The position numbers were made by a program, and so were the translations under genes. A stretch of 64,000 bases of DNA, from NCBI GenBank assembly GCA_000092065.1, contig CP000588.1; one strand, 5' to 3'. Each line of letters begins with the position of its first letter. Within the stretch, counting starts at the first letter, position 1. This stretch comes from Ostreococcus lucimarinus (taxonomy: Eukaryota). Positions 1 through 64,000 of this stretch are shown here, piece by piece. The notes beneath the pieces are model-generated. The model searched no databases and was not told where the DNA came from. It was given only the letters and a program-made list of their open reading frames with translations.

Positions 1-872
1 ACGTCGAACGCGCCTTTGGACTTTAACACTTCGACCGCGCGATCGAAATTTGAGTCGTGACACTCGAGATGCACGCGTTGGATTTTGCCCCAGTCGGTCT
101 CGTCGACGCCGTTCAAGACGTCGAGCTCGGCGCGCTCGACGTCGATCTTTAACAAATCGACCGAATCGAGCCCGTGCGCTTCGATGAGATCAGAGACCGT
201 GACGACGGGTCGTTTCACCACGCGCGCGCCTGACAGCATGTACGCCGCGACGCACCGCACGGCGACGCGCAAAACGAAGCTCGCGATGACGCTCGCGAGA
301 CGTCGAAGCGGCGTCGCGTCGTCGTCGTCGTCCGCGACGCGCGCTCTCAACCAACGTCCCGCGCCGACGACGACGTTACTCTCCAACCCATCGTCCCCAC
401 CACCGTCGCCCCTCAGCGCGTCCAAGACGTACGCGATCAAATTCTCCGTCGTCTCCGCGTCGTCTCTCGCGTTCTCGCGCGTCGCCCATCCCGCCGCGCG
501 CGGAAACTCGACGAAATCCGCCGCGTCCCGCCTCTCCCCCCCCACGCCGACGTCGTGCGCGTACACCGTCGCCATCCCGCGCCCATCGCGCGCCGCGCCT
601 TTTATCTCCACCCCTCGCACGCCGCACGTCGTCGCCGCGTCCCTCGTCGTCGTCTCGCCTCCCCTGTTTTCCCGCGCGCCGACGTTTTCCACCAACGCCG
701 CGAACGTCCTCGGGATCGGTTCGCACGCGATCACCGCGTCGCTCCTCGCCGCGAACCACAGCGCGCTCAATCCAACGTTCGCGCCGACGTCGATCACGAC
801 GCCCGTCCTTTTCGCCCCGTCCGCGATCGCGTCGAACCCGTAACACTCGCGCTCGAAGATTTCATCGTGCAT
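1..872 (-). CDS. FkbM-family methyltransferase, partial (3' end runs off the window start)
   Basis: Manual translation of the minus strand from ATG at ~872 gives an uninterrupted frame to position 1. It is not in the ORF track because no stop lies within the window. The frame contains VIDVGANVGLSALWFA and LLKIDVERAELDVLNG, which match the FkbM methyltransferase family. The overlapping track ORFs 85–843(+), 376–846(−) and 862–2052(−) are low-complexity alternative frames. Confidence 0.6.
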   Translation of the reverse strand, partial: MHDEIFERECYGFDAIADGAKRTGVVIDVGANVGLSALWFAARSDAVIACEPIPRTFAALVENVGARENRGGETTTRDAATTCGVRGVEIKGAARDGRGMATVYAHDVGVGGERRDAADFVEFPRAAGWATRENARDDAETTENLIAYVLDALRGDGGGDDGLESNVVVGAGRWLRARVADDDDDATPLRRLASVIASFVLRVAVRCVAAYMLSGARVVKRPVVTVSDLIEAHGLDSVDLLKIDVERAELDVLNGVDETDWGKIQRVHLECHDSNFDRAVEVLKSKGAFD

Positions 873-1232
873 GAATTTCACATCCGCGCGACTGACGTAC
901 CTGAGACGCACGCCGCGCCCCACGGCGACGCGATTCCGCGCGTCGTGCGTCCACGCGCTCGCGGGCGTCGCGCGCGCGCGCGCCATCGCGCGAGACGTCG
1001 ACGTGTCGATCGGTCAACGATTCGATGCGCGCGCACAGCGCGACGCGACGTCGAATGCCGACGGCGACGCGCGCGCGCGAGCGCGACATCGTCGGCTGGG
1101 CGCGCGTCGCGCCGCGCGGCGCGCGATCGGCGCTCGCGCGCGCGGGAGGCGTCGCGTGGCACGACGCGCGCGAGAACGTCGTCGCGTGCGCGGGAGGGCG
1201 CGGCGCGCGCGACGCGGCGTCGGTGACGATCG

Positions 1233-4200
1233 GTGCGACGACGCGCGACGACCCGCGAACGAACGCGCGAACGAACGAACGAACGCACGAACGAACGCGG
1301 ATCGGGACTGACGCCGAGCGCGCGACGCGACGGACCGATAGGGACGTGGGACGCGAGGACGCTGACGACGAGCGGCGACGCGCCGACGGCGAGCGAAGGC
1401 GCGGCGTACGCGCACGACGATGGAACGACGGAACGAACGCTCGGGAGGAAAAGGGCGATGACGTACGCGTTCGGTGGCGCGGATGACGGCGGGAGGATGC
1501 ACGGGGAGACGCGGGCGATGGATCGAGAGACGAGGAAATGGACGCGGTTGGCGACGAAGGGACGAGGACCGACGAAACGCGCGGGCGCGGCGGCGACGGT
1601 GACGGCGAGAGGGCGGTTGTTCGTGCACGGGGGGGTGGGAGAGGATGGGAAGTATCTCGCCGACGCGTACGAGTTGAATTTAGATTCGTTGATTTGGAGA
1701 GAGGTGAAGATGAACGGGTCGGCGCCGACGGCGCGAGCGTTTCACACCGTGAGCGCGCTGAGTACGATGTTGGTGTGTTTCGGTGGCGATAATGGGACGG
1801 AGTTTTTGAGGGAGACGTACTACATGCCCTACGACGACGAGGTTTGGCGCGAACCCGACGCGGCGGCGTACGTCGGCGAAGACAGCGAAAACGTGTGTTG
1901 GCCGTGCGAGCGCGCGTGTCACACGGCGACGCCGCTGAGCGACGGCGATACGATGATCGTGTTCGGTGGGTTAAGCAAGAATAGCGTGTCGTTGAGCGAC
2001 ACCTGGGCGTGGTCCGCCACGGAGCTGTGCTGGAGCCCGGTGGAGCCGCCATCGCAAGAGCCGGACGCGCGCTTCATGCACACCGCCACCGTCGTCGGCG
2101 ACGGTTTAGTCGTCCTCGGAGGGATGACGCTGAACTTGAAAGGAGTGGACAGCGGCAAGTCGCACCGCGTGTTCGATCACATGTACATTTTAACGGGTTT
2201 GCAGCTCCTGACGCACCCGGCGAGAAAAGCGACGCAGGGCAAACCGAACGACTCGCCGCCGCAGCGCTCGACTCGAAAATCCTTTTCACAAGAACACCCA
2301 GAGGGGTTACCGCCAAAGAAGAAGCACTCAGCAGCGGTGAAAGAGATGCAGCGTAAGAGTTCGCGTCAGTCGATGGAGATCGTCGCGGCGGCGGTAGACG
2401 TCGCGGCGGCGGCGGAGCCCGAGGCGAGACGGAAAGCAAAGGCGGCGGAACCGAAGCCTTCGGAGCCCGCACCGTCGGCGCAAAAGACTCTTTCAAAAGG
2501 ACCATCGACGCCTAATTTCTTCTCGAAAGAAGCGACGGCGGAGTTCGAGCGCGGAGTCAGGACGCGCGGAACCGAGATGAGAGTCGTCGCCGCGCCTCTC
2601 GCGAAAAAGCCGAAGACGCGCGCGCCGAATCCTAAGAAGAACGTCGCCAAGCCGGCTTCAAAGTCGAGTCCCCCGCCGAAGCGTGCAGTGAAAGGCCCAG
2701 TGCATGCGCACCAAACATCGTCTCCACCGGCGCCCGCAACGATAGACGTCGAAAAACGCTCATCGGTGCAAGTAGTTAAAGAGTCCGCGAACGTCGCGCC
2801 GCCGCGCGCGGATACGCGCGACATTCCCGTGCCAGGCGTGAAGCTCGCACCGCCGGACGACGTGGACGAAGACGAAATCGACTTGTTCTCAGGACCCGTA
2901 AACGTATCCGATCGTGTCAACGACGAGCAAACACGACAGGAGGCGGAAAATACACCCACGCCGGAGGCGCCGGCGCCTAAGAAAGTCGCCGCGACGGCTG
3001 CGTCGATTCCGGGGGTGAAGTTGGCACCGCCGGACGACGACGAGGAGGTAGGCGCCGTGGAAAAGTCGACGCCGAGCCCACAGCCAGTCGTTGCGTCGCC
3101 CACGAAGAAGTCAACGACGCGAGAGGTGGCGGTCGCGGCGAAAGAGTTCCCCATCCCAGGCGTTCGATTGGCCCCAGTAGACGACGACGAGTGGGAAGAC
3201 ATGGACCCGGAGGAGCGCATGCCGTCGTTCCAAACGAGTTCGGATCAAGAGGCGCCCACGATCGCTGGAAGTGATTCGCCCGAGAGTGTCGAGGTGCCGT
3301 ACGAATGGATCGCGAGTGACGACCAAAAGTTTTCAATTTTGAAGGAAAAGGCGACGGGGAAGGAAATTAGAAGAATCCCCTTGCCGGAGAGTTTGCGAGA
3401 CGAAGAGTATCGAGAACGACGAGAACGAAAACAACCGGCATCTAAAGTGCAGCTAGTACCGGCGCCAGTCGAAGCGAAGGAGCCACAGCCGTCCTCGACG
3501 AAAGTCGCCAAACCTCTGAGCGTAGACGTCGACGTTGCGTTCAAGGTTTACGCGACGTTCCAGTTGACCAAATCTGCAAAGCTTTACGAGGGCATGGGAC
3601 ACGACGAGTGCACAAAGGCGCTCCAAGCCGCTTGGCGTAATCTGACGAAGGAAGAGCACGATGAGTGGTTGGAGATGGCTCAAGGTCCACCTTCCGCACG
3701 CAAACGCAAAGATCGCGAGGGGGAACATCCTGACAAAGAAGACGCCAAACCGTCGACATCTTCCAAAGACAATCTCGAAGTGACGCGTCTTCGCCGTGTC
3801 GCCGCCGCGCATTTGAACATGCAATTTCGCGCCGATGTCGAGCACGCCGCGGGCGCTGGTGACTTTCGCGGTGGTGATCTCGCCATGCTCGGTGAATACG
3901 TCACCGGCGTCGTCACTGGCGGCTTCGACGCCGGATACTTTGCCACCATGAGCGTGCAAACCGACGACGGTCCTCGCAACTACCGCGCCGTGTTATTCTC
4001 CCCCGTTCTGTGCTCGCAGCGCCTCCTTCCATCCGGCACCGATGACGGCGACAAACGTCCCACGCTCGTCTTACCCAGCTACTGCGTCCCCGGCACGTCC
4101 AACTCCGTCGCTCGCAACATCGTCTTCACCCGCGAAGACGCGAGCGACGGCGCCATCCGCGCGGACGCCGTCTGGGGCCATCCCCTCCCCGACGTCCCAT

Positions 4201-4268
4201 CCAAGCCGATCGTCGCCCTCGTCGACGAAGACGTCGATCGCAAACTCCCCGAAGATCGCGCGCTTTAG
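1233..4268 (+). CDS. Kelch-repeat beta-propeller protein with a long K/P/A-rich repeat region and a C-terminal HMG-box-like segment
   Basis: 1011-aa ORF. The N-terminus carries Kelch-type blades (GRLFVHGG…, MLVCFGG…, MIVFGG…, LVVLGG…). The middle is disordered and contains three copies of the motif IPGVKLAPPDD(D/E). Near the C-terminus, KALQAAWRNLTKEEHDEWLEMAQ resembles an HMG box. The N-terminal codons include a (GAAC)n microsatellite at ~1255–1300. Confidence 0.6.
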   Translation: MRRRATTRERTRERTNERTNERGSGLTPSARRDGPIGTWDARTLTTSGDAPTASEGAAYAHDDGTTERTLGRKRAMTYAFGGADDGGRMHGETRAMDRETRKWTRLATKGRGPTKRAGAAATVTARGRLFVHGGVGEDGKYLADAYELNLDSLIWREVKMNGSAPTARAFHTVSALSTMLVCFGGDNGTEFLRETYYMPYDDEVWREPDAAAYVGEDSENVCWPCERACHTATPLSDGDTMIVFGGLSKNSVSLSDTWAWSATELCWSPVEPPSQEPDARFMHTATVVGDGLVVLGGMTLNLKGVDSGKSHRVFDHMYILTGLQLLTHPARKATQGKPNDSPPQRSTRKSFSQEHPEGLPPKKKHSAAVKEMQRKSSRQSMEIVAAAVDVAAAAEPEARRKAKAAEPKPSEPAPSAQKTLSKGPSTPNFFSKEATAEFERGVRTRGTEMRVVAAPLAKKPKTRAPNPKKNVAKPASKSSPPPKRAVKGPVHAHQTSSPPAPATIDVEKRSSVQVVKESANVAPPRADTRDIPVPGVKLAPPDDVDEDEIDLFSGPVNVSDRVNDEQTRQEAENTPTPEAPAPKKVAATAASIPGVKLAPPDDDEEVGAVEKSTPSPQPVVASPTKKSTTREVAVAAKEFPIPGVRLAPVDDDEWEDMDPEERMPSFQTSSDQEAPTIAGSDSPESVEVPYEWIASDDQKFSILKEKATGKEIRRIPLPESLRDEEYRERRERKQPASKVQLVPAPVEAKEPQPSSTKVAKPLSVDVDVAFKVYATFQLTKSAKLYEGMGHDECTKALQAAWRNLTKEEHDEWLEMAQGPPSARKRKDREGEHPDKEDAKPSTSSKDNLEVTRLRRVAAAHLNMQFRADVEHAAGAGDFRGGDLAMLGEYVTGVVTGGFDAGYFATMSVQTDDGPRNYRAVLFSPVLCSQRLLPSGTDDGDKRPTLVLPSYCVPGTSNSVARNIVFTREDASDGAIRADAVWGHPLPDVPSKPIVALVDEDVDRKLPEDRAL

Positions 4269-4413
4269 AGTTCGCCGCGGTGACAATCACAATTCACAGT
4301 TTACGATTCAACAAATCGCGCGTCTTCGTCGCGCCGCGCCGAGAGCCAAAAAAAGCCACCGAGGTCGGCGCGAGCTCGGCACCCCGACGCATTTCTTCGC
4401 GCCTCGTGCGACG

Positions 4414-4821
4414 ATGTGCCGACGCGTGCAGTGCTCGAAGTGCGATAAACCCACGTGGGCGGGTACGCGCGATGCGATCGACGCCTCGACGCGCGCGCGC
4501 GCGCGCGACGACGACGACGCCGCGCGCGACGAATGCTCGACCGAACGACTGACCGCGGACGCGATTCGCTCAGGATGCGGCATGCACATCGAATCCGCGC
4601 TCGCGGGCGTCGCGGTGGAAGACAGGTGCGCGTGTGAGCGCGGGAGCGTGTTCGGGAGCTTGTTCGGGGGGAAGAAGACGTCGAACAAGGAGGAAGTAGA
4701 CGCGCGGCTTTCGTCGCCCGCGAGCGAGCGTCGTAAGAAAGGCGAACGGATTATGATTACGATCACGGTTTACGCGACGAGTCGAGCGAGGATTCGAATT
4801 CGGCGGCGAGCTCGCGCTTGA
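4414..4821 (+). CDS. small cysteine-rich (CxxC…GCGxH…CxC) putative metal-binding protein; proposed model join(4414..4462,4574..4821)
   Basis: ATG at 4414 is followed by CSKCDKPTWAG. A candidate intron at 4463..4573 has a GTACGC donor, a CTGAC branch point and a TCAG acceptor. Splicing joins the motif to CGMHIES in frame, giving C-x2-C-x5-W-x-G-C-G-x-H. The 3' end as drawn overlaps the kinesin 3' end by about 59 bp, so the true end or a further intron is uncertain. Confidence 0.35.
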   Translation: MCRRVQCSKCDKPTWAGTRDAIDASTRARARDDDDAARDECSTERLTADAIRSGCGMHIESALAGVAVEDRCACERGSVFGSLFGGKKTSNKEEVDARLSSPASERRKKGERIMITITVYATSRARIRIRRRARA

Positions 4822-6649
4822 GGTTAGAGATGGTGGTTTTGGCGTCTCGCGCGGAGTCGCGGAGACGCTCGAGGCGTCGGCGCGCCGAGGCGTGCTCGCG
4901 AAAACCGTCGTCGATGGAAACCTCGAGGTCGAGCTCGCGTGCGGATGGCGTGGCTGAAACGTCGATGATGCGGGCGATTTTGAGAGCGTCCAGGGCACCG
5001 CGATCGGTGTTGATTTTGGTTTTGAGCTCGTTCATGCGTCGCGCGAGAGTTCGCGCCTCGGCGGCGAGCGCCTTGGACTCATCCGTTTTACGTCGAAGCA
5101 TCGGCGCCACGCGCGAGATGTCGCGACAAAATTTCGTAAATATCTCTTCGTTCGGGTCTTCATGAACGGCATCAGCGGCGTCGGCGGTGCCTTGATCTAT
5201 CGCCGAAGGTTCCATTGGCGGTGACGCGGCGCCCGTCACCGCGCCGGCGCGTTCGGCGCTCCGACACATGTCGCGCAGTATTTGCTGCACGGCTCTAATT
5301 TTTGCCACGCTTGATCCACACTCGAGCACGTAATCATCTTCATCCACGTACATACGCACGTTTGCTCGCAAAATCTCGAGCACGTCGGCGCTTAGCTCGA
5401 GCTCAAGCGCGTCGTTTTCGCTCGATTCCACTCGCCGAAGCAATGCGAGTTCCACGCGTAGGCGTTTATTTTCTTCCTTCAAACGCGCGATGAGCATGTC
5501 CACGTCGAGTTCTTCATTCATGAAGACTTCGTTCGATATCTTACGCACGCGCTGGGCGAATCGACACGTGCTAACGCTCTCATCGAACGCGCCGTCGTCC
5601 GCGCTCGCTGTGGCAATCATAACGGTTTGACAATTCCCACCGAGACTGTCTCGTAGCATCGTCGTCATCAAACTATTTCTGTACGGCACGTGAATGTTTT
5701 CGTTACCATCGGCGCGCTCCTGTAATGCCACGATGACTTGCTCCAGGAAGTGCAACGAGACATTGATGTACTTGGCCTCTTGCAGCGTCGCGCCGTCGAC
5801 GCGGCTTTTGTTCACCCGTTCGCTCCCTGCCAAATCCACTAGATTCAATTTCGCCCGACGCAACGTGTCCGCCCCGCGCGATCGCCGCGTGATGGTGATG
5901 GTAAATATGCAATGCGATCGACTGGACGCCATATTCAGCGGCGTCTCCGCCACCGCTCGGTTACTATCGCCAACGAAGAGCAAATCGAGCGCCTCGGCTT
6001 CGCTCGACACGACGCGCGTCGTCAGATCCATCGTGTGCATGCACCCGTGTTCGTCCTCCATCAATCGAACCTTTGGTAATGGGATTTCTGACGCTCGCGC
6101 GTATCCTCGCGCCGCGCTCTGTCGCTCGTCCAACGTCGTCGCGAGTAAATCGTACCCTTGTTCCATGTAAATCTCCGCGTAACTCACCTCCACAGTGAAC
6201 TTCGCATCCTCGTCCGCTCCGATCTTTGCGATGCGTTCGAAAATCAACGACAGCGCCCTGGGGACGATGCCTCGATCCTCGTACCGCGCCGGTCCTCCCG
6301 TCAGCGTGTACGTCTTCCCGCTCCCCGTCTGCCCGTACGCGAACAGCGTGGCGTTGTACCCGCCCAGCGCCGCCTCCACGACGTCGCGACCGACGGCATC
6401 GAACACCATCGCCTGACTCGCGTCTTCATCGAACACATCATCGAACGCAAACACGTGTCTCGCATCCTTCGCTCCCGCGCGTCGTTCAGACGCCGCGCGC
6501 GCGCACTCAACCACCCGCGCGCGAGTCGATTCGTCTTCCTCTTCGTCGCGCTCGAGCGCGCGTATCGACGCCTCCGCGCGCGCCGACCGCGACGCGCGAC
6601 GCGGTCGCAGGCGTAAAAACGTCCGTATTCGCGTCGTCGACGCCGCCAT
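4763..6649 (-). CDS. kinesin motor protein
   Basis: 628-aa ORF with ATG at 6649. The kinesin P-loop GQTGSGKTYT is present, as are the switch motifs (NRSHCIF, VDLAGSER) and a coiled-coil tail. Confidence 0.85.
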   Translation of the reverse strand: MAASTTRIRTFLRLRPRRASRSARAEASIRALERDEEEDESTRARVVECARAASERRAGAKDARHVFAFDDVFDEDASQAMVFDAVGRDVVEAALGGYNATLFAYGQTGSGKTYTLTGGPARYEDRGIVPRALSLIFERIAKIGADEDAKFTVEVSYAEIYMEQGYDLLATTLDERQSAARGYARASEIPLPKVRLMEDEHGCMHTMDLTTRVVSSEAEALDLLFVGDSNRAVAETPLNMASSRSHCIFTITITRRSRGADTLRRAKLNLVDLAGSERVNKSRVDGATLQEAKYINVSLHFLEQVIVALQERADGNENIHVPYRNSLMTTMLRDSLGGNCQTVMIATASADDGAFDESVSTCRFAQRVRKISNEVFMNEELDVDMLIARLKEENKRLRVELALLRRVESSENDALELELSADVLEILRANVRMYVDEDDYVLECGSSVAKIRAVQQILRDMCRSAERAGAVTGAASPPMEPSAIDQGTADAADAVHEDPNEEIFTKFCRDISRVAPMLRRKTDESKALAAEARTLARRMNELKTKINTDRGALDALKIARIIDVSATPSARELDLEVSIDDGFREHASARRRLERLRDSARDAKTTISNLKRELAAEFESSLDSSRKP

Positions 6650-6788
6650 CGCCCGCGGTCCGTCCAGGCGTCACCGGACGCGCGTCGTTGTACCGGTCGG
6701 GTTTGTACCGGTCAGTACCGGTCAACCGTCGCGCCGCGCGAACCGTCACACGAGCGCGCGTCGCGCGTCGCGCCGCGCCGCGTCGACG

Positions 6789-8795
6789 ATGCAGGCGCTG
6801 GCGACGTCGTCTGACGCGCCCGCACCGCGCGAGGCGCGCGACGCCGCGCGCGAGACGCCGGTCGGTCCCACGAGGTCGAGGTCAAACGCGACGCGCGACG
6901 ACGTCGACAGCGCCGCGGAGGACGCCGGCGACGCCACGGCGTCGACGTCGTCGCGCGCGTGCGTCGTGCTGTCGCTCGGACGCGCGGTCGTCGGCGACGC
7001 GCGGTACGCGAACGGCGCGCGCGCGTTCTGCGACGGCTACCGCGCGCGCCGGGACGCGGCGGCGAACGGAAGCCTCGGAACGACGACGGCGAGCATCGAG
7101 GCGACGAGTTTCGGACCTTTGTTTCGAGTCGTGCTGCACGATTACGACGATGAAGCGTTCGTGGCGCATCATCCCGGGACGGCGACGCGAGAGGCGAAGC
7201 GTTTCGTCGACCGGGCCACGGGACGTCGTACGACGTGTCCGTCGTACGACGACGTATTTGGGTTCAGCGATCCGAGCATAGAGCAAAGGTTGAGCGCGCT
7301 GCCGAACATGGATAAAGTCGTGGGATACGTGCGACCGACGGTGCGAAATAGGTATCGGATGAGCGAGGCTGAGGTGGTCGAACGGCGCCGGCGTGAGGCC
7401 ATCGAAAACGCCGGCGCCGACGAGACGCCGAGCATCTTCAGGACGCCCAGCGTCGAAAAGTGCGATGTGTGTGATTCTGTTCGAGAGTTTGACCAAGATG
7501 TGCTCGTGCAGTGCGATGAGTGCATGATTTTGGTTCACATGGGTTGCTACGGCGTCACGACTGCGCCGACGGGCGGGCGTTGGCTGTGTCGAGCGTGCGA
7601 ACTCGGCTTGCGCACGCCGCCGCGGTGCGCGCTGTGTCCGAACGTGGGTGGTGCGATGAAACCAACGTTGTGTGGGAGGTGGTGCCACGTCGTATGCGCG
7701 TTGTGGGCGGAATGCACGTTCGCGCATCCTGATGGCGTCGCGGAGCCCATCGAAGGCGTCAACATGGTTCCAGCGGAGAGTTTGAAAGCAACGTGCGCGG
7801 TGTGCGAGCAAAGTTACGGCGCGTGCGCGCAGTGCATGGGTACGAAAAAGTGTCAAAAAGCGTTTCACGTGTACTGCGCGAGAGACGCGGAGTGTGGATA
7901 CATCGCGCACTCGCGCACGGTGGCGCAGCTGAAACAGGCGGGCATTCGCAAATTCATCGTGGGTTACGAACAGCCTCTGCGAAACACCGACACACTTTTG
8001 TTTCCGAGTTGTCCCGCGTGCGCAAACTGGCGAGGTCGCAAGCGCAAACGGCGCGCGTCGACACCGAAGAAGCGAACTCAGACACCGAAGACAAGGCCAA
8101 CTGTGGATTCGCGCGAAGTCGAAGACAAAGACGAAGACGCGAAACCACTCCAGTGCGCCAAGTTTGACCCTTTAGGCGCGTACGCTCGCGCGTTGACGGT
8201 GTCGCCAAAGGATTCGATACCATATCTCGTCACGGGCGCGCGAACGAGTCGCTTGGAATCGTTCAGTCTTCGAGCCGTCGCACTTGCCGATCCGCCGCGA
8301 AATCTGAACGAGCGTTTCGAGCGCATGAAGGCGACGATTTCAGATCGCTTGACGCTGGGGAAATCGTATATTCACGGCTATGGTTTATTCGCAAAACGCG
8401 CGCACGCGCGAGGCGAGATGATCATCGATTACGTCGGCGAAATCGTGCGTCCAGTCGTTGCCGATATTCGCGAGCGCGACGTGTACGACACCTGTTTCGG
8501 CAACGGGACGTACATCTTCGCGCTAGGCGGCGACGATCAACCCGTGCGCTTAGACGCCACGTGTGCAGGAAATCTCGCAAACTTGGCCAACCATTCGTGC
8601 GCACCGAACGCGCATTCGAGACAAGTGTACGCCGCGAACGACAACCACATTTGCTTATTCGCGTCGCGAAACATCCAGCCCGGCGAGGAAATTTTGTACG
8701 AGTATAGACTCGGCGCCGATCAGACGTTACGATGCAACTGCGGCGCCGCAAACTGTCGCGGCGTCGTCAACTTTACCGCCGAGCACCCGGCGTAG
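6789..8795 (+). CDS. trithorax-type histone-lysine N-methyltransferase (PHD fingers + SET + post-SET)
   Basis: 668-aa ORF. There is a PHD C4HC3 cluster (CDVCDS…CDECMILVHMGCYG…WLCRACE) and a second Cys-rich extended PHD. The SET domain (GYGLFA…, NHSCAPN, EEILYEY) is followed by post-SET CNCGAANCRG. Confidence 0.85.
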   Translation: MQALATSSDAPAPREARDAARETPVGPTRSRSNATRDDVDSAAEDAGDATASTSSRACVVLSLGRAVVGDARYANGARAFCDGYRARRDAAANGSLGTTTASIEATSFGPLFRVVLHDYDDEAFVAHHPGTATREAKRFVDRATGRRTTCPSYDDVFGFSDPSIEQRLSALPNMDKVVGYVRPTVRNRYRMSEAEVVERRRREAIENAGADETPSIFRTPSVEKCDVCDSVREFDQDVLVQCDECMILVHMGCYGVTTAPTGGRWLCRACELGLRTPPRCALCPNVGGAMKPTLCGRWCHVVCALWAECTFAHPDGVAEPIEGVNMVPAESLKATCAVCEQSYGACAQCMGTKKCQKAFHVYCARDAECGYIAHSRTVAQLKQAGIRKFIVGYEQPLRNTDTLLFPSCPACANWRGRKRKRRASTPKKRTQTPKTRPTVDSREVEDKDEDAKPLQCAKFDPLGAYARALTVSPKDSIPYLVTGARTSRLESFSLRAVALADPPRNLNERFERMKATISDRLTLGKSYIHGYGLFAKRAHARGEMIIDYVGEIVRPVVADIRERDVYDTCFGNGTYIFALGGDDQPVRLDATCAGNLANLANHSCAPNAHSRQVYAANDNHICLFASRNIQPGEEILYEYRLGADQTLRCNCGAANCRGVVNFTAEHPA

Positions 8796-8901
8796 AAATT
8801 AGACGAGTTTTAGTAGTTGAGTCCAGCGTCGCCGTCGACGACGCGCCTTCTCTCACCCATTCCTCCCATATTATTACACTACGCGACACCCACGACGACG
8901 A

Positions 8902-9351
8902 TCAATCCTCCTTCGCCGCCTCCGCAAAATACGGATTCTCCTTCGGCTCTTCGATGATTTCAATCTCGTGATCAAAATCCCACGGCTTCCACGCGCGCAT
9001 CTTCGGGATCAGCGCCAACTCGTCCTTCGCCGCCTCGTACATCTCCTCGATTTGCCCCTCCCCGATCGCGTCCTCGATCTCCCTCACGCTCCCTCCCGCC
9101 CTCACCTTGGCCAACCGTTCGGCGTACAGCTTCGTCACCGCCTCGCGATACCCCGCATCGCTCGGGATCCCGACCTCGACCTCGCGCAAAACCTCCTCGC
9201 AGATCGCCTCGTACGTCGCCTTCGCGTCGTCGAGCACGTCGAGCCCGACGATGCCCGTGGTCTGTTTCTCCGATCGCGACGCGCTCGCGACGTACGCGCG
9301 CGACGCCGCGCGGCGCGTCAGAAGCGCGCGCGCGACGCGACGCAGGTGCAT
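8902..9351 (-). CDS. NDUFA5: NADH dehydrogenase [ubiquinone] 1 alpha subcomplex subunit 5 (complex I B13), with mitochondrial presequence
   Basis: The track ORF 8902–9462 contains TTGIVGLDV, LYAERLAKVRAG, GEGQIEEMYEAAKDELALIPKMRAWKPWD, which is collinear with NDUFA5 (TTGLVGLAV, GGQIEEV…KMIQWKPWE). The likely start is the internal Met MHLRRVARALLTRR (~9351). The Arg-rich stretch upstream of it is probably non-coding. Confidence 0.75.
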   Translation of the reverse strand: MHLRRVARALLTRRAASRAYVASASRSEKQTTGIVGLDVLDDAKATYEAICEEVLREVEVGIPSDAGYREAVTKLYAERLAKVRAGGSVREIEDAIGEGQIEEMYEAAKDELALIPKMRAWKPWDFDHEIEIIEEPKENPYFAEAAKED

Positions 9352-9612
9352 CCTCCGTCGTCCGTCCGTCCGTCCGTCGCGACGACGTGTGCGGCGCCGG
9401 CGCGTCGATCGCGCGGCGCGCGCGTCGTAGGGTTTATCTCGCGCACCTTTTTCGACGCGCACCTTTTACTACATGGAGAACTTTTGCGCTCGAACGCGCG
9501 CTTTTTCGAATAAATCACGAGCCGTAGAGCGAGGGACGCGCGCCCCATCACCGCGCGCGCGACCGCGCAGGGTCGCCGCGGCGTCGCCGGGCCGACCGCG
9601 GACGACGACGCG

Positions 9613-9622
9613 ATGCGGTCGA

Positions 9623-9653
<31 letters not shown>

Positions 9654-12600
9654 AGAAGAAGACGAAGGAGACGAATCATACGAGGCGCGCGATGGCGACG
9701 ACGACGACGACGACGTCGTCGTGACGCAACGGGACGTGAAAGCGGCGAACATCGCGTCGCTCGTGAACGGGACGTTGGAGACGTGCGCGCGACCGTACGT
9801 GCGGGGACTGACGGTGGAGGACCCGGCGGTGACGCTGAAACGGGCGTTTAAATCGCCGTTTCCGAACGCGCCGAATCGGAGCGGTGCGGGACGAGCGATG
9901 CGATGCGACGGCGATGCGAATGGGATGGAGGCGCGCGAGACGCGTTTGAATCTTCGCGTCGGCGAGGGAAACCGGGCACCCGAGGGAAGAAGGCGGCGCG
10001 CGAAGACTGACGATGAAACGCGCGCGTCGAACGATCGCGATTCGTGCGAACAGCGGAATTGGAGCGACGGTTGGCGAGTCGACGGGTGTTCGTGCCGTGG
10101 GGGTCGAAGGCGAGCGACGTCGCGAGGGCGTTGCCGAAGCCGACGCAGTGCGCGGCGACGGAGGAGGCGATCGTATTGCCGGAAGGGATCGAGGATTTAG
10201 TGCTTTGGGAGCCGGATCGCGAGGGTGATGGTGGAGAGACGAGCGCGACGGCCGGTGGGGCGAGCGCGAAACCGATCGTGGTCGATCGCATGCTCACGAG
10301 ATGGTTGCGACCGCACCAACGCGAGGGGGTCAAGTTTATGTTTGAGTGCGTCATGGGTTTGCGCGATTTCGAAGGCCAAGGGTGCATTCTCGCGGATGAC
10401 ATGGGTTTAGGTAAGACATTACAAGGGATCACGCTGCTCTGGACGCTCTTGAAGCAAGGTATCGATGGTACGCCCGCGGTGAAGCGCGCGTTAATCGTCT
10501 GTCCGACGTCGCTGGTGTCCAACTGGGACGACGAGTGCAACAAGTGGTTGAATGGGCGCGTGAAAACGTTGCCCATTTGCGACTCCACTCGCGCTGAAGT
10601 CGTGAGCTCGGTGAAGCAATTTCTCGCCCCGCGACATCTCGCGCAAGTCATGATTGTGAGCTACGAAACGTTTAGGATCCACTCGGACCGTTTCAACTTT
10701 GACGGCGCGGTGGATTTGATCATGTGCGACGAAGCGCATCGCCTGAAAAACGGCGAGACGCTGACGAACAAGGCGTTGTGTTCGGTACCGTGCTTGCGAA
10801 GAGTGATGCTGAGCGGGACACCCATGCAAAATCACTTGGATGAGTTTTACTCGATGGTTGGCTTTTGCAATCCCGGCTTGCTCGGCACCCCTCCCGAGTT
10901 CGCGAAGAAGTTTGAGCGACCCATCTTGGCTGGACGCGAACCAGACGCGACGGAAAAGGAACTCGAACGCGCGCAAGAGGCGAATAGCGAGCTCTCTGAT
11001 CTCGTCAACAAGTTTATCTTGCGTCGCACGAACACGATTTTGAGTAAGCACCTTCCGCCGAAAGTCGTGGAAGTCGTGTGCTGTAAGCTTTCGCCGCTTC
11101 AGCAGGCGCTGTACGAGCACTTTCTCACGTCAAAGGCGGCGAATCAGGCGTTGACTGGAAAGGCGACGGCCGTGTTACCCGCAATCACGGCGTTAAAGAA
11201 GTTGTGCAATCACCCGAAATTGATTTACGACATGATTAATGGCGCAAAGAACACTGGTCAAGCGGCGAGCGGATTCAGCACGTGCGCGGAATTTTTTACT
11301 CCCGGAATGTACGACGGCGGCGGGGGGCGGAGTGGTCGCGGTGGCGGTGGCATGATGCACGGCTGGGAAGAGCACAGTGGAAAGTTTGCTGTACTCGCGC
11401 GTCTTCTCGCTAATTTGCGCGCCGAGACTAAGGACCGTATCGTCATCATTTCCAATTACACGCAAACTCTCGACTTGGTGGGCAACATGTGCCGCGAGCG
11501 AAACTACCCGTTCGTGCGCCTCGACGGCTCGACGTCTATCGGAAAGCGTCAAAAGCTCGTCAAACAGTTCAATGATCCCACGAGTAATTCTTTTGTGTTT
11601 CTCTTGTCTTCCAAGGCTGGCGGATGCGGTATCAACCTCATCGGAGGTAATCGTCTCGTGTTATTCGATCCCGACTGGAATCCCGCCAACGACAAGCAAG
11701 CCGCCGCGCGGTGCTGGCGCGACGGTCAAAAGAAGAAGTGCTACTTGTATCGCTTTTTGGCCGCGGGCACGATCGAGGAGAAAGTTTTCCAGCGTCAACT
11801 GTCCAAGGAAAGCTTGCAAAACGTCGTCAACGGTTCGGGGGAACTCGAACAATCCGTCATGTCCAAGGACGAGTTGCGAAAGTTGTTTTCGTTGGACTGC
11901 ACGACGTACTCGGATACGCACGACACGTGCGGTTGCAAGCGATGCCCCGCGCGGAACGGTGACGACCTCGGGTGCGACCCGGACGCGGAATACAAGGAAT
12001 GGGAGGAACAAATCGACGACGCAGACGAACAAAAGCTCGACGAGTGGGCGCACCATCACCGCATGGACAAAGTTCCCGACGATATGATGAAAAAGTCGGC
12101 GGGCGAGGACGTATCCTTCGTGTTTTCGCTCAAAGTTGAGGGCGCGGCTATTGATGAATCGAAGAAAGCTCCAGCACCCGAAAAGAAGTCGGAGGAAGCG
12201 TCTGAGAAGAAGCCGACGCCGACGATGCCGTCGCACTCGACGCGCCCACCGACCAGATTCGTGCCGCCGGCGCGACGTCCGCTCGCGCCGCGAGTTGCGC
12301 CGCAGGCGACGGCGATGCCGGCGTATCAACGACCGAGTACTCTGATCGCTGCGAAGCCATCGGAAGGTCGCGTGCCGCCCATGCGCGCAGCTGTGAAACC
12401 TGCCGCGAAAGCGCCCAAGAAGAAGAAGAAACTTGAGAGCGAATCCGAAGACGAAGACACCGAGGAAGAATCCGAACAGGAAGAATCTGAAGCCGAGGAA
12501 GAATCTGAAGAAGATGAGCCAGTCGCTGATACGGAAGGGGACGACGATGATGAAGTACCAGATTCTGAAGATGAAGACGTCGCCGACACCTCTGCGCCGC

Positions 12601-12734
12601 GTCAAAAGCGATCATCACCGGACGCGGATGAAAGCGCGACGCGATACAAGGCGGCGCGCCTGTCGTCCTTAACGTCAGATCGAGGCTTTGCGGTGCCGCC
12701 GCGCTCGCCCAGCGACGAATCCGACGGATACTAG
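9613..12734 (+). CDS. RAD54: RAD54-like SNF2-family DNA repair/recombination ATPase; proposed join(9613..9883,10054..12734)
   Basis: The main ORF 10044–12734 has LRPHQREGVKFMFECV, ILADDMGLGKTLQ, DEAHRLKN and the helicase C-terminal motifs. The upstream ORF 9613–10200 is in another frame and encodes the RAD54 N-terminal motif KSPFPNAPNRS, matching KPFKVPIPNYQG of RAD54. A 170-bp intron with a GTGCGG donor, a CTGAC branch and an AACAG acceptor joins the two frames. The protein has an acidic N-terminus (D-run) and an acidic, EESE-rich C-terminal tail. Confidence 0.8.
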
Positions 12735-12859
12735 AAAGAAAAAGTTGTTGTTTCATTTTATTAAAAAGCTTCGATTGGCATCGCGTAATAGTGCGCTGCG
12801 TCCGCCTCCGCCCGCGCCTCTCTCCCCGGCCAACTGTCGATTCCCATCAAAACGGTTTA

Positions 12860-13422
12860 TTAGTACCCCATCTGCGCCTCGGCGGCTTCCGCGAGGATCG
12901 GGAATCGGATGTATTGACCGCTCATGCAACCCACCGCGGCGAACGCGAAGGCGGCGAGAGTGACGACAAAGATGGCGTTGTGCATGATCATGGTCACGAT
13001 TCCCGGTAAACCGATGCCCAAAATACCCGGTCCGAACAACGCCTCGAGGAGAGACGGGAAAATCAACGCGATGTCGAGCAAAATCGCTTGCATACCGTTG
13101 AAGCGGCAAAAGCGCGACAAGTTTTGATTCTTCGCGATCCCAAGATATATGGCGAAAAACATTATGAGATTCCCCATCGGCAACATCGCCACCCCGCGCA
13201 AAATCGGCATCAACGGCTTCAACAGCACCACCGCGGCTGGAAACTGGCCGAAGAAGAAGCGCCCGTACCGCAACGCGCTCAACAACGGCAACAAGTACGG
13301 CACCAACGCCACGACGCGATCGGGCACGGGAACGATGTTAAATCCACCCCCGGCGTACCCTCGCGCGACGACCGTCGTCGTCCCTCGCGCGCGCGTCGCG
13401 CTTCTCTCCCTCGCCGCGACCG

Positions 13423-13454
<32 letters not shown>

Positions 13455-13582
13455 CCCGCGCGCGCCGTTCGCCGTCCCGTCGTCCGCGTCTCCCCCATCC
13501 CGACCGCGCGCGCCGCCACCCTTCGCCCCATCGCCCGCGTCTGTCGCCTCGCCCGCGCCGTCGTCGTTCGCACCGCCGCCCG

Positions 13583-13613
<31 letters not shown>

Positions 13614-13618
13614 ATCAT
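12860..13618 (-). CDS. TIC20: Tic20-family protein (chloroplast inner-envelope translocon), with T/R/A-rich transit-peptide-like N-terminus
   Basis: The 252-aa ORF has four predicted TM helices: LVPYLLPLLSALRYGRFFFGQFP…MFFAIYLGIAKNQNLSRFCRFNGMQAILLDIALIFP. This matches the Tic20 signature. My manual count places the start codon 1 bp from the track coordinate. Confidence 0.65.
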
Positions 13619-13902
13619 CCCTCGATTCGCGCTTTACCACGATTCACCGTCCACCGCCTCGCTTTCGCGCCGCGCCGCTCGCGTCGCGTCCGCGCGACGG
13701 GTTTTCCGCGCGTTTCGACGCGACGCGACGTCGCGTCGCTCGATGCCGCGCGCCGTCGCCGTCGTCGTCGTCGTCGATTCGATGCGATCCCGCGCGGGTC
13801 GTTACGCGAACCCATAACATTAAAATCCCGTACGTAGACGCGCACTCGACCGATCGATCGACCGACCGCGTGACGTCGACGTCGACGAATGCGAGTGCAT
13901 GA

Positions 13903-14831
13903 TTGCGCGCGTCGCGACACACCGCGACGCCGACGACCATGCGCGCCGTGAACCGAATCGCCGACGGACGCGCGATCGTCGCGCGCGCGCGACGCGTCGA
14001 ACGACGACGCGCGACGCGCTCGACGCGGGCGGAAAAAGAGGGCGAACAGATGAATCAAGAGATGGCCGGCGGCGAGATCGGGCTCGGCGGACTGGAGGAC
14101 ATGATGGACAAGGCGGACGGTGGGGCGACGCCGGATTTCGTGAAATCGCTCGGCGTGAAGGAGTTGGACGATGTGTTCGCGATCCTCGGGTCGCAGACGA
14201 AGGGCGCGGAGCTCGGGCAGTTGGTGCTGAGCGAAAAGTTTGGGGAGACGCTGTACCGCGAGAGCGGGTTCACGAGCTTGGCGGAGACGATCAACGGTCG
14301 ATGCGCGGTGCGTTGGCGAGTCGCGCGAGTCGCGTCGTTCGATGGGGATTATGCGTCGAGAATCGCGATGGGGGGACGCGGACGCGCGCGCGCGGTGGCG
14401 AGCGCGAGACGGGGCGCGAGACGGGACGCGAGACGCGCGCTCGAGACGCCAGCGCTGGAAATATCTCGTCGCGCGCGCGCGAACGCGCGCGACGCGGCTG
14501 ACGCGAAGACTGACTGACGAATATGTTTACGCCAACGCAGATGGTTGGTTTCGTTCTCGCCGTCATGAACACCTTCAACGGTGACTTGCTCACGATGATG
14601 GCCAAGGTTCCCCTCGCCGTCGTCTTCGTCATCGCCACCATCAGCGCGGCGAGCGTCGTGCAAAAGGTGAACCCGACGGGCTACATCCCGGACAACGTCA
14701 ACGGTGCCGCCATGAACGCGTACTCCGGCGCTAAGTTGGACGAAGTGTTCACTTACAAGGCGGAACTGGTGAACGGTCGCATGGCTATGCTCGCCATGCT
14801 CTTCTTCGTCGCCACCGCGTCGATCTTTTAA
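13903..14831 (+). CDS. light-harvesting-like (LHC/ELIP/LIL superfamily) chlorophyll-binding protein; join(13903..14307,14541..14831)
   Basis: Two track ORFs sit in different frames. Exon 1 ends …AETINGRCA and exon 2 starts MVGFVLAV…. A 233-bp intron runs from the GTGCGT donor at 14308 to the CAG at 14540, with a CTGAC branch point. Splicing rebuilds the LHC helix-1 motif E-x2-NGR-x-AM-x-GF. A second motif ELVNGRMAMLAM lies in exon 2. The N-terminus resembles a transit peptide. Confidence 0.6.
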
Positions 14832-15065
14832 GCGCTCGATCGACGTCGATCGAAGCGGCGCGATTCGTCGCGACGTCATTTTTTGTTCAATTCGCGCGAT
14901 CGCCGCGCGCTCGGTGTGATGAAGGACGAGAGTTGATTCAATATCACTTCCCGTCGTTACCGCACTCGCGCGTCGTCGCATGTTCGTTGTAACATCCGCT
15001 AAGCAACACTACTATTCGCATCCGTCTCGACTCCGTCGTCGCGGCGCGTCCGCACTTCTCGCCGC

Positions 15066-15863
15066 ATGCGTCTCACCAAAGCTCAAAAAGAACGCGATGC
15101 GCTCCTACTCGCGCGATTTCGTGTCTACCGCGAGTGGTGTCTACCGCGCGAGGTGCGGCAATGCATAGAGATTCGAACTCGCACGGCCAATCAACAACTC
15201 TACGAGGACTGTAAACATCTCGCGCAGACGTCGAGAGGGCGAAAGCGAGACCTCGGCCGCGCGCTCGAACGCGTCGGGTGCGCCGAACGACACGCGCACG
15301 CGCTCTGTCAATCGTTCATAAGAGGGTCCGCGCACGTATCGTGGACGGCACGCGGAGTTGCGCATGAAATGGCGCGGCAAAAGTACTTGCTCGAGCACTC
15401 CGGTGCGTTCAAACGCGAGATCGGCGCGATGGCGGCGAAGATCAACAAACGCCTTCACGAGTTGGTGATGGCGCGCGGACGTGTCGAAAGCGTCAGAGAT
15501 GACTCAATAGTGTATGAACGAATTCGTTCGGAGGCGACGCGGGATGTGACTGGAGCGGAGACCTTCGCGGCGGCGGCGGCGAGCGTCGCGAGACACTGGC
15601 GAGATTTCCCTGTGGGGGGTTGGCCGTGGCCTACGGCGCCGCCGCCCGCTCCACTCACGAAAGGAGAAAAAGCGGTGTTATTCTTGAAGAAACTGAAATG
15701 TCACGGAGCACGCGAGCACGACAAGTTCGTGAACATCATGAACATGCACAAATATAATTTTCTGAGCGTGCGAGACGTCGATCGAGAAGTCGCCGCGTTG
15801 CTGCCGCGTCATCCGCTGCTGCGCGAGTTCAGAGAGACGTTCTTGCGCCCCGCGAGCGCGTGA
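15066..15863 (+). CDS. hypothetical protein, member A of a tandem paralog pair (unknown lineage-specific family)
   Basis: 265-aa ORF. It is collinear at ~30% identity with the next gene, sharing RLTK…R(L/F)xVY…LP…IE..TR…HL.QT…GC…KYLL..HS..F.RE…GAE…WPW. I recognise no known domain. Confidence 0.45.
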   Translation: MRLTKAQKERDALLLARFRVYREWCLPREVRQCIEIRTRTANQQLYEDCKHLAQTSRGRKRDLGRALERVGCAERHAHALCQSFIRGSAHVSWTARGVAHEMARQKYLLEHSGAFKREIGAMAAKINKRLHELVMARGRVESVRDDSIVYERIRSEATRDVTGAETFAAAAASVARHWRDFPVGGWPWPTAPPPAPLTKGEKAVLFLKKLKCHGAREHDKFVNIMNMHKYNFLSVRDVDREVAALLPRHPLLREFRETFLRPASA

Positions 15864-16044
15864 GCGGTCGCATTGATGCGTGCTAACGCGACCATTATTC
15901 GACGATACTGTATGACATGATTGTGTAATATGACTGTATGACTTCCAGACGAGTGACGACGTCGCGACGCCGCCAGACGAGTGACGACGTCGCGACGTCG
16001 CGACGCCGCGCGCGCGCTCCTTCACAACGCGCCTCTTCGACGCA

Positions 16045-16626
16045 ATGGTTCGACTGACCAAGATCGAGAAGAACCGAAGAAAGCTCATCAGCTGTAGATT
16101 GCTCGTCTATAAGCTCCACGCGCTACCTGTCGAATCGTGGCGAATCATCGAGCGTCATACGCGCGCGTTAAATCTGGAACTCTGGCACAAGACGAAACAC
16201 TTGCAGCAAACTGCGAAGCAGCGCAGGGCTGATGTGAAGGCGGCTCTCCAGACTCATGGGTGCGAAGATCGCATCGACGAATACCCAATAAGCAAGCGAT
16301 TTATCGCCGGGAAACTCAAAAGTTGGACGGCGATACGCGTCGCGGAGCACGTTGCAAAACTCAGATATCTCCTAGACGGACACTCTCGGGAGTTTGAACG
16401 AGAAATGGCTGAGCTCGAAGGCGCAATCGATGATGAGGTTGAAGAAATCGCCGAGATCGCGGGCATGGAACGAGGCAGAGGGCCGATTTATTTCGGTGGT
16501 ATTCGTCGTGAGGCGCTGCGCAACGTGCACGGTGCTGAAAGCTACGACGAAGCCCGGATATGCATGGCCGAGAGCTTCACCGGTGACATGCCGCGGGTCT
16601 GGCCTTGGCTCGAGCGCCGGGTCTGA
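16045..16626 (+). CDS. hypothetical protein, member B of the tandem paralog pair
   Basis: 193-aa ORF. It is a paralog of 15066–15863 in the same orientation, 180 bp downstream. Confidence 0.45.
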   Translation: MVRLTKIEKNRRKLISCRLLVYKLHALPVESWRIIERHTRALNLELWHKTKHLQQTAKQRRADVKAALQTHGCEDRIDEYPISKRFIAGKLKSWTAIRVAEHVAKLRYLLDGHSREFEREMAELEGAIDDEVEEIAEIAGMERGRGPIYFGGIRREALRNVHGAESYDEARICMAESFTGDMPRVWPWLERRV

Positions 16627-16689
16627 GCGACGATGTCAATAGTTATCGATGTGACTTACAATGCTCGATTGCATACAAAACGTACTCGT

Positions 16690-19600
16690 TCACACGACGA
16701 GATTTGCACGCTCGGCGCGCCCCTCTGGCGTGCGGCGCTCGCGACGCTCACGAGCGAAGTCGAGAATCGAGCGCGATTTAAACACCGCTAAGACGATGAC
16801 GCACACGAAAGCGAATGGAGCCGCGAACGCGACGAACGAACCAAATGGACGCTCAAAATCGCGCACATCGCCGAGGGAAGCGTGTTTACCTTGTACGTCG
16901 TCGACGGCGTCACCACGCGCTTTTTCGTGGTGCTCATCTTTGACTCCGACATCTTTCACGCCGAGCTCTTTCACGCCGAGCGCGACGGTAGCCGCCGCTG
17001 CTCTTCGCACGAGCTCGTGAGCGGTGATTACGTTTTTCTCTGCGGCGCCGAGTCCTGCATCATTCGCTTCAATCAGCCTATCTCGCAGATGCCCTTTACT
17101 TAAACCAATAGGAGCAACGATCTGGTCTTCTGGCACCGAACCAAGAATCGCAGAGCACTGTCCTGCACACGTTCCGAAGACGAAATTTTGCGACGCGAGA
17201 TTCGGGGTGTGGTACTGCACTCGATTTCTCCACTTTCCCGCCTGCACGTCCGTACAGTCGGACGTGAACGCCGGAGACGCAGTCTCTCCGTAGTAGGCTT
17301 GCCACATTTCGTGACCGAAAATGTGTCCCGAATCGTAGACGTGATTGCCTTCGGCGTCCGCCAGCGCGAACCCGTAAGCGACGGAACCAGACCAACCACT
17401 TAGTGTGGCGCCGTAAGTGCATGTATGATAGTAATCATTTCCATCGCGCCCGGTTATCGGAGTCATGGCGATACCTCTGCTGTACGGCCACCTCATGCGG
17501 TTACCAAGAGGTGGTCTCTGTGATACGAGCTTGACTTGCGTCAAATCATCGACTGCCAGCGGGACGTGAAGATAACGCTCGTCTACGCCTTCCTCGGCTT
17601 CTCGCGTAGACGTGTTGTTCAGTGTGTACTCTATTACGCTTTGTGGAATGCACTCCGTACTGACGTAGTAGCACGGCGGAGGAACGACCATGCATGGATC
17701 AGCAGCCGGACAACTCGGATGTTTGTGATCTGAAGCTGAGAGCGCCTCAAGAATGCCTTCCAACTCGCTCGTATCGTTGTCTTGAGGGCAAACCAAGTCA
17801 TCGGAATCGCAGTTCCAGAGCGCGCCGACAGGACCTTGAACGTCGAGTTGCGTTCGAGACCCGGCGCACGTAGCCTTGCAGTTTCTGCCGTATCTGAAAT
17901 GCCATTGAGCTCCATAGGTGCTGAGACTATTGCGATGATACTTCGACAGATACGCCGGCATCGTAATGTCGTCAGCCACATCATCAACAATACTCGCCAA
18001 TGGAACTGGGAGAATGGGAATGTGTGTGTGATTGTTACGGTGCCCATACACCGGAACGACGTATGGGTTAGCGACAAACACGACGAAAGGTTCCATTTCG
18101 AACGATTCGTGCTCGTCGTATTCCGGAACACTCGCGAGCGGCACGAATGGCGCAAAGTGGGGCGGTGGTGGCGGGCTCGGAGGCGGGCTCGGAGGCGGGC
18201 TCGGAGGCGGGCTCGGAGGCGGGCTCGGAGGCGGGCTCGGAGGCGGGCTCGGAGGCGGGCTCGGAGGCGGGCTCGGAGGCGGGCTCGGAGGCGGGCTCGG
18301 AGGCGGGCTCGGAGGCGGGCTCGGCGGGCTCGGAGGAGGGCTCGGAGGAGGGCTCGGAGGAGGGCTCGGAGGAGGGCTCGGAGGAGGGCTCGGAGGAGGG
18401 CTCGGAGGCGGGCTCGGAGGCGGGCTCGGAGGCGGGCTCGGAGGCGGACTCGGTGTTGGCGTCGGCGTCGGCGTCGGCGTCGGTGCGGCAGCCAGGGCGG
18501 CGGCGGCATTAGGTGCCAGCACTGCGTTGTGATATTCGAGATACCTCTCTTCTGCTTCCAAGTTAAAAGTCGCCAAGTCGTCTTGCGCGAGCTGCGCATC
18601 CAAATCAGTCAAGAATGAATAACTATTCGTCGTTTTCCAGGCCTCGATTGTGTCTACAACGTGTTGTTGGTACACTTCATCGGCAGATATATTGACATTT
18701 TGGTTGAACGACCAAACATCTGCAGCCGCAGCTTCTGAATCTAGTGAAAGATCACAGAGGTACGTGTTTATTGTGCACTGCGAAGACTGCCATTCGTCCA
18801 CCTTCGTCGTAATGTAGCGTTCTTTCACTGCAGCGTTCGTACTGGTCACGTCGTCGTTGGATTGCAATCTTGCTTCTGGAGTGGTCACGCTGTACGAGTG
18901 CGTAGACGCCCACGTCGAAACACGAGAACTCTCCGTATTCCAGTAATGGGCGTCGTAGGCCGACTCGAGCGCTGCGTTGTATCCCTCCAGATCGTTGACC
19001 ACGTCACGGATCGGCCAACCCGATGGCGCATACCCAGTCGCGGCGTTTGAAAGCAAGAAATCGTCCAAGGCGGCTTGTTCGTCGATTTGGAGCTCGAGGT
19101 GCTTGTCACCGGAAAGTTGTTCAAATCGATCCATCCATTTCTTCGTCGAAGCGCTGATCGACAAACCTTTGCGGTAAAACTTGCCTAATTTCGACACATC
19201 CCCCGCGCGATAGTAAAGACGGAAAAACTCGAATAGATAGTCTTTAGTATCACTGGCGATATCGGCATCGCTGATCGCATGTCTCGTCAGCCAAGCTTGC
19301 AAATCCCGTTGCACGCGCGCGTTTATCATCAAAAACGCCGCGTAACGCATGTCCATCACGAACGTAGTCGTATCGCTCGGATCACCGTATCCGGAAGCCG
19401 GTCTCAGCACTGATTCAGTCATCCAAGGACACGTGTAAGTGAGTCGAAGACTACCGAAGTAATCTGGGCTGTACGTTTTCCACACCTCGTTCCGATTGCC
19501 GTCGTCATCCGCGCCCGTGATGACGCACGCGTCATAATCGGCGTCTCCAGCGTAATGCTCGCTCACATACGCCGTGAGCGCACTCTGAAACTTGGGCAAG

Positions 19601-20019
19601 TTAAAAGGTTGCATTATTTGCGTGTCGTAGTTCGCGTATCGCGGGTTTTCGCGCATCATGATCCCGGGACATCTATCGAAGCGGTCCGTCACGCCGCGAT
19701 GGCTGTACCTCATGCATCCCGGGTGCGGCACTCTGGGGTCATCCACGTGCGTGTACGCCCCGAGCGTCCCCACCGCGGCGATCGACACCGTCACGCACGC
19801 GAGCGCGACGGCGAGCGCGCGCCCGATCGTCACCACCGCGCGCACATTTCGTCGAGTGTGCGGTCGGGTGTTCCGCGTCGTCGTCATCGTTCTCGGCCGT
19901 GGACGCACATTCGATAGGGTGTTACGCGTCGTCGTCATCGTTCTCGCCTTTCCCGTCTCGCCGGCGACGATCACGCCGGTGCGCGGGAGAGAAGCATCGC
20001 GACGCTGTTTCGATGGCAT
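16690..20019 (-). CDS. large secreted/membrane-anchored proline-rich glycoprotein with an (SPPP)n array (hydroxyproline-rich / extensin-like)
   Basis: 1109-aa ORF. The N-terminus has a signal/anchor ([17 protein letters not shown]). The middle contains [19 protein letters not shown]… of about 100 residues. The C-terminus ends in a hydrophobic anchor ([19 protein letters not shown]). A 30-bp direct repeat at ~19860/19920 duplicates RTMTTTRNT at the N-terminus. Confidence 0.55.
18148..18470. repeat. 12-bp tandem repeat (GGCGGGCTCGGA)n, about 26 copies with GGAGGGCTCGGA variants; encodes the SPPP array on the minus strand
   Basis: The periodicity is directly visible in the sequence. The plus-strand frames of the array produce the G/L/E-rich track ORFs 18032–18532 and 18147–18512, which are artefacts. 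Confidence 0.9.
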
Positions 20020-20276
20020 CCTTCGCGTCGACGCGCGCGGTGATGTCGGCGTGCGCAGAGGCGCGACGCGAAGTGTCCATCGCTGGTCGGATCTTGTTAA
20101 ATATGTAACATCGTTTGGGTCCGCTTTAGTAGTGTTTGGATCCGTTATAGTGCTATCTTGGGTCCGCCCTCAGTATTTTTTCCGTCCAGAGCTAAGTAAG
20201 CCCTGGACCGCGTCTCTTGAAATTTCGTCTAAGAAACTTTCGATGTGACTACAAATGTGTGACTGTGTGTGTACGA

Positions 20277-21192
20277 CTAATCCAATCTCAGCGGCATCTC
20301 TTCCTTGCGCACGCCGTCGGCGTTCATGATCCACAGCTCCACGCGGTCGCCCGTGTAAATGTCGCGCTCCGCCGCCGTCGCGAAGCAATCCTTGATCAGC
20401 TCGATCGCCGCCGCCTCGCTCAACGGCGTCGCGCTCGACACCGCGGGCAGCACCAAAGGCGAAACCGTCTTGAGCTGATTATCCAACACCGGCATGATCA
20501 ACGCCTGTCCCGAACCTTGACAGGAATAATTCGTCCGTTCGTACGAGCCCACGGCGTCGTACGTAAACACCGCCCCTTTCCCTTCCGCGTCCAACCCCGC
20601 GACGATGTTAAACGCGTAATACGGAAAAAACCTTCGGTAGTACAGCGTATTACTCAGCATTTGAGCGAACGACACGCATCCGATAGGCTTCTTATTTTGA
20701 AACTCGTACTGCTTGCATCGCGCCTTGAGCGTCTTCTTCAGCGTCTGCGCGTCCGCCATGAACCCCGCGCTCGCCATGAGCGTCTTCGGGCTCATCTGAT
20801 CCACCTTTTCGTAATTTCTCGTCAAGATGCTGTATCCCGTGCTCATCCGCGTGTCGCTCGCGCATATCACATAATTTTCGCCCGCCACCGCGAGCACCGT
20901 CCCGCCGTTGTTGTCCTATCGAGCGCGTCGTCGAGCGCGTCGTCAGTCATCGCGATCCTTCCTTCGTCGCCGTCGATGCGATCGGACGATCGCATCGACG
21001 TCATCGCGTCTTCGTTCATTCATCGCCTCGCGCGCGCGCGTCCCGTCGCGACGTAAACCGCATCGACGCGTCATCAACCGCGATTGCGTCCGCGCGCGTC
21101 GTCGCGTCTCACGCCTCGCGCGCGCGCGCGCGCGCGTCGCTCGCGTCGCGCACGCACGTATGGCGACCAATTCGCGTGTTGTCTCGCGCCTT
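20277..21192 (-). CDS. PBF1: proteasome subunit beta type-1 (beta6/PBF1-like); join(21148..21192,20277..20915) on the minus strand
   Basis: Track ORF 20277–20897 starts at a GTG and sits immediately downstream of an in-frame TAG. The upstream minus-strand exon encodes MAPEGARQHANWSPY and ends at a GTGCGT donor. The next exon begins DNNGGTVLAVAG… after a CGATAG acceptor. The junction QHANWSPY|DNNGGT matches the plant PBF1 N-terminus. The intron is 232 bp. Confidence 0.85.
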
Positions 21193-21322
21193 CGGGCGCC
21201 ATCGCGCTCGGATCGGCCGCGCGCGCGCGCGAAAGTGACGCGGGATCGACGCTCGGAGGGACTTTCAGCCGTTGACCTCAATTCGCGTCGCGCGATTCGC
21301 TCGCCCGTCGCGCGCGCGCGCG

Positions 21323-24022
21323 ATGGAGCTGTTTCGGAGCGAGCGAATGTCGCTCGCGCGCGTCATCGTGCCCGAGGAAGCCGCGCGGGACACGATCGAA
21401 CGCGTGGGCGAGCTCGGGGTGATGCAGTTTCAAGATCTGAACTCGGACACGCCGGCGTTTAAGCGCGCGTACTCGACGCAGATACGACGCGCGGACGAAC
21501 TGCTGCGACGGTTGCGGTACTTTCGAGACGAAGCGCGACGAGCGACGATCGCGGTGGCGCGATCGAGACGGAGAAACGCGACGGGACGCGGGAGCGGGGC
21601 GACGACGACGACGACGGACGAACTGGACCACGTCACGGAGGAGCTCGAACGCGATCTCGCGCAAGCGCTGAAGAATTACGAGAGGCTGATGAGGACGCAC
21701 AGCGAGTTGATGGAGCTGCAGTTGGTGCTGGAGAAGGCGGGGGGGATATTTGAGGAGAGTCGAGCGGACGGAGGAGGGCGCGGCGGCGGCGACGTGGATT
21801 TTCGCGGGACGCGGTCGTACGACGACGTCGAGGGGGGGGGCGAAAGCTTGCTGCCTGTCGCGAGTGTCGGCATGGGCGCGGCGACGGAGCGGCGCGGTGA
21901 GATGGGATCGAGGTCGGGGTCGTATTTAGAGATGGCGGAATTGGACGCCGCGGGCTCGAGCGGGCGAAGCGGCGACGGCGCGTCCGCGTCGTCCAACAGC
22001 GCCGCGGGCGCGTCGGCGGTGCGACTCGGATTCATCACTGGAGTTATCCTCACGAATAAGGTGATCTCGTTCGAGCGGATTTTGTTTCGCGCGACGCGAG
22101 GGAACATGTTTTTGAAGCAGTCGCAAATCCTGGGCACCGTCGTCGACCCCACGACGGGCGAAAAGTGCGAAAAGACCGTGTGCGTGGTGTTTTTCGCGGG
22201 TGAGCGAGCGAGAGAGAAAATCATCAAAATCTGTGAGGCGTTCAACGTGAATCGGTATCCGTTCCCTGAGGATTACACACGTCAGCGACAAATGTACGCC
22301 GAGTGCACGGCGCGTCTCGTCGAGTTGCAGTCAACGCTCGACGCTTCCACGCAGCATCGCGACGATGTTTTGCGTAAAGTGGGCGACAGTCTGGAAGATT
22401 GGATTCAAATAGTTCTGCGCGAGAAGGCTATTTATCACACGATGAGCATGTGCTCGGTCGACGTCACACGAAAGGTGCTCGTGGCTCAAGCTTGGATTCC
22501 TGACTACGCGCTGTCCTCCGTGCAGACCGCCTTGACGGATGCGAATCATTCCTCGCTCGCTTCCGTTGGGACGATTTTTCAGCAAATAGAAACCAAGGAA
22601 TCCCCGCCGACGCACTTTCAGACGAACAAAGTCACCTCAGTCTTCCAAGGCATCGTCGACGCGTACGGCGTCGCGAGCTATCGCGAGGTGAATCCCACGG
22701 TGTTCACCATCGTGACTTTCCCATTCCTATTCGCCGTCATGTTCGGTGATTTTGGCCATGGATTTCTCATGCTCTTCGCCGCGCTATATTTGGTGATGAA
22801 CGAAAAGAAGCTCGCGGCGTCGGGACTGAACGAAATCATCCAGATGGCGTTCGACGGTCGATACGCCATCCTACTCATGTCCATTTTTAGTATTTACACT
22901 GGTTTACTCTACAACGAATGTTTCTCTGTACCAATGAATTGGTTCGGTGCGAGTAAGTATGTGTGCGATCCAAATGACCCGACGGCGTCTACGACGTGCG
23001 ATTCGGCGTATAAGACCGGCCTGGTGAATAACGGCGACGGCGCGTACGCCTTTGGCGTCGACCCCATCTGGCACGGTTCGCGTTCGGAATTGCCGTTTTT
23101 GAACTCGCTGAAGATGAAAATGTCTATTTTGATGGGTGTGACGCAGATGATGCTCGGAATCTTCATGTCATTCCTAAATCAGGTGTACACAAACGACAAG
23201 CTCTCGATGTATTGCGAGTTTTTCCCGCAAGTCATCTTCCTCGGCGCGCTCTTCGGATACCTGTCGTTGCTGATCCTCATCAAGTGGTGCACGCCTGGTT
23301 CGACTGCCGATTTGTATCACGTTATGATATACATGTTCCTTTCCCCGGGCAACGTCGATTGCGCCGGCGAAGGCGAAAACGGCGGTCCCGGTTGCCCCGA
23401 AAACGTCTTGTTCCCAGGGCAAGCGGGCTTTCAAAATTTTTTGTTGTTTCTCGCCTTTGTGGCGGTGCCGGTGATGCTGTTTCCGAAACCGTACATTTTG
23501 AAGAAGCGACACGAAGCGTCCCGAGGCGGGGTTCGGCGAGGCGGCGTGCGATACGCGCGGCTTGATGCAGAAGATGACGACGACGAGGCGTTTTTGCAAG
23601 CGTCAGATGCGGAGAACAGCTCACCGTCGGCTGAAGAGGAAGAAGAATTTGATTTCGGCGAAATCATGGTGCATCAAGGGATCCATACCATTGAATTCGT
23701 TCTCGGCGCTGTGTCAAATACCGCGTCTTATCTTCGTCTTTGGGCGCTGTCACTAGCGCATGCGCAACTCTCAGCCGTGTTTTGGGATCGCGTCTTCATG
23801 GGCGCCGTGGCGAGCGGAAACGTCGTCGCCATCGTGATGGGTTTCGCCGTGTGGGCGTTCGCCACGATTGGGGTGCTCATGCTCATGGAATCTCTGTCCG
23901 CGTTTTTACACGCGTTGCGCTTGCACTGGGTCGAGTTCAACAACAAGTTCTTCAAAGGAGCCGGCTATGCCTTCGTCCCGTTCACCTTCGTCGGTCTCAG
24001 CGACAAGTCCGACGACGCGTGA
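21323..24022 (+). CDS. VHA-a: V-type proton ATPase 116-kDa subunit a
   Basis: The ORF 21272–24022 has ATG MELFRSERMSLARVIVPEE at ~21323. It shows the V0 subunit-a N-terminal signature and the C-terminal multi-TM region (…LRLWALSLAHAQLS…). Confidence 0.9.
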   Translation: MELFRSERMSLARVIVPEEAARDTIERVGELGVMQFQDLNSDTPAFKRAYSTQIRRADELLRRLRYFRDEARRATIAVARSRRRNATGRGSGATTTTTDELDHVTEELERDLAQALKNYERLMRTHSELMELQLVLEKAGGIFEESRADGGGRGGGDVDFRGTRSYDDVEGGGESLLPVASVGMGAATERRGEMGSRSGSYLEMAELDAAGSSGRSGDGASASSNSAAGASAVRLGFITGVILTNKVISFERILFRATRGNMFLKQSQILGTVVDPTTGEKCEKTVCVVFFAGERAREKIIKICEAFNVNRYPFPEDYTRQRQMYAECTARLVELQSTLDASTQHRDDVLRKVGDSLEDWIQIVLREKAIYHTMSMCSVDVTRKVLVAQAWIPDYALSSVQTALTDANHSSLASVGTIFQQIETKESPPTHFQTNKVTSVFQGIVDAYGVASYREVNPTVFTIVTFPFLFAVMFGDFGHGFLMLFAALYLVMNEKKLAASGLNEIIQMAFDGRYAILLMSIFSIYTGLLYNECFSVPMNWFGASKYVCDPNDPTASTTCDSAYKTGLVNNGDGAYAFGVDPIWHGSRSELPFLNSLKMKMSILMGVTQMMLGIFMSFLNQVYTNDKLSMYCEFFPQVIFLGALFGYLSLLILIKWCTPGSTADLYHVMIYMFLSPGNVDCAGEGENGGPGCPENVLFPGQAGFQNFLLFLAFVAVPVMLFPKPYILKKRHEASRGGVRRGGVRYARLDAEDDDDEAFLQASDAENSSPSAEEEEEFDFGEIMVHQGIHTIEFVLGAVSNTASYLRLWALSLAHAQLSAVFWDRVFMGAVASGNVVAIVMGFAVWAFATIGVLMLMESLSAFLHALRLHWVEFNNKFFKGAGYAFVPFTFVGLSDKSDDA

Positions 24023-24113
24023 ACAGAACGGCAAATTAGCATCATGATATGATACGAATTGATTGTGTAATGATAAACGTTACAACATTTAGCAAAATGA
24101 TAGTGTATACAGT

Positions 24114-26309
24114 TCACGACGACGAGCGCGTTCGTCTGAGCCACGGTCTTGAGTCGCCCGTTTGCGTTTCGACGGTGTGCGTTCGGCGCGCGTCAAAAAG
24201 CGAGTCGCGATTTGTGAGGTCTATGAAGACCTCCACAGCCTGAAGACCAATGAATGCAAGAGCGCCTCGTCTTGATGTTTCGCTTTGGTCGAGCGCTGAT
24301 AATCCGACCGCGATGCCGACGACGGCGCACAGGGAACTCCACGCGTGCTGTACACCGCGAATTTTTCGGCGGCGGCGATTGTCCGCGCAAAGCGCCGCGA
24401 GTAAGTTTTTGAAAGTATCCCAGTATAGATATTGACACCTTGACACGCGTATTTGCCGCGCACCTTGTGATACGCGCGCGACGAAATGTGCCAGTCGCAC
24501 GTGATCGTTTTCGCATTGGCGATTGAGACGCGAGGCGAGGCGATTGAAATCAACGCTCCATGCGATGAAGACGGTAAAGGCGAAAGCCACCGCCGCGTCC
24601 GCCGCGCTCGTCATCGTGAAGCCCGCGGCAAGTGCGACGTAGATTACTCGCGCGAACGCGTGTGCGGTCCTCGAATACTGCAGCGAATGCGCGACAATGC
24701 GTTGCATCGCAATGGATGCCACAAACGTTCCGATGGCAGCGTATAAGAGCGCGTTGGAAGGATTCCACATTCGTCGCTTGCCGTCGAGCCATCTTTCAAA
24801 AGCGTGCAGTGATATAGCTGGAGTGATACCGACGCATGCAAAGATACTGACGATCAACGAAACTGATTGAAAGTTCCAACCTTTCATGGACGCGGCAACG
24901 TTCTTCGTTGGGGCAGCGAGAAATTCTCGCGGCGACGGATGAATAACCCTTGACTTGTCAATCGGCGCAGTCTGTCGCCGCGACGACGACGACGACAGCG
25001 CTCGATGAATTGTGTGCGCGTCGCAACCCTCCAGCATAGAGCTCCATTTACCGATGAACACGACGCTGTTGCCTTCGGTGATGACGATACGATGGCACAA
25101 AGGAAGTACGGCGATATCAGTCGTGGTGAACACGCAGGACCGACGCCGGTTTGTTAGGCGATTCATTGCTCGCAATCGCGCGCGTTCATCGTATATTTCA
25201 TAGAATGGGTCTTGTGCCAGCATGATACGAGCGTGCGCGCACCTTGCACGCTCCAAACCGATTTCACACGCACCACCATCGCTCGTGCTACACGCGATGA
25301 CGTCGTCCGCGGTTTCCTTTGGTCGCTTGCGAAGCGCACATTCCAGGTAGCGATCTGATGAGCATAACGCCGCTTCTAACGACTCTATCAGGCGCGATCG
25401 TTTCAGAGCATCTACGCGTGATGAAGCAGATCCCAACACCAGCGCGTTGACACGCCTATCGACGGGTTCGGGCACGCGCCATTCCTTGCTCGGCGAAAGC
25501 AGTACGTCAACTTCGTCCGCATGTTCGACGCCTCGAATAAGTCGATTAAATAAGTCGTATCGTCCATCGCCGACGATGGCGACGAGCTCTCCGCCGTTTT
25601 CAACGAGCGCCGATGTTGACACAGAGGGCCCTCTGTGAGAGCTCCGTTCGTTGTCGGTCACGAGAGCTACAAATTCGACGCGTCGTGCCGAGTCAATTTT
25701 CGCTCGCCGAGCGCTCACGAGCGCTCGAACGCATGCTCGAGTCAAAATCAGCGCTGAAAATGCATCTGCTTCGTCGATGTATCGTACATACGCGGAATGT
25801 GCGAAGCAAGCGGTAATCAACACCGCGTAAGCGACCGCATCCACGTAGTTCTGTCTCGATCCAGAAACTGCCAAAGCAGCCTCGCTTTGCGCAAACAGTC
25901 GCCATTCATGCGCAATTCGTTCCGCGCACAGTGAACGGTTTGATGCCAGCAATAAAGTATCATAAACTGCTCGCTCGTATTTCTCCGTCACGCGCAAACG
26001 CGTTAATCGCGAAACTGTGTCGACGACGCCGAGCGCGGCGAAAGATGGCAAAATCCAACCGAGCTCGCCGCGAGAGACCAATCGGCGAACGCCGAACGCA
26101 CAAAACACCGTCGAGGTGAATATCAAGATATTGAGAAAACGACACGCAAAAATCAATCCATCGACGTGCGAGAATCTCGATGCGTTTTCGTGTTTCGTAT
26201 CCCCAATGTGAAAGAGTTCCTCGCGGCTCCAACGCGCGAGAAGACCAAACCATCGCGACGTCGGTGCGGGCGCAAACGCGCTCGCGGCGTGACGCGCGCG
26301 TGAAAGCAT
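24114..26309 (-). CDS. ABC-transporter-like membrane protein with a degenerate nucleotide-binding domain
   Basis: The 786-aa track ORF 24114–26474 probably starts at an internal Met (~26309). It has hydrophobic TM-like segments. An ABC NBD-like region has the correct spacing but degenerate catalytic motifs: Walker A GELVAIVGDGRYDL, signature SDGGACEIGLERARCAHA, Walker B IMLAQDPFYEIYDE, and H-loop SCVFTTTDIAV. A further multi-TM segment follows (LQYSRTAHAFARVIYVALAAG…). Confidence 0.45.
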   Translation of the reverse strand: MLSRARHAASAFAPAPTSRWFGLLARWSREELFHIGDTKHENASRFSHVDGLIFACRFLNILIFTSTVFCAFGVRRLVSRGELGWILPSFAALGVVDTVSRLTRLRVTEKYERAVYDTLLLASNRSLCAERIAHEWRLFAQSEAALAVSGSRQNYVDAVAYAVLITACFAHSAYVRYIDEADAFSALILTRACVRALVSARRAKIDSARRVEFVALVTDNERSSHRGPSVSTSALVENGGELVAIVGDGRYDLFNRLIRGVEHADEVDVLLSPSKEWRVPEPVDRRVNALVLGSASSRVDALKRSRLIESLEAALCSSDRYLECALRKRPKETADDVIACSTSDGGACEIGLERARCAHARIMLAQDPFYEIYDERARLRAMNRLTNRRRSCVFTTTDIAVLPLCHRIVITEGNSVVFIGKWSSMLEGCDAHTIHRALSSSSSRRQTAPIDKSRVIHPSPREFLAAPTKNVAASMKGWNFQSVSLIVSIFACVGITPAISLHAFERWLDGKRRMWNPSNALLYAAIGTFVASIAMQRIVAHSLQYSRTAHAFARVIYVALAAGFTMTSAADAAVAFAFTVFIAWSVDFNRLASRLNRQCENDHVRLAHFVARVSQGARQIRVSRCQYLYWDTFKNLLAALCADNRRRRKIRGVQHAWSSLCAVVGIAVGLSALDQSETSRRGALAFIGLQAVEVFIDLTNRDSLFDARRTHTVETQTGDSRPWLRRTRSSS

Positions 26310-26439
26310 GTGTCTTATGCGGGTTTTTGGAACTACACGCGAAATCGAAGTCGTAGAATGTTGCGAGTTGCGTTCTGCAGCTGCAGCTGCCTCGGGACGC
26401 GCGAAACGACAACGAATACAACATGTTACAAGATAGATA

Positions 26440-28149
26440 CTACAGCGGCCAGTCTGGAAGTGGTCCGGGTACATATTCGCAATGAAATCCGTACGGTACG
26501 CGCATTGGAATATGCACGACGCACTGCGTCGTGAGTTCGTCGCCCGAGGCGTCTAAAATTAATAACTCTGCTCGAGGCTCTTCACCGTCGACGTCGAGGT
26601 GTGTCAACACGAGCAAATAACCGTCGTCTTCGCGCGCGGCATCTTTCGAAGGAACGAAAATAATGTCACCACACGTGACACCTTCACCTAATTCGTATCG
26701 AGTCGTCACTCCTGACTGTAGGTCGTGCTTGAGTACGGCGTCGAACAGAGGAATGTCCATGCGCGACTTTGGTTCGGTGCCCAATTTGTACGCCACCGAG
26801 TACGCGAAGCGGTACTTTAAGCCAGTGTACTTGCGGTTAATACACGGAAAGTCGGAAGTCTGTTCGCATAGGCGCTTGCTCGATATTATCGCGTTAGCGT
26901 CGGTGTCGATTTGCCATCTCCACAACGCCGCAACGTCGCGACCGGCGTTCACTGGATTCTTCGCCGGCGTTGAACGCGGCACGTTCGACTCTTGGCACAT
27001 CCCCAACGCGTTCGTTTCGTCGGCTTTGCACACATCCAACGTCAGAATATTTCCTTCTTCGTACGCGTTCACGACGTGATACGCAAAGCACGTCTCGCCA
27101 GTGTCAATCCAAAACGGCCCTTCCTCACCTCTTCGTGGGAGATATCCGATACGCAACGTGCATTCTCTTTCAAAGCTAAACGGCAGTCCGCCTTCGATGA
27201 CGCGCGGCAAGTTGAAGATCAACGGCCCATCGATCAGCACCGTCTTTGTCGGCGTGATGGCGACGTCGTGTTGCATCGAGGGTCGAGGCACTTTAAATTG
27301 CCGCCGGTGCGTGCGTTTCCCCGTCTCGCCGTCGATCACGCCAACCGTGATCGTCGTCTGCCCATCCTGCTCGCCGCTCAGCGCCACGAGATTGTACCCG
27401 ATGTAAATTAACTCGTCCGTCATCGGGCACGTCTTCGAATGCGCGGTGAAATTGTCCAGCCAATAATCCATCGTGCCAAACGTCTGATTGAAATCGCACA
27501 GCCCTTTCGTGCGCAGCGTCGGCTCTAACGCGATCTCGTACGGCGAACCGCTCTCGTACGTCGCTAACAATCGCCCCGCATGATGCGTCAATCCGTTACT
27601 ACTCGTATTCTTGGACTGAATGACGAAGAACGCCGAATCCGGCTGCCGAACGTCCAAGGTCATCTTTTCCAACAACCTCGGCAGCAAGTACCGCCAAATC
27701 GGATTTATATCCCGGAGCCCCGTGTACAGCGCCGCGTTCGCCTTTTCTTCTCGCTCGAAACCGCGCGTGCGCACGTACCGCCTTGTATACTCCGCTCGTT
27801 CGCCCTCGCCGCGCAAACGAATCGCGTGCACCATGCCGTCGCCGTCGAACCAGTGATACCGATTCGTCCCGAGCGCCGGTCGAAATCGCGCGTTCGGGCC
27901 GTTCCGCAGGTACAACCCGTCCAAATCGTCCGGCAACCGCCCGCGCGCGACGACGCACGCGACGGGCGTCTCGAGCTCGCCCTCCACCGGCGCGAAGTTC
28001 CCAGATAACGCCGGGTTCGTCGTCGCGTCGTCGTCGAGCCACCGCGGCGCGCGCGAGATCGCGCGCGCGCGCGTCCCGGACGCATCGCTCGACCGCTCGC
28101 GCCGCGCGTCGACGCCCGCGGCGGCGCGCGAGACGCACAGCGCGCGCAT
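26440..28149 (-). CDS. carotenoid cleavage dioxygenase (CCD/NCED, RPE65 family)
   Basis: FAPVEGELETP, LDGLYLRNGPNARF, HWFDGDGMVHA and the iron-binding His signature match this family. The track ORF 26440–28743 carries a Ser-rich low-complexity N-terminal extension. The likely start is MRALCVSRAAAG at ~28149, giving about 570 aa. Confidence 0.8.
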   Translation of the reverse strand: MRALCVSRAAAGVDARRERSSDASGTRARAISRAPRWLDDDATTNPALSGNFAPVEGELETPVACVVARGRLPDDLDGLYLRNGPNARFRPALGTNRYHWFDGDGMVHAIRLRGEGERAEYTRRYVRTRGFEREEKANAALYTGLRDINPIWRYLLPRLLEKMTLDVRQPDSAFFVIQSKNTSSNGLTHHAGRLLATYESGSPYEIALEPTLRTKGLCDFNQTFGTMDYWLDNFTAHSKTCPMTDELIYIGYNLVALSGEQDGQTTITVGVIDGETGKRTHRRQFKVPRPSMQHDVAITPTKTVLIDGPLIFNLPRVIEGGLPFSFERECTLRIGYLPRRGEEGPFWIDTGETCFAYHVVNAYEEGNILTLDVCKADETNALGMCQESNVPRSTPAKNPVNAGRDVAALWRWQIDTDANAIISSKRLCEQTSDFPCINRKYTGLKYRFAYSVAYKLGTEPKSRMDIPLFDAVLKHDLQSGVTTRYELGEGVTCGDIIFVPSKDAAREDDGYLLVLTHLDVDGEEPRAELLILDASGDELTTQCVVHIPMRVPYGFHCEYVPGPLPDWPL

Positions 28150-28198
28150 CGCGAACGCGAGGACGAATTCGACGCTCGACGCGTCACTCACTGACGCG

Positions 28199-29051
28199 AT
28201 GACGACCGCGCACCGACCGACGTGGGCGCCGGCGAAGGGAAAGGAACACCAAGGCGGCGCGCGCCTGTTCGGACCGAGCGCCAAGCACAGCAAACTCGAC
28301 GCGAATGGATTCATGACGCTGAAGACGAGACACGAATCGCAATCGGGCGCGGACGCGCTGCTCGCGCGGGATTTGCGCGCTGAGCTCGAGGAAAAGGAAC
28401 GACGGGCGAAAGGAAAGGGCGCGATCGCGGGCGCGGACGTGAAGGAGACGATCGCGGCGCTGGGGAGCGGGGCGAGCGATGATGGTGGACGGTTTCGAAC
28501 GCGAGCGGAGGACGCGGACGACGACGCGAGCGCGAGCGGGAGCGACGACGAGAGCGATTCGGGGAGCGATGATGAGAGCGATGGTGCGTGTGCGATGTTT
28601 TCGTCTCTCGCGAACGATGGCGCGGCGCGCGATGCGATGCGAGACGCGAGACGCGAGACGCGAGACGCGAGACCCGACGACGCGAGGCGACGGCTGACTA
28701 ACCCTACCACGCTCTCGATTCGCAGACGACGACACGGCCGCACTCTTGGCCGAGCTCGAGCGCATCAAGAGCGAACGCGCGGAAGAAGCGCGTTTGAAAG
28801 CCGAGGCCGAGGCGTCGGAGGCTTTCGAGCGACAAAAAGACGAATTAGCGACGGGGAACCCGTTATTGGACCTCGCGACTGGCGGCGCCGGCGCGAGCGC
28901 GGGCGGCGACTTTAGGACGAAACGGCGCTGGGACGACGACGTCGTGTTCCGCAACCAAGCGCGCGACGAGCCCAAGGTTGGGAAGCGTTTCATCAACGAC
29001 ACCATTCGAAGCGATTTCCACAAGAGGTTTTTGAACAAGTACATCAAGTAG
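28199..29051 (+). CDS. CWC15: spliceosome-associated protein CWC15; join(28199..28583,28726..29051)
   Basis: The N-terminus [27 protein letters not shown] matches CWC15 MTTAARPT(F/W)EPA…. The C-terminal ORF is in another frame (…[14 protein letters not shown]…[17 protein letters not shown]). A 142-bp intron (GTGCGT donor, CTGAC branch, CGCAG acceptor) splices the two to give …SDDESD|[20 protein letters not shown], which matches human [23 protein letters not shown]. The intron contains (GCGAGAC)5. Confidence 0.85.
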
Positions 29052-29206
29052 CCCGCCGCGAAAAATGATTTTTATCTCACGACGACGATGACGACGATGA
29101 CGTGAAGATGACGTGAAGGTCGACGCCGTGCGCGCCGCACTCCGCGACTCGCTCGCGCGGACGACGATCGACCGACCCACGCGCACGCGCACACGTCTTA
29201 AAAACC

Positions 29207-30274
29207 ATGCGAACCGCGATGATGCACGCCGTGCGCGCGTACGCCCGCCCCGCGTCCGCGAGCCGCCGACCAACCCTCGGTCGCCAATCCATCGCCGCGC
29301 CGCGTCGTGGTTTCACCGTCTCCGCGCGCGCTTCGGATAAGACGGTGGAGAAGGGCGATGCCGTCGCGATTCACTACGTCGGCACGCTCGAGGACGGCAC
29401 GACGTTCGACAGCTCGAGAGAACGAAACGAACCGATTAAATTCACCGTCGGCAGCGGGATGATGATCCCTGGGTTCGACAAGGGCGTCCTCGGATTGGCT
29501 GTCGGTCAAAGCAAGACGATCAAATGCGCGCCCGCGGATGCGTACGGGGAGGTGCGACCGGAAAATATCCTCAGAGTGCCGAAGAAGGACGTCGTGGACG
29601 CGGTGGGTGAAGATTTCGTCAAAGTTGGCGAAAAGCTGATGGTCGGACAAGGCATGCCGGCGGAGATCATCGAGGTGACGGACAGTGAGGTGGCGCTGGA
29701 CGCCAATCACCCGTTGGCCGGGAAGACGTTGAACTTTGATATCGAGCTCATGAGCTTGGACCGACTCGAGGTGAAGCACCGAGATAAGTTCAAGTGCTAT
29801 TTTGACATCACCATCGGCGGCGAAGCCGCGGGGCGAGTCACTATGGAGATTCGCGGCGACGTCACGCCCAAGTGCGGGGAGAACTTCAGGCAGTTGTGCA
29901 CCGGTGAGGCTGGATTCGGATACAAGGGTTCTCCGTTTCATCGCGTGATCCCGGGTTTCATGTGCCAAGGTGGGGATTTCACCAACCGCAACGGCACGGG
30001 CGGCAAGTCCATCTTCGGCAACAAGTTTGAAGACGAAAACTTCACCTTGAAGCACACGGGACCGGGGATTTTGTCCATGGCGAACGCCGGACCGAACACG
30101 AACGGCTCGCAGTTTTTCTTGTGCACGGCTGAAACCGCTTGGTTGGACGGTAAGCACACCGTCTTCGGCTCCGTCATCGACGGCATGGACGTCGTTAAGA
30201 AGGTTGAAGCCGTTGGCTCGCAATCCGGCGCCACGTCCGCGGAAGTTCTCATCGCCGATTGCGGCGAGCTTTAG
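29207..30274 (+). CDS. dual-family immunophilin: SlyD-type FKBP PPIase domain (with IF insert) fused to a cyclophilin-type PPIase domain, with transit-peptide-like N-terminus
   Basis: 355-aa ORF. The FKBP part is [21 protein letters not shown]…[23 protein letters not shown] with the insert-in-flap (…[18 protein letters not shown]). The cyclophilin part is [17 protein letters not shown]…[16 protein letters not shown]…[23 protein letters not shown]…. Confidence 0.8.
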
Positions 30275-30388
30275 GTTTTCGAGACACAGTTACACATTTC
30301 GCCCCCATTATTCCAACCCTTAATACCGATTATTGCATTAATTGGCCTTGGCACAGTTTTAAATTAAAATCCAACACAACTACAAGTT

Positions 30389-32149
30389 TTACGCGTCGTC
30401 GCTCGACGGCCCAGCCGCGCGCAAGTTTTCTAAATCTTTCTCGTCATCATCGCCGATGGGGGTCAACTCCACATCCCTATACTCTTCGCCGTTCGCTGGC
30501 GTCGTCTCGTGAGCATCCGCGCTCCCTCCGGCGTCGCTCGTGTTGACGGGCGACCACGCTCCGTGCGCAGGCGCGCCGCCGAACGTCGGTATCATAAAAT
30601 TGTTCTCTAAATCGTCCCACCACTCGAACAATCTTGCCTTGACGCGAAAAGCTATGGAAAGGTACCAAATCGGGTGACCATCTGCGAGTGCCCGCGCGCG
30701 CACGGCACGAGCGCGCGGCGATGGGTTGATGAAACCCAAGCCATCGTGCGCGGTCGCGCTCATCGCCGAGCTCACCATGCCCTCTCTGTCGCTCGGGTCG
30801 TGCAAGCCGAGATGTTTCATCAACGGTAGCGTGGCGCCGCCGAGAACTAGGGTAGAAACTAAGCAAATCACCAACGTCCCGGTCTCGACCGCGCGCGATC
30901 CTTGCTCGCCTGGTCGCGTCGACGGCATGTTTACGGCCAAGGCGTATGCGACGGCGCCTCGCAAACCGCACGCCGCGTGCATGACTTGAACGTTCCGGGG
31001 AATAGGCGTCTCTCGCAGTGTGTTCGCCAAACGACTGAGTGGAAATATATTCACAGCTCGAGCCGCCATGGCGAGAGGGATGCCCGTGAGCAAAATCCCA
31101 AAATCCCACAAATGATCAAACGTCGCGACTTGCATGCCGAGATAGGCAAACACAAAGGTTTCGGATAAAAACGCCGCCGCCTCGAACGATTTAAACACAG
31201 CAATTTGGGCCTCTTCGCCGACGTTATGGTACGAGTAATGCGCGTTGCCGATACCCGTGAAAAATATGCTCATAATTCCGCTCATGCCCACGTTTTCCGC
31301 CAAGACGTACGAAAAGTACCCCGAGATGAGCAACAGCGCAAACGTGTACGCCGTGCCGTTGTACGACGCCGCCACGTTCGGCGGCGCTTCCGCCAATCCC
31401 AAAGTCTTCAGCAACAGCGCCGTACCGAGCGCGATCGCGATCCCGATGAGCAACGATCCGATGGAAACGAGTATGAATTGCCCTATGACGGTCCAAAACG
31501 TCGAAACCGTAAACTCTTGCTCGTAAAACTCCGCCAACGTGCGAAACAAGACCACGGCGACGGCGTCGTTCAAAACGCTTTCACCAAAAACTAAATTATA
31601 CAACAAAGGCGGCGCCGAGACGTCCGCAAAAACGCTCAGCGTCGCCACGGGATCGGTGGACGAAATCAACGTCCCGTACAACAGACACTCCAACAACGGA
31701 TTCGACCCGAGATGTTTCCTCGCAATCACGCCAATCTCCACCAGCACGAACGTGCTCAGCCCGAACACGAAGCTCGAGATCACCGTCCCCACGAACGCGA
31801 ACAGCGCGATGGTGAAAAAATCCGCGAAGAAATCCCGTCGCTTCAGGTTCAATCCCGCGCTGTAGATGATGATCGGCAACAACCCATAAAAGAACGCCTG
31901 CGGCGAAAATTGAAACGCCGCCACGTCCGCGCCTCGCGCCGTCTTCGCGCGCGCGACGGCGCCGAACGCGACGCCCACGATCAGCGCCGCCCCGCTCGGC
32001 TGCACCGCGCGCACGTTATACCGCTGTATGACGTAGCTCACGACGACGCACACCATGAGCAACAGCGTCGGGACGAGCGCGCTGTACCGATCGAGCGCCT
32101 CCGCGTCGCCGTGGCTCGGCATCGGCGGCGCTCCGGGCGTCGTCGACAT
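30389..32149 (-). CDS. NHX: Na+/H+ exchanger (CPA1 / NHX-type)
   Basis: The track ORF 30389–32998 has an Arg-rich extension that is probably non-coding. The likely ATG is at ~32149 (MSTTPGAPPMPSHG). The protein has 10–12 TM helices and the NHE motifs LNDAVAVVLF and FFYGLLPIIIYSAGLNLKRRDFF. Confidence 0.8.
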   Translation of the reverse strand: MSTTPGAPPMPSHGDAEALDRYSALVPTLLLMVCVVVSYVIQRYNVRAVQPSGAALIVGVAFGAVARAKTARGADVAAFQFSPQAFFYGLLPIIIYSAGLNLKRRDFFADFFTIALFAFVGTVISSFVFGLSTFVLVEIGVIARKHLGSNPLLECLLYGTLISSTDPVATLSVFADVSAPPLLYNLVFGESVLNDAVAVVLFRTLAEFYEQEFTVSTFWTVIGQFILVSIGSLLIGIAIALGTALLLKTLGLAEAPPNVAASYNGTAYTFALLLISGYFSYVLAENVGMSGIMSIFFTGIGNAHYSYHNVGEEAQIAVFKSFEAAAFLSETFVFAYLGMQVATFDHLWDFGILLTGIPLAMAARAVNIFPLSRLANTLRETPIPRNVQVMHAACGLRGAVAYALAVNMPSTRPGEQGSRAVETGTLVICLVSTLVLGGATLPLMKHLGLHDPSDREGMVSSAMSATAHDGLGFINPSPRARAVRARALADGHPIWYLSIAFRVKARLFEWWDDLENNFMIPTFGGAPAHGAWSPVNTSDAGGSADAHETTPANGEEYRDVELTPIGDDDEKDLENLRAAGPSSDDA

Positions 32150-32314
32150 CGACGGTCGACGAATCACGAATCCGTCTTCCCCGTCGGCGCGCGTCGCGTC
32201 GCGCGTCGCGCGATGTCGACTCGAAATCGACGAATTCACGACGCTTCGACGGACGCGAGAAAGATTCAAACCGAACCGCAGTCTTGGGCGCGCGTCGACG
32301 CGACGCCGACGCCG

Positions 32315-33703
32315 ATGACGACGACGGCGCGCGACGACGCGCGGTGCGACGACGACGCGCGACGCGCGCGCGCGTACGTCTCGCGATGGGCCGCGCGCGA
32401 CGCCGCGAGCGCGCGAGGGACGACGCCGAAAGCGATGCGCATGGCGCTCGGCGCCGTCGACGACGCGGTGTCGCACCGCGCGTTCGTCGACGCGGTGAAG
32501 ACGCTGGCGCGCGAAGACGCGAAAGAAGCAAAGGATGGAACTCGCGTGCGATTGGTGTGCGAACGGACGACGACGGAGGCGAACGGGATGGGGAGGAGGG
32601 TGACGCGGCGAGTCGCGCGCGAGGCGGAGGCGGACGAACGCGTCGCGGGCGCGGTGAAGACGACGGCGAGCGGGGGGGACGAAGCGTGCGCGATGGTGTA
32701 CGAAGACGAACAGAGGATAAAACGCGAGATGTATGACGCGCCGAACGAGGAGATGAACGCGTTTCGGGAGAATAAGTACGGGACGGTGACGTGCGAGACG
32801 GCGACGAGAAACGCCGAACGCGGACGACGAGGCGCGAGCGACGCGCGAGCGGCGAACGGGACGGCGGTGAAGACGAACGGGGCGTCCAAGGCGAGCGTCG
32901 CGGGGACGCCTGCGGTGGCGACGCCGAAGGAGGGTGGGGCGACCGCCGCGGGCAGGTCGGCGGCGAAGCAAAAGGACGCGGGCGCGAAGAAGAACCATTC
33001 GTTGATGTCGATGTTCGCCAACGCGCCGAAGCCCAAGGCGAAGGCGGCGACGACGAGCGAAGCGCCGAAGCGCGCCGCGGTGGCGGAGGTGAAGAAAGAA
33101 AAGGCGCCGACGCCGAAGAAGAAGGCGCCAGCGAGCGCGGAGGCGGCGATTTTAGCCGCCGAAGAGGATGAGAGCGACGACGACGATTCGGACGACGAAA
33201 TCGGCGGCGCGAAGCGCAAGCCGCGTAAAAAGCGCGCGATTACGATCGAGTCCGAAGACGAGGAGGAAGACGAGGAGGAAGACATGGAAATTGTCGACGA
33301 TGAACCCGAACCCGAACCGACGCCAAAATCGACGCCCAAGAAGACGCCCAAGTCGACGCCCAAGAAGAAGACGCCCAAGTCGACGCCCAAGAAGACGCCG
33401 CCGTCTTCCAAGCGCAAGACGCCGTCGACGCCGATCAACGACGAAAACGACGAGAACGCGTCAGATGTCGCTCCAAGCGAACCGAACTCGCGCCCGCAAT
33501 CGGCGTCGAAGAAGCACAAGAAGGAAAAGCCGCTCTCGAAAAAGGCGTTACTGGCGCGACGAATCAAGAAAACCGTCGAGGAGATGGACGAAGAGACGGG
33601 CGAGGAAATCATGAGGACGTTTTTCGTCGACGAGTTCGACAACGAGCTCAACGAAGACGGCACTTACAAAGATCCTGATAACGTGAAGACGGCCACGGCG
33701 TGA
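32315..33703 (+). CDS. K/E-rich nuclear protein, possibly DNA polymerase delta subunit 3 (POLD3/Cdc27-like)
   Basis: The internal ATG at 32315 lies in ORF 31712–33703. The protein has acidic runs and repeated TPKSTPKK motifs. The C-terminal end KKALLARRIKKTVEEMDEETGEEIMRTFF resembles the conserved POLD3 C-terminus and a PIP-like box. The assignment is weak. Confidence 0.3.
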   Translation: MTTTARDDARCDDDARRARAYVSRWAARDAASARGTTPKAMRMALGAVDDAVSHRAFVDAVKTLAREDAKEAKDGTRVRLVCERTTTEANGMGRRVTRRVAREAEADERVAGAVKTTASGGDEACAMVYEDEQRIKREMYDAPNEEMNAFRENKYGTVTCETATRNAERGRRGASDARAANGTAVKTNGASKASVAGTPAVATPKEGGATAAGRSAAKQKDAGAKKNHSLMSMFANAPKPKAKAATTSEAPKRAAVAEVKKEKAPTPKKKAPASAEAAILAAEEDESDDDDSDDEIGGAKRKPRKKRAITIESEDEEEDEEEDMEIVDDEPEPEPTPKSTPKKTPKSTPKKKTPKSTPKKTPPSSKRKTPSTPINDENDENASDVAPSEPNSRPQSASKKHKKEKPLSKKALLARRIKKTVEEMDEETGEEIMRTFFVDEFDNELNEDGTYKDPDNVKTATA

Positions 33704-33855
33704 GCGCCGTCGACGCGAAGTAGACCGATGAAAACACAGCGTTAAAGATTGATTCGTCTCTCGACCGTCGCGCGCACCGTTCGCGCCGAGACCGCGACCG
33801 AGCCGCGAACGGCGACATAAAGCGACGCCCGCGCGCGCGCGCGCGCGACGACGCG

Positions 33856-34872
33856 ATGGCGTCGTCGACACCGACGCCCGCGGCGCGCGCGGCGCCGCCG
33901 AAGAGCGCGTACTTTGAGAACGACGTCGAATTCGCCGTCGACGACGCGCCCGAGACCCCGCGCGCGATGCTCGAACGACGTCCCGAGGGCGTGTACACGG
34001 TCGGGATCGCGCGTCGCGCGCGCTCGGAGCGCGACGATGGCGATGACGCTCGCGGTGCGCCCGACGTCGCCCGCGCGTTCGCGCTCGAGGACGAGGACGG
34101 GCATTACGCGCGGTTGGCGAGCGCGGCGGCGCGCGCGAGCGCGAGCGCGGCGTTGCGGCGCGTGGGGGGAGATCCACGGTGGATGGACGTGCAGACGTGC
34201 GTGGTGACGATTCTAGCGCATCGTGAACGCGCGTCGGAGACGGAGACGGAGACGGTGGACGTTTTGATTCAGCCCAGAGGAACGGACGGCGGCGGCGAAT
34301 CGAACGCTCGAGAGCGCGGCGTTGGCGTGTTGATCGATCTCGATGCGGCGCGGGAGACGAGTCCGAGGCATCCGCATGAATTAAAATACTCGGCTTGGGC
34401 GCGCGAGCGCGTGCCCTTTGAGCGAAGATTGGCGGAATGGAACGCGGCGCATCCGAACGACGCGTGCGTCGAGTACGTGATGACGCGCAAAGTGAAACCA
34501 GAGGGATCGAACGAGTGGGAGCACGAGTGTTTGGAAGGTTTGACGACGAACTTCGCGACTTTGAAGATGGATGAGAAGCGAGAGACGCTCTACGCCGCTC
34601 GAGACGAAGTGCTCGAAGGTTTAGCCATGGGACTGCTGAAGAGTTGCGTCGATGCGACGGACGCGGGACGCGGCGCGTACGTCAGCGAATTGCTCGCGAA
34701 CGCGTTTGCGGCGACATTTTTGACGAACGCACTCAAAGGATGCGTCGCGGTAGACTTTGTCATCGTCATCGATGGCGAGACGACGCGTCGCGTCGAGTTT
34801 CCAAAATCTCTCGATCGAGCGAAGCGAATCGGCGCCGCGATCGATCAGCGGCGACGAGATTTCGCGGCGTGA
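33856..34872 (+). CDS. hypothetical protein
   Basis: The 338-aa ORF has a clean ATG, and its composition is ordinary for this genome. I recognise no domain. Confidence 0.4.
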   Translation: MASSTPTPAARAAPPKSAYFENDVEFAVDDAPETPRAMLERRPEGVYTVGIARRARSERDDGDDARGAPDVARAFALEDEDGHYARLASAAARASASAALRRVGGDPRWMDVQTCVVTILAHRERASETETETVDVLIQPRGTDGGGESNARERGVGVLIDLDAARETSPRHPHELKYSAWARERVPFERRLAEWNAAHPNDACVEYVMTRKVKPEGSNEWEHECLEGLTTNFATLKMDEKRETLYAARDEVLEGLAMGLLKSCVDATDAGRGAYVSELLANAFAATFLTNALKGCVAVDFVIVIDGETTRRVEFPKSLDRAKRIGAAIDQRRRDFAA

Positions 34873-35033
34873 GGAGATGGAAACGGAAGCCCTTACGGTT
34901 TAGAGCGCCCTTACGATTAGAGTGTAGACTACTTTTAGCGAATAGCGAACGGATAGCGAATGAGTTGTGAAGAAAAGAATGCATGTGTTGATTGAAACGT
35001 TGAAACTCGGCGCGCCTCAGCGCTCGACTCGAT

Positions 35034-36002
35034 TCAGTAAAACGTCGAAGAAAGGCTAAGGGCCGAAGCAGTCAAGGAACTCGGCACGAGCTGACGCGCC
35101 GCGTGCGCCTTTAAGTCGTCTGACAGTCCGTTATCTTTCATCACGCGGCACATCTCATCGAGAGATCGAGCGCTCACTCGATGACACTCTCGATCGACGT
35201 GCCAAATTACGAGGAAAGGCGAACATCGATCGACATTATCGTACTTGTCGCCAGTCGTACTGCCGACATAACGAACTGCGTCCGAGACCAACGTCGTATT
35301 CCACGAGACAAACAAGTCAGCGACGTCGTCCGAGGGATTATTCGTGATTTTGAAGACTTGCGCGCGAACAACCACATACGGGTTGTTTTGCGTCGCGAAC
35401 GCTCCAGACAAACCATCCGAGACGCCCGTCCGTGCGGCGCCCGTCGAGTACACCCAATGCAATTCAATCGTGTCACCAACTGCGACGTCTTGGCAAAATG
35501 AGAACGCGTACCGAGCATCCGATACATCGTCGCCGTTCGTCGCGACGACGCGAGCCGTGCCCGTCGCGTCGCTCGCGTCGTCGCACGCGAATCCGGACTC
35601 GCTCGCGTTCGGCGTCGAAAACTCGCCTTGACTCCGGTGCTCCGCGGGCGAGTGGTAGTGCACATTCGCCAGCGTCATCAACGAAACGTTTCTCAAAATC
35701 GCATTGGTCGGCAAAATGCTCGCACCGCTCGCGAGCGCACCTTCGCTCACGTCCGCGGGCGATTGCGTCCCGGCGTCGGAGCAGGCAACGAACGCGGCGC
35801 GCGCCCCCGTCTCGTCATCACCCGGGCCGAACCACTCGTCCCGTAACACCGGATACGTCACAGCGATCGTGATTGCCGCGCCGATGATAATGCCGGTGAA
35901 CACCGTGCAGCACGTCCGTCCGCACATGACGAAAATCTGAATCGTCACACAATGGCGCGCGCGGCGCGTGACGCCGTCGCCTGAAATCGGGCCGAAATTC
36001 AT
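35034..36002 (-). CDS. type-II membrane-anchored hypothetical protein; possible carbonic-anhydrase-like metal site (HYHSPAEH … IELHWVY)
   Basis: 322-aa ORF with an N-terminal TM (TVFTGIIIGAAITIAVTYP). The motif order VHYHSPAEH then IELHWVY resembles the alpha/delta-CA zinc ligands HxH…EH…ELHxxH, but the spacing is atypical. The functional call is tentative. Confidence 0.35.
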   Translation of the reverse strand: MNFGPISGDGVTRRARHCVTIQIFVMCGRTCCTVFTGIIIGAAITIAVTYPVLRDEWFGPGDDETGARAAFVACSDAGTQSPADVSEGALASGASILPTNAILRNVSLMTLANVHYHSPAEHRSQGEFSTPNASESGFACDDASDATGTARVVATNGDDVSDARYAFSFCQDVAVGDTIELHWVYSTGAARTGVSDGLSGAFATQNNPYVVVRAQVFKITNNPSDDVADLFVSWNTTLVSDAVRYVGSTTGDKYDNVDRCSPFLVIWHVDRECHRVSARSLDEMCRVMKDNGLSDDLKAHAARQLVPSSLTASALSLSSTFY

Positions 36003-36100
36003 TCGAACGAATCGAGCCGTCCAAAGGTCGAAAAAAGCAGCCTCTATATGCTAGTTTGGTGCTCTTACCCCGTTTTCTCTAGCCTCTAGCGAACGCTTCT

Positions 36101-36643
36101 TCACTCTTCTTCATTCCCTTTATTCCCGCGTAAAACTACTTCGCGCGCGCGCGAACACGTGCGCTCGGGAACGTCCACGCCGTGCAAGTCTTTGACGAGC
36201 GCCGCGATCGCGCGCCACGACACTTTTCCGTCTGTGCTCAAACAAAGATCGCGCACGCGATCGTCGGCCAAAATATGTGCGATCGTCATGCGCGGTCGCC
36301 CCTCGCACGTCTCCATCGTGTGCGCGACGTACTTCGTCAAGTACCACTTCTCGTCGTCGCGTTTGCCCGAGCGCCTCATTATAACCGCGCTGAACTCACA
36401 TCGTGGACGAACGGCGCCGTCGTCGTCTTCCCTCGCACCGCGGCACGCGCAGCCGAAAACCGCCCTTCGCCCGCCGCTCAGTCGCTTGTTCACCGCGATT
36501 CCGCGCGCTTGTTCGCGCTCGAACGCCGTGAGCGCTTCCACGGCGTCTCGTCTCGTGTCGTAGGGACCGTCGGCGAGGATGCGCTTTCCGTCCATCGACG
36601 CGACGCGCGGCGGCGCCGTCTTCCGCCGCGCCTCGCGCGCCAT
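36101..36643 (-). CDS. small protein with FAR1/MULE-transposase-type (WRKY-GCM1 fold) DNA-binding domain
   Basis: The 180-aa ORF starts MAREARR…MDGKRIL. The region RRAVFGCACRGARE…RPRCEFSAVIMRRSGKRDDEKWYLTKYVAHTMETC is collinear with the FAR1 domain pattern R.FVCSKEG…GC.A….V…DGKW.V..FV.EHNHEL. There is no transposase core, TIR or TSD. Confidence 0.45.
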   Translation of the reverse strand: MAREARRKTAPPRVASMDGKRILADGPYDTRRDAVEALTAFEREQARGIAVNKRLSGGRRAVFGCACRGAREDDDGAVRPRCEFSAVIMRRSGKRDDEKWYLTKYVAHTMETCEGRPRMTIAHILADDRVRDLCLSTDGKVSWRAIAALVKDLHGVDVPERTCSRAREVVLRGNKGNEEE

Positions 36644-36798
36644 GTCCGCGAAGTGCGGCGCCGCGCGCGCGCAACGGCCCGGTGCGCCATTCGCCCTCCG
36701 CTGGCGAAAATTCAAAAACTCGAAGCGCGACGCCGGATGGCGGATGGGCCGGTGCGCGCGCGCGAGACGGTGACGCGCGCCGCGCGCGACCGACGCGC

Positions 36799-37503
36799 AT
36801 GGGGTGCTCGAAGTGTCGATACAGCGATCGCGGATGCGCGCGGTGCGTGCGCGATTTCGTCTCCAACAGCGCGGCGAGGACGGAGGGTAAACTCGGGATA
36901 GCGTCCAAGGCGAACGCGAATTCAAACGCGTCGAACGCGAAGACGGGGGAGAAACGACGGAAGAGCGCGTCGCAGGCGACGAGCGCGGTGAAGAGACACA
37001 AAACGAGCCCGGTGTTGAAGTCTGGGAAGTCGCGGAACTCGCTCGGGGCGAAGACGCCGGCGGTGAAGACGCCCAAGGCGAGAAGCGGGACGACGGGGAC
37101 GGCGCCGAGTCGGGCGAGAGCGACGAAGACGCGCGAGGGCGGTGAGTCTCGGATAGACGAAGAGGATGAGTACGAGAGCGATAAAGAAAACGTTAGAACT
37201 GCGATGGACGGTGGTAAGTGGGGGGCGCGATCGGTGGATTCGGGCGGGAGGGTGCTGTTCGACGAGTGCGAGGCGCCGTCGCCGAAGCCGATCGAGGAGA
37301 TGTCGCCGGGACAGCTGGAAATGATTGTCGCAAAGTCGCCGTCGTCGATGCGATTAGGCAATGGATTCGATAATGATGCCCCGCAGTCACCTCTTGCGGC
37401 GGCTTTTGCGATGATTAGTGAATTTTTGGAATCGCCCAAGCGCGAACGCCAACACCGTAGCGGCGCCAACGTCGAGTCGTTTTGGGGACTCGCGGCGCAT
37501 TGA
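36799..37503 (+). CDS. hypothetical K/S-rich nuclear-type protein with N-terminal CxxC…CxxC cluster
   Basis: ATG at 36799 gives MGCSKCRYSDRGCARCVRDF. Basic K-rich repeats and the acidic patch EEDEYESDKEN follow. The opposite-strand ORF 36396–37565 looks like a low-complexity artefact. Confidence 0.35.
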   Translation: MGCSKCRYSDRGCARCVRDFVSNSAARTEGKLGIASKANANSNASNAKTGEKRRKSASQATSAVKRHKTSPVLKSGKSRNSLGAKTPAVKTPKARSGTTGTAPSRARATKTREGGESRIDEEDEYESDKENVRTAMDGGKWGARSVDSGGRVLFDECEAPSPKPIEEMSPGQLEMIVAKSPSSMRLGNGFDNDAPQSPLAAAFAMISEFLESPKRERQHRSGANVESFWGLAAH

Positions 37504-37604
37504 TGATTTACTTTCACACGTCGAAGCGCACAGAAACACACACATATCATAGATTGCAGCGTCAATGTTCGATTTTGTTGATAAATACAACGAGTATGTG
37601 CTTG

Positions 37605-39428
37605 CTATTCCACGAGCGAATCCGCCGCCGCCGAAGCCAACTTCTCTTCGAACGCGCTTCGTCGCGCCTCGTTCCTCGCGGCCTCGGCGTTCTTGGGGCT
37701 ACTCCAACGCATTCTGTTTTCTTGATCCGCCGCGCGCTTTTCTTCCAAACGTTGTCTCTCCAACTTCAACTTATCTTGGATGTCCATGCCTTCCTTGCGC
37801 AGACGTTGCACGCGCAGCACGTGAGCGTTTTCGTACCACTGATTAAACGCTTGCGAGAGTTCAATGTTCTGCCATCGCAAGTACACCTTGGTCATTATGC
37901 GCTGACGAACGTAACGTTCTTGCAACAACTCAACCCACGCCGCGAGAACTCGGCGTTTCAAGTTCTTCAAGTACGCGTCGTTCGCGGAGTGATCCACCCA
38001 CATCGACAGCAGCCCTTGCGCTTCGGCTAAGCGCGTCTTGATCGCGACGATCTTTTCTTGGCACTGCGCACGCTCTTGCTGGCTCTCAAACTGCCCTCGC
38101 TCGAGCTCTTCTTGAAGCTCGAGTAACTGCTCTGTGTGCTCGTCGATGTTGCGTATCTTCATCGCTTCCATAAAGGTCTGCAACTGCGCCTTAGTCTTCT
38201 CCACGCGCCTCACCATGGCTTTTTCCACCGGCGCGGCGTGCTCGGCAAAGTTCGTGCTCGCGATATGATTCAGTTGAGATCCAACCTTGGGGTGCTTTTG
38301 GACCGGCGCATCTGGATCCTCGTCCTTGTCTCGGATTGTCACGCAAATCCCGCCGCCGAGGCACGGACGGAAGACGACATTGTCGCGCGCCCACTGCCAA
38401 AGCGTCGTCGGATTGAATTCCCTGACCTCGTCGTCGTCGCTCTCGGCAATGTGATACTTCTCGCCGATCTTTTTCAACACGTGCCCGATCGCACCAAGGC
38501 CTGCGCTGAAGAGCAACGTCCACGCGACCTCCTGACCCGTTTGGTTGATCGAAGTAGACTCGCGACGCGGCTTGGCCCTGTCCGCCTTGAGCTTGGGCTT
38601 CGCCGCGACGGCCTTGTTCGTCTCCACTTTTTTAGGCTTATCGGTCGACTCCTTCTCGCGCGCTATCGCATCCTTCTTGTCCTGCTTCGCCTTATCCTGC
38701 TTCGCCTTCTCTTTCGCCGCGTCCGCCTTCGCCTTATCCTTGGCAGCCGTCGCGTTGGGCGTCTTTTTCGGTTGCCGCTTATCCTTCGCCGCCTCGCTCG
38801 GCTTCTTGGCGCCCGCTCGCGACTTGAAATTTTCGAATCTCGCCCCAAAATTCTCCGCCGCTTCGTCCGTGGTTTTAGCCACTACCGACATCATCTTCTT
38901 CCTCCAAGCGCTCAGCTTGTCGCGAGATTTTCCGACGAGTTCGCCCGCGAGCGCCGCCTTCTCGCCCTTCGCCGCCACTCCGAACTCCTCCACCCTCGCC
39001 CGTAACTCTGCTTGCAACTCTTTACTCCGCTGTTCCAGCACGGGATAACTTTTCTCGTACAGTTTCCCACTAAAACTCGTCGTCGTCGTCGTCGTCGTCG
39101 TCGTTTTCTCGCCTCCGCGCTTCCCGCCTCCCCGCGCGTCGTTCGCCGACGCCGCGGCGTTCGTCGACGCCGATCGCCCCTTCTTCGCCGTCTTCGCCGT
39201 CTTCTCCGTCTTCGCCTTCAGCGGCACGTCCAGCACCATCCCCGAGATCAACCCTTTCGCCGACGCGTGCGGGTTCAGCAGCAGGATCACCTCCGCGCGC
39301 GTCCCCGTGCGCTTGGCGAACGCGCTCAGCGTTTCGTTTTTACGAACGACGACGCTCTCGAACGCGTCCGCGTTCGCGCGTCGTCGATCGCGCCGTCCGT
39401 CGCGATTCCGCGGCGTCGGCGTCGACAT
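37605..39428 (-). CDS. LysM-domain-like N-terminus + K-rich region + long coiled-coil protein
   Basis: The internal ATG at ~39428 gives MSTPTPRNRDG…. The LysM-like segment is VVVRKNETLSAFAKRTGTRAEVILLLNP. A poly-T/K-rich linker is followed by a C-terminal coiled coil of about 250 aa. The upstream part of the track ORF is Arg-rich and probably non-coding. Confidence 0.45.
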   Translation of the reverse strand: MSTPTPRNRDGRRDRRRANADAFESVVVRKNETLSAFAKRTGTRAEVILLLNPHASAKGLISGMVLDVPLKAKTEKTAKTAKKGRSASTNAAASANDARGGGKRGGEKTTTTTTTTTSFSGKLYEKSYPVLEQRSKELQAELRARVEEFGVAAKGEKAALAGELVGKSRDKLSAWRKKMMSVVAKTTDEAAENFGARFENFKSRAGAKKPSEAAKDKRQPKKTPNATAAKDKAKADAAKEKAKQDKAKQDKKDAIAREKESTDKPKKVETNKAVAAKPKLKADRAKPRRESTSINQTGQEVAWTLLFSAGLGAIGHVLKKIGEKYHIAESDDDEVREFNPTTLWQWARDNVVFRPCLGGGICVTIRDKDEDPDAPVQKHPKVGSQLNHIASTNFAEHAAPVEKAMVRRVEKTKAQLQTFMEAMKIRNIDEHTEQLLELQEELERGQFESQQERAQCQEKIVAIKTRLAEAQGLLSMWVDHSANDAYLKNLKRRVLAAWVELLQERYVRQRIMTKVYLRWQNIELSQAFNQWYENAHVLRVQRLRKEGMDIQDKLKLERQRLEEKRAADQENRMRWSSPKNAEAARNEARRSAFEEKLASAAADSLVE

Positions 39429-39663
39429 GATGGCGCACCGGTCGCGCGGTTCGTCGCGCGTCTGTGCCGCACGCGCGCGAGTGCGATCGCGCGACGCCGC
39501 ATCGATCGCATTCGCAATCGCATTCGCATTCGACGATTTTTTTTTCGCGGATGTCGTGCGGTGTGCGTCCCGAGACGGGTTTTCGTACGTGGTCGCGGCG
39601 CGTCGTGGACGCGCCCCATCGCGCGTCGCGTCGCGCGCCGTCTTTTCCGCGCGCGCACGAACG

Positions 39664-40542
39664 ATGGCGCCGACGAAAGGTGCGCGCGCGACGGGATGCG
39701 ACGCGACGATTCTTCTCGGATCGCGCGCGCGCGAGCGAGCGTCGCGCGACGTCGCGAACGACGCGCGGCGCCGCGCGCGACGACGACGGAAAGGGCTTTG
39801 GACTGACGGATCGCGCACGACGTCGCGTCGCGAGCAGACGAAAAGGTGAACAAGGCGAGCAAGGCGGCGAAGTTCGTGAAGAAGGGCGCCAAGGGCAAGC
39901 TTCTGAAGAAGCGATTCTCCGCGACGTTCCACAGGTACGCGCACGCGAGCCGCACGAAAGACGAATGATGCGTTCGACGCCCCGAGCGCGCCTTCGTGCG
40001 ACGATGAGACTGACGGTGCGCGACGTTCCGACCGTGAATAGGCCGCGCACTTTGAAGCATGAGCGTAAGCCGGCGTACCCGCGCGTTTCCGTGCCGTCCA
40101 AGTGCAAGCTCGACCGCTGGCAGGTGCGTACGACGACCGACGCGCGCGACGCTGGGATGGGCTTTAGGGTTTTCCGTCGAGCGCGACGTCGAGCGAGAAC
40201 TCAACGGCCTCGCGACGCACGACGAATCGATTGAACCGCGATAGCGAACGCGAAGACTGACGACGATGGTTCTGTCGACCGTGATTTTCTCCGCAGATCT
40301 TGAAGCACCCGCTCGCGAACGAAAACGCGTTGGCGAAGATTGAGTCCAACAACACGCTCGTCTTCGTCGTCGACGCTCGCGCGAACAAGAGGCAAATCAA
40401 GGAAGCGATCAAGCGCATGTACGACATCGAGTGCTTGAAGGTGAACACGCTCATCCGCCCGAACGGCGACAAGAAGGCGTACTGCCGCCTTACGGATGAC
40501 TACGACGCCGTCGACGTCGCCAACAGGATCGGCGTCATCTAG
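39664..40542 (+). CDS. RPL23A: 60S ribosomal protein L23a (uL23); join(39664..39679,39838..39934,40042..40123,40297..40542)
   Basis: Four exons reconstruct MAPTK|[32 protein letters not shown]|[28 protein letters not shown]|[26 protein letters not shown]…DVANRIGVI. This is collinear with eukaryotic L23a. The introns are 158, 107 and 173 bp, with GTGCGC, GTACGC and GTGCGT donors, CTGAC branch points, and CAG, TAG and CAG acceptors. The track shows only the last exon, 40300–40542, with a TTG start. Confidence 0.85.
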
Positions 40543-40957
40543 TCGAGACGCCGGGTTGTCTAATAGTTCGAGGAGAGTTTTTGTGGGGAGTTAACTACTA
40601 CATGCTAGTCAAATATAACGACGCGAGGTCGTCGGTCGGTAGCGTTCGCGCGCGCGTTTCGTCTCTCACCACGCGCGGGTCGGTTTGTTTATTAGGAACA
40701 AAGTCGACGCCGCGCGAGAGCACTTCAGAGACGCGCGTCGCCTTGTAACGACATCGAGCAGTCTTCGCGTTGAATCTTCGGTGCGCGTCCACTCCGTCGC
40801 CGCGTTCGATCGCGTCGCCGATCGCATCGCGTGGCATCGATCGCGCGCCGCGCGAACGTCACCCGTTCGATCCCGCGGTCTCCAGAGTCAGTCTGGGGAG
40901 TCGTGATGACGATTAGTCTCGCTCGTCTCGACAGCCTCGTTCGCACTTCGCGACGCG

Positions 40958-42967
40958 ATGGCGTGGTCGTACCTCACCGGCGGTGCCGCGGCCGCGGCGC
41001 AGGAGCAACGATCGACGATCGACGCATCCGCGAGCGACATCGACCGCATGAAAGCCGAACTCGCGCTCAAGGATGAACAAATCAAGCACGAACAAGCGCG
41101 CGTGTTGGCGCTCGAGTTGCAGATTAAACTTCGCGAGCGCGACGAGCGCATCGAACGGCTCGAACGCGAGCTGAAAGAGAGCGCGGAGAAAGCGCCGAGG
41201 TCGTCGTCGCACGGGACGCCGCAGTCGTACCCGCGCGCCTTCGCGTCGACCGCGCGCCCGCAAAACCGCGAGTCGGGAGGGACGAAACGCACGAGAGACT
41301 CGCGTGATTACGCTTCAACCTCCTCGGACGACAAAGGTGACGACGACGGCGACGACGCGACGCGCTCGAGTCCAAACCATGCCGTAAAAACGAAGACGTG
41401 TACCCCGTGGACGGTCGCGGAGGAGAATTTCGTCATGAACTACTTCGCTGGCGTCTGGGGCGGTAGTGCTGCGTCGCTCTTCCGGAACCGGGACTTTCTC
41501 GAGCGATTGCGAGCCGTGAGTGGGAACAAAAGGACGAAGGGAGCGCTTGCGGCGAAGTGGTTTAAGGGTGGCCTCAGAAACGAACTCAAACGCAAAGCTG
41601 AAAAGTGCTTGCTGTACACGGAGGAGGAGGGATTGAGGATACCTTGCTGGAGTAAGGAGGAGGAAGATTTCTTCATGAAGCATTTGAAGAAAAGTGGTTA
41701 CCAAGTGAGCGAAGGAAGGTTCATCCATAATTACCTGACTCAAGATTTCCTCGAGCGTCTGGCTAAAATGAACGGGGGCATCAAACGAACTCAAAAGGAC
41801 GCTTACAACAGGTTTTACAACACAACTTTTGAAAAGTACAAGAAGAAATTACAAGCGACGGAGAAGGCGAGACAGGAAAACGGGGCGCTAACAAAGAAGC
41901 GAGAGAAGAAACTCATCGAGAGTCGACCGACTGTGACCAATGCCGACGGTCAAATCACGGCAAATGGCCGTATCAAGCTTCAGAAGACGACCACGGCGAA
42001 GACCGGACCAAACGGTGAGATCATCCTGGTGCCGATTCCCGGCGTCAAGTTTTGCCATCGTTGCAAGCGCACGAACAGGGAGGGCATGGATTTCCATGAG
42101 CATAACTTCTCGACATGTATCAAGTGTCATGACCGCGTAAAAGAAATCGAAGAAGCGCGAATCGCGGCCGGACTACCGCGCCGGGGAAAAGGTTCGAGCC
42201 CGCGCAACAAGCCCAAGGAAACCAAGTTGCCTCCGATCGGAGCAGACGGCAAGCGGGACTTGTTGGCGTACGAAAATAAAGAGAAATGGTCCGAAATGAT
42301 CAAGGCAGTCGTGGACGGTGACGTGCAAGTGTGTGCCGATGTCAGAGAAAAGTTGATCAAGGATAAGCAGCTCTATCGCAATGTCGTCGCGTGGGATAAA
42401 TCGATCTTCTCCACCGCGGCGTTTTCGAGCAAGAATCCGATTCGTGTCATCAGCTGGGCGCTAGCGAATGGGGCGTCGCGCGATGAAATCAACGAAGATG
42501 CGCTGAAATGCGCTGTTGAGCGTAAACCGCACGATACGAACGAGCCCACCGACGGGTGTGCGTACGTCCCGGCGGTCAAGGTTTTGAAACACTTGCACAA
42601 GAGTGGGTTTCCGGCGACGGAGGATGTTATACACACGGCGTGCGCGTTCGGCGACGTCGATTGCGTGAGGTACTTGAAGGAGAACTATGAATGCTGCGAT
42701 TTTGAGAATATCTGGCGTGATTTCAAGAGATCTGACGGCGAAAACAATGACATCATGATCGTCGCCGCGCAGGAAGGTCACGTAGACGTTTTGAAGTACT
42801 TGTACGAAAACGACTGCGATTTTTCAGTGCAAGACGCAGAACACGCCATGCGAGTGGCCACGAGCCGCAAGCCTCGACGCGCTGATGGGTTCGAAAAAGT
42901 CAAGGAGTGGATGGAATCTACGGCCGAATGGCGAGAATCGCAGGCTGAGAAAGAAATAGAGGAATAG
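40958..42967 (+). CDS. nuclear protein with N-terminal coiled coil, two Myb/SANT-like repeats and C-terminal ankyrin repeats
   Basis: 669-aa ORF. The coiled coil is LALKDEQIKHEQARVLALELQIKLRER. The Myb/SANT-like segments are WTVAEENFVMNYFAGVWG and WSKEEEDFFMKHLKKSGY. The ankyrin-like repeats include IHTACAFGDVDCVRYL and IVAAQEGHVDVLKYL. Confidence 0.5.
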   Translation: MAWSYLTGGAAAAAQEQRSTIDASASDIDRMKAELALKDEQIKHEQARVLALELQIKLRERDERIERLERELKESAEKAPRSSSHGTPQSYPRAFASTARPQNRESGGTKRTRDSRDYASTSSDDKGDDDGDDATRSSPNHAVKTKTCTPWTVAEENFVMNYFAGVWGGSAASLFRNRDFLERLRAVSGNKRTKGALAAKWFKGGLRNELKRKAEKCLLYTEEEGLRIPCWSKEEEDFFMKHLKKSGYQVSEGRFIHNYLTQDFLERLAKMNGGIKRTQKDAYNRFYNTTFEKYKKKLQATEKARQENGALTKKREKKLIESRPTVTNADGQITANGRIKLQKTTTAKTGPNGEIILVPIPGVKFCHRCKRTNREGMDFHEHNFSTCIKCHDRVKEIEEARIAAGLPRRGKGSSPRNKPKETKLPPIGADGKRDLLAYENKEKWSEMIKAVVDGDVQVCADVREKLIKDKQLYRNVVAWDKSIFSTAAFSSKNPIRVISWALANGASRDEINEDALKCAVERKPHDTNEPTDGCAYVPAVKVLKHLHKSGFPATEDVIHTACAFGDVDCVRYLKENYECCDFENIWRDFKRSDGENNDIMIVAAQEGHVDVLKYLYENDCDFSVQDAEHAMRVATSRKPRRADGFEKVKEWMESTAEWRESQAEKEIEE

Positions 42968-43131
42968 TGTCGCGACGTAGCGGCGGAATGGCGAGCGCGT
43001 TGTAGAAATTGAACTGACCGATGATGTGATTGTTAACAAGTTTGTACCTTCGAGGCAAATCTCGTGCGAGCGAACGAGTGCGACGCGCCTCGACGCCATC
43101 GGGTGACTCGCGGACTCGATCAGACAGTGTG

Positions 43132-44400
43132 ATGTGGTCAGAAGCTGACGATTACGGAGGAATCGCGACGAGTTTGGAGCCGGAATTGAGGACGTACGTC
43201 GACGAGGAGCTCTTCGGCGGCCTCGACGATGTCGTCAATCCAAGGGATACTTCTGTGATAGGCGTGAATGGAATGAACATGAGCGATGACTCGAGTGCTT
43301 TGAACTTTCCATTCGACTTTGGAATGCTCGATAACACGAATACGGACGCTTTGCAGGCTGACTTTGATCATTTATTCCATGGGCTTCCTGAGCTCGACCT
43401 CGAGACGCCGAAGCGGCGACAGGCGCCGTCTAGACGGAGCTCTCGCCCGAACGTGGCGAAGGTTGAAAAACGAAACGTAAGAAGTACTAGTGACGCTAGA
43501 GGCGTTACGCATCATTGCCGCACGGGACGCTACGAAGCACACATCTGGGACGCGGGCAAGCAGGTCTATCTCGGCGGTTTCGATAGCGAGGAACAAGCGG
43601 CCATCGCGTACGACGTAATCGCTGTCAAATGTCGAGGCATGAAAGCACAAACCAATTTCGATCTTCGTAATTATGCGAATGAGTTGAACGCGCTGGAGAG
43701 TATTTCGAAGGAAGACTTAGTGTTGAGTCTGCGGCGTCAGAGCAAAGGATTTTCAAAAGGTTCGTCGAAGTTCAGGGGCGTGACTAAACACGCCAAGGGG
43801 AAATTTGAGGCGAGAATTGGCCAGATGATAGGCAAGAAGTACAGATATTTGGGACTTTATGATACCGAAGTAGAGGCGGCGGTGGCGTACGACGTGGCGT
43901 GTGTGGCAGATCGCGGTTTGAGCGCCGTGACGAATTTTGACATCTCATCGTATTCTGAAATCATCGCGGAACATTACCAGCAGCAGGCTCAATCCGAGCA
44001 GGCTCAATCAAGGCCAGGCTCGAAGCGTAAATTCGTCGATTCTCCCAAGGTGTCAGAGGCGGAATTCCGAGCCGAATTCGCGAACAAGCACGCTCATTTA
44101 CTGAAAAACGGCGAGTTAGCGCCCGGAGCCGCCATCGCGCGCGATCCTAGCGCCGAAGCCGTCGACGTCGTGAGAAACTTTTTCGCCGCCGAAGCGCGTA
44201 TTCACGATAAAAGCAACGACGATTCAGCGGATTGCGAACGACGCTTACGCATCGCCGAGGTAGAAGACAACGAACGAGCTCGCGTGGAGATCGATGAGCT
44301 TCAAGCTGTCGTGGACAGCGCGCAAAGGCAACTTCGAGAATCGCAAGCGCGGCTTCGCGAGGCTCGCCGCGCGAAACGCGGAAATCCGGGGAGGAGTTGA
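43132..44400 (+). CDS. AP2-family transcription factor with two AP2 domains
   Basis: The first AP2 domain is GVTHHCRTGRYEAHIWD…YLGGFDSEEQAAIAYDVIAVKCRG. The second is SKFRGVTKHAKGKFEARIGQ…YRYLGLYDTEVEAAVAYDVACVADRG. The protein ends in a C-terminal coiled coil. ATG is at 43132 within track ORF 43030–44400. Confidence 0.8.
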   Translation: MWSEADDYGGIATSLEPELRTYVDEELFGGLDDVVNPRDTSVIGVNGMNMSDDSSALNFPFDFGMLDNTNTDALQADFDHLFHGLPELDLETPKRRQAPSRRSSRPNVAKVEKRNVRSTSDARGVTHHCRTGRYEAHIWDAGKQVYLGGFDSEEQAAIAYDVIAVKCRGMKAQTNFDLRNYANELNALESISKEDLVLSLRRQSKGFSKGSSKFRGVTKHAKGKFEARIGQMIGKKYRYLGLYDTEVEAAVAYDVACVADRGLSAVTNFDISSYSEIIAEHYQQQAQSEQAQSRPGSKRKFVDSPKVSEAEFRAEFANKHAHLLKNGELAPGAAIARDPSAEAVDVVRNFFAAEARIHDKSNDDSADCERRLRIAEVEDNERARVEIDELQAVVDSAQRQLRESQARLREARRAKRGNPGRS

Positions 44401-44493
44401 GGCGAGCGTATTCATGTGTACTCAATAAGAGATGTAATATTATCAAAGCCGCCAATTTATACGCCGAATTCGGCGCTAAACACTTCGTCGCGC

Positions 44494-45051
44494 TTACTTG
44501 CCCGCACTTTGCTTCGCGATGCGCGCGAAAGTTTGGAAAGAGACCGCTTGCACGGCGAGGAGAGGGGAGAAGAGAACGAGCAGGGTGAGAGCCAAGTTAG
44601 GGCCAGCACCGGATTCCTTCTTCGCCTTCGGCGCGGGCGCTTCCTTGGCCGCGGGCGCCTTGGCGTCCGTCTTCTTCGCCGTGCTGAAGGACGGCAACGA
44701 AATGGACGGCGCGCTGAAGCTCGGCAAGGACGGCGCGCTGAAGCTCGGCGCCTTCGGCATCGAAGGAGACGCGAGTTGCTTCGTCTTCTTCGGCGCAGCC
44801 GGCGTGGACTTGGTTTGTTGCTCGGCGAACAAATCGCTCGCGAGCGACTTTGTGTCGCCCTTGGCGACCTGAGCCACCTCGACCGCGGCGTTCGCCAACG
44901 GGCTCGCCATGACCGTCATCGCGAGCACCGCCGCGCACGCTTGTTCCTTAGCGTTCGCGCGAACGACCGCGGCGTCGCGGCGTTCCGTCTTGTTTTGTCT
45001 CGCGGACGCGCGCGCGGTCACCGTCGAGGTCGTGGAGACTCGAGCGATCAT
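44494..45051 (-). CDS. hypothetical single-pass membrane protein (transit-peptide-like N-terminus, A/K/P/S-rich spacer, C-terminal TM)
   Basis: 185-aa ORF with the repeats SFSAPSLPSFSAPSISLPSFS and the TM LALTLLVLFSPLLAVQAV. The overlapping plus-strand ORF 44416–45177 is an Arg-rich artefact. It may be a small thylakoid or envelope protein, but I cannot assign it. Confidence 0.4.
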   Translation of the reverse strand: MIARVSTTSTVTARASARQNKTERRDAAVVRANAKEQACAAVLAMTVMASPLANAAVEVAQVAKGDTKSLASDLFAEQQTKSTPAAPKKTKQLASPSMPKAPSFSAPSLPSFSAPSISLPSFSTAKKTDAKAPAAKEAPAPKAKKESGAGPNLALTLLVLFSPLLAVQAVSFQTFARIAKQSAGK

Positions 45052-45485
45052 GTCGATGGGTATCTAGTCGTCTCCGCGTCTGTGTGCGTCGTCGAGCGTC
45101 GTGCGTCGCGTGGATTCGCGAGGCGTAAAGTCTTCCGTGCGTTCGTGCGTGGCGCGTCGCGGAGGACGGTGCGCTGAAATGTGCCGCGCGCGCGCGCGCG
45201 AGCGATCGTCCCGCGAGGGCGCGATCGGAGCGTCGCAAAGCGTCACTACTGTTTACCCATACGACGCACGCGGATAACGTCGCGCCCTCACGACCCGCCC
45301 TAAACCCCAGCCCTAACCGTAACGCGCGATCCAGGTTTTCCCAGGGATGGAAAATTTAAATTTTCCAAATCCGAGGCGCGAGGCGCGACGCGACGCGCGC
45401 GTCGTCGTCGTCGTCGTCGTCCCACGCGTCGCCCGCGTGTGTCGTCGTCACCGCGCGTCGCGCGCGCGACAAACGATCCGTCGCG

Positions 45486-46496
45486 ATGCACCGCGCGTCC
45501 CGCGCGTCGTCCATCGACGACGACACCGCGCAAACGCTCGGGCTGCTGCAAGGACAGTTGCGCGCGCAGGCGCGAGAAATCAGTCGACTGCAGCGCGAGG
45601 TTGTCGATTTGCACCGCGAGCGCGACGTGCTGGCGGGTAAGGTGCTGAAACCTTTGAACGAGCGCTTCGGAGATTGCGTCAAGGACTTGATTCGCGAGAC
45701 GACGTGGTTCAAGCTGAAGGCGGTGGAGGAGACGATCGATGTGAACACGTACGAGAGCACGACGCGGGCGGCGTTTGACTTGGCGGGGGCGAGGAGCATG
45801 ATGGAGGCGAGATTTCCCGATTTGAAGAGCGCGAAGATCACGACGCGAGAGGATATCGGGGCGTTTGGGATTGAGTTCAAATCGCGACCGTTCAAGGGAG
45901 AGTTGATGCAGTTCAAGGCGAGATTGAACTTGGAAAAATTACTCAACGTGGCCAAGGCGCCGACGCTGGCGCTCGCGCCGTCGCCGCCGTTTCCTTGGAA
46001 CGGTAAGACGAAGTGGAATCCGGCGTTGGAATCGAAGATGGACATCGATGGGGTGTCGATTAACGCCAAGTACACCATGGTGCACGACTCGGTGAGCATG
46101 GACCATTTGGACTTTGACGTCAGCACGACGCACGAGGAGTACGGCGACTTGCGCGTGCAGAGAGTCAGTCAGCACACCGCGGCGGACGATCAGCTCGACA
46201 TCAAACCGGGAGGGTGCTGGCGCGCGGGCTGGGCGCAGCGTAAGGGTGATTTTGATTTAGCGGCAAACTTCATGACGGATAAAGGGGTAGAGTTGGAGTT
46301 GAGCGCCCGACGGCAGTTCGCCAAGCACTTTAGCGCCAAGGCGCTGACCCGCGTCGCCGCTCGCGAGATGGAATTCCAAGTCGGCTACGAGTTCACGGAA
46401 GAGCTCAAGGGATGGGAAGTCGTGGCTAAATCCGTGCTCACTACGCAAGGTTTGCAAAACCCGACATTCCAACTTAACCACGCGTGGGAGTTTTAA
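45486..46496 (+). CDS. hypothetical protein (N-terminal coiled coil; alternating hydrophobic C-terminal half ending in …AWEF)
   Basis: 336-aa ORF with no recognisable catalytic motif. The C-terminal strands and the terminal aromatic residue are compatible with a beta-barrel, but this is a weak indication. Confidence 0.4.
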   Translation: MHRASRASSIDDDTAQTLGLLQGQLRAQAREISRLQREVVDLHRERDVLAGKVLKPLNERFGDCVKDLIRETTWFKLKAVEETIDVNTYESTTRAAFDLAGARSMMEARFPDLKSAKITTREDIGAFGIEFKSRPFKGELMQFKARLNLEKLLNVAKAPTLALAPSPPFPWNGKTKWNPALESKMDIDGVSINAKYTMVHDSVSMDHLDFDVSTTHEEYGDLRVQRVSQHTAADDQLDIKPGGCWRAGWAQRKGDFDLAANFMTDKGVELELSARRQFAKHFSAKALTRVAAREMEFQVGYEFTEELKGWEVVAKSVLTTQGLQNPTFQLNHAWEF

Positions 46497-46539
46497 TACA
46501 TGTATCGCGCACTCGGTTTGTTACAAACAATAAATCTCG

Positions 46540-48075
46540 CTAGTTGCTTCCGGGCGTGCCTTGCGTGAAGCCCTTGCCTCGCCCACGACCGCCGCTTCGA
46601 CCGCCGCTTCGACCGCCGCCTCGCGCCTCGTCGCCGCGTGCATCATCGCCTCGCCCCCGTCCGCCTCGCCCACGCCCACCTCGACCGCTGGGCCCGCCAC
46701 GACCGCCCTGCGCGCCTCGACCGCCTCGACCGCCTCGACCGCCACGACCGGCAGCCGGCACTGCCTTCGACGCTGGCGTGTACTTCTTCGAAGCTTTTTG
46801 TCCGGGTTTCCACTCACCACCGTAAAACTCTGTCTTTTTACTTGAACTTCCGGCGAAACTGTCGTCGTCCCCAACGTCGCCCTCGCCGTACTCGCCATCT
46901 GATTCACTCTCGACGTCGTCGTCGTCGTCGTATTCTTCGCCACTGGGATCGTCAAGCGCCATACCGTAAATTTCGCGAGCAATCTCCGTGACGCCTGCAC
47001 CCGTGGATGTTGACGCCATGAGCACCATGGTGCGAGCACGCTTGGTGTAACGAAGCTCTTCTTGAATCAAGTACGCGCGACGCGCCAACTCATTCGGGTT
47101 GACGTAGTCGCATTTGTTCAGAATCACTCCGCACTGCGTCTCGCCGTACTTGGACAAAAATGCCAACATTTCTCTGTCCGATGCTTTCATTCCGTGGCGA
47201 GCGTCGATGACCAAGTATACGCGCTTTAAGTTCGGGCGCGAAGTGAGATACTTGTCCATCAGTTCGTTCCACGACTCTACGCGGTGTTGCTTGGCGAACG
47301 CGAACCCGTACCCGGGTAAATCGACGAGACGAATGCGCTCGTCCATGGAATAAAAGTTCAAGCTCTGCGTCTTTCCCGGAACATCGCTCGAGCGCGCCAC
47401 TGAGCTCAGCGTCAATGCGTTAATCAACGAGCTCTTCCCCACGTTCGATCGTCCCGCGAACGCAATCTCTGGGACGTCGTCTTTGATCTTACTCGCGCCT
47501 TTGCCCACGGCGTGCTTCGGCGGCTCCTCCCCCTCTCGCGCCGCGGCTGCAATAAACTTCGCCGTTCGCTTCGATCTTCCAAAACCAAGCAAACGTTGCG
47601 TTTTCACCTCTAACATCCCCACGTCGTACATCGCGTAACGCTGCGTAACTTCGCTGATTTCGTTCCTATTCCGCAGCACGCGCGTCGTCCTTCCCGCCGT
47701 CGACGCGTTCGTCGACAAGCTATACTTTTTAATCCTCCCCATAATGCCGTGATCGATCGGTAACGCGCGAAACTTGGCTCGATTACTCATCGTCCCATCC
47801 GTGTCCCCGCTCAACGTGTCCAGTAAGCGTTCGATTTTCAATCCGCCCTCGGGAATCGTCGACCGCAGCGGCGGCGCGTCGTCGGTGGCGTCGGCCCGTT
47901 CGCCATCCTCTCCGGCCGGCGTCGGCGGCGTCCCATTCGCCGCCAGCGCTCGCGCGCTTCGACGCGTTGCGTGCGCGCGCGACGCGCACGCCCACCGTCC
48001 ATCCCTCGGCGTCCATCGTCCTCGCGCGAGCGCCGTCACCGTCGAGGCGGCGGCGGCCGCGCAGCCCATTCGCAT
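46540..48075 (-). CDS. engB: EngB/YihA-type GTP-binding protein with acidic region and C-terminal RGG/GAR tail
   Basis: The G-domain is IAFAGRSNVGKSSLINAL (G1), DLPGYG (G3) and NKCD (G4). The acidic stretch EEYDDDDDVESESDGEYGEGD is followed by (GRGG)n. The likely ATG at ~48075 (MRMGCAAAA) leaves room for a targeting-like N-terminus. The upstream part of the track ORF is low-complexity. Confidence 0.75.
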   Translation of the reverse strand: MRMGCAAAAASTVTALARGRWTPRDGRWACASRAHATRRSARALAANGTPPTPAGEDGERADATDDAPPLRSTIPEGGLKIERLLDTLSGDTDGTMSNRAKFRALPIDHGIMGRIKKYSLSTNASTAGRTTRVLRNRNEISEVTQRYAMYDVGMLEVKTQRLLGFGRSKRTAKFIAAAAREGEEPPKHAVGKGASKIKDDVPEIAFAGRSNVGKSSLINALTLSSVARSSDVPGKTQSLNFYSMDERIRLVDLPGYGFAFAKQHRVESWNELMDKYLTSRPNLKRVYLVIDARHGMKASDREMLAFLSKYGETQCGVILNKCDYVNPNELARRAYLIQEELRYTKRARTMVLMASTSTGAGVTEIAREIYGMALDDPSGEEYDDDDDVESESDGEYGEGDVGDDDSFAGSSSKKTEFYGGEWKPGQKASKKYTPASKAVPAAGRGGRGGRGGRGAQGGRGGPSGRGGRGRGGRGRGDDARGDEARGGGRSGGRSGGRGRGKGFTQGTPGSN

Positions 48076-48296
48076 CGTCGCCTCGCGCGTCCCTTGGACG
48101 CACGCCCGCGCGAAGCGCAGGCGCAGGCGCGATGTGATTATGGTCAACGCGCGCGTCGAGCGCCGATGCCGCGCGACGCGCGAGCGCAAGACGTCGCGGC
48201 GTCGCGGTGTGAGACCGGCGAATAAAACCGACAAATCGCAACGCCTCCCGTCACACCGCCCACCGACCCCGAGCCGCTTTCGCGTCCCCGGCGGCG

Positions 48297-48300
48297 GTGA

Positions 48301-48338
<38 letters not shown>

Positions 48339-49550
48339 ATCGATCGCGTCGCCGCTTCGTCGTCGCGCGCGGCGAGTCGGAGACGTTCTTCGACTTCGAC
48401 ACCGAAAAGCGCGACAGCGCGCAGCCGGACGACGGTGCGACGCGCGACGACGAGCGATGACGACGTTGCGGACGACGCGTCGACGAGCGAGCGCGCGCGG
48501 GTCGAGCGATGGCGCGCGCGGGCGCGAACGATGCGGGCGAAAATACTGAAAGGATACTTGGCGAGGCTGGGCGCGCGGAGCGACGACTGCCTGGAGAAGG
48601 ACGAACTCGTCGATCGCTTGGCGGAAACGTGGATGACGAAGTGCGAAAATTTTGCAATCACGGTGCCACTGCGACAGCTCGGGAACATTGGTGGGAACCC
48701 ACGGTCGGGGTACGCGCTGGTGACGTTGGACGTCGGCGGCGACATCGGGTTGTGCGATTTCGTCATCGACACGGGCGCGACGACGGCGTTGATCACGCCC
48801 AAGGCGCTCGACATGTTGGACAAAGACCAAGTGAAAGAGGGCGCCGCGGTTCGGGGGTTGACCGGGACCGGGGAGACGTTGCGACAAAAAGTTTCCATCT
48901 CGGAGGTGCGGTTGGGGAGCAAGGAGTTCGTCCTCGACGCCGTCGTCACCGATTTAACCGCCGTCGGCTTGCCGGCGACGATCGGTGGTTTACTCGGTCT
49001 CGATTGGCTCGGAAACTTTGAGGTAGAGTTCGACTTTGAACAGTCGGTGATTACGTTTTGGCCGCCGGGCAGCGTGAAGAACGGCGCCGTGGCGGTCGAA
49101 GATCTCGTGCGCGTCCGGTTGAACCAGCATCCCGTGGGGTTGAAAACGGTGCGTTGTTCACTGAATGGCGCCGAGCTCGACGCCATCGTAGACATGGGTT
49201 CGTTCTTTAGCGTCGTGAATTGGATGGCGAGCACCACCGCAGGGATCGGTCCGGACTCTGACAAAGTCAAACGCGGCGGCTTGCAAGTCACGGGTGTCGA
49301 CGGCAAAAGCATGGCTATGGCGATGGCGCCGTACGATTTGCGCGTGCTCGGTGACGGCGAAGAAGATTTGACTTCCACCTACCAAGGAATGTGTTGCATC
49401 GGTGACTTACCCGCGTTCGCGGCGCTTGGTGCGAGCGTATCGCCATTCATGGCGTTGGGTCTCGACGTCATCGGGCGCGGTCGAATGGTCTTCAACGCCA
49501 AAGACAACGCGATGTACTTGTCTAAGGGCGACGTCACGTACGGTGTGTGA
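48297..49550 (+). CDS. retropepsin-like aspartic protease (single DTGA active-site motif) with SAP-like N-terminal segment
   Basis: 417-aa ORF. The N-terminal MMATTTTTTTTTTR is encoded by an (ACG)n run. The SAP-like segment is MRAKILKGYLARLGARSDDCLEKDELVDRLAE. The active-site motif is CDFVIDTGATTALITPKALD. Confidence 0.6.
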
Positions 49551-49605
49551 ACGAACACTTGACTACTAATGTTGGTACAAGTACTATTGTTATTAATCTT
49601 TCGCG

Positions 49606-50331
49606 CTACGTTGCAAGCAACGCCCGAACGGAGTCGTCGTCTTCGACCAAGTCCGACGGCGTCGCTCCGACGCTCGATTTTGCGCTCTTGTCCGCCCCGA
49701 GCTCGATCAAATATTTCACCACCTCCGCGTGTTCGCCGCGCGCGGCGTGATGTAACGGTGTTTCTTGGTCTTCGTCGACCTTCTTTAACAACGTCGCGAG
49801 CGTTCCCGCGTCTCGCGCGGCGTCACACAGCGCTCGCGCGACGTCGGCGTGCCCCGACGCGCACGCGTCGTGCAGCGGCGTCCCGAGCGATTCATCCGTC
49901 GCTAAAGGATCCGCGCCTCGACGCAACAACACCTCCACGTAAGCGACTTTGCCATACAGCGCGGCCAAGTGTAACGCTGTCTCTCCGTCGGCGTTCTTCG
50001 CGTTCGCCGGCTCGCCGTCGACCTCCAGCGCTCCCGCGAGCGTTTGCTCAAATGTCTCCGCGTCGAAATCGTCGCCGTCCTCGTCGCACGCGCGAAACAC
50101 GGCGCGCATGTGTTCGCTCATCGCACCGTCGTCGCCTCCGCCGTCGTCGTCGCCGTCCTCCAGGCGCAGCTGCTCGAGAATGCGTTTATATTCGTCGTCG
50201 CCGAGGTCGTCGTCGAGCGCCGCCGCGCCTTCCTCGCCCGCCATCGCGCGCAATCGCGCGCGCAGCGCCGCTTTCAACTCGCAAAGCCGCGCGAGCTCGT
50301 CGTCCTCGCCTTCGTCATCGTTCGCCGTCAT
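49606..50331 (-). CDS. ankyrin-repeat protein
   Basis: GETALHLAALYGKVAYVEVLLRRGADP, GTPLHDACASGHADVARAL and ETPLHHAARGEHAEVVKYLIELGAD are ankyrin repeats. ATG is at ~50331 (MTANDDEGEDDE). Confidence 0.6.
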   Translation of the reverse strand: MTANDDEGEDDELARLCELKAALRARLRAMAGEEGAAALDDDLGDDEYKRILEQLRLEDGDDDGGGDDGAMSEHMRAVFRACDEDGDDFDAETFEQTLAGALEVDGEPANAKNADGETALHLAALYGKVAYVEVLLRRGADPLATDESLGTPLHDACASGHADVARALCDAARDAGTLATLLKKVDEDQETPLHHAARGEHAEVVKYLIELGADKSAKSSVGATPSDLVEDDDSVRALLAT

Positions 50332-50387
50332 CGCGCGCGACTCGAACTGCCGACACAGCGTCACTCGCCGGCACGCTCGCGACGGCG

Positions 50388-51188
50388 ATGTCGTCCAACT
50401 TTGCGTTCGACGCCGCGGGAAAGGTTGTCGTCGTCACCGGTGGTGGTCGCGGCATCGGCGCGGGCATCGTCGACGCGTTCGCGCGACAACACGGCGCGAA
50501 GCGCGTGTACTCGGTGTCGAGGTCGACGGAGGACACCGTTTTGAAGCCTTCGACGGCGAGCGGGGGCGAGATCGTTGGCGTCTCGGCCGATTTGAGCACG
50601 CCCGATGGCGCGGCAAAAGTTGCGTCGACGATCGCCGCGCGCGGAGACGATCTCGTGCACGTGTTGGTGCATAACAGCGGCGCGAGTTGGGGAGCCGAGT
50701 TGGAAAGCCACGACGACAAAGGCTTCGTGAAGACGTACCAACTAAACGTCATGGGGACGTGGCGATTGACTGTTGCGCTCTTGCCCCATCTCATGAAAGC
50801 GGGCACACCGCAAGATCCCGCGCGCGTCATCGTCATAGGTTCCATAGCCGGCATCCGGCCGCAAAAGTATCCGACGTTTTCGTACGACGCGAGTAAAGCG
50901 GCTTTGCACCATCTGGCGCTCAAACTCGCGGACGAGTTCGCACGCAAGCGCGCTCTCGATATCACCGTGAATGTCGTCGCTCCTGGATACATACCCACCA
51001 AAATGAGCGCCGGTCTCACGAAATATGGTGAATCGAGCGACGACATCGTCGCCTCCAGCGTCCCGCTCCGCCGCGCGGGCGCGCCGGCGGACGTCGCGGG
51101 CGCCGTGGCGTTTCTCTCAAGCGACGCCGCGGCCTGGATCACGGGTGTGGTCTTGCCCGTCGACGGCGGTTTCCTCGCCAAGCTGTAG
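50388..51188 (+). CDS. short-chain dehydrogenase/reductase (SDR family)
   Basis: The motifs are VVVVTGGGRGIGAGI (TGxxxGxG), NSGAS (NNAG-like), the catalytic YDASKAA (YxxxK) and VNVVAPGYIPT. ATG is at 50388 (MSSNFAF). The gene shares a 56-bp promoter gap with the ankyrin gene. Confidence 0.8.
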   Translation: MSSNFAFDAAGKVVVVTGGGRGIGAGIVDAFARQHGAKRVYSVSRSTEDTVLKPSTASGGEIVGVSADLSTPDGAAKVASTIAARGDDLVHVLVHNSGASWGAELESHDDKGFVKTYQLNVMGTWRLTVALLPHLMKAGTPQDPARVIVIGSIAGIRPQKYPTFSYDASKAALHHLALKLADEFARKRALDITVNVVAPGYIPTKMSAGLTKYGESSDDIVASSVPLRRAGAPADVAGAVAFLSSDAAAWITGVVLPVDGGFLAKL

Positions 51189-51518
51189 AGCCGTAGTCCT
51201 CGCCTCCGGTCTCCGTCCGGGGTTGTACTCATACGTAGCGAATCCTTTGCCCGGCTCGCCCGACACCCGATTTCGATGCCCCGAGGCGATCGCGTCCGGT
51301 CGGCGTATCGCCGGCACTTTGGCACACACACCCGGTGTCGCGACGCGGTGACGTCGAGACACCGAACCGGTCCGGTCGCGCGCGTCGCGAACGCGATCGT
51401 CTTCTCGCGCGCGCGCGGTCGTCGCGGTCGCGCGCGCGACGACGACCGCGTCCGCGCGCGCGCGATCGATCGGTCGTAACCGTATCGCGGATACGATTCG
51501 AGGCGATTTCGTGGGACG

Positions 51519-52229
51519 ATGACGCGCGCGTCGACGCGTCGAAGCGCGAGCGCGGGAGAAGCGAGCGAAGACGCGAAGACAAAGATAATCGCGCGCGACG
51601 GCGAAGTTGAGGGTAAAGCGGACGCGGAACCGAGCGCGAAGGGTGGCGACGGCGACGACGAAGCGAAACAAGATGGAGGCGACGAGAGCGACGCGGACGA
51701 GCAGACATCGAGTGAGGAGACCGTGGAGGAGCTGGAAGCGCGCATGAAAACGACGAGTGACGAATCGTTACTGGGCGAGTTGCTCGCTATGGAGAAACAC
51801 GCGTTCGATCCCGTGAACAATTTGCTCAACCGCGCGCAGTTCGACGAGTTGCTCGATTTGCAGACGGATTCTGAGCCGACTTTTATGGAGGAAATCGTGG
51901 AGATGTATTGCGACGATTCGCAAACCATGCTGGACGAACTGAAAGAGATTTTGAACGATGAAGAAAAGAGAACGACGGAAGGTTTCGATACGGCGCGCGC
52001 AACCTTGCACAAGCTCCGCGGGGCGTCCTCGACGCTCGGCGCTGAGGGGATCCAACACACGTGCGAATCGCTCCGAGAGGCCATCGTGGCAGAAGCGCGG
52101 GACGCGCTGAGCAAAGGACCGGGGTCATTAGAAGAGCTCGAGAATCGCTTGAATGAGCTGAAAAACTTCCTTAAGAGGTACACGTGCATTGGTCGAGAGT
52201 GCGCCTCGCGCAAGCTCTCGCGCAAGTAG
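51519..52229 (+). CDS. histidine-containing phosphotransfer (HPt) domain protein with acidic N-terminal extension
   Basis: The HPt motif ATLHKLRGASSTLGAEGIQHTCESLRE (HKLKGSS-type) contains the phospho-accepting His. The N-terminal D/E-rich region is about 120 aa. Confidence 0.7.
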   Translation: MTRASTRRSASAGEASEDAKTKIIARDGEVEGKADAEPSAKGGDGDDEAKQDGGDESDADEQTSSEETVEELEARMKTTSDESLLGELLAMEKHAFDPVNNLLNRAQFDELLDLQTDSEPTFMEEIVEMYCDDSQTMLDELKEILNDEEKRTTEGFDTARATLHKLRGASSTLGAEGIQHTCESLREAIVAEARDALSKGPGSLEELENRLNELKNFLKRYTCIGRECASRKLSRK

Positions 52230-52409
52230 AGCCGACTGTAGGAAGCCACTTTTCATCCCTGTGTACATGTTATAATACAAGCTCTCGCGTTCGCTCTCGC
52301 CGTAAGTTGTCCTCATTAACGTGCACTAACGCGCCTAAACCGCCTGAAACCGCCTGATCCGCCTAAACTGCCTGAACCGCCTTATCCTTGAGCGTCGCCT
52401 CCATGTTCA

Positions 52410-54629
52410 TTAACGAAACGTCGGCGCCTGCGTAGAGGTCGCCGCTTCGAACACTATTCTCGGCGCAAGCTCTTTGAATGGATCGCTCTCGCGTTCGCGC
52501 AACAGATACTGTATACCGCCTTCAACTTCACCGTATACTCGCTCGTAAATCGCCTTGACGCGCTCTTCGTCATCCAAATCCGCTCCACTCACGTCAATAG
52601 GCGCCATGAAACGAAAGTAGAAGCGCTCAGGGGCTTTGGGTACGACGACAGGCTGGATGAATAACTCCTCTTCTCCCGCGTCCGCGGTGACGCGAGTGTC
52701 GACGGCGCGCGCCTTCGGAACGCTTTGCGAGCGTTTACGGACGGAATCGCCCACGATAGGGTTATTCATCAAGTCGTTGGCGTCGGCGACGATGTCGATG
52801 GAGTCCTCGGCGCCGATCGCCGCGAACGGGACGATTATCGCGTCGTGCTTGATTGCCATGCGAATGAACTCTGGCTTGGAAGGCCAAAAGAGTTTGTACT
52901 TTTCGTTTTTTCGTTTGAACGCTTCGCGAACGCCACCCGGAAAGAGCAACACGGCCTCGCCTTGTTTTAGTAGGCGAAACAACGCGAAGCCACTGACGGG
53001 CACGGCGCCGAAAGACGTGAATGATGACCCGCCGCCGACAATATTCATCGCGCGCCGCGGGGGCTTCGGCTCTCGACGCGGCAGTAACGGTTCCACGGGC
53101 GTGTTCTTCACAGCGTCACGAAGCGTATCTTCGAACGAGCGCGGTGCGTCTTCGCCGCCGAATCCATCGCCACCGCCTTCGCGCGACACCACAGGATGCG
53201 CCAAGCCGCGAAGGCAGACGTCGTATTCACGCAAGAATTCATCTACTAGAAATCCGAGATCCGGCGCCATCGTTTGGTGGTTCCCAACTAGCAAGATCGG
53301 TCGCGAACCACGTTGGCGTATTGGTACCGCGCTGAGACCGCGCACAATTTTCCCATCCGGTCGCGTGCTAAAAAACACCGGTGACGTCAGCGCTCGCAAA
53401 CCTGCGAGACTTTCGCGAGCGCGTTCGATGTCCGCCGGCGACGGTGGATCAAACTTTGCGTCACGCGTCATCACCGGCGCATCTGCACGCTTTGGAACGA
53501 ACCCATTTCGACGCGCGATGGTCATTACATTGACCCCCGGCTCCTGAAGTGCCGCGTGCGACGCACCTTTCAATACCTCGACTTTGGCGCGGGGCAAAAA
53601 CTTCCTGAGACGTTCGCTCTCGGCCAAACTCGGTATCAGATTATCGTTCTCACTTGCGATGACGAGCGTGGGCACGTCAATCGCTGTCAGCTTGGCGTAA
53701 TCATCGCTGTTCAAGTATTCACATCCCATGCGAAGGACTTTATCCAATCGATGTGCGAGCGTCTCGCGCGGGATGATTTCGGCCAGCGCGCCAAGCGCCG
53801 GTAGCAATCCGGCGAGCTCTTCCACCCCCGCCGCGATGGTTGTCAACGGATCGTCCGACACCGCGGACGACATGACTTTATCCATCATACCGCGTGCCAT
53901 GCGTACGGGATCGATCAGCACCGGCGTCAGCGCGTACGGCACGGCGCCCCACAATTCGCTCGGGACGTTCGGCAGCAACGGGCCGAGCGCCGGCCACGCG
54001 CTTCGATCGAACGAACTCGCGGGATTGACCAAAATCAAGCGCGTGATCAAATCTGGACGCTCACTTGCGACGCACAAAGACAGCATACCACCCATCGACT
54101 CTCCGATGAGATAGACGTCCTCGTTCTCACCGTTCGCGCGCGCCGCCGCGACGTGCGTGTCCAAGTAAGCCGTCGTCGCTTTCACTAAATCGAAAACGTC
54201 ACCACGATCGCCCGCGGGCACGTTCAGCGCGATGAGATTGAATTCATCGGCGATGTACTCAAACTGCGACGCCGCGCTGAATCCAGTGCCGTCTAATCCC
54301 GGCAAGTACACCGCTAACGGCGCGTCGCCGCGTCTCGCGCCGCCGCGCGTCACCAACGGACTGAACATCCTCGGCGGTCCATCGGCGCCGCGCAGGATCT
54401 CTCGCATCGTCACCCTTCGCGCGTCGGCGTCATCGCGCGCGTCTCCACGCCCCATGGACGACGCCAGACGCATGAACACATCGCTCGACGACGACGATGT
54501 CGACGACGATGTCGATGTCGATGTCGACGCGCGCGTCGTCGTCTTCGCGCGCGTCGACGTCTGGCTCGTCGCGCGCGCGCGCGTCGCGCGCGACGGTGGT
54601 GATGCCACCCCACGCATCGCGCTCGCCAT
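52410..54629 (-). CDS. phytyl-ester-synthase-like bifunctional protein: alpha/beta-hydrolase (esterase/lipase) domain + DGAT-type acyltransferase domain
   Basis: The internal ATG at ~54629 (MASAMRGVASPPS…) is followed by a Ser/Thr-rich transit-like region. The hydrolase domain has LAVYLPGLDGTG and the nucleophile elbow GESMGG. The acyltransferase part has PILLVGNHQ, LLFPGGVREA and IVPFAAIGAED. The architecture matches plant PES1/PES2. Confidence 0.7.
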   Translation of the reverse strand: MASAMRGVASPPSRATRARATSQTSTRAKTTTRASTSTSTSSSTSSSSSDVFMRLASSMGRGDARDDADARRVTMREILRGADGPPRMFSPLVTRGGARRGDAPLAVYLPGLDGTGFSAASQFEYIADEFNLIALNVPAGDRGDVFDLVKATTAYLDTHVAAARANGENEDVYLIGESMGGMLSLCVASERPDLITRLILVNPASSFDRSAWPALGPLLPNVPSELWGAVPYALTPVLIDPVRMARGMMDKVMSSAVSDDPLTTIAAGVEELAGLLPALGALAEIIPRETLAHRLDKVLRMGCEYLNSDDYAKLTAIDVPTLVIASENDNLIPSLAESERLRKFLPRAKVEVLKGASHAALQEPGVNVMTIARRNGFVPKRADAPVMTRDAKFDPPSPADIERARESLAGLRALTSPVFFSTRPDGKIVRGLSAVPIRQRGSRPILLVGNHQTMAPDLGFLVDEFLREYDVCLRGLAHPVVSREGGGDGFGGEDAPRSFEDTLRDAVKNTPVEPLLPRREPKPPRRAMNIVGGGSSFTSFGAVPVSGFALFRLLKQGEAVLLFPGGVREAFKRKNEKYKLFWPSKPEFIRMAIKHDAIIVPFAAIGAEDSIDIVADANDLMNNPIVGDSVRKRSQSVPKARAVDTRVTADAGEEELFIQPVVVPKAPERFYFRFMAPIDVSGADLDDEERVKAIYERVYGEVEGGIQYLLRERESDPFKELAPRIVFEAATSTQAPTFR

Positions 54630-54774
54630 CGTCGCCTCGCGCGTCGTCGCGCGCCTTCGAGTCGCCGTCGAGTTGTGGCGCGGCGTCGACGTCACGCCGC
54701 GGCCATCGCGATGGCGCTCGCGTCGTCCGTCGCGCGCGGCGGCACAGCGACGCGACGTGGGCGGCGTTCGATCG

Positions 54775-55725
54775 ATGTCGTCGAACGCGACGCGCGCCCT
54801 GCGCGGCACCGCGCGCGCGCGAACGGCGAACGCGCCGCGTCGACGCGCGTCGCGGCGGAGCGCGCGCGCGCCCGTCGCCGTCGCGGCGTCGCTTCGAGAC
54901 GCGAAAGTCGTCGTCGTCGGGGCGAACGGGAAGACTGGCAAGCGATGCGTGGAATATTTACGCGCCAACACCGAGGCGCGAGAGATCGTGGCGTGCACGA
55001 GAAGCGGGACGTACGACGGCGGGGCGTCGGACGAGCGCGTGCGCGGCGCCGAGGCAAACGTGGCCACGGCGAGCGTGGCGGAGCTGAGCAACGCGTTCTC
55101 GGGCGCGAAGGCGGTCGTGTTCGCGGCGTCGCAGTCGCAGAATGGAGGCGATGCATCGCGCGTCGATCGGGACGGTGTCATCACGTGCGCGCGCGCGTGC
55201 TTGCGCGCGGGCGTGGAAAGGTTCGTCATCGTCTCCTCGGGCGCGGTGTCAAAGCCGGCGTCGCCCGTGTACATCTTCCTCAACTTATTCGGCGGCATCA
55301 TGAGGAATAAGATTTTGGGCGAAGACGCCGTGCGCGCGCTTTATTTCGACCGGCCGGGGCAGTTTTACACCGTCGTGCGCCCGGGAGGTCTTTCGGAAGA
55401 CCCCGCGCGCGGCGTCGGCGCGCTCGAGCTCAACCAAGGCGACGAAATCTCCGGGCGCATCTCTCGCGAAGACGTCGCGGCGATTTGCATCGAGTCCATC
55501 ACTCGCGATGATGCAGCGAACGCGACGTTTGAATGTTACAACTCGGACGCGGCGAAGCCGCTCGGTGAGGTTGGATTGAGTAACATGATGAAGGCGACGT
55601 CTGCGGACGGCGACGTCGAGAAGACGGGAAAAGAACGACGCGGCGCGACGTGGGATGAAATCTTTGCCGATTTAGCCGCTGACGTCCCGGGGGCAAAGCA
55701 ACAAGGCGAGGGTTTCACGTTGTAA
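54775..55725 (+). CDS. NmrA-like / atypical SDR NAD(P)-binding Rossmann-fold protein
   Basis: ATG is at 54775 (MSSNATRAL…). A transit-like region precedes VVVVGANGKTGKRCVEY (GxxGxxG), followed by …VIVSSGAV…. The gene is divergent from the PES-like gene, about 145 bp apart. Confidence 0.6.
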   Translation: MSSNATRALRGTARARTANAPRRRASRRSARAPVAVAASLRDAKVVVVGANGKTGKRCVEYLRANTEAREIVACTRSGTYDGGASDERVRGAEANVATASVAELSNAFSGAKAVVFAASQSQNGGDASRVDRDGVITCARACLRAGVERFVIVSSGAVSKPASPVYIFLNLFGGIMRNKILGEDAVRALYFDRPGQFYTVVRPGGLSEDPARGVGALELNQGDEISGRISREDVAAICIESITRDDAANATFECYNSDAAKPLGEVGLSNMMKATSADGDVEKTGKERRGATWDEIFADLAADVPGAKQQGEGFTL

Positions 55726-55852
55726 CGTAATCACGCGTCTGAACAGCGCGCGACCACTCCTTTCACAATCGAACGTCGCCATCGCCGCCAACGTCGTTCG
55801 TGGCTCCCAAAAACCGAGGCCCCATTGAGACGCGCGCGCGCGTCCGCTCGCC

Positions 55853-57814
55853 ATGTCGCGCTCCAACGTGCGCACGCTGGTGCGAGAATTCGCGAAACAC
55901 GACGCCAGGTTCTCTACGACCGCGCGCGAAACCGCGGATGCGGCCGCACACGGCGCCGCGAACGCGGGCTCGACGTCATCGACGTCCGCGATCCGAGCTC
56001 TGGCCGCCACGACGTTTGCGGCGGTCGTGAGCGTGCCCACGGCCATGTGCGCGCCGTTCGGGTTGGGGGGGAAAAAGGAAAGCTCTCCACCGAGCGATCA
56101 AAAGTTTGAAAGCGAAATCAAGGCGTCGCGAAGCAATAAGAGTGGCGCCAACGCGGCGTTCGACCCCGAGGCTCTGGAGCGAGGCGCCAAGGCGCTCAGA
56201 GAAATCAACCAGTCCCCGTACGCGACGAAAGTGTTGGAGCTCTCGCGCACGCAAGAACAAACGAAACAAAGTGAACTTCGTGCGCGCGAGGCAGAGGCGG
56301 CGGCGGCGGCGGCGGCGCACGCCACGGAACGCGAAAAGGTGATGTGGAGTGAACAATCGCGCGTGGAGAAGGAGCGGTCGCAGCAACAGGCGCAGTTGAA
56401 GCAATACGACGACGAGCTTGCGAGAAAGAGAATGGCGACCGAGCACGAGCAGCGCAGGCAACGGAACGCGGAAATGGTCAAGCTGCAAGAAGAGGGCGTG
56501 GAAAGACAAGAGGCTATCAAGAGGGCGACGGAGGAGAAGATTCAGCGCGAACGCCGAGAGACCGAGCGGTACCGCGCCGAGCTTGAACGCGAAAACTTGC
56601 GAGCGAAGGCAATCGCAGAAGCCGAAGGTCGCATCGCGGAGAACAGAAAGAATGAAGACGTGATTCGTCGACAGATGATTGCCAAAGTGACGGCGGAGAC
56701 GGACAAGGCCGTGAAGCTCGTCAACGAGACGCTCGGCTTGATCGGCGGCGGATTCAACTCCATCCTCGGCGACCGCGACCGCATGATGATGTTCGTCGGA
56801 AGCGCCACCGCACTCGCCGCGGGCGTGTATGCATCGCGTGAGGGCGCTCGATTCGGCTTTAGGCAACTCGAAAAGTACATCGGACAGCCTTCTTTGATTC
56901 GCGAGACATCTCGCGGGTCGTTTTGGAAGCCTAAACCAGCAGCTGCCGCGTCCACTGCGGCGGCTCCGGCGCAAGCGAACGGAATATTGGGCGACGTCGT
57001 CCTCGGAAACAAGCTGCAAGAGCGCGTGCAACGTTTGGCGGTGTCGACGGCGAACACGAAGAAGCACTCAGCGCCGTTTCGAAACATCCTCTTCCACGGC
57101 CCTCCGGGTACGGGCAAGACGATGGCGGCCAAACGTCTCGCTCGGTACAGCGGCTTGGACTACGCGGTGATGACGGGCGGTGATGTTGCTCCCCTCGGCG
57201 CTAACGCCGTGACGAAGCTCCACGAAATGTTTGACTGGGCGTCCACCAGTCGTAAAGGTTTGCTCTTGTTCATCGACGAAGCCGACGCCTTCTTGGCGAA
57301 ACGGGGGAGTGACGTCGCCGGTACGGAATCTCGCGCCGCGCTCAACGCGCTGTTGTACCGCACTGGTGAGATGAACCGCGACGTGGCTTTGGTTTTAGCG
57401 ACGAATCGACCGGAGGATTTGGACAAAGCGGTCCTTGACCGCATGGACGAGTCCGTTGAAATCGGCTTGCCGGATCTCGAAGCGCGAAAGCGAATGGTGA
57501 AATTATATTTCGACAAGCTCATCGTCCGAGGTGCGGACGCCGGCGACGATAAACCTGCGAAATCTTTCTTCGGCGGCTTGTTCCGCAGAAGCCTTCCCGA
57601 GCGCCCCATCGAGGTGAAGGATGTCACTGACGCCGACCTGGACGCCGGCGCGGCAAAGACGGAAGGTCTCAGCGGTCGTGAAATTTCAAAGCTCATGGCG
57701 AGCGTTCAAGCGGCGGCGCACGGATCGTCCGACGGCGCGTGCACGAAAGCCATGCTCGAGGAAGTCACGACGACGAAGCTTGCAGAGAACAAGACGAAAG
57801 CGAAGTGGGGGTAA
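55853..57814 (+). CDS. ATAD3: ATAD3-like mitochondrial AAA+ ATPase (N-terminal coiled coil, TM, C-terminal AAA domain)
   Basis: 653-aa ORF. The coiled coil (EQTKQSELRAREAEAAAA…) precedes a TM-like segment MMMFVGSATALAAGVYA. The AAA domain has Walker A ILFHGPPGTGKTMAAKRLA, Walker B LLFIDEADAFL and the SRH segment ATNRPEDLDKAVLDRMD. Confidence 0.85.
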   Translation: MSRSNVRTLVREFAKHDARFSTTARETADAAAHGAANAGSTSSTSAIRALAATTFAAVVSVPTAMCAPFGLGGKKESSPPSDQKFESEIKASRSNKSGANAAFDPEALERGAKALREINQSPYATKVLELSRTQEQTKQSELRAREAEAAAAAAAHATEREKVMWSEQSRVEKERSQQQAQLKQYDDELARKRMATEHEQRRQRNAEMVKLQEEGVERQEAIKRATEEKIQRERRETERYRAELERENLRAKAIAEAEGRIAENRKNEDVIRRQMIAKVTAETDKAVKLVNETLGLIGGGFNSILGDRDRMMMFVGSATALAAGVYASREGARFGFRQLEKYIGQPSLIRETSRGSFWKPKPAAAASTAAAPAQANGILGDVVLGNKLQERVQRLAVSTANTKKHSAPFRNILFHGPPGTGKTMAAKRLARYSGLDYAVMTGGDVAPLGANAVTKLHEMFDWASTSRKGLLLFIDEADAFLAKRGSDVAGTESRAALNALLYRTGEMNRDVALVLATNRPEDLDKAVLDRMDESVEIGLPDLEARKRMVKLYFDKLIVRGADAGDDKPAKSFFGGLFRRSLPERPIEVKDVTDADLDAGAAKTEGLSGREISKLMASVQAAAHGSSDGACTKAMLEEVTTTKLAENKTKAKWG

Positions 57815-57890
57815 ATAACTTCTTAGCGAGATCTAGGGAAATTTAGCGGTAAACCGTATTGAGTACTCATCACTATGTGCGGTGCAAGAA

Positions 57891-58796
57891 TCACTCCGAC
57901 GTAGCGTGAATAATATCGCTCCCGTCCGCGTTGCATCGCTTCAGTAGTCGCCCAAACTCGGGATGCAGCGTCAGCATCCATCCCGCGACGCCGTCCTCGC
58001 GCAGCTCGATCCAATCCCCGCGGCGCGCGCGCGCGCGAACTAGTCGATCCTCGTGCATTCGACCGATGATTTCGGATTTCACCGACGCCGATGCTCGCAC
58101 GGGAACGAACGGTCCGTGCGCAACGCGATACAAGTATCCTTCGTTCCTGAGCGGAAGCGCGGTGTGGTCGACGTCGATCACCGCTTCGGCGCTCGCCAGA
58201 CGCATCGTCGTCGGCGGCAGTTCGCACCCGCTCGCGTGTTCGAGTAGAGTTCCGTGCTCGGGATGATTTGTCAGCATCCATCCCGCGCTACCGTTCACGT
58301 TTTCGCCGCTCGCGTCGTCTCCCGCGAGTTCAAGCCACCCATCGCTCGTGAGCGACACGCCGAGTACGCGCGCGCTCGGCGCCGCGAAGCCCAACACGGC
58401 GCTATCGATGTGCGGCTGCGCTCGCACGGGTACGGGACGTGAATACACCACCGCGTACCACGCGACGAGTTTACCGCGCTCGAGTCTATTGACACGCAAG
58501 TGCCACGTCCCTTCGTGTCCCGCGAGCGCCGCTTCAATCCTTCCCACATCATCACTCCCAGCTCGCTCCGCCGTCGACGTCGTCGTCGTCGTTTCTCCGC
58601 GCGCGCCCGGGACGACGACGACGTCGCGCACGGCGTCTATTTCCCGCGTCAATCCTTCGACGTCCAGCGCCACCATCGTCACACCCACGCGATCGACAGT
58701 GCGCGCCGAACGATTTCGCCTCGAAAAAACGCCTTCGGAAACGCTCGCCGCGGCGACGCGTCGTGTGCGCGTTGTAACACCTTCCACCTTCCTCAT
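57891..58796 (-). CDS. hypothetical protein with two internal ~100-aa repeats (…GWMLTNHPEHGTLLE / …GWMLTLHPEFGRLLKR)
   Basis: Track ORF 57891–58952. The likely start is an internal Met (~58796, MRKVEG…), which avoids overlap with the next gene's ATG at 58861. The repeat pattern Y.V…VR..S…G…W.EL……GWML..HPE.G.LL occurs twice. Confidence 0.35.
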   Translation of the reverse strand: MRKVEGVTTRTRRVAAASVSEGVFSRRNRSARTVDRVGVTMVALDVEGLTREIDAVRDVVVVPGARGETTTTTSTAERAGSDDVGRIEAALAGHEGTWHLRVNRLERGKLVAWYAVVYSRPVPVRAQPHIDSAVLGFAAPSARVLGVSLTSDGWLELAGDDASGENVNGSAGWMLTNHPEHGTLLEHASGCELPPTTMRLASAEAVIDVDHTALPLRNEGYLYRVAHGPFVPVRASASVKSEIIGRMHEDRLVRARARRGDWIELREDGVAGWMLTLHPEFGRLLKRCNADGSDIIHATSE

Positions 58797-58860
58797 CGGA
58801 CCGCGCGCGATGGGCGAGCGCGCGAGCGCGCGAGTTCGGCGACGACGACACGCGTGGACG

Positions 58861-59925
58861 ATGAAGAGCGCAATCGCGTGCGTCGGCGCGTGCGCGTCGA
58901 TCGCCGCGCTCGCGCGCGGTGCGGACGCGCGCGCGCATCGAGCCGACAACAACGGCGCGAAGATTTTATACGCCCACGCACCGGCGAGCGAATCGTTCGA
59001 ACGCGACGTCGAACGCTTGCGGTGCTACGCCGCGGTGGCGAAGGCGAGTGGGCGAACGCTGGTGCTCGTGGACGCGGACGCGGAGGCGGCGCGCGGTGAA
59101 CGGCGAGACCGCCGGCGACCGGCGACGGACTACGTGGTACCAGCAGCGAACGGAGGGCTCGCGCCGTGGCGACGCTGGCGCGAAGGAGACGATAAACGCG
59201 CGAAGAGTGGGAACGTGCGATGGTGCGCGCAAGTCGAGCACGGGACGACGATGGAGGCGTCGCGAGCTGTTGAAGAGCGATTTCGCGGCGCGCGCGCGGC
59301 GTGCGTAGCGTTTCAAACCGTCGATAGAAGTTGTGGTGCGGATGACGTGGACATGGTATTGACGTCGAAAGTAGACTTCATGGCGACTTTGCCGAGGGAG
59401 TTAGAAGGTCTGGTCAAGTCTGGAGTGGTGCGCGAAAGCGTCCTGGCGCCAGCGTTGGGGGGAGCGTCCGCGGCGCAGTCGCGGCTAGCGATCGTCGAAG
59501 AACGAATCGCCGAGCGCGTGGCGGCGCGCATAGAAGAGCGTCACCAAACACATTCGCACATCCATGCAGACCAGGATGTCAACCACACCGCACTGCTCGC
59601 TGCGAGCGAGCCAGAGGCCCAGAACGGCGACAAAGCTGCGACGCAAGGAATTCCCGAGTCAAAGGTCTTGACGACTGCGGCGCGGCGCACGAACGGTTCA
59701 GGTCGCAAGATTGATACCTCGCGCGCGCTCGTTCTGTTCGCGGCAGCGGTCGGGGTCGTGGGATTCTTCGTGAATAGTTTTGGGTTCGCTAAACAGGCAT
59801 CAAAGCGGGACGAGCTCGCCGCGCTCATGCTCGACCCGTCGGCTTCTTTCGGCGCGTCGCGCAAGAAAAAAGTAGTTCAGAAAGAAGAAGCGTCACCGGA
59901 AGTCGCAGTGGCGGTTGAGAGTTAG
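58861..59925 (+). CDS. hypothetical secretory-pathway protein (signal peptide + C-terminal TM)
   Basis: ATG at 58861 gives MKSAIACVGACASIAALARGADA, which looks like a signal peptide. The C-terminal TM is ALVLFAAAVGVVGFFVNSF. The earlier part of track ORF 58348–59925 is low-complexity. Confidence 0.4.
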   Translation: MKSAIACVGACASIAALARGADARAHRADNNGAKILYAHAPASESFERDVERLRCYAAVAKASGRTLVLVDADAEAARGERRDRRRPATDYVVPAANGGLAPWRRWREGDDKRAKSGNVRWCAQVEHGTTMEASRAVEERFRGARAACVAFQTVDRSCGADDVDMVLTSKVDFMATLPRELEGLVKSGVVRESVLAPALGGASAAQSRLAIVEERIAERVAARIEERHQTHSHIHADQDVNHTALLAASEPEAQNGDKAATQGIPESKVLTTAARRTNGSGRKIDTSRALVLFAAAVGVVGFFVNSFGFAKQASKRDELAALMLDPSASFGASRKKKVVQKEEASPEVAVAVES

Positions 59926-60073
59926 AGATTAGCACATAGAACATTTAGGTACACCTTGCGCCAACCAACGTCACCTATAAATCCTGCTGTTTGTTTTCGC
60001 TTCTGTGCTTTTGCAACGTCTACTCTATTTTCCTACGCGATTTCATATGCTGACTACTCATCTACGGTATGAC

Positions 60074-61221
60074 TCACCAACGTCTCTGCGTGCCACTGCC
60101 ACCGCCGCTCCAACCGCCTCTGCCTCTTCCGCCTCCGCCGCTATACTTTGCGTACTTTGACGTTCTGCCACCGCCGCCGCGCCAGCTACCACCTGAACCG
60201 ATGCTGAACGTCTGAGGCGCGCGCGAAAAGTCCAACGATGTTCCTGGACCGCCGCGCGTGTTGTTCTTACTCGGACATTCGCGAGCGATGTGACCGCGTT
60301 GGCCGCAATGAAAACACGCAAAATCAGGTGCGGCACCACCACCGAAGCCTCGCCTCGAGTGCGCGCACGCAGTATCGAGATGGCCGTCGCCGCCGCATCG
60401 ACAGCAACTCGGTAGTCCAGGAGGTAAAGAGTCTTGCGGCGCGCAGCAAAGGTGTCCCTTGGACCCACACACGTAACAGTGAATCTGCGCAAGATCGCTC
60501 GCGTCGAATCTGTACACGCAATCAGCGACCACGTGACCGGATTTTCCACACCTCAGACAACATCGCTCTTGAGCGTCTCGGCCGGAACCACGCGCGTACG
60601 GACAGTCGCGGCTCTGGTGCCCTGGGGTGAGACAGTTGAAACACAAGCCGTGTGGACAGTCGCGCGCGATGTGAGATTTGTATCCGCACAAATGACACGC
60701 TTTCTTCTTCGCCGGAAGCTCGCACTCGGCCTCGCGATGCCCACCTTGACCGCAGCGGAAGCAACGCAGCGCCGCAGCTTCGTAATCATCGTCAAAGTAC
60801 CGCGGTTGCCGTAATATGTTGCGCACCTCCTCATTTTCCTGGTCGTCCGCCGTCGTCGCCGCCTCACCATAATCGCTCTGCGGTTTCGCGTCTTTCGCCT
60901 CGCCGTCGCTTCCTCGCGCAATTTCCCCGTCTTCAGTAACATCGTCGTTCGCCTTCTTCGTCTTCTTCATCTTCTTCGCCGTCTCGCTCGCGCGCGGCTT
61001 CTCAAGCGTGGGAGACATATCCTCGGTCGCTTGCGTCGTCGTCGTCGCGCCTGCCGTCGTCGTCGTCGCTCTCTTTTTCGGTCGTTTCGCCTTTTTCACC
61101 GTCGTGCGCTTGACGTCCGTCGCGCCAGCGCCGTCGTCGCGTCGCGGCCCGTCGTCGTCGTCCCCGATCGACTTTCGCTTCTTCTTCCCCGCCTGTCCCA
61201 TCGTGTCGAAAGCCGAGCCGA
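60074..61221 (-). CDS. CCHC zinc-knuckle protein (about 7 knuckles, CNBP/Air1-Air2-like) with K-rich N-terminus and RGG C-terminus
   Basis: ATG is at ~61221 (MGQAGKKKRKS). The knuckles are CFRCGQGGHREAEC, CHLCGYKSHIARDC, CFNCLTPGHQSRDC, CLRCGKSGHVVADC, CYVCGSKGHLC, CCRCGGDGHLDTAC and CFHCGQRGHIAREC. The protein ends in a GGRGRGGWSGGG tail. Confidence 0.75.
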
Positions 61222-61338
61222 ACGACGCGGTGGTCGCCCCGTCGGCGTGTGAAGGCAAGAGCGCGAACGAGCGCGAACGAGTGCGAACCCGCATACGACG
61301 ACGGGGCGACCGCGTGCACGCCGACTGACGCGAAAGCG

Positions 61339-61339
61339 A

Positions 61340-61381
<42 letters not shown>

Positions 61382-63396
61382 ACGATGCGTGGGCGGTCGA
61401 CGCCCACCTCGCCGCGTTCCATCGCGCGCTGCTGCCGGCCGACTGGTTCGCGAGCGGCGGCGGCGGTGCGAATACGACGGCGACGAGGTCGATGACGCAG
61501 GTCCCGTTGCGATTCGACAACGCACGAGAGTACGTGCGAACGTACGCCCCGTTCGTGCTCGCTGAGTGCGACGAACACGTGCGCAGACGAAGCGGCGAGG
61601 GGACGAGCGTGAAGGCGGAAGCGGCGCGCGCGGCGGAGCGGGACGAAGAGTTTCACGTCGTCGCGTTCGACGTGAGCGAAACCGATTCGGAACGACTCTC
61701 GGATAACGATTTAGTGCTACTGAGCAAGGAAGAGTTGACCGCGAAGGTGACGGAGGACGCGAGGTTGACGCACGCGCTCGCCGTCGTCGATGGCCGCGAA
61801 ATGAAAACTCGAGTGCGCCTTCGACTATACCTCCCAGATACAACAATGACGACGGAAGCGCGAGTGCATAGTGAGAGCGATTACAAGCGGTTTCGCACCG
61901 TTCGCAACGCGCTCACCGCGGTGAAGGGCGAGCGTTGGTTCCTGAAGAGTTTGGCAAACTTGTCCACGTTCACGCGCGAGTGGCTAGCGATTCACGCCTT
62001 TCCAGCGTTCCCCTACGCGGCGACGATTCTTAACGGCACTCCCGCGGCGGGCATCGGCGGTCCGTCTTCCGTCAACGCGTGGAGTATGCCCGACGGCTTG
62101 AAAACTTTCGTCGAGCGCTCTTGCAACGATTCGCAAATCAAGGCGTTAGAGAGCGCGTTAACGCGAGAGCCCTTGGTGCTCGTTCAAGGTGCTCCGGGGA
62201 CTGGGAAGACGCGCACGATCATTCCTCTGCTGTCCGTGCTGTTGCACTCCGTTCCGAGCACGTCTTCGAGGACGATCGTTGATTTTAAGGCGTACGCCAA
62301 GATGCGAGAGGCGCGCGTGGTAGCCACAGCTGAGGAGAAGCGCGAAGCTTGGATGCGCGCTTCGCCATGGTTGCGGACAACTAATCCGCGCGACGCACCA
62401 CCGCCACCGACGCTCGTGGCGGAGAAAGTGAGCGGATCGGTAAACGCCGAATCGAATGTGTCTCCGTCTTCCAAGCCGTCGAGCAATGGCGCCGTGAGAG
62501 TCGTCGCGCAAACATTGGGCGCCGACGCCTACAGACGATCAAAGATTCTCGTGTGTGCGCCGTCGAACGAGATTTTAGATGAAATCGTGTCGCTTATCAT
62601 CAAGACCGGTCTCGTCGACGGTAATGGCGAGACGTACTCACCGACTGTCGTCCGCGTTGGCGTAAACGTACACGACTCGGTGCGACAAGTCAGCATGGAT
62701 GCACTCGTTTCACAACGATTAGGAGAGTTGGGCGCACACGTTGATTCGGTGCGCAAATTCGAAGCGGCCGTCGAACGCGACAGGTTGAAACAGGCAATTT
62801 TGGACGAAGCGAACGTGGTGTGTAGTACGCTTTCATTTAGCGGCGCGGGTATGTTCGCCAGGATGTCTACGCCGTTCGACGCCGTCATAATCGACGAGGC
62901 TACGCTAGCGGTCGAGCCTTCAACGCTTGTACCGCTGTGCTACGGGGCGAAGCAAGTGTACTTGATCGGTGACGACCGAGAACTGGCTGCGACTGTCCTG
63001 AGCTCAGCCGCCGTCGAGTACAAGTACGACGTGTCCATGTTCAGCCGATTCCGTAAGTGCGATTATCCCGTGCACTCGCTCACTGCGGATAAGACGACAG
63101 GTAAGCGGAAATCAACGACGGCGTCTGAAAAGAAGCGCCACATGCACGATCCTCATTGGAGCGGCGCGGCGGAGTTTATTCGCACGAATGAGCTCAACAC
63201 CGCCGACGGAGGGTTCTCAAAAGAAGGTTTCCGTGACGAATTGATCGTAGAAAACACGAAGAAGGGTGAAGCCGTCGGTGGTGATGAAATGCTCGCGGAC
63301 GTCGAAGACGGCGACGATTCGAATCGCGACGCTTTCACCGACTCGCCGGACGAACCAGCGAAAAAGAAACAGACACGACGGTCGACGCGAGCGTAG
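61339..63396 (+). CDS. SF1 (UPF1/Sen1-like, AAA_11/AAA_12) helicase homolog lacking recognisable C-terminal motifs IV–VI, ~460 bp from the telomere
   Basis: ATG at 61339 gives MATTTTTTTTTTTTH, encoded by an (ACG)n run. The motifs are motif I LVLVQGAPGTGKTRTI, motif Ia ILVCAPSNEILDEI and motif II FDAVIIDEATLA, followed by QVYLIGDDRELAA. After DVSMFSRFRKCDYPVH the sequence no longer matches the RecA2 motifs (QYRMHP→KRHMHDPH, and there is no motif V or VI). The protein ends in an acidic/K-rich tail. Confidence 0.65.
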
Positions 63397-63862
63397 ATAT
63401 AGCAAATCGAAATAAATCAACGTGAAAAATTTTCGCGCAACGCACGCGATTCCTGCGTCGTCGTTCCCGCGACGAGGCACGCTCGGAAACACGCGCCGAA
63501 CAGTGCCATTTCTCGAGCGTTTTTTAGGGGTTTTCTCGTTTGTGTGATGTGACATTTTTTCCATTATTTTCACAGAGGACAAACTACGACTGGTCGTTTG
63601 TCGTCCAACACGAACACTGCAGAAGGAACTTTGACGCAAGAGTCCGGCGACGTCCGGCGCGTCGAGGGGGAAGTCTGCGGTGCCGTGCTGGTCGCCGAGT
63701 GATGGCCGTAGGGTGTCGTGCAGGTGCACAGGAAGGATGCGAATGCTAGTGACTTTTCGGGTTTTAGTACGACGCAGAGAACCTAGGGTTGGGTGTAATA
63801 AATGACTTAGCTAGTCGGTCGGTTACGGCACTTCTCCCGAAGCGCCTACCGAGACTCATGCG

Positions 63863-64000
63863 TAGGGTTTAGGGTTTAGGGTTTAGGGTTTAGGGTTTAG
63901 GGTTTAGGGTTTAGGGTTTAGGGTTTAGGGTTTAGGGTTTAGGGTTTAGGGTTTAGGGTTTAGGGTTTAGGGTTTAGGGTTTAGGGTTTAGGGTTTAGGG
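63863..64000 (+). repeat. telomere: about 19.7 copies of TTTAGGG running to the window end (G-strand 5'→3' toward the terminus, so this is a right chromosome end)
   Basis: Perfect heptamer periodicity is visible from ~63863 to 64000. Degenerate telomere-like fragments (ttttaggggtttt at ~63524, ctagggttggg at ~63783) lie in the 460-bp subtelomere. Confidence 0.95.

What the first reader, a model, noticed from the sequence alone, without database searches (positions are those of the whole stretch)
24114..26474. ABC-transporter-like protein with a catalytically degenerate NBD
Motif spacing matches an ABC NBD (Walker A, then Q-loop, signature, Walker B and H-loop). Every catalytic residue is substituted, however: GxxGxGKS→GDGRYD, LSGGQ→SDGGA, D-E→Q-D, and H→T. 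The ORF is long and intact, which argues for selection on a non-hydrolytic function such as a regulatory or channel-like role, as in CFTR/SUR-type degeneracy. The domain order also seems unusual, with hydrophobic regions on both sides of the NBD. The gene model may be incomplete.
Basis: inference. Interest (0 to 1): 0.5.

Follow-up and report, generated by a model that had tools for sequence, protein, structure and literature searches.

The report
ABC-transporter relic with a dead ATPase domain
This is a real, conserved membrane-protein gene of Ostreococcus-type picoalgae that descends from an ABCC-type ABC transporter, has lost its second ATPase domain and every ATP-binding motif of the first, and is still kept by selection, so it must work without ATP.

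Summary
The ORF at 24114-26474 (-) is real, but the true start is probably M56 at 26309. It has orthologues in at least 7 Ostreococcus-like lineages, always between the RPE65 and V-ATPase-a genes. O. tauri Q012P8, an 'unnamed product', is one of them.

Ordinary HMM searches (Pfam, PDB) find nothing. Three more sensitive tests support descent from an ABC transporter:
- A profile-profile comparison of the central domain with an ABCC NBD1 profile gives P 4e-5 over 179 colinear columns, z about 9 against shuffles.
- The Walker A to Q-loop spacing is the short ABCC-NBD1 type.

The layout is TMD (4 helices), NBD relic, TMD (6 helices), with no NBD2 and no room for one.

In every orthologue the P-loop has a 3-residue deletion and no Lys/Ser. 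The signature is gone, the Walker B acids vary, and the H-loop His is T/C/N. Yet the relic is the most conserved part (dN/dS 0.10 against 0.22 overall).

This is a lineage-specific pseudo-ABC protein, a new variant of a known kind. Its function is unknown and presumably ATP-independent. Interest is moderate.

The parts
24114..26474 (-).
   Evidence: an identical 786-aa protein, P0001, is in the public collections
24114..26309 (-). Most likely true CDS, from M56 (MLSR...), 731 aa
   Evidence: Residues 1-55 overlap the 3' end of the RPE65 ORF (26440-28743). JGI calls of the same protein (P0013, 731 aa) and the orthologues start here.
25665..26174 (-). N-terminal membrane domain, residues 101-270: four long helices (101-135, 138-176, 184-230, 235-270)
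25026..25598 (-). Degenerate ABC nucleotide-binding-domain relic, residues 293-483 (the hhalign-aligned span)
   Evidence: hhalign against an ABCC NBD1 profile gives Prob 69%, P 4.4e-5 and 179 colinear columns, with controls. dN/dS is 0.10. 30 of its 203 columns are invariant.
25563..25583 (-). Walker A remnant VAIVGDG (residues 298-304). It has a 3-residue deletion relative to GxxGxGK[ST], and no Lys or Ser/Thr follows.
   Evidence: G(D/P)G is present in all 14 orthologues
25242..25271 (-). Remnant of the helix after the signature motif, ACEIGLERAR (residues 402-411). The LSGGQ position just upstream (TSDGG here) is not conserved.
25206..25217 (-). Walker B remnant A-Q-D-P (residues 420-423). 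The Asp and Glu positions vary among orthologues (Q/N/E/A/D and D/S/H/E). Only the Pro is invariant.
25116..25130 (-). H-loop remnant FTTTD (residues 449-453). The His position is T452, which is T/C/N across the family.
24873..25025 (-). Poorly conserved linker, residues 484-534
   Evidence: pLDDT below 50. Mean pairwise identity is 0.19 with no invariant column. dN/dS is about 0.9.
24210..24872 (-). C-terminal membrane domain, residues 535-755: six helices (535-567, 574-597, 602-620, 624-670, 681-727, 733-755), including two 47-residue helices typical of type IV ABC exporters
24117..24137 (-). Conserved C-terminal tail RRTRSSS, family pattern RR-x-(R/S)-S-x(2-3)-COOH
   Evidence: R780, R781 and S784 are invariant. 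Its function was not tested.

Best explanation
The gene encodes a lineage-specific 'pseudo-ABC' membrane protein of Ostreococcus-type green picoalgae.

Origin. It descends from a full-length ABCC-like (type IV exporter fold) transporter with the layout TMD1-NBD1-TMD2-NBD2. Three things changed:
- NBD2, the catalytically competent domain in ABCC proteins, was lost.
- The N-terminal TMD was reduced to four helices.
- The remaining NBD1-like domain lost everything needed to bind or hydrolyse ATP. Its P-loop is shortened by three residues and has no Lys/Ser. The signature is gone. The Walker B Asp/Glu and the H-loop His are unconstrained.

Shown here: the gene is kept under purifying selection, and the dead NBD is its most constrained part.

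Inferred: the protein works without ATP. The NBD relic most likely survives as a folded cytosolic module that still docks on the intracellular coupling loop of the C-terminal TMD and serves as a structural or regulatory interaction surface. That would resemble a SUR-like regulatory or scaffold subunit rather than a pump. The conserved charged loops on the opposite membrane face and the conserved RRxxS C-terminal tail are candidate interaction or regulation sites.
For: It is a real gene.
- 12 homologues at 35-95% identity were found. An exhaustive profile search of 1.84 billion representatives found only family members, including the distant P0075 and P0076.
- Synteny is conserved in five other lineages. 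X always lies next to V-ATPase-a, or one TLC gene away from it. RPE65 lies upstream wherever the locus extends that far, except in L007.
- dN/dS is 0.22 overall.

It has ABC ancestry.
- hhalign of the central region against a 120-sequence ABCC NBD1 profile gives P 4.4e-5. The 179 colinear columns run from the strand before Walker A to the C-terminal strands.
- Controls: shuffles average 14.3 with a maximum of 25.9, against a real score of 39.8.

It is closest to ABCC NBD1.
- hhalign P is 7e-5 for MRP1 NBD1, against 2.6e-3 to 2.3e-2 for Sav1866, AtABCB19 NBD1/2 and MRP1 NBD2.
- The distance from Walker A to the Asn after the Q-loop is 41 residues here, 47 in MRP1 NBD1, and 60 in Sav1866 and MRP1 NBD2.

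The motifs are dead in all 14 orthologues.

The relic is the most constrained region.
- dN/dS is 0.10 there.
- Mean pairwise identity is 0.44 with 15% invariant columns, against 0.32-0.36 and 5-7% in the TMDs.

There is no room for an NBD2 exon. The stop is at 24114 and the convergent V-ATPase gene ends at 24022.
Against: - No Pfam ABC_tran or ABC_membrane hit at E<=10 in any of 12 members. There is no PDB sequence hit with the single sequence or the profile.
- The hhalign probability is only 69%.
- The TMD profile against Sav1866/TmrA/TM288 is not significant (P 0.29). There is no detectable TMD1/TMD2 internal repeat.
- AlphaFold is not confident about the NBD region: pLDDT is below 50 in the full model and 48.8 for the isolated domain. 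The fold of the relic itself is therefore not demonstrated. Foldseek hits of the isolated domain are weak (E 6e-3 and above, TM about 0.25).
- The functional part (scaffold or regulator, docking on the coupling loop, tail regulation) is inference only. No partner, localisation or expression data were available.
Confidence: 0.6

Rival explanations
1. The ancestry is the same, but the protein is still a transporter or channel. On this reading it is an ATP-independent facilitator, secondary carrier or pore that uses the ABC exporter-type membrane domain. SbmA/BacA do this with the proton gradient, and CFTR uses the fold as a channel. The NBD relic would be a plug or gate.
For: - The type IV exporter-like membrane architecture is retained and confidently predicted.
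- There is published precedent. SbmA is a proton-driven transporter structurally related to ABC TMDs (PMC8442886, PMC13316013, found).
- Conserved charged residues (R130/R131, E137, H226, E235, D237, E560, R561, K566, R567, R735/R736) could line an entrance.
Against: - The transmembrane helices are the fastest-evolving structured part (identity 0.32-0.36, 5-7% invariant columns). That is unusual for a specific translocation pathway.
- The conserved TMD residues sit at hairpin turns rather than inside the helices.
- One TMD has only four helices, and the first cytoplasmic loop (ICL1 equivalent) of the second TMD is reduced to a 4-residue turn between short helices 574-597 and 602-620.
- No sequence match to SbmA/BacA families was found in Pfam.
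Confidence: 0.22
2. The central domain still binds or hydrolyses a nucleotide through an unconventional site, for example one using the invariant G-D-G loop. The protein would then be an active, atypical ABC pump, possibly working as a homodimer.
For: - The G(D/P)G loop, the ERAR helix, the Pro after Walker B and the T450-T451 pair are invariant or nearly so.
- Strong purifying selection acts on this domain.
Against: - No orthologue has the Walker A Lys-Ser/Thr, and the loop is three residues too short.
- The Walker B Asp and catalytic Glu positions vary freely (Q/N/E/A/D and D/S/H/E). The signature is not conserved, and the H-loop His is T/C/N.
- There is no second NBD in the polypeptide to form the ATP sandwich.
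Confidence: 0.05
3. The resemblance to ABC motifs is coincidental. The protein would be an unrelated, lineage-specific helical membrane protein with an unrelated soluble domain.
For: - Pfam and PDB sequence searches are empty.
- The TMD profile comparison is not significant.
- The NBD region has a low-confidence model.
Against: - The profile-profile score is about 9 sd above shuffled controls, with full-length colinearity.
- All 50 top hits of the isolated domain model are ABC NBDs.
- IMG independently gave an ABC-type name to a fragment of the C-terminal domain.
Confidence: 0.06
4. The ORF is a decaying pseudogene or an annotation or assembly artefact, for example with a missing NBD2 exon or a frameshifted canonical gene.
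For: - It evolves very fast compared with its neighbours: 39% identity against 78-84% for RPE65 and V-ATPase in the same locus pair.
- One assembly variant, P0002, has an internal deletion.
Against: - Intact ORFs with the same ends are present in at least 7 lineages in conserved synteny.
- dN/dS is 0.22.
- The C-terminal RRxxS tail is conserved, and the 3' neighbour lies 91 nt away in the window or overlaps X's 3' end in the other loci.
- The same degenerate motifs are present everywhere.
Confidence: 0.03

Closest known systems
ABCC subfamily full-length ABC transporters (MRP1/ABCC1, plant ABCC13/MRP5, SUR1, CFTR)
   Same: - The central domain aligns best with ABCC NBD1 and shares its short spacing between Walker A and the Q-loop.
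- ABCC NBD1 is itself the catalytically weak site (Asp instead of the catalytic Glu, established knowledge).
- The domain order TMD-NBD-TMD matches the first three quarters of an ABCC protein.
   Different: - There is no NBD2.
- The N-terminal TMD has four helices, not six, and there is no TMD0.
- The P-loop is deleted rather than merely non-hydrolytic. CFTR and SUR NBD1 still bind ATP through an intact Walker A.
- There is no signature motif.
- There is no Pfam PF00005 or PF00664 match.
SbmA/BacA (SLiPT) transporters
   Same: These are membrane proteins related to ABC transporter TMDs that function without any ATPase, driven by the proton gradient (PMC8442886, PMC13316013). They show that this kind of membrane domain can work without ATP.
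   Different: - They have no NBD at all, whereas this protein keeps a conserved dead NBD.
- They are bacterial homodimers of a single TMD.
- No sequence relationship was detected here (no Pfam hit).
- The fold match here is to type IV ABCC/ABCB exporters.
Heterodimeric ABC exporters with one degenerate site (TM287/288, TmrAB, BmrCD, Pdr5-type)
   Same: Catalytic residues are substituted in one nucleotide-binding site while the protein stays functional. These proteins appear among the fold hits.
   Different: They always keep one consensus site, and the degenerate site still binds ATP. Here no site can be formed.

Membership tests
ABC ATPase / ABC_tran nucleotide-binding domain (PF00005) | Detectable sequence homology to ABC NBDs | tested here: met
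   Pfam hmmscan of 12 members gives no hit at E<=10. Profile-profile hhalign against an ABCC NBD1 profile gives P 4.4e-5 over 179 colinear columns, z about 9.4 against 200 shuffles. The homology is detectable only at profile-profile sensitivity.
ABC ATPase / ABC_tran nucleotide-binding domain (PF00005) | Walker A P-loop GxxGxGK[ST] | tested here: not met
   The aligned segment is G-(3-residue gap)-D-G-R-Y-D. No K[ST] is present in any of the 14 orthologues.
ABC ATPase / ABC_tran nucleotide-binding domain (PF00005) | ABC signature (C-loop) LSGGQ | tested here: not met
   The aligned residues are TSDGG here and ASGF, ETTY, FLST, MTIH, GARY or NQTL in orthologues. Only the following helix, AC.IG.ERAR, is conserved.
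ABC ATPase / ABC_tran nucleotide-binding domain (PF00005) | Walker B hhhhD followed by a catalytic Glu | tested here: not met
   The Asp position is Q/N/E/A/D and the Glu position is D/S/H/E across the family. Only P0075 has D-E. The following Pro is invariant.
ABC ATPase / ABC_tran nucleotide-binding domain (PF00005) | H-loop (switch) histidine | tested here: not met
   It aligns with T452, which is T/C/N across the family.
ABC ATPase / ABC_tran nucleotide-binding domain (PF00005) | RecA-like core plus helical subdomain fold | tested here: inconclusive
   AlphaFold pLDDT is below 50 for this region, both in the full-length model and for the isolated domain. The predicted secondary-structure order fits an NBD. 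All 50 top Foldseek hits are ABC NBDs, but with E 6e-3 to 3e-2 and TM about 0.25.
Type IV ABC exporter transmembrane fold (ABC_membrane, PF00664) | Bundle of long TM helices extending into the cytosol that superposes on solved exporters | tested here: met
   [not shown]
Type IV ABC exporter transmembrane fold (ABC_membrane, PF00664) | Six TM helices per TMD with two cytoplasmic coupling loops | tested here: not met
   The N-terminal domain has four helices. The C-terminal domain has six, but its helices 2 and 3 are short (574-597, 602-620), so the first coupling loop is missing. This rests on the predicted model only.
Type IV ABC exporter transmembrane fold (ABC_membrane, PF00664) | Sequence match to ABC_membrane profiles | tested here: not met
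   There is no Pfam hit. hhalign against Sav1866/TmrA/TM288 gives P 0.29, although the best local alignment falls at the expected TM4-ICL2 position.
ABCC subfamily (full-length TMD1-NBD1-TMD2-NBD2) | Two NBDs, with NBD2 carrying the consensus catalytic site | tested here: not met
   The protein ends 31 residues after the last TM helix with a conserved tail. The convergent V-ATPase gene ends 91 nt beyond X's stop in the window, and the next gene is equally close in the other loci.
ABCC subfamily (full-length TMD1-NBD1-TMD2-NBD2) | NBD1 with the subfamily's shortened Walker A to Q-loop segment | tested here: met
   The spacing is 41 residues here, against 47 in MRP1 NBD1 and 60 in MRP1 NBD2 and Sav1866. 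The best hhalign partner is MRP1 NBD1. That this deletion is an ABCC hallmark comes from established knowledge, not from a test here.
CFTR/SUR-type degenerate site | The degenerate site still binds ATP (intact Walker A Lys) and is paired with a competent second site | tested here: not met
   There is no Walker A Lys/Ser and no second NBD. ATP binding itself cannot be tested with these tools.
SbmA/BacA (SLiPT) family | Sequence membership (SbmA_BacA / ABC_membrane_2 profiles) and absence of any NBD | tested here: not met
   There is no Pfam hit of any kind at E<=10, and an NBD relic is present.

The most novel reading that the evidence does not exclude
This would be the first described ABC-exporter-derived membrane protein in which nucleotide binding has been abolished completely (single NBD, deleted P-loop) while the dead NBD stays the most strongly selected part. 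It would be a true 'pseudo-ATPase' ABC protein, repurposed as an ATP-independent regulatory subunit, receptor or channel in marine picoalgae. Control might come through its conserved RRxxS C-terminal tail and the charged loops on the far side of the membrane.
Probability: 0.3. Interest if true: 0.6.

Novelty: new variant of a known kind. Interest (0 to 1): 0.42.

Why it matters
ABC transporters are defined by ATP-driven NBD dimerisation. The known 'degenerate' cases (CFTR, SUR, TM287/288, Pdr5) all keep ATP binding and one working site.

This protein keeps the exporter-type membrane domain and a folded-looking NBD. It cannot form any ATP site, yet it is under purifying selection. That makes it a natural experiment on what the ABC scaffold can do without nucleotide. 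It also tests what an NBD is 'for' besides hydrolysis, such as docking, gating or partner binding.

It also gives a first annotation to an orphan family, including O. tauri Q012P8, in ecologically important picophytoplankton. O. tauri is, from general knowledge, genetically tractable.

The practical impact is limited. The family is confined to a narrow lineage and no function is known.

Tried and rejected
Searches and tests that gave nothing useful:
- Pfam hmmscan of the ORF and of all 12 first-round homologues gave no ABC hit, only sub-threshold noise.
- phmmer and profile hmmsearch against PDB sequences gave nothing relevant.
- An exhaustive hmmsearch of 1.84 billion representatives with the family profile found only family members. 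There is no bridge to canonical ABCs at HMMER sensitivity.
- hhalign of the two membrane domains against Sav1866/TmrA/TM288, and against each other, was not significant. TMD homology therefore rests on structure comparison only.
- A second AlphaFold run on the isolated central domain with 14 sequences was still low-confidence (pLDDT 48.8), so the NBD fold could not be confirmed structurally. Its Foldseek hits are all ABC NBDs but weak.
- Literature searches for the O. tauri accessions, for Ostreococcus ABC inventories and for 'TMD-NBD-TMD' found nothing about this family.

Hypotheses considered and rejected:
- A missing upstream or downstream exon. There is no intergenic room, and both ends are conserved.
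- A pseudogene. dN/dS and synteny argue against it.
- An ABCG/ABCA-type reverse order (NBD-TMD). The C-terminal TMD has 47-residue helices, and the fold hits are type IV exporters, not type V.

Full report
**1. The observation**

A 786-codon ORF occupies 24114-26474 on the minus strand.
- GDGRYD, residues 302-307
- SDGGA, residues 398-402
- AQDP, residues 420-423
- FTTTD, residues 449-453

Hydrophobic segments lie on both sides of them, at 101-134, 210-231, 532-647 and 707-731.

The window is eukaryotic and intron-poor, with GC about 0.60. Its genes include a kinesin, a SET/PHD protein, an SNF2 helicase, a Na/H exchanger, V-ATPase subunit a and an RPE65-type oxygenase. The only named orthologue of the ORF is O. 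tauri Q012P8 / XP_003080964.1, an 'unnamed product'. The window therefore comes from an Ostreococcus-like picoalga.

The first 55 codons of the ORF overlap the 3' end of the upstream RPE65 ORF, whose stop is at 26440. JGI calls of the same protein (P0013, 731 aa) and all orthologues begin at or after M56. The real CDS is therefore most likely 24114-26309.

**2. It is a real, selected gene**

Homologue searches:
- A word-indexed search found 12 homologues at 35-95% identity, none with a Pfam domain.
- An exhaustive HMMER profile search of 1.84 billion cluster representatives found 11 proteins. All are family members, and two of them are more distant (P0075, P0076).

Synteny was checked in six loci from other lineages.
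- L001, L002/L003, L004 and L007 show X next to V-ATPase-a on the opposite strand, or one TLC-family gene away from it. The proteasome subunit gene follows. L001, L002 and L007 go on to TIC20 and SNF2.
- RPE65 sits directly upstream of X in L001 and L004. The gene upstream of X in L006 is 71% identical to the window's RPE65.
- L005 is a short contig from a close relative. It carries X and was used for dN/dS.
- These are therefore orthologues, and neither end of the gene has room for further exons.
- In the window, X's stop codon at 24114 lies 91 nt from the stop of the convergent V-ATPase gene at 24022.

Selection:
- Against the closest relative (P0003, 94% identity, DNA from L005), dN/dS by Nei-Gojobori is 0.22 overall.
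- By region it is 0.24 in each membrane domain, 0.10 in the central domain and about 0.9 in the 484-534 linker.

The protein nevertheless evolves far faster than its neighbours. In the L001 comparison, V-ATPase-a is 84% identical, RPE65 78% and X 39%.

**3. Is it ABC-related?**

Standard sequence tools find nothing.
- Pfam hmmscan of the ORF and of all 12 members gives no ABC_tran or ABC_membrane hit at E<=10.
- phmmer and a family profile against all PDB sequences find nothing relevant.

More sensitive tests reverse that conclusion.

(a) Profile-profile comparison.
- I verified a human MRP1 NBD1 sequence against PDB 8vt4_A 643-869.
- I collected 120 PF00005-annotated relatives of it and aligned them.
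- I compared that profile with the family's central region using hhalign.
- The result is score 39.8, P 4.4e-5 and probability 69%. The 179 aligned columns run colinearly from the strand that precedes Walker A ('GELVAIVG' opposite 'GALVAVVG') to the C-terminal strands and helix ('RIVITEGNSVVFIGKWSSML' opposite '[20 protein letters not shown]').
- Controls: the reversed target scores 15.4. The two membrane domains score 14.3 and 12.2 against the same profile. Two hundred column-shuffled targets average 14.3 (sd 2.7, maximum 25.9), so z is about 9.4.

(b) Full-length structure.
- AlphaFold2 with the 12-sequence alignment is confident for the membrane helices (pLDDT 70-90 for 101-270 and 535-755) but not for 274-534.
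- Foldseek of this model against the PDB returns only full-length ABCC and ABCB transporters at the top: hABCC1 at E 4e-6, then SUR1, ABCC3 and P-gp, all with probability 1.0.

(c) Isolated domain. A model of the central domain alone stays poor (pLDDT 48.8). Its 50 best Foldseek hits are all ABC NBDs, but weakly (E 6e-3 to 3e-2, TM about 0.25). This is consistent but not independent proof of the fold.

(d) Independent annotation. IMG had named a fragment equal to residues 569-786 'ABC-type transport system involved in cytochrome bd biosynthesis, fused ATPase/permease'.

What did not work: the membrane domains are not significantly similar in sequence to Sav1866/TmrA/TM288 (P 0.29) or to each other. 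TMD homology therefore rests on structure comparison alone.

**4. Which ABC?**

Among single verified NBDs, the family profile matches these, in order:

| NBD | hhalign P |
|---|---|
| MRP1 NBD1 | 7e-5 (178 columns) |
| Sav1866 | 2.6e-3 |
| AtABCB19 NBD2 | 5e-3 |
| AtABCB19 NBD1 | 1.8e-2 |
| MRP1 NBD2 | 2.3e-2 |

The distance from the first Walker A glycine to the conserved Asn after the Q-loop is 41 residues here. It is 47 in MRP1 NBD1, and 60 in MRP1 NBD2 and Sav1866. That matches the shortened segment regarded as characteristic of ABCC NBD1 (established knowledge).

Together with the ABCC structural top hits, the most economical history has four parts:
- The ancestor was a full-length ABCC-like transporter, TMD1-NBD1-TMD2-NBD2.
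- It lost NBD2.
- It lost two helices of TMD1. The predicted helices are 101-135, 138-176, 184-230 and 235-270.
- It lost the first cytoplasmic loop of TMD2. Helices 574-597 and 602-620 are short, while 624-670 and 681-727 keep the long cytoplasmic extensions around a coupling-loop-like segment at 671-680.

This history is inferred, not shown.

**5. State of the catalytic motifs across the family**

| Motif | State in this family |
|---|---|
| Walker A | VAIVG-(3-residue deletion)-(D/P)-G, followed by variable residues. No orthologue has K-S/T. |
| Q-loop region | Conserved as EW.(I/V/L)PE(P/L/T)...N...G.A. Which residue corresponds to the Gln is ambiguous. |
| Signature LSGGQ | Aligned residues are unrelated between lineages (TSDGG, ASGF, ETTY, FLST, MTIH, GARY, NQTL). 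The following helix AC.IG.ERAR is nearly invariant. |
| Walker B | The Asp position is Q/N/E/A/D and the catalytic Glu position is D/S/H/E. The next Pro is invariant. |
| H-loop | The His position is T/C/N. |

The exception is 'SDGGA', a coincidence of this species.

The domain as a whole is the best-conserved part of the protein.
- It has 30 invariant columns out of 203, and mean pairwise identity 0.44.
- The membrane domains have 5-7% invariant columns and identity 0.32-0.36.
- Its dN/dS is the lowest, at 0.10.

The conserved positions are the core strands, the helix after the signature, and the Q-loop neighbourhood. In canonical exporters that neighbourhood forms the groove for the TMD coupling helix (established knowledge). 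The pattern fits a domain kept for its fold and its interfaces, not for chemistry.

**6. How it most likely works**

Shown:
- The protein has an ABC-derived architecture.
- It lacks every residue class needed for ATP binding and hydrolysis.
- It has no second NBD.
- It is under purifying selection, strongest on the relic.

Inferred:
- The protein acts without ATP.
- I favour a non-pumping role (confidence about 0.6 for the whole statement, lower for the mechanism). It would be a membrane-anchored scaffold or regulatory subunit in which the relic remains docked to the TMD2 coupling loop and offers interaction surfaces.
- Three observations point this way. The TM helices themselves evolve fast. 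The conserved TMD residues cluster at hairpin turns on the face opposite the NBD: RRLVSRGE 130-137, H226/Y232/E235/D237, ERWLDGKRR 560-568 and RRG 735-737. The C-terminus carries an invariant RR-x-x-S-x(2-3)-COOH tail, which looks like a kinase or trafficking signal (untested).

Main rival (about 0.22): the membrane domain still conducts or carries something without ATP. SbmA/BacA do this with the proton gradient (PMC8442886, PMC13316013).

Minor rivals:
- An unconventional nucleotide site (0.05)
- Chance resemblance (0.06)
- A pseudogene or artefact (0.03)

**7. Comparison with known systems and novelty**

By descent the protein is closest to ABCC transporters. It fails their defining features: two NBDs, Walker A, signature, Walker B Glu and H-loop His. 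It should not be filed as an ABC ATPase or as an ABCC member.

CFTR/SUR-type degeneracy is a much milder condition, because ATP is still bound and a second site is competent. SbmA/BacA show that ABC-like membrane domains can work without ATP, but they have no NBD and no detectable relationship to this family.

I found no paper on this family or its O. tauri accessions. I rate it a new variant of a known kind: a lineage-restricted pseudo-ABC protein.

Interest is moderate at 0.42. It is a clean natural case of an ABC scaffold retained without any possible ATP site. However, it is confined to a narrow algal lineage, its function is unknown, and the fold of the relic itself has not been confidently modelled.

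Noticed in passing
window 24117-24137 (-), residues 780-786; same position in L001, L002, L004, L006, L007: All orthologues end in RR-x-(R/S)-S-x(2-3)-COOH (RRTRSSS, RRISSSFL, RRARSFA, RRISSWT, RRASSTI). R780, R781 and S784 are invariant. This looks like a basophilic-kinase site, a C-terminal 14-3-3 site or a di-arginine trafficking signal.
   Followed up: partly
window ORF residues 130-137, 226-237, 560-568, 735-737 (about 26064-26087, 25764-25799, 24771-24797, 24264-24272): The most conserved residues of both membrane domains are charged or aromatic clusters at predicted helix-hairpin turns, on the membrane face opposite the NBD relic. In ABC exporters that face is usually poorly conserved.
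   Followed up: partly
window 21272-28743 compared with L001, L002, L004, L006: X evolves far faster than its syntenic neighbours. Identity is 31-43% for X, against 69-78% for RPE65 and 74-84% for V-ATPase subunit a. The closest pair still shows dN/dS of 0.22.
   Followed up: yes
window 24023-24113; L002 3211-4005, L004 9964-10794, L007 10333-11133: A TLC-domain (TRAM_LAG1_CLN8) gene lies between X and the V-ATPase gene in three lineages and overlaps the 3' end of X. It is absent from this position in the window and in L001, where only about 90-100 nt separate the two genes.
   Followed up: no
window 26440-26474: The first ATG of the reported ORF lies inside the 3' end of the RPE65-family ORF on the same strand. 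Prokaryote-style gene callers (ENA and Logan entries, 786 aa) include this extension, while the JGI calls (731 aa) do not.
   Followed up: yes
window 16690-20019 (-) and 37605-39944 (-): Two long ORFs (1109 aa and 779 aa) have no Pfam match at E<=1e-5.
   Followed up: no
window 52410-55301 (-): A 963-aa ORF combines an alpha/beta-hydrolase domain (residues about 305-588) with a partial diacylglycerol acyltransferase (DAGAT) match (residues 779-836). It may be a hydrolase-acyltransferase fusion.
   Followed up: no

What the first reader, a model, noticed from the sequence alone, without database searches (positions are those of the whole stretch)
29207..30274. Fusion of a SlyD-type FKBP (with insert-in-flap chaperone domain) to a full cyclophilin in one polypeptide
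Dual-family immunophilins (FCBPs) are rare. They are reported from Toxoplasma and a few bacteria. Here, a SlyD/FkpB-like FKBP with the IF insert (…[16 protein letters not shown]…) runs directly into a complete cyclophilin A-like domain, with no TPR linker. The N-terminus looks like an organellar presequence. That combination would be an unusual plastid or mitochondrial folding catalyst.
Basis: partly seen in the sequence, partly recalled or inferred. Interest (0 to 1): 0.55.

Follow-up and report, generated by a model that had tools for sequence, protein, structure and literature searches.

The report
Green-algal FKBP-chaperone–cyclophilin fusion enzyme
This Ostreococcus gene really does encode one protein that joins a bacterial-type prolyl isomerase with a built-in chaperone domain directly to a human-like cyclophilin behind an organelle-targeting leader; it is conserved across early-branching green algae and its O. 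tauri counterpart was already noted in 2009, so it is real and under-described but not new.

Summary
Window 29207-30274 (+) is one uninterrupted 355-codon ORF. [quoted passage not shown] There are no TPRs.

The window is almost certainly Ostreococcus lucimarinus CCE9901. Its public model (XP_001419236.1, 174 aa) starts at internal Met182 and misses the FKBP half.

The fusion is not an artefact. The same continuous ORF occurs in O. tauri (syntenic), Micromonas, Bathycoccus, Pyramimonas, Cymbomonas, Tetraselmis, Pycnococcus and Pseudoscourfieldia, including complete MMETSP transcripts. Both halves are under purifying selection, while the leader evolves freely.

The closest standalone FKBP-IF relatives are ~142-aa bacterial proteins. 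None of the 80 best bacterial loci has an adjacent cyclophilin.

It is most likely an organelle-targeted folding catalyst. Mitochondrial matrix is slightly favoured over plastid stroma, but this is unresolved.

Krücken et al. (2009) already listed the O. tauri orthologue as a TPR-less FCBP with a bacterial-like FKBP and a predicted mitochondrial signal, whereas later reviews say all FCBPs carry 3 TPRs. I rate it a new member of a known but uncharacterised kind, of moderate interest.

The parts
29207..30274 (+). Complete single-exon CDS (355 codons plus TAG) for the presequence-FKBP(IF)-linker-cyclophilin protein
   Evidence: ORF list and sequence; both Pfam domains lie in one frame; syntenic 355-aa gene in O. 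tauri chr 8
29207..29335 (+). Residues 1-43: putative cleavable organellar presequence (10 basic residues to 1 acidic, A/S/T-rich, no hydrophobic stretch; carries an RGF-T motif)
   Evidence: AF2 pLDDT about 30 for residues 1-41. Composition was compared across 15 orthologues, whose extensions are 44-85 residues long and variable. dN/dS is about 1, against 0.06-0.15 in the domains. An [RKH]x[FYL][ASTVF] motif is present in 37/45 orthologues. A mitochondrial signal was predicted for the O. tauri orthologue (PMC2713222)
29336..29566 (+). Residues 44-120: FKBP core, N-terminal part, with active-site residues Y57, F67, D68, R73, I77, M86, I87, F90 and Y113
   Evidence: Pfam FKBP_C; mapping onto FKBP12; alignments to FKBP12-IF chimeras, SlpA and SlyD
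29567..29701 (+). [quoted passage not shown]
   Evidence: Corresponds to E. coli SlyD residues 76-120 in the alignment. AF2 secondary structure gives E121-125, H126-133, E143-146, E150-157 and E161-165. Foldseek matches two-domain FKBP-IF structures
29702..29761 (+). Residues 166-185: hinge motif NHPLAG and the last FKBP strand (F177 = FKBP12 F99). Met182 (29750-29752) is where the public O. lucimarinus model starts
29762..29788 (+). Residues 186-194: short interdomain linker [10 protein letters not shown]186 and K190 are present in 48/48 orthologues and H191 in 43/48, with no length variation
   Evidence: Alignments A1 and A2. The NHPLAG-to-ENFR spacing is 58 residues in 45/46 sequences. The AF2 model shows 8 non-strand residues between E175-185 and E194-203, with block pLDDT 82-93
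29789..30271 (+). Residues 195-355: CypA/CypD-like cyclophilin domain without the plant 'divergent loop'. Contains R246, F251, M252, Q254, A292, N293, A294, Q302, F304, W312, L313 and H317
   Evidence: Pfam Pro_isomerase; PDB hits to CypD/CypA at E 8e-79, gapless; Foldseek target-normalised TM about 0.9; residue mapping

Best explanation
This is one nuclear gene of Ostreococcus (almost certainly O. lucimarinus CCE9901). It encodes an organelle-targeted prolyl isomerase/chaperone built from three modules.

Shown:
- A variable, basic, disordered N-terminal extension precedes the folded part.
- A bacterial-type FKBP follows, with a SlyD/SlpA-like insert-in-flap chaperone domain.
- A 10-residue, length-invariant, sequence-conserved linker joins it to a eukaryotic CypA/CypD-type cyclophilin.
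- Both active sites have their canonical residues, and both domains are under purifying selection.
- The fusion is conserved across Mamiellophyceae, Pyramimonadophyceae, Pycnococcaceae/Pseudoscourfieldia and Tetraselmis.

Inferred:
- The extension is a cleavable presequence that delivers the ~34-kDa mature protein to the mitochondrial matrix (slightly favoured) or the plastid stroma.
- There the IF domain captures unfolded, newly imported or newly made polypeptides through exposed hydrophobic segments. It then hands their Xaa-Pro bonds to the adjacent FKBP site, as in SlyD/SlpA.
- The tethered cyclophilin supplies a second isomerase site with broader sequence tolerance.
- The short conserved linker keeps the cyclophilin close to the chaperone/FKBP unit, so one bound client can probably be worked on by both catalysts.
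- The fusion most likely arose once in an early chlorophyte, by joining a bacterial-derived FKBP-IF gene to a host cyclophilin gene.
For: - The ORF and both domain calls are solid.
- The IF domain is supported by sequence and by predicted fold.
- All 12 CypA catalytic/CsA-contact residues checked are conserved. The FKBP12 residues Y26, F36, D37, R42, I56, Y82 and F99 are conserved, and F46, V55 and W59 are conservatively replaced by I, M and F. These positions are invariant or more than 90% conserved in 49 orthologues.
- The linker is fixed in length and conserved.
- dN/dS is 0.10-0.15 for FKBP-IF, 0.06-0.07 for the cyclophilin and about 1 for the leader.
- Full-length orthologues and complete transcripts exist in at least nine green-algal genera.
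- Synteny with O. tauri is RPE65 / CWC15 / fusion gene / Na-H exchanger.
- The leader has net charge +8 to +14, no hydrophobic core and variable length, with an RxF-type motif in 37/45 orthologues.
- PSORT II and MitoProt II predicted a mitochondrial signal for the O. tauri orthologue (PMC2713222).
- Literature on IF function: chaperone-domain insertion turns FKBP12 into an efficient folding catalyst by binding folding protein chains and transferring them to the isomerase site (PMC11013033); SlyD substrate and FK506 binding are described in PMC5034536.
- The nearest standalone FKBP-IF proteins are ~142-aa bacterial proteins at 43-55% identity, and none has a neighbouring cyclophilin.
Against: - There is no experimental datum for this protein or any orthologue: no activity, drug sensitivity, localisation or mature N-terminus.
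- The AF2 full-length model has pTM 0.57, and no error matrix or coordinates were available. The relative domain orientation, and therefore 'the IF domain serves both sites', is untested.
- The 2009 mitochondrial prediction used tools that do not model plastid transit peptides. The leader is also compatible with a green-algal stromal VxA-type cleavage site.
- W59F and F46I in the FKBP pocket may weaken FK506 binding.
- dS is saturated, so the dN/dS values are rough.
Confidence: 0.65

Rival explanations
1. The two halves are separate genes or products, as the public annotations imply: a cyclophilin-only protein starting at Met182 (O. lucimarinus XP_001419236.1) and an FKBP-only protein (O. tauri BE221DRAFT_73235, 'partial'). 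On this view the continuous ORF is coincidental read-through.
For: Two deposited gene models split the locus this way. Met182 exists in frame.
Against: No stop codon separates the domains in O. lucimarinus, O. tauri or Micromonas DNA, nor in any of 46-49 orthologues. Only 10 conserved residues separate them, which leaves no room for a terminator, promoter or UTR. Position 182 is V or T in 4 of 48 orthologues, including Micromonas polaris and one Ostreococcus-like metagenomic protein; it lies in the last FKBP strand, equivalent to a Leu in FKBP12. Complete MMETSP transcripts carry both domains. The O. tauri RCC4221, M. pusilla, Bathycoccus and Pycnococcus models are full length.
Confidence: 0.03
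2. It is the same fused folding catalyst, but it resides in the plastid stroma rather than the mitochondrion.
For: The family was found only in photosynthetic green algae. Leaders in Pyramimonas, Tetraselmis and Bathycoccus are 66-85 residues long and Ser/Thr/Ala-rich, which is typical of transit peptides. Many end in a (V/A/C)-x-A motif just before the mature domain, compatible with stromal processing (motif knowledge is my own). Krücken et al. suggested a cyanobacterial origin for the FKBP half, and cyanobacterial homologues are about as similar (45-47%) as alphaproteobacterial ones.
Against: PSORT II and MitoProt II called a mitochondrial signal for OtCPR7. A conserved [RK]-x-F-[AST] motif resembles the plant/yeast -3R matrix-peptidase site (motif knowledge is my own). 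The Ostreococcus leaders are short (about 44 aa) and Arg-rich. The top named bacterial relatives are Rhodobacteraceae. None of this is decisive.
Confidence: 0.35
3. The N-terminal extension is not a targeting signal and the protein is a cytosolic dual PPIase, like the apicomplexan FCBPs.
For: The known FCBPs have no organellar signal, according to PMC2713222. No targeting predictor could be run here.
Against: Every orthologue keeps a 44-85-residue, acid-poor, basic, disordered extension despite near-neutral sequence evolution. That is the signature of a composition-constrained presequence.
Confidence: 0.07
4. The cyclophilin half acts mainly as a regulator, in the manner of CypD on the permeability transition and ATP synthase or plant ROC4 on redox and cysteine synthesis. 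On this view the FKBP-IF merely anchors or recruits it, and the protein is not a general folding catalyst.
For: The best PDB matches are to mitochondrial CypD, by a small margin over CypA (268.7 vs 258 bits). Cysteines corresponding to CypA C62, C115 and C161 are present.
Against: The margin over CypA is trivial. The IF chaperone domain and the FKBP pocket are themselves strongly conserved, which argues that they are functional and not just a tether. There is no evidence for specific partners.
Confidence: 0.1

Closest known systems
Ostreococcus tauri 'OtCPR7' (CEG01623.1 / XP_022841068.1 / A0A090M8Z0), listed by Krücken et al. 2009 (PMC2713222)
   Same: Orthologue: 355 aa, 79% identity, identical architecture and synteny. 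It is described as an FCBP without TPRs, with an FKBP close to bacterial FKBPs, an independent origin in Chlorophyta and a predicted mitochondrial signal.
   Different: The 2009 gene model had a truncated cyclophilin domain. The passages of that paper retrieved here do not mention the IF chaperone insert, the conserved linker or the distribution across green algae. Nothing has been tested experimentally.
Toxoplasma gondii FCBP57 and other eukaryotic FCBPs (FKBP-3TPR-CYN; Adams et al. 2005; Barik reviews PMC6316441 and PMC5852385)
   Same: Same domain order, FKBP then a Cyp_ABH-type cyclophilin, in one polypeptide of a unicellular eukaryote.
   Different: Those proteins have a three-TPR linker, a plain FKBP without an IF domain, are ~520 aa long and have no organellar leader. 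Here the linker is 10 residues, the FKBP carries an IF domain and there is a leader. The origin is independent, according to PMC2713222.
Bacterial CFBPs (e.g. Flavobacterium johnsoniae CFBP39)
   Same: A dual-family immunophilin without TPRs.
   Different: The domain order is the opposite (CYN-linker-FKBP), and the linker is ~50 residues and intrinsically disordered. Here the linker is short, conserved and fixed in length.
E. coli SlpA/FkpB and SlyD, T. thermophilus SlyD, archaeal FKBP17/FKBP26
   Same: An FKBP fold with the IF chaperone domain inserted in the flap, plus the NHPLAG hinge motif.
   Different: Those are standalone prokaryotic proteins. SlyD has a His/Cys-rich metal-binding tail, where this protein has a cyclophilin instead. 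The NCBIfam equivalog scores fall below cut-off: PRK15095 scores 83 against a cut-off of 125, and PRK10737 scores 59.5 against 174. The FKBP core here keeps the FKBP12-like FDSSRxR motif.
Engineered FKBP12-IF chimeras (PDB 5i7p, 5i7q; Zoldak et al. 2024, PMC11013033)
   Same: These are the best sequence and fold matches to the N-terminal half (E 9e-29; TM 0.80). They combine an FKBP12-like core with a bacterial IF domain, which is what this natural protein looks like.
   Different: They are artificial constructs and have no cyclophilin.
Human cyclophilin D/A; yeast and Neurospora mitochondrial cyclophilins
   Same: The cyclophilin half is ~70% identical to CypA, aligns without gaps and has all the active-site residues checked, including the CsA-binding Trp. 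Mitochondrial cyclophilins speed the folding of imported proteins (established knowledge).
   Different: Those are single-domain proteins with no attached chaperone or FKBP.
Putative archaeal FCBPs (Methanococcoides burtonii, uncultured archaeon GZfos18C8; PMC2713222)
   Same: Reported as FKBP-then-Cyp proteins without TPRs.
   Different: Their cyclophilin domains form an unrelated cluster, according to that paper. They were not examined here.

Membership tests
Dual-family immunophilin, FCBP type (as defined by Adams 2005 and Barik 2018) | FKBP domain N-terminal and cyclophilin domain C-terminal in one polypeptide | tested here: met
   Pfam FKBP_C at 45-181 and Pro_isomerase at 198-353 in one ORF
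Dual-family immunophilin, FCBP type (as defined by Adams 2005 and Barik 2018) | [quoted passage not shown] | tested here: not met
   No TPR family is called. Only about 10 residues lie between the last FKBP strand and the first cyclophilin strand
Dual-family immunophilin, FCBP type (as defined by Adams 2005 and Barik 2018) | Both domains are enzymatically active and inhibited by FK506 and cyclosporin A respectively | not testable with these tools
   Only residue conservation could be checked. The cyclophilin site is complete; the FKBP site is complete apart from W59F, F46I and V55M
SlyD/SlpA-type FKBP with insert-in-flap domain | FKBP core fold with the catalytic pocket residues | tested here: met
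SlyD/SlpA-type FKBP with insert-in-flap domain | A chaperone (IF) domain of about 45 residues inserted in the flap loop, with a four-stranded sheet plus helix | tested here: met
   Full-length alignment to SlpA, SlyD and MtFKBP17. The AF2 model has pLDDT 93 and matches TtSlyD at TM 0.78-0.81, plus SlpA and MjFKBP26
SlyD proper (PRK10737) or FkpB/SlpA (PRK15095) equivalog | Score above the curated NCBIfam cut-off; for SlyD, also a C-terminal His/Cys-rich metal-binding tail | tested here: not met
   PRK15095 scores 83.4 bits against a cut-off of 125; PRK10737 scores 59.5 against 174. The C-terminus is a cyclophilin, not a metal-binding tail
Cyclophilin A-like (Cyp_ABH) single-domain-type cyclophilin | Full Pro_isomerase domain above the Pfam gathering score | tested here: met
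   158.3 bits against a cut-off of 21.7, profile positions 1-158 of 159
Cyclophilin A-like (Cyp_ABH) single-domain-type cyclophilin | Catalytic and CsA-contact residues R55, F60, M61, Q63, A101, N102, A103, Q111, F113, W121, L122 and H126 | tested here: met
   All 12 are conserved as R246...H317.
Plant-type cyclophilin with 'divergent loop' (ROC4 / cytosolic plant Cyps) | A 7-residue insertion (xSGKxLH) after the position equivalent to CypA residue 48 | tested here: not met
   The alignment to human CypA/CypD is gapless, while plant and nematode divergent-loop Cyps need 7-8 extra residues. The loop is present only in the Pycnococcus orthologue
Organelle-imported protein with cleavable presequence | An N-terminal extension that is basic, acid-poor, unstructured and poorly conserved in sequence but conserved in presence | tested here: met
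Organelle-imported protein with cleavable presequence | Demonstrated import and cleavage, and identity of the compartment | not testable with these tools
   No targeting predictor or experimental data were available. The only prediction is the 2009 PSORT II/MitoProt II call for the O. tauri orthologue

The most novel reading that the evidence does not exclude
This would be a third, structurally distinct class of dual-family immunophilin, restricted to early-diverging green algae. It would be an organellar machine in which a short, rigid, conserved linker fixes a cyclophilin next to an FKBP-IF unit, so that a single IF chaperone domain feeds unfolded clients to two mechanistically different prolyl isomerase sites. 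It would also be the only SlyD-like FKBP in regular use by a eukaryote.
Probability: 0.25. Interest if true: 0.55.

Novelty: new member of a known kind. Interest (0 to 1): 0.4.

Why it matters
Reviews of dual-family immunophilins recognise only two builds, CYN-linker-FKBP in bacteria and FKBP-3TPR-CYN in protists. [quoted passage not shown] This gene family shows a third build, conserved in at least nine genera of green algae: presequence, FKBP with an IF chaperone, a 10-residue linker, then a cyclophilin.

It is a natural counterpart of the engineered FKBP12-IF 'super-foldases' with a cyclophilin added. That offers a compact system for asking whether one chaperone domain can serve two different isomerase sites. 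It may also be a useful fusion or solubility module.

On the practical side, the public O. lucimarinus model (174 aa) and one O. tauri model (185 aa, partial) are wrong and should be merged into a 355-aa protein.

The significance is moderate. The parts are well understood, the O. tauri orthologue was noted in 2009, and no function has been shown.

Tried and rejected
- An exact-sequence look-up of the 174-aa Met182-to-stop product found no gene record. The source genome is therefore inferred from the exact match to XP_001419236.1 and from synteny with O. tauri.
- A Foldseek search with the full-length model returned only cyclophilin structures (query-normalised TM at most 0.43). No solved structure covers both halves.
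- The AFDB library was not available, so no UniProt-wide survey of the architecture by fold was possible.
- In the 1.84-billion-protein representative library, most high-scoring hits with two matched stretches looked like possible further fusions. The seven best of them checked by Pfam are tandem cyclophilins. One other (P0389) is a secreted, plain-FKBP-plus-Cyp protein of different build. Only one representative (P0017) has the full architecture.
- I looked for a prokaryotic precursor of the fusion. The 80 best bacterial/archaeal FKBP-IF loci have no cyclophilin within 1.5 kb.
- A donor lineage for the FKBP-IF half could not be resolved. Rhodobacteraceae, Bacteroidota, Collinsella, Desulfovibrionaceae, Chloroflexi and cyanobacteria all lie at 43-51% identity.
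- The antisense ORFs over the gene (29198-30223, 29938-30252 and 28863-29273, minus strand) have no Pfam match and are taken as GC-rich shadow ORFs.
- A paper on archaeal PPIase distribution had nothing on fusions.
- No targeting predictor (TargetP or PredAlgo) was available. My composition and motif analysis does not separate mitochondrion from plastid.
Full report
**1. The observation**

Window 29207-30274 (+) is a single ATG-to-TAG open reading frame of 355 codons. An in-frame stop lies 30 codons upstream, and the ATG sits in an A-rich context (aaaaaccATGcg).

Pfam calls two domains and nothing else:
- FKBP_C at residues 45-181 (E 8e-24). Profile positions 3-93 of 94 are stretched over 137 residues, which means an insertion of about 45 residues.
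- Pro_isomerase at residues 198-353 (E 2.4e-46, profile 1-158 of 159).

No TPR is called. GC3 is uniform along the ORF, at 0.76-0.79. The long antisense ORFs over the gene have no family match and are ordinary GC-rich shadow ORFs. The feature is real, lies at the stated coordinates and is far beyond chance.

**2. [quoted passage not shown]

Residues 43-193 align over their whole length, insert included, to three natural FKBP-IF proteins:
- E. coli SlpA/FkpB (2m2a/4dt4, E 2e-22)
- M. thermolithotrophicus FKBP17 (1ix5, E 9e-24)
- E. coli SlyD (2k8i/2kfw, E 1e-14)

The very best hits are the engineered FKBP12-IF chimeras 5i7p and 5i7q (E 9e-29). The reason is that the core keeps FKBP12-like motifs (FDSSRERN).

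An AF2 model of residues 44-192 has mean pLDDT 93. Its top Foldseek matches in the PDB are all two-domain FKBP-IF proteins:
- T. thermophilus SlyD 3luo (TM 0.78/0.81, rmsd 1.8 A over 146 columns)
- SlpA 4dt4
- M. jannaschii FKBP26
- E. coli SlyD
- MtFKBP17

By alignment to E. coli SlyD, the IF domain is residues 121-165. The model shows four strands and one helix there.

FKBP12 pocket residues map as follows: Y26->Y57, F36->F67, D37->D68, R42->R73, F46->I77, V55->M86, I56->I87, W59->F90, Y82->Y113, F99->F177.

NCBIfam equivalog cut-offs for FkpB and SlyD are not reached, and there is no SlyD-type metal-binding tail. The correct label is therefore 'short FKBP-IF of the SlpA/SlyD kind', not SlyD itself.

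**3. The C-terminal half is a canonical cyclophilin**

Residues 197-355 align without gaps to human CypD and CypA (E about 8e-79; about 70% identity to CypA). In the full-length model this half superposes on CypD/CypA with target-normalised TM about 0.9.

All twelve CypA catalytic and cyclosporin-contact residues are conserved, as R246...H317: R55, F60, M61, Q63, A101, N102, A103, Q111, F113, W121, L122 and H126. The plant-type 'divergent loop' is absent.

**4. One gene, not two**

The exact 174-residue sequence of O. lucimarinus CCE9901 XP_001419236.1 ('predicted protein') equals residues 182-355 of this ORF. The window is therefore almost certainly that genome. Its public model starts at an internal Met inside the last FKBP strand.

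Another deposited model, O. tauri BE221DRAFT_73235 (185 aa, 'partial'), holds only the FKBP half.

Against these split models:
- The O. tauri RCC4221 model (CEG01623.1, 355 aa, 79% identical) is full length. It sits in the same gene order (RPE65 / CWC15 / fusion gene / Na-H exchanger) as in the window.
- A Micromonas contig also has an uninterrupted fused ORF, next to CWC15.
- Complete MMETSP transcripts with both domains exist for Micromonas polaris, Tetraselmis striata, Pyramimonas parkeae and Pycnococcus provasolii.
- Full-length proteins are deposited for M. pusilla CCMP1545, Bathycoccus prasinos, Pyramimonas obovata, Cymbomonas tetramitiformis, Pycnococcus provasolii and Pseudoscourfieldia marina.
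- In 45 of 46 orthologues the spacing from NHPLAG to ENFR is exactly 58 residues. Linker residues R186, K190 and F195 are present in 48/48 and H191 in 43/48.
- Position 182 is V or T in 4 of 48 orthologues.
- Environmental Ostreococcus populations carry the same ORF with a single substitution on hundreds of contigs.

**5. Selection**

Nei-Gojobori estimates against O. tauri and Micromonas:

| Segment | dN/dS |
|---|---|
| Leader | about 1 |
| FKBP-IF | 0.10-0.15 |
| Cyclophilin | 0.06-0.07 |

dS is saturated, so these ratios are rough. Both catalytic halves are nevertheless maintained.

**6. The leader**

Residues 1-41 are predicted to be disordered, with pLDDT about 30. All 15 orthologues examined carry an extension of 44-85 residues. 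Each has 8-14 basic and 0-3 acidic residues, many Ala/Ser/Thr and no hydrophobic segment. This argues against a signal peptide or a lumenal bipartite signal.

An [RKH]-x-[FYL]-[ASTVF] motif lies 14-21 residues before the mature 'GD' in 37 of 45 orthologues. It resembles the -3R site of the mitochondrial processing peptidase (my own knowledge). The following (V/A/C)-x-A residues would equally suit a green-algal stromal cleavage site.

Krücken et al. reported a high-confidence mitochondrial signal for the O. tauri protein using PSORT II and MitoProt II. Neither tool models plastid transit peptides. I slightly favour the mitochondrial matrix and regard the plastid stroma as a live alternative.

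**7. Distribution and origin**

In a 1.84-billion-protein library clustered at 50% identity, only one representative (P0017) has the full architecture. The seven best two-stretch hits I checked are tandem cyclophilins. The family is therefore tight and, as far as names are available, confined to Chlorophyta:
- Mamiellophyceae
- Pyramimonadophyceae
- Pycnococcus / Pseudoscourfieldia
- Tetraselmis

No fused protein from Chlamydomonas, Chlorella or land plants appeared among the top hits, where a two-domain match would rank.

The closest standalone relatives of the FKBP-IF half are ~142-aa bacterial proteins at 43-55% identity, from Rhodobacteraceae, Bacteroidota, Collinsella, Desulfovibrionaceae, cyanobacteria and others. 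No donor clearly stands out. None of the 80 best prokaryotic loci has a cyclophilin within 1.5 kb.

The cyclophilin half is of the eukaryotic CypA type. The simplest reading is a single fusion, in an early chlorophyte, of a bacterial-derived FKBP-IF gene with a host cyclophilin gene.

**8. How it most likely works**

Established knowledge of the parts:
- IF domains bind unfolded chains and pass them to the adjacent FKBP site. Inserting them into FKBP12 converts a weak catalyst into an efficient, sequence-tolerant folding enzyme (PMC11013033; PMC5034536).
- Cyclophilins are broad-specificity prolyl isomerases, and mitochondrial ones accelerate the folding of imported proteins (my own knowledge).

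Inference for this protein: after import and leader removal, the ~34-kDa mature protein acts as a folding helper for imported or organelle-made polypeptides. The IF domain captures them and two different isomerase sites are within reach.

The short, length-invariant, conserved linker contrasts with the ~50-residue disordered linkers and the 3-TPR linkers of known dual-family immunophilins. It suggests a defined rather than floppy arrangement. That remains unproven, because the full-length model has pTM of only 0.57 and no error matrix was available.

**9. Comparison with what is known, and novelty**

By architecture this is a dual-family immunophilin with FCBP domain order. It fails the feature Barik treats as universal for FCBPs, the 3-TPR linker. 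It also differs from bacterial CFBPs in domain order and linker type.

It is not unreported, however. Krücken et al. 2009 (PMC2713222) listed the O. tauri orthologue, from a truncated model, as an FCBP without TPRs. They noted an FKBP domain near bacterial FKBPs, inferred an independent origin in Chlorophyta and predicted a mitochondrial signal.

Later reviews omit it. One states that FCBPs are unreported in plants.

What I add here:
- the IF-chaperone identity of the FKBP half
- the conserved fixed linker
- the breadth across green-algal classes
- the selection pattern
- the correction of the O. lucimarinus gene model

**10. Verdict**

The finding is real and correctly read, and it describes a neglected but already noted protein family. 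I rate it a new member of a known, uncharacterised kind. Interest is moderate (0.4).

Noticed in passing
window 29750-30274 (+): The public O. lucimarinus CCE9901 model XP_001419236.1 (174 aa) equals residues 182-355 of the ORF. It therefore starts at an internal Met in the last FKBP strand and omits the leader and the FKBP-IF half. O. tauri BE221DRAFT_73235 (185 aa, partial) makes the opposite error.
   Followed up: yes
window 28199-29051 (+): The upstream CWC15 (Cwf15/Cwc15) homologue is split between two reading frames. 28199-28915 matches profile positions 1-162 and 28746-29051 matches positions 148-244, which implies a short intron or a frameshift around 28746-28915.
   Followed up: no
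window 26440-28743 (-) and 30389-32998 (-): The flanking genes are an RPE65-type carotenoid oxygenase and a Na+/H+ exchanger. The order RPE65 / CWC15 / fusion gene / exchanger is identical on O. tauri chromosome 8 (L001). The mechanical ORFs here are much longer than the O. tauri models (767 vs 522 aa; 869 vs 578 aa), so their true starts probably lie further in.
   Followed up: partly
P0099 (MMETSP transcript, Micromonas-like): This transcript has the same leader and FKBP-IF half, but after 'ENFRQFCTGE' it continues into a different, Cyp40-like cyclophilin. It is probably a chimeric transcript assembly across a conserved stretch. Less likely, it is a real domain swap.
   Followed up: no
P0497 / GHP06931.1 (Pycnococcus provasolii): The fused cyclophilin of Pycnococcus carries the plant-type 'divergent loop' insertion (GEGSSGKDLH) that all other fused orthologues lack. 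This hints at gene conversion with a paralogue, or at loss of the loop elsewhere.
   Followed up: no
P0210, P0212 (SRA-derived assemblies): In these proteins an FKBP-IF domain (47-49% identical to this one) is followed by an FKBP12-like domain. This is another natural tandem of an IF-FKBP with a second isomerase. The source organism is unknown.
   Followed up: no
P0389 (ENA, 401 aa): This is a different FKBP-cyclophilin fusion: signal-peptide-like N-terminus, plain FKBP without an IF domain, a hydrophobic ~60-residue spacer, a cyclophilin and a Lys-rich tail. The source organism is unknown.
   Followed up: partly
P0088 (EukProt 'Prorocentrum cordatum') and P0534 (EukProt 'Pelagococcus subviridis'): These records fall in the same 90%-identity clusters as Pyramimonas obovata and Micromonas pusilla proteins respectively. 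They are probably green-algal contamination of those transcriptomes, not evidence that the fusion exists outside Chlorophyta.
   Followed up: no
P0214, P0216, P0224, P0228, P0238 (bacterial, about 200-235 aa): These lipoprotein-like bacterial FKBPs have the [11 protein letters not shown] strand before the FKBP core and the IF-like segment at the C-terminus. They look like circular permutations of the FKBP-IF fold.
   Followed up: no

Follow-up and report, generated by a model that had tools for sequence, protein, structure and literature searches.

The last gene before a telomere of Ostreococcus lucimarinus encodes helicase motifs for one RecA domain and lacks those of the other, which raises the question of what such a gene is and whether it still serves a purpose. 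The gene was analysed on a stretch of 64,000 nucleotides of contig CP000588.1 (assembly GCA_000092065.1), hereafter called the window, on which all motif coordinates were taken. A preliminary description had proposed an SF1 helicase homolog without motifs IV–VI next to the telomere. This is borne out: the ORF matches AAA_11 (E=7e-48), has no AAA_12 domain, and is followed after 467 bp by 19 TTTAGGG repeats. The gene is probably a Sen1/MAA3 orthologue that lost its RecA2 domain through an in-frame deletion and has been selectively kept as a non-motor protein. The features of the chromosome end are as follows.

60074..61294, minus strand: divergently transcribed CCHC zinc-knuckle gene, with 7 knuckles and a Gly/Arg-rich end
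61339..63396, plus strand: RecA2-less Sen1/MAA3-type helicase orthologue, complete ORF of 685 aa plus stop
63397..63862, no strand assigned: unique subtelomeric spacer of 466 bp that contains degenerate telomere-like fragments and a single TTTAGGG (63523)
63863..64000, plus strand: telomere, TAGGG then 19 perfect TTTAGGG repeats, G-rich strand toward the chromosome end

The ORF ends with a stop codon at 63394-63396, and over residues 52-685 its product has 100% identity with XP_001419251.1 of O. lucimarinus CCE9901; relative to the full 685-aa ORF, the NCBI gene model of CCE9901 begins 51 codons too late. The gene is currently labelled 'predicted protein / DNA2/NAM7 helicase domain-containing'. 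In the Pfam search, the AAA_11 match runs to profile position 256/257 and no AAA_12 match was found in the ORF at E<=1. The best PDB match by phmmer is Sen1 (5mzn, 1e-40), with an alignment that ends at aa ~577. An assembly or sequencing artefact that collapsed RecA2-coding DNA has negligible probability, since the same 685-aa ORF occurs in the CCE9901 model, in four or more independent metagenome contigs of different samples and in a 136-member protein cluster, and since a diverged lineage, described below, shares the junction.

Of the parts of a Sen1/UPF1-class SF1B helicase, the ORF contains RecA1 and the accessory domains at the N-terminus, and RecA2 (motifs IV-VI) is absent. Along the protein, the following parts were delimited.

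61339..62103, plus strand: N-terminal accessory region, aa 1-255, with brace helix, 1B beta-barrel and stalk helices (AF2, Pfam, Foldseek)
62104..63087, plus strand: RecA1 domain with 1C prong, aa 256-583 (AAA_11 at 7e-48, alignment, AF2, dN/dS 0.14)
62188..62211, plus strand: motif I / Walker A, GAPGTGKT, with G, K and T kept and the family-invariant PP changed to AP
62554..62589, plus strand: motif Ia, CAPSNEILDEIV versus CAPSNSALDEIV in the family (family alignment)
62893..62907, plus strand: motif II / Walker B, DEATL, with D and E kept and the invariant AQ changed to TL
62968..62997, plus strand: degenerate motif III, GDDRELAATV versus the invariant GDPxQLPATV (family alignment)
63088..63138, plus strand: 17-aa basic linker DKTTGKRKSTTASEKKR, the deletion junction, replacing ~335 residues (RecA2 motifs IV-VI and the C-terminal extension)
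63139..63393, plus strand: conserved, predicted-disordered C-terminal tail, homologous to the tail of full-length orthologues

In the AF2 model, pLDDT exceeds 90 for aa ~20-580, including most of aa 20-250 in the N-terminal region, and the tail is disordered, with pLDDT below 50 save for a helix at 609-616. A Thr run encoded by a polymorphic (ACG)n tract opens the N-terminal region, and RecA1 carries a disordered insertion at aa 354-397. The accessory 1B beta-barrel, 1C prong/stalk and N-terminal brace are recognizable from the AF2 model and Foldseek, together with a weak Pfam match to SEN1_barrel (PF23576) at aa 104-172 (E=0.0015). The best Foldseek matches are Sen1 and SETX (Sen1 5mzn at 1.8e-29), with a TM-score of only ~0.5 because the RecA2 of the target is unmatched. 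In its RecA1, the protein has the characters of the SF1B Upf1-like Sen1/SETX/MAA3 branch, namely AAA_11, motifs I and Ia, and D and E in motif II; motif III and the motif II Q are degenerate, and the RecA2/AAA_12 domain of this branch is missing. Judged by its domains and motifs, the window protein is thus a Sen1/MAA3 family member by descent, yet not a two-domain helicase.

RecA2 is retained in O. tauri and deleted in O. lucimarinus, and full-length orthologues of the family measure ~960-1000 aa. By tblastn, the O. tauri-type protein matches the gene at aa 96-636 and 901-986 only, and the second match, which corresponds to the tail, is 80% identical. In the family alignment, the window protein and one relative (P0002) both lack the RecA2 columns and carry linkers of equal length, 17 aa each; the junction reads …HSLTADKTTGKRK…HMHDPHW. 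P0002, known from one 2.5-kb contig of a single sample, represents a lineage 68-72% identical to the window protein, with the same junction at dS ~0.9. At the level of sequence, these alignments establish that ~335 codons were removed in frame, leaving a 17-aa basic linker in their place. They also show that a single deletion of ~1 kb, in an ancestor that O. lucimarinus shares with one sister lineage or more, took the whole RecA2 and the C-terminal extension and left RecA1 joined via the short linker to the conserved tail.

RecA2 had been described as degenerating; it is instead absent, with only the linker at its place, and tblastn with O. tauri RecA2 found no remnant in the 64 kb window, whichever the frame (best E=0.55). 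The charged tail noted in the preliminary description does exist; rather than a novel ending, it is the C-terminal tail conserved among the full-length family members. Because the gene still has this tail, at 80% identity with its O. tauri-type counterpart, the 3' end is not truncated, and truncation by the telomere was rejected. A hidden intron (GT at ~63100) or downstream RecA2 remnants were also considered and rejected, as the ORF is continuous and the tblastn of all frames gave noise.

The loss of RecA2 is accompanied by changes within RecA1. Among ~91 family-invariant columns, ~13 are changed in each RecA2-less protein versus 0-5 in each full-length orthologue. The changed columns are concentrated on motifs I, Ia, II and III and spare the Walker G/K/T and D/E. 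Of motifs I, Ia and II, described earlier as intact, I and Ia are present, as are D and E in II; the motif II Q is now L, and the motif I PP is now AP. The change in motif III had not been mentioned. The decay of motif III and of the motif II Q took a different course in each lineage; in motif II, P0002 carries TR where the window protein has TL and the family an invariant AQ. These elements are partners of RecA2 and have been released from constraint. Root-to-tip distances in RecA1 are 0.59-0.65 for the two deleted lineages versus 0.47-0.535 for the others, and this modestly longer branch fits partial relaxation.

The retention of Walker A/B residues in both RecA2-less lineages could mean that ATP binding still matters, as would be expected if RecA2 had moved rather than been lost and the two halves reassembled in trans as an active helicase. 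Such a split gene is very unlikely. Motif III and the motif II Q, whose decay differs between the lineages, are the couplers of RecA1 to RecA2. Moreover, none of 80 JGI metagenome loci carried an orphan RecA2, and the loci with at least 45% identity were all contiguous full-length genes from other lineages. Neither the window nor the protein search yielded a close stand-alone AAA_12 protein; the latter gave at best 61% identity to O. tauri RecA2, all in fragments of <=470 aa, a weak negative in that the search missed the full-length source protein. The weaker metagenome loci (L052-L086), considered as candidates for a second Sen1-like paralogue in Ostreococcus, have mostly 36-52% GC, otherwise 67-71%, and unrelated architectures.

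Selection on the remaining protein was assessed from the two RecA2-less lineages, which differ at 263 of 500 synonymous and 245 of 1,534 nonsynonymous sites (Fisher p=1e-55). The resulting dN/dS is 0.20, with 0.40 in the N-terminus, 0.14 in RecA1 and 0.046 in the tail, absolute values that are rough because synonymous sites are near saturation (pS 0.52-0.68). For a full-length pair (L003/L004), dN/dS is 0.26 overall, 0.18 in RecA1 and 0.06 in the tail. Deleted and full-length orthologues thus share one order of constraint, strongest in the tail, then in RecA1, then in the N-terminus. In a neutral simulation, none of 500 replicates still had the ORF at a divergence of 0.2 substitutions per site or more. 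Each of the four O. lucimarinus alleles has an intact ORF, and the only indels among them keep the frame. As far as coding sequence can tell, these results demonstrate that the product has been kept under purifying selection since the deletion. Seven codons vary among the four alleles, 5 nonsynonymously and 2 synonymously, too few to test; this ratio is unlike the prediction of strong present-day constraint.

A decaying pseudogene, or a truncated duplicate left by terminal deletion and telomere healing, would suit a gene that is the last before the telomere, has lost several invariant motif residues and shows the 5:2 polymorphism. Against either stand the dN/dS and its significance, the impossibility of retaining the ORF under neutrality at the observed divergence, the identical architecture in the P0002 lineage, the presence of the C-terminal tail and the fact that the gene is syntenic and not duplicated. 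The decay that had been suggested is refuted, and either origin is highly improbable.

The gene neighbourhood identifies the locus from which the gene descends. Full-length relatives (P0003-P0009) are 50-55% identical to the window protein, one of their clusters (P0004) includes O. tauri proteins, and the next tier consists of plant MAA3 at ~39%. In an NJ tree, the window protein and P0002 pair with 100% bootstrap inside an Ostreococcus-type clade. Full-length orthologues from the O. tauri-type and other Ostreococcus-type lineages sit inside contigs of 39-42 kb, and the shared neighbours are Hpt, SDR, CCHC, u359, SH3, NAD_binding_10 and Abhydrolase/DAGAT, found likewise at L003, L004 and 20 further metagenome loci. 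The CCHC gene lies head-to-head with the helicase gene, 44-137 bp apart, a pairing conserved in related lineages. Phylogeny and synteny thus both assign the gene to the MAA3-type gene of the relatives. Because the full-length orthologues share these neighbours inside long contigs, the gene is an orthologue and not a subtelomeric paralogue; the duplicate or paralog envisaged earlier is refuted, on the criterion set in the preliminary description itself, by single full-length orthologues standing in the same neighbourhood at internal loci. No second O. lucimarinus-like cluster was found among the matches between 68% and 100% identity. On this comparative basis, the gene is a single-copy syntenic orthologue of the green-lineage Sen1-like SF1B helicase (MAGATAMA 3; O. 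tauri CEG01636.1), where single-copy means one cluster among database and metagenome matches.

What, then, does the telomere contribute? The perfect TTTAGGG tract spans 63868-64000, preceded by TAGGG from 63863, and TTTAGGG occurs 22 times in the window versus 1.3 expected by chance. The stop codon lies 467-471 bp from the telomere, close to the ~460 bp first estimated, and the telomere-like fragments reported in the subtelomere were found as one TTTAGGG (63523) and a few degenerate pieces.

Yeast Y'-Help1 and S. pombe Tlh1/2 are subtelomeric helicase gene families. Membership of a comparable telomere-associated family, with copies at several chromosome ends, would agree with the nearby telomere, with the fragments in the spacer and with the telomeric arrangement confirmed in wild populations (L005, L006). 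Such families consist of multiple near-identical copies, whereas only a single O. lucimarinus-type cluster was found, all contigs of which have the same neighbours. They are also embedded in repeats and have no internal orthologue, whereas no long repeats were found around the gene and its orthologues lie inside the 39-42 kb contigs of related species. In a further wild population (L001), the gene abuts Hpt and not the telomere, and the spacer differs between wild contigs. The SF1B Sen1-type helicase of the window is, in addition, unlike the helicase type of Y'-Help1 and Tlh proteins. What remains in common is that a helicase-related ORF comes last before the telomere. A telomere-associated, Y'-like gene, an option raised in the preliminary description, is refuted by the synteny and has next to no probability. 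Telomere adjacency is, from these comparisons, incidental and not part of the gene's function; it would be a side effect of local rearrangement, to which this chromosome end is prone.

With the single-copy, RecA2-less orthologue as the preferred reading, its biochemical role can be considered. In SF1 helicases, motif VI supplies an arginine finger. ATP-dependent 5'-3' translocation and unwinding are expected to be absent from the protein because the RecA2 motifs, including this arginine finger, are missing; there would be no closed ATPase cleft and no translocation, pointing to a non-motor role. Hence non-catalytic is the one interpretive element of the preliminary description that survives, with RecA2 absent and the loss of activity following by inference. 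The gene matches a pseudohelicase in being enzyme-derived, without its catalytic apparatus and under purifying selection, the loss of activity itself being predicted. Most likely, on present sequence evidence, it encodes a non-catalytic helicase derivative that binds nucleic acids or acts as an adaptor. Its brace, barrel, prong and RecA1 surface with the Walker A/B residues may provide static RNA or single-stranded DNA binding and possibly nucleotide binding, and the tail may serve partner binding and nuclear targeting. These binding and adaptor roles are proposed from the conserved parts.

The tail follows the pattern HxHDPHWSGAAEFIR...GFSKxGFRDELI...DVEDGDD..RDxFT...KKK..RR..RA. Among 1.84 billion representatives it matched 8 sequences, every one in this Sen1/MAA3-type family. 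The Nrd1-interaction motif (NIM) of Sen1 has the consensus (D/H/N)xYx(P/L), with acidic residues before it (10.1101/492736). The window tail does not contain this consensus: an acidic run is followed by RDAFTD, in which F replaces Y and position +2 is D. DPYAQ or DAFAQ occurs in more distant relatives, a resemblance only.

Strong conservation of the tail and RecA1 implies that binding functions persist, and this would also be the case if the protein were a regulatory or dominant-negative partner of another active Sen1/UPF1-like helicase encoded elsewhere, modulating it through shared RNA or protein partners of RecA1 and the tail. Catalytically dead helicase relatives that act as complex subunits are known from the pseudohelicase literature, and the part of the O. 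lucimarinus genome searched directly was the 64 kb window. The gene nevertheless occupies the ancestral orthologous locus, none of the matches formed a second MAA3-type cluster that could be assigned to O. lucimarinus, and the confinement of the tail to this family implies that no other protein would share its partners. We consider such a partner unlikely.

The closest comparison is the full-length O. tauri orthologue (CEG01636.1 / XP_022841075.1, 973 aa; OUS47162.1, 'tRNA-splicing endonuclease positive effector-related'). It shares the neighbourhood, including the head-to-head CCHC gene, with 55% identity in the N-terminus and RecA1 and 80% in the tail. Its AAA_12/RecA2 is intact, motifs IV-VI included, and its motifs II and III are canonical, whereas the window protein lacks ~335 residues and has a decayed motif II Q and motif III. 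Plant MAA3, the best named family, is ~39% identical to the window protein over ~78% of the query (E~1e-99) and resembles it in the arrangement of the N-terminal brace/barrel and RecA1, but its members are full two-RecA helicases without the HxHxPxW...GFxKDGFRDEL tail. The function of Arabidopsis MAGATAMA 3 (MAA3), a plant Sen1-like helicase, was reportedly described by Shimizu et al. in 2008. Literature searches with the gene accessions, Ostreococcus senataxin, or MAGATAMA 3 with Sen1 returned nothing relevant. Among solved structures, the yeast Sen1 and fungal and human SETX cores (5mzn, 8ftm, 8ram) are closest, matching in brace, barrel, prong and RecA1; their RecA2 has no counterpart in the window protein, and its tail does not match the Sen1 NIM. 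Utp25 (PMC9539457) and Deinococcus PriA (PMC4504706) are helicase-derived proteins retained after the loss of catalytic capacity. They reportedly keep the helicase scaffold and lose motifs, whereas in the window protein a whole RecA domain is excised, and the RecA2-less form derives recently (within one genus) from an orthologue that is otherwise active.

The gene would be miscounted as a helicase by domain-based annotation, and its location could falsely hint at a telomere function. Sen1/senataxin-type helicases act in transcription termination and R-loop resolution, and mutations in human SETX lead to neurodegeneration; the share of this biology that is due to the motor versus scaffolding is an open question. 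It is possible, though doubtful on the sequence comparisons, that O. lucimarinus and its sister lineage are without any catalytically competent MAA3/Sen1-type helicase, their sole orthologue being a nucleotide-/RNA-binding scaffold with a partner-binding tail. If true, the gene would be a natural separation-of-function allele, the selected role of the Sen1/MAA3 family in Ostreococcus would be independent of helicase activity, and O. tauri, with the full enzyme at the same locus, would allow a direct test of that role. In summary, a whole second motor domain is gone in one picoalga and its genetically tractable sister O. tauri keeps the enzyme, a ready-made comparison that could separate helicase-dependent from helicase-independent functions and reveal the partners of the highly constrained tail.

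The last open reading frame before the telomere encodes a 685-aa homologue of Sen1/MAGATAMA3 (MAA3)-type SF1B helicases that retains only the first motor domain. AAA_11 (RecA1, motifs I-III) was recovered in the Pfam search with E=7e-48 and a match extending to profile position 256 of 257, and AAA_12 (RecA2, motifs IV-VI) was not found. Matches in the PDB (phmmer) were yeast Sen1 (5mzn, 1e-40), fungal SETX and UPF1, all alignments ending near residue 577. The factual core of the preliminary description, a helicase homologue lacking motifs IV-VI beside the telomere, therefore holds, and its estimate of about 460 bp between stop codon and telomere agrees with the 467 bp found to the first telomeric bases.

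Features at the right end of the window
60074-61294, - strand: CCHC zinc-knuckle gene with 7 knuckles and a Gly/Arg-rich C-terminus, divergent from the helicase gene
61339-63396, + strand: RecA2-less helicase homologue, 685 aa
63397-63862: gene-telomere spacer, 466 bp
63868-64000: telomere of 19 perfect TTTAGGG repeats, at the window end

From residue 52 to residue 685 the protein matches XP_001419251.1/ABO97544.1, annotated as a 'predicted protein' of O. lucimarinus CCE9901, at 100% identity, and a neighbouring gene matches XP_001419247.1 of the same record. The XP_001419251.1 model begins at Met52 (61492), downstream of 51 in-frame codons (61339-61491). Because these encode HLxxxHRxxLxxDxF, an N-terminal motif conserved in all orthologues, the annotation probably places the start codon too late.

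Relatives of the window protein in the protein search fall into three tiers, followed by plant 'helicase MAGATAMA 3' at ~39%. The O. lucimarinus cluster, with 136 members, forms the first; the second consists of P0002 alone, a 713-aa protein with AAA_11 only and the same short architecture (68% identity by BLASTP, 72% in the alignment); the third comprises P0003-P0009, of ~960-1000 aa with both AAA_11 and AAA_12, at 50-55% identity. Reading and aligning the sequences showed homology between the C-terminal 85 residues of the window protein and those of the full-length proteins. This tail (HMHDPHWSGAAEFIR…GFSKEGFRDELIVENTKKGEAVGG…DVEDGDDSNRDAFT…KKKQTRRSTRA) is 80% identical to that of the O. tauri-type protein (tblastn). 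Just 17 basic residues separate it from the end of RecA1 (…YPVHSLTA), an interval that in full-length proteins holds ~335 residues with motifs IV-VI and a C-terminal extension; the P0002 linker has equal length and an identical place. No RecA2 remnant was detected in any frame of the 64-kb window (tblastn, best E=0.55). A single in-frame internal deletion thus removed RecA2 before the window and P0002 lineages split. The tail homology and shared linker rule out truncation by the telomere, and the RecA2 half, earlier thought to degenerate, was instead excised. The charged tail noted earlier is the conserved C-terminus of the family.

A phmmer search with the 85 tail residues against 1.84 billion representatives returned 8 proteins, all members or fragments of the same family, and distant full-length relatives (P0038, P0044, P0079 and P0085) carry a recognisable version (HVHxPEW…GF…DEL…D(P/A)(Y/F)AQ). 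The tail is thus a disordered module under very strong constraint, specific to the lineage and ending in a basic, NLS-like stretch. Its acidic-aromatic stretch is similar to the Nrd1-interaction motifs of the Sen1 C-terminus but does not match their consensus, (D/H/N)xYx(P/L) (10.1101/492736), and is a lead only.

An AlphaFold2 model built on a 58-sequence alignment has a mean pLDDT of 77, exceeding 90 over most of residues 20-580, and comprises a brace helix, beta-barrel, stalk helices and RecA1 with prong; an insertion (354-397) and the tail (589-685), save a short helix at 609-616, are disordered. Foldseek placed it closest to Sen1 (5mzn, 1.8e-29) and SETX, with TM-scores near 0.5 since the RecA2 of the target has no counterpart. 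This is the structure-based comparison that the preliminary description called for, and motifs IV-VI were not found in it either.

Gene fission, with RecA2 relocated, is the alternative to loss. A scan of JGI metagenomes, which do hold O. lucimarinus-type contigs, with aligned Ostreococcus-type RecA2 domains gave 80 loci; those of at least 45% identity were all contiguous full-length genes of other lineages and included no orphan RecA2, which disfavours fission. Searching proteins with the RecA2 segment of O. tauri returned only fragments of at most 61% identity and, oddly, no long proteins, a weak negative. Loss is therefore much more likely than fission.

Because the deletion is common to both, all divergence between the window gene and its counterpart on L002, the contig encoding P0002, postdates it. 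This comparison gave a dN/dS of 0.20 (Nei-Gojobori) at a dS of 0.90, where synonymous sites are near saturation and P0002 is represented by one 2.5-kb contig, with differences numbering 263 across 500 synonymous sites and 245 across 1534 nonsynonymous sites (Fisher p=1e-55). By region, dN/dS fell from 0.40 in the N-terminus to 0.14 in RecA1 and 0.046 in the tail, nearly the same profile as in the full-length pair L003/L004 (0.53, 0.18 and 0.06; 0.26 overall). In simulated neutral evolution, the ORF stayed free of stops in 2 of 500 replicates at 0.1 substitutions per site, and in none of 500 at 0.2 or more. Low dN/dS after the deletion, together with this rapid neutral loss, shows that the short protein is maintained by selection; the pattern is purifying, at odds with a decaying gene. 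Within O. lucimarinus, 7 variable codons (5 nonsynonymous, 2 synonymous) and two in-frame indels are too few to test selection. An (ACG)n threonine run at the N-terminus (61345-61380) differs in length, in frame, between CCE9901 and three wild alleles, and CCE9901 lacks, also in frame, a Gly codon after aa 345 (WLR-TTNPRD, ~62373) present in wild alleles and all orthologues.

The retained half has changed at particular sites. Across 56 full-length homologues, ~91 genuinely aligned columns reach 95% identity or more; ~13 of these are altered in each RecA2-less protein versus 0-5 in each full-length orthologue, and the alterations cluster in four motifs.

Motifs of RecA1 and their changes in the RecA2-less proteins
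Motif I: GAPGTGKT present in the window protein; PP to AP (window protein) or AS (P0002)
Motif Ia: CAPSNEILDEIV present in the window protein; A412, E415 and R419 affected
Motif II: DE kept, Q to L in the window protein; AQ to TL or TR
Motif III: GDDRELAATV in the window protein versus GDPxQLPATV in the family; P546, Q548, L549, P550 and T552 affected

Of the motifs I, Ia and II earlier called intact, I, Ia and the DE of II are present, with the changes listed. The two proteins often differ in the replacement residue, the signature of relaxed constraint on residues cooperating with RecA2. Walker A G/K/T and Walker B D/E are unaltered in both, and in the NJ tree the pair's RecA1 branch exceeds the others in length only modestly.

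An NJ tree built from RecA1 columns groups P0002 with the window protein at 100% bootstrap, inside the Ostreococcus-type clade. The full-length gene lies on L003 (O. tauri-type, 42 kb) and L004 (a second lineage, 39 kb) among u424, u510, Asp_protease, SDR, Hpt, a CCHC protein, u359, an SH3-like protein, NAD_binding_10 and Abhydrolase/DAGAT, all with window counterparts at 45.4-61.3 kb (42-86% identity); 20 further metagenome loci from three other full-length lineages carry subsets of these neighbours in varying order. The O. tauri-type cluster, P0004, includes the O. tauri proteins CEG01636.1 and OUS47162.1. No second O. lucimarinus-like cluster appeared between 68% and 100% identity in the protein search. 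By gene content and phylogeny this is an orthologue, not a subtelomeric paralogue: relatives have single-copy orthologues at non-terminal loci, and no paralogues were found, the outcome that the preliminary description named as refuting its reading.

Comparison of 45400-63400 with L003, L004 and L007-L029 showed Hpt, SDR, CCHC, u359, SH3-like, NAD_binding_10 and Abhydrolase/DAGAT genes flanking the helicase in every Ostreococcus-type lineage, in differing order and orientation, which marks this end of the chromosome as a hot spot of rearrangement. The window contains no match to the SSF transporter, Fuseless, CBS and WD40 genes found on the O. tauri-type contig. The head-to-head CCHC/helicase pair, with start codons 44-137 bp apart, is conserved in the O. 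tauri-type, P0008/9-type and P0002 lineages, a layout that would agree with a common promoter and perhaps a common pathway, with the CCHC protein a candidate zinc-knuckle RNA-binding partner. This DNA is GC-rich and has long antisense ORFs that mislead gene callers (window 60238-60630, + strand; L004 8411-9115). The L004 gene 'u234' corresponds to the reverse strand of the CCHC gene; gene strands called in such contigs are therefore untrustworthy for synteny orientation.

The G-rich telomere strand points to the end, as expected for a true right chromosome end. Wild metagenome contigs L005 and L006 share the window gene order at 99.3-99.7% identity over 12 kb and terminate directly after the helicase, L005 breaking off at the first telomeric bases followed by sequencing adapter; the chromosome end is therefore real. 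The spacer varies, with TTTTTAGGGTTTTGGGTTTTGGGG in L006, GATTTAGGGTGG in L005 and other sequence in the window, which suggests recurrent erosion and healing of the telomere, or recombination. L001, a wild contig found in 3 samples, matches window 58945-63414 at 99.7% and then runs into 52259→50664 reversed, which points the 3' end of the helicase gene towards Hpt; the junction (L001 4470-4495) is a short hairpin, CTTTTCATCCC/GGGATGAAAAG. One ~11-kb terminal inversion (52260-63414) separates L001 from the window, and likewise from L005 and L006, so that wild O. lucimarinus populations are structurally polymorphic here. Being one two-gene inversion from the O. tauri-type order, the L001 order is probably ancestral; by parsimony, the deleted gene would first have been non-terminal and its telomeric position secondary.

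In SF1 helicases, ATP sits in the cleft between RecA1 and RecA2, motif VI of RecA2 is required for hydrolysis, and translocation requires alternating grips of both domains. Lacking RecA2, the window protein would be no motor. Its history runs from a two-domain Sen1/MAA3-type helicase, through clean excision of RecA2, to retention under purifying selection with decay of RecA2-coupled residues. The parts kept by selection would be the barrel, prong and RecA1 surface that face nucleic acid, the P-loop with the DE residues, which may serve nucleotide binding or only fold stability, and, most of all, the tail. A static adaptor that binds RNA/ssDNA and carries tail-bound partners to nucleic acid is the most economical reading. 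A regulatory partner is a rival that parts from the adaptor on whether another genomic Sen1-like helicase supplies motor activity. Of the proposed decaying duplicate or telomere-associated non-catalytic paralogue, only the non-catalytic character survives, as read from the absence of RecA2.

The gene is by origin a member of the Sen1/SETX/MAA3 branch of Upf1-like SF1B helicases; its product lacks the two-RecA architecture defining that branch and is in kind a pseudoenzyme. Described pseudohelicases such as Utp25 (PMC9539457) and Deinococcus PriA (PMC4504706) are reported to have lost motifs, whereas here a whole domain was lost, within a single genus. The yeast Y' and fission-yeast Tlh subtelomeric helicases have only position in common with it. 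Neither XP_001419251.1 nor a RecA2-less gene is mentioned in the literature searched.

In summary, the observation is real and more clear-cut than first described. Pseudohelicases and domain-loss derivatives are a known kind; of interest here is a natural, selected, RecA2-less Sen1-type orthologue whose sister species keeps the intact enzyme. Should this prove to be the sole Sen1-type gene of the genome, the finding would gain in interest.
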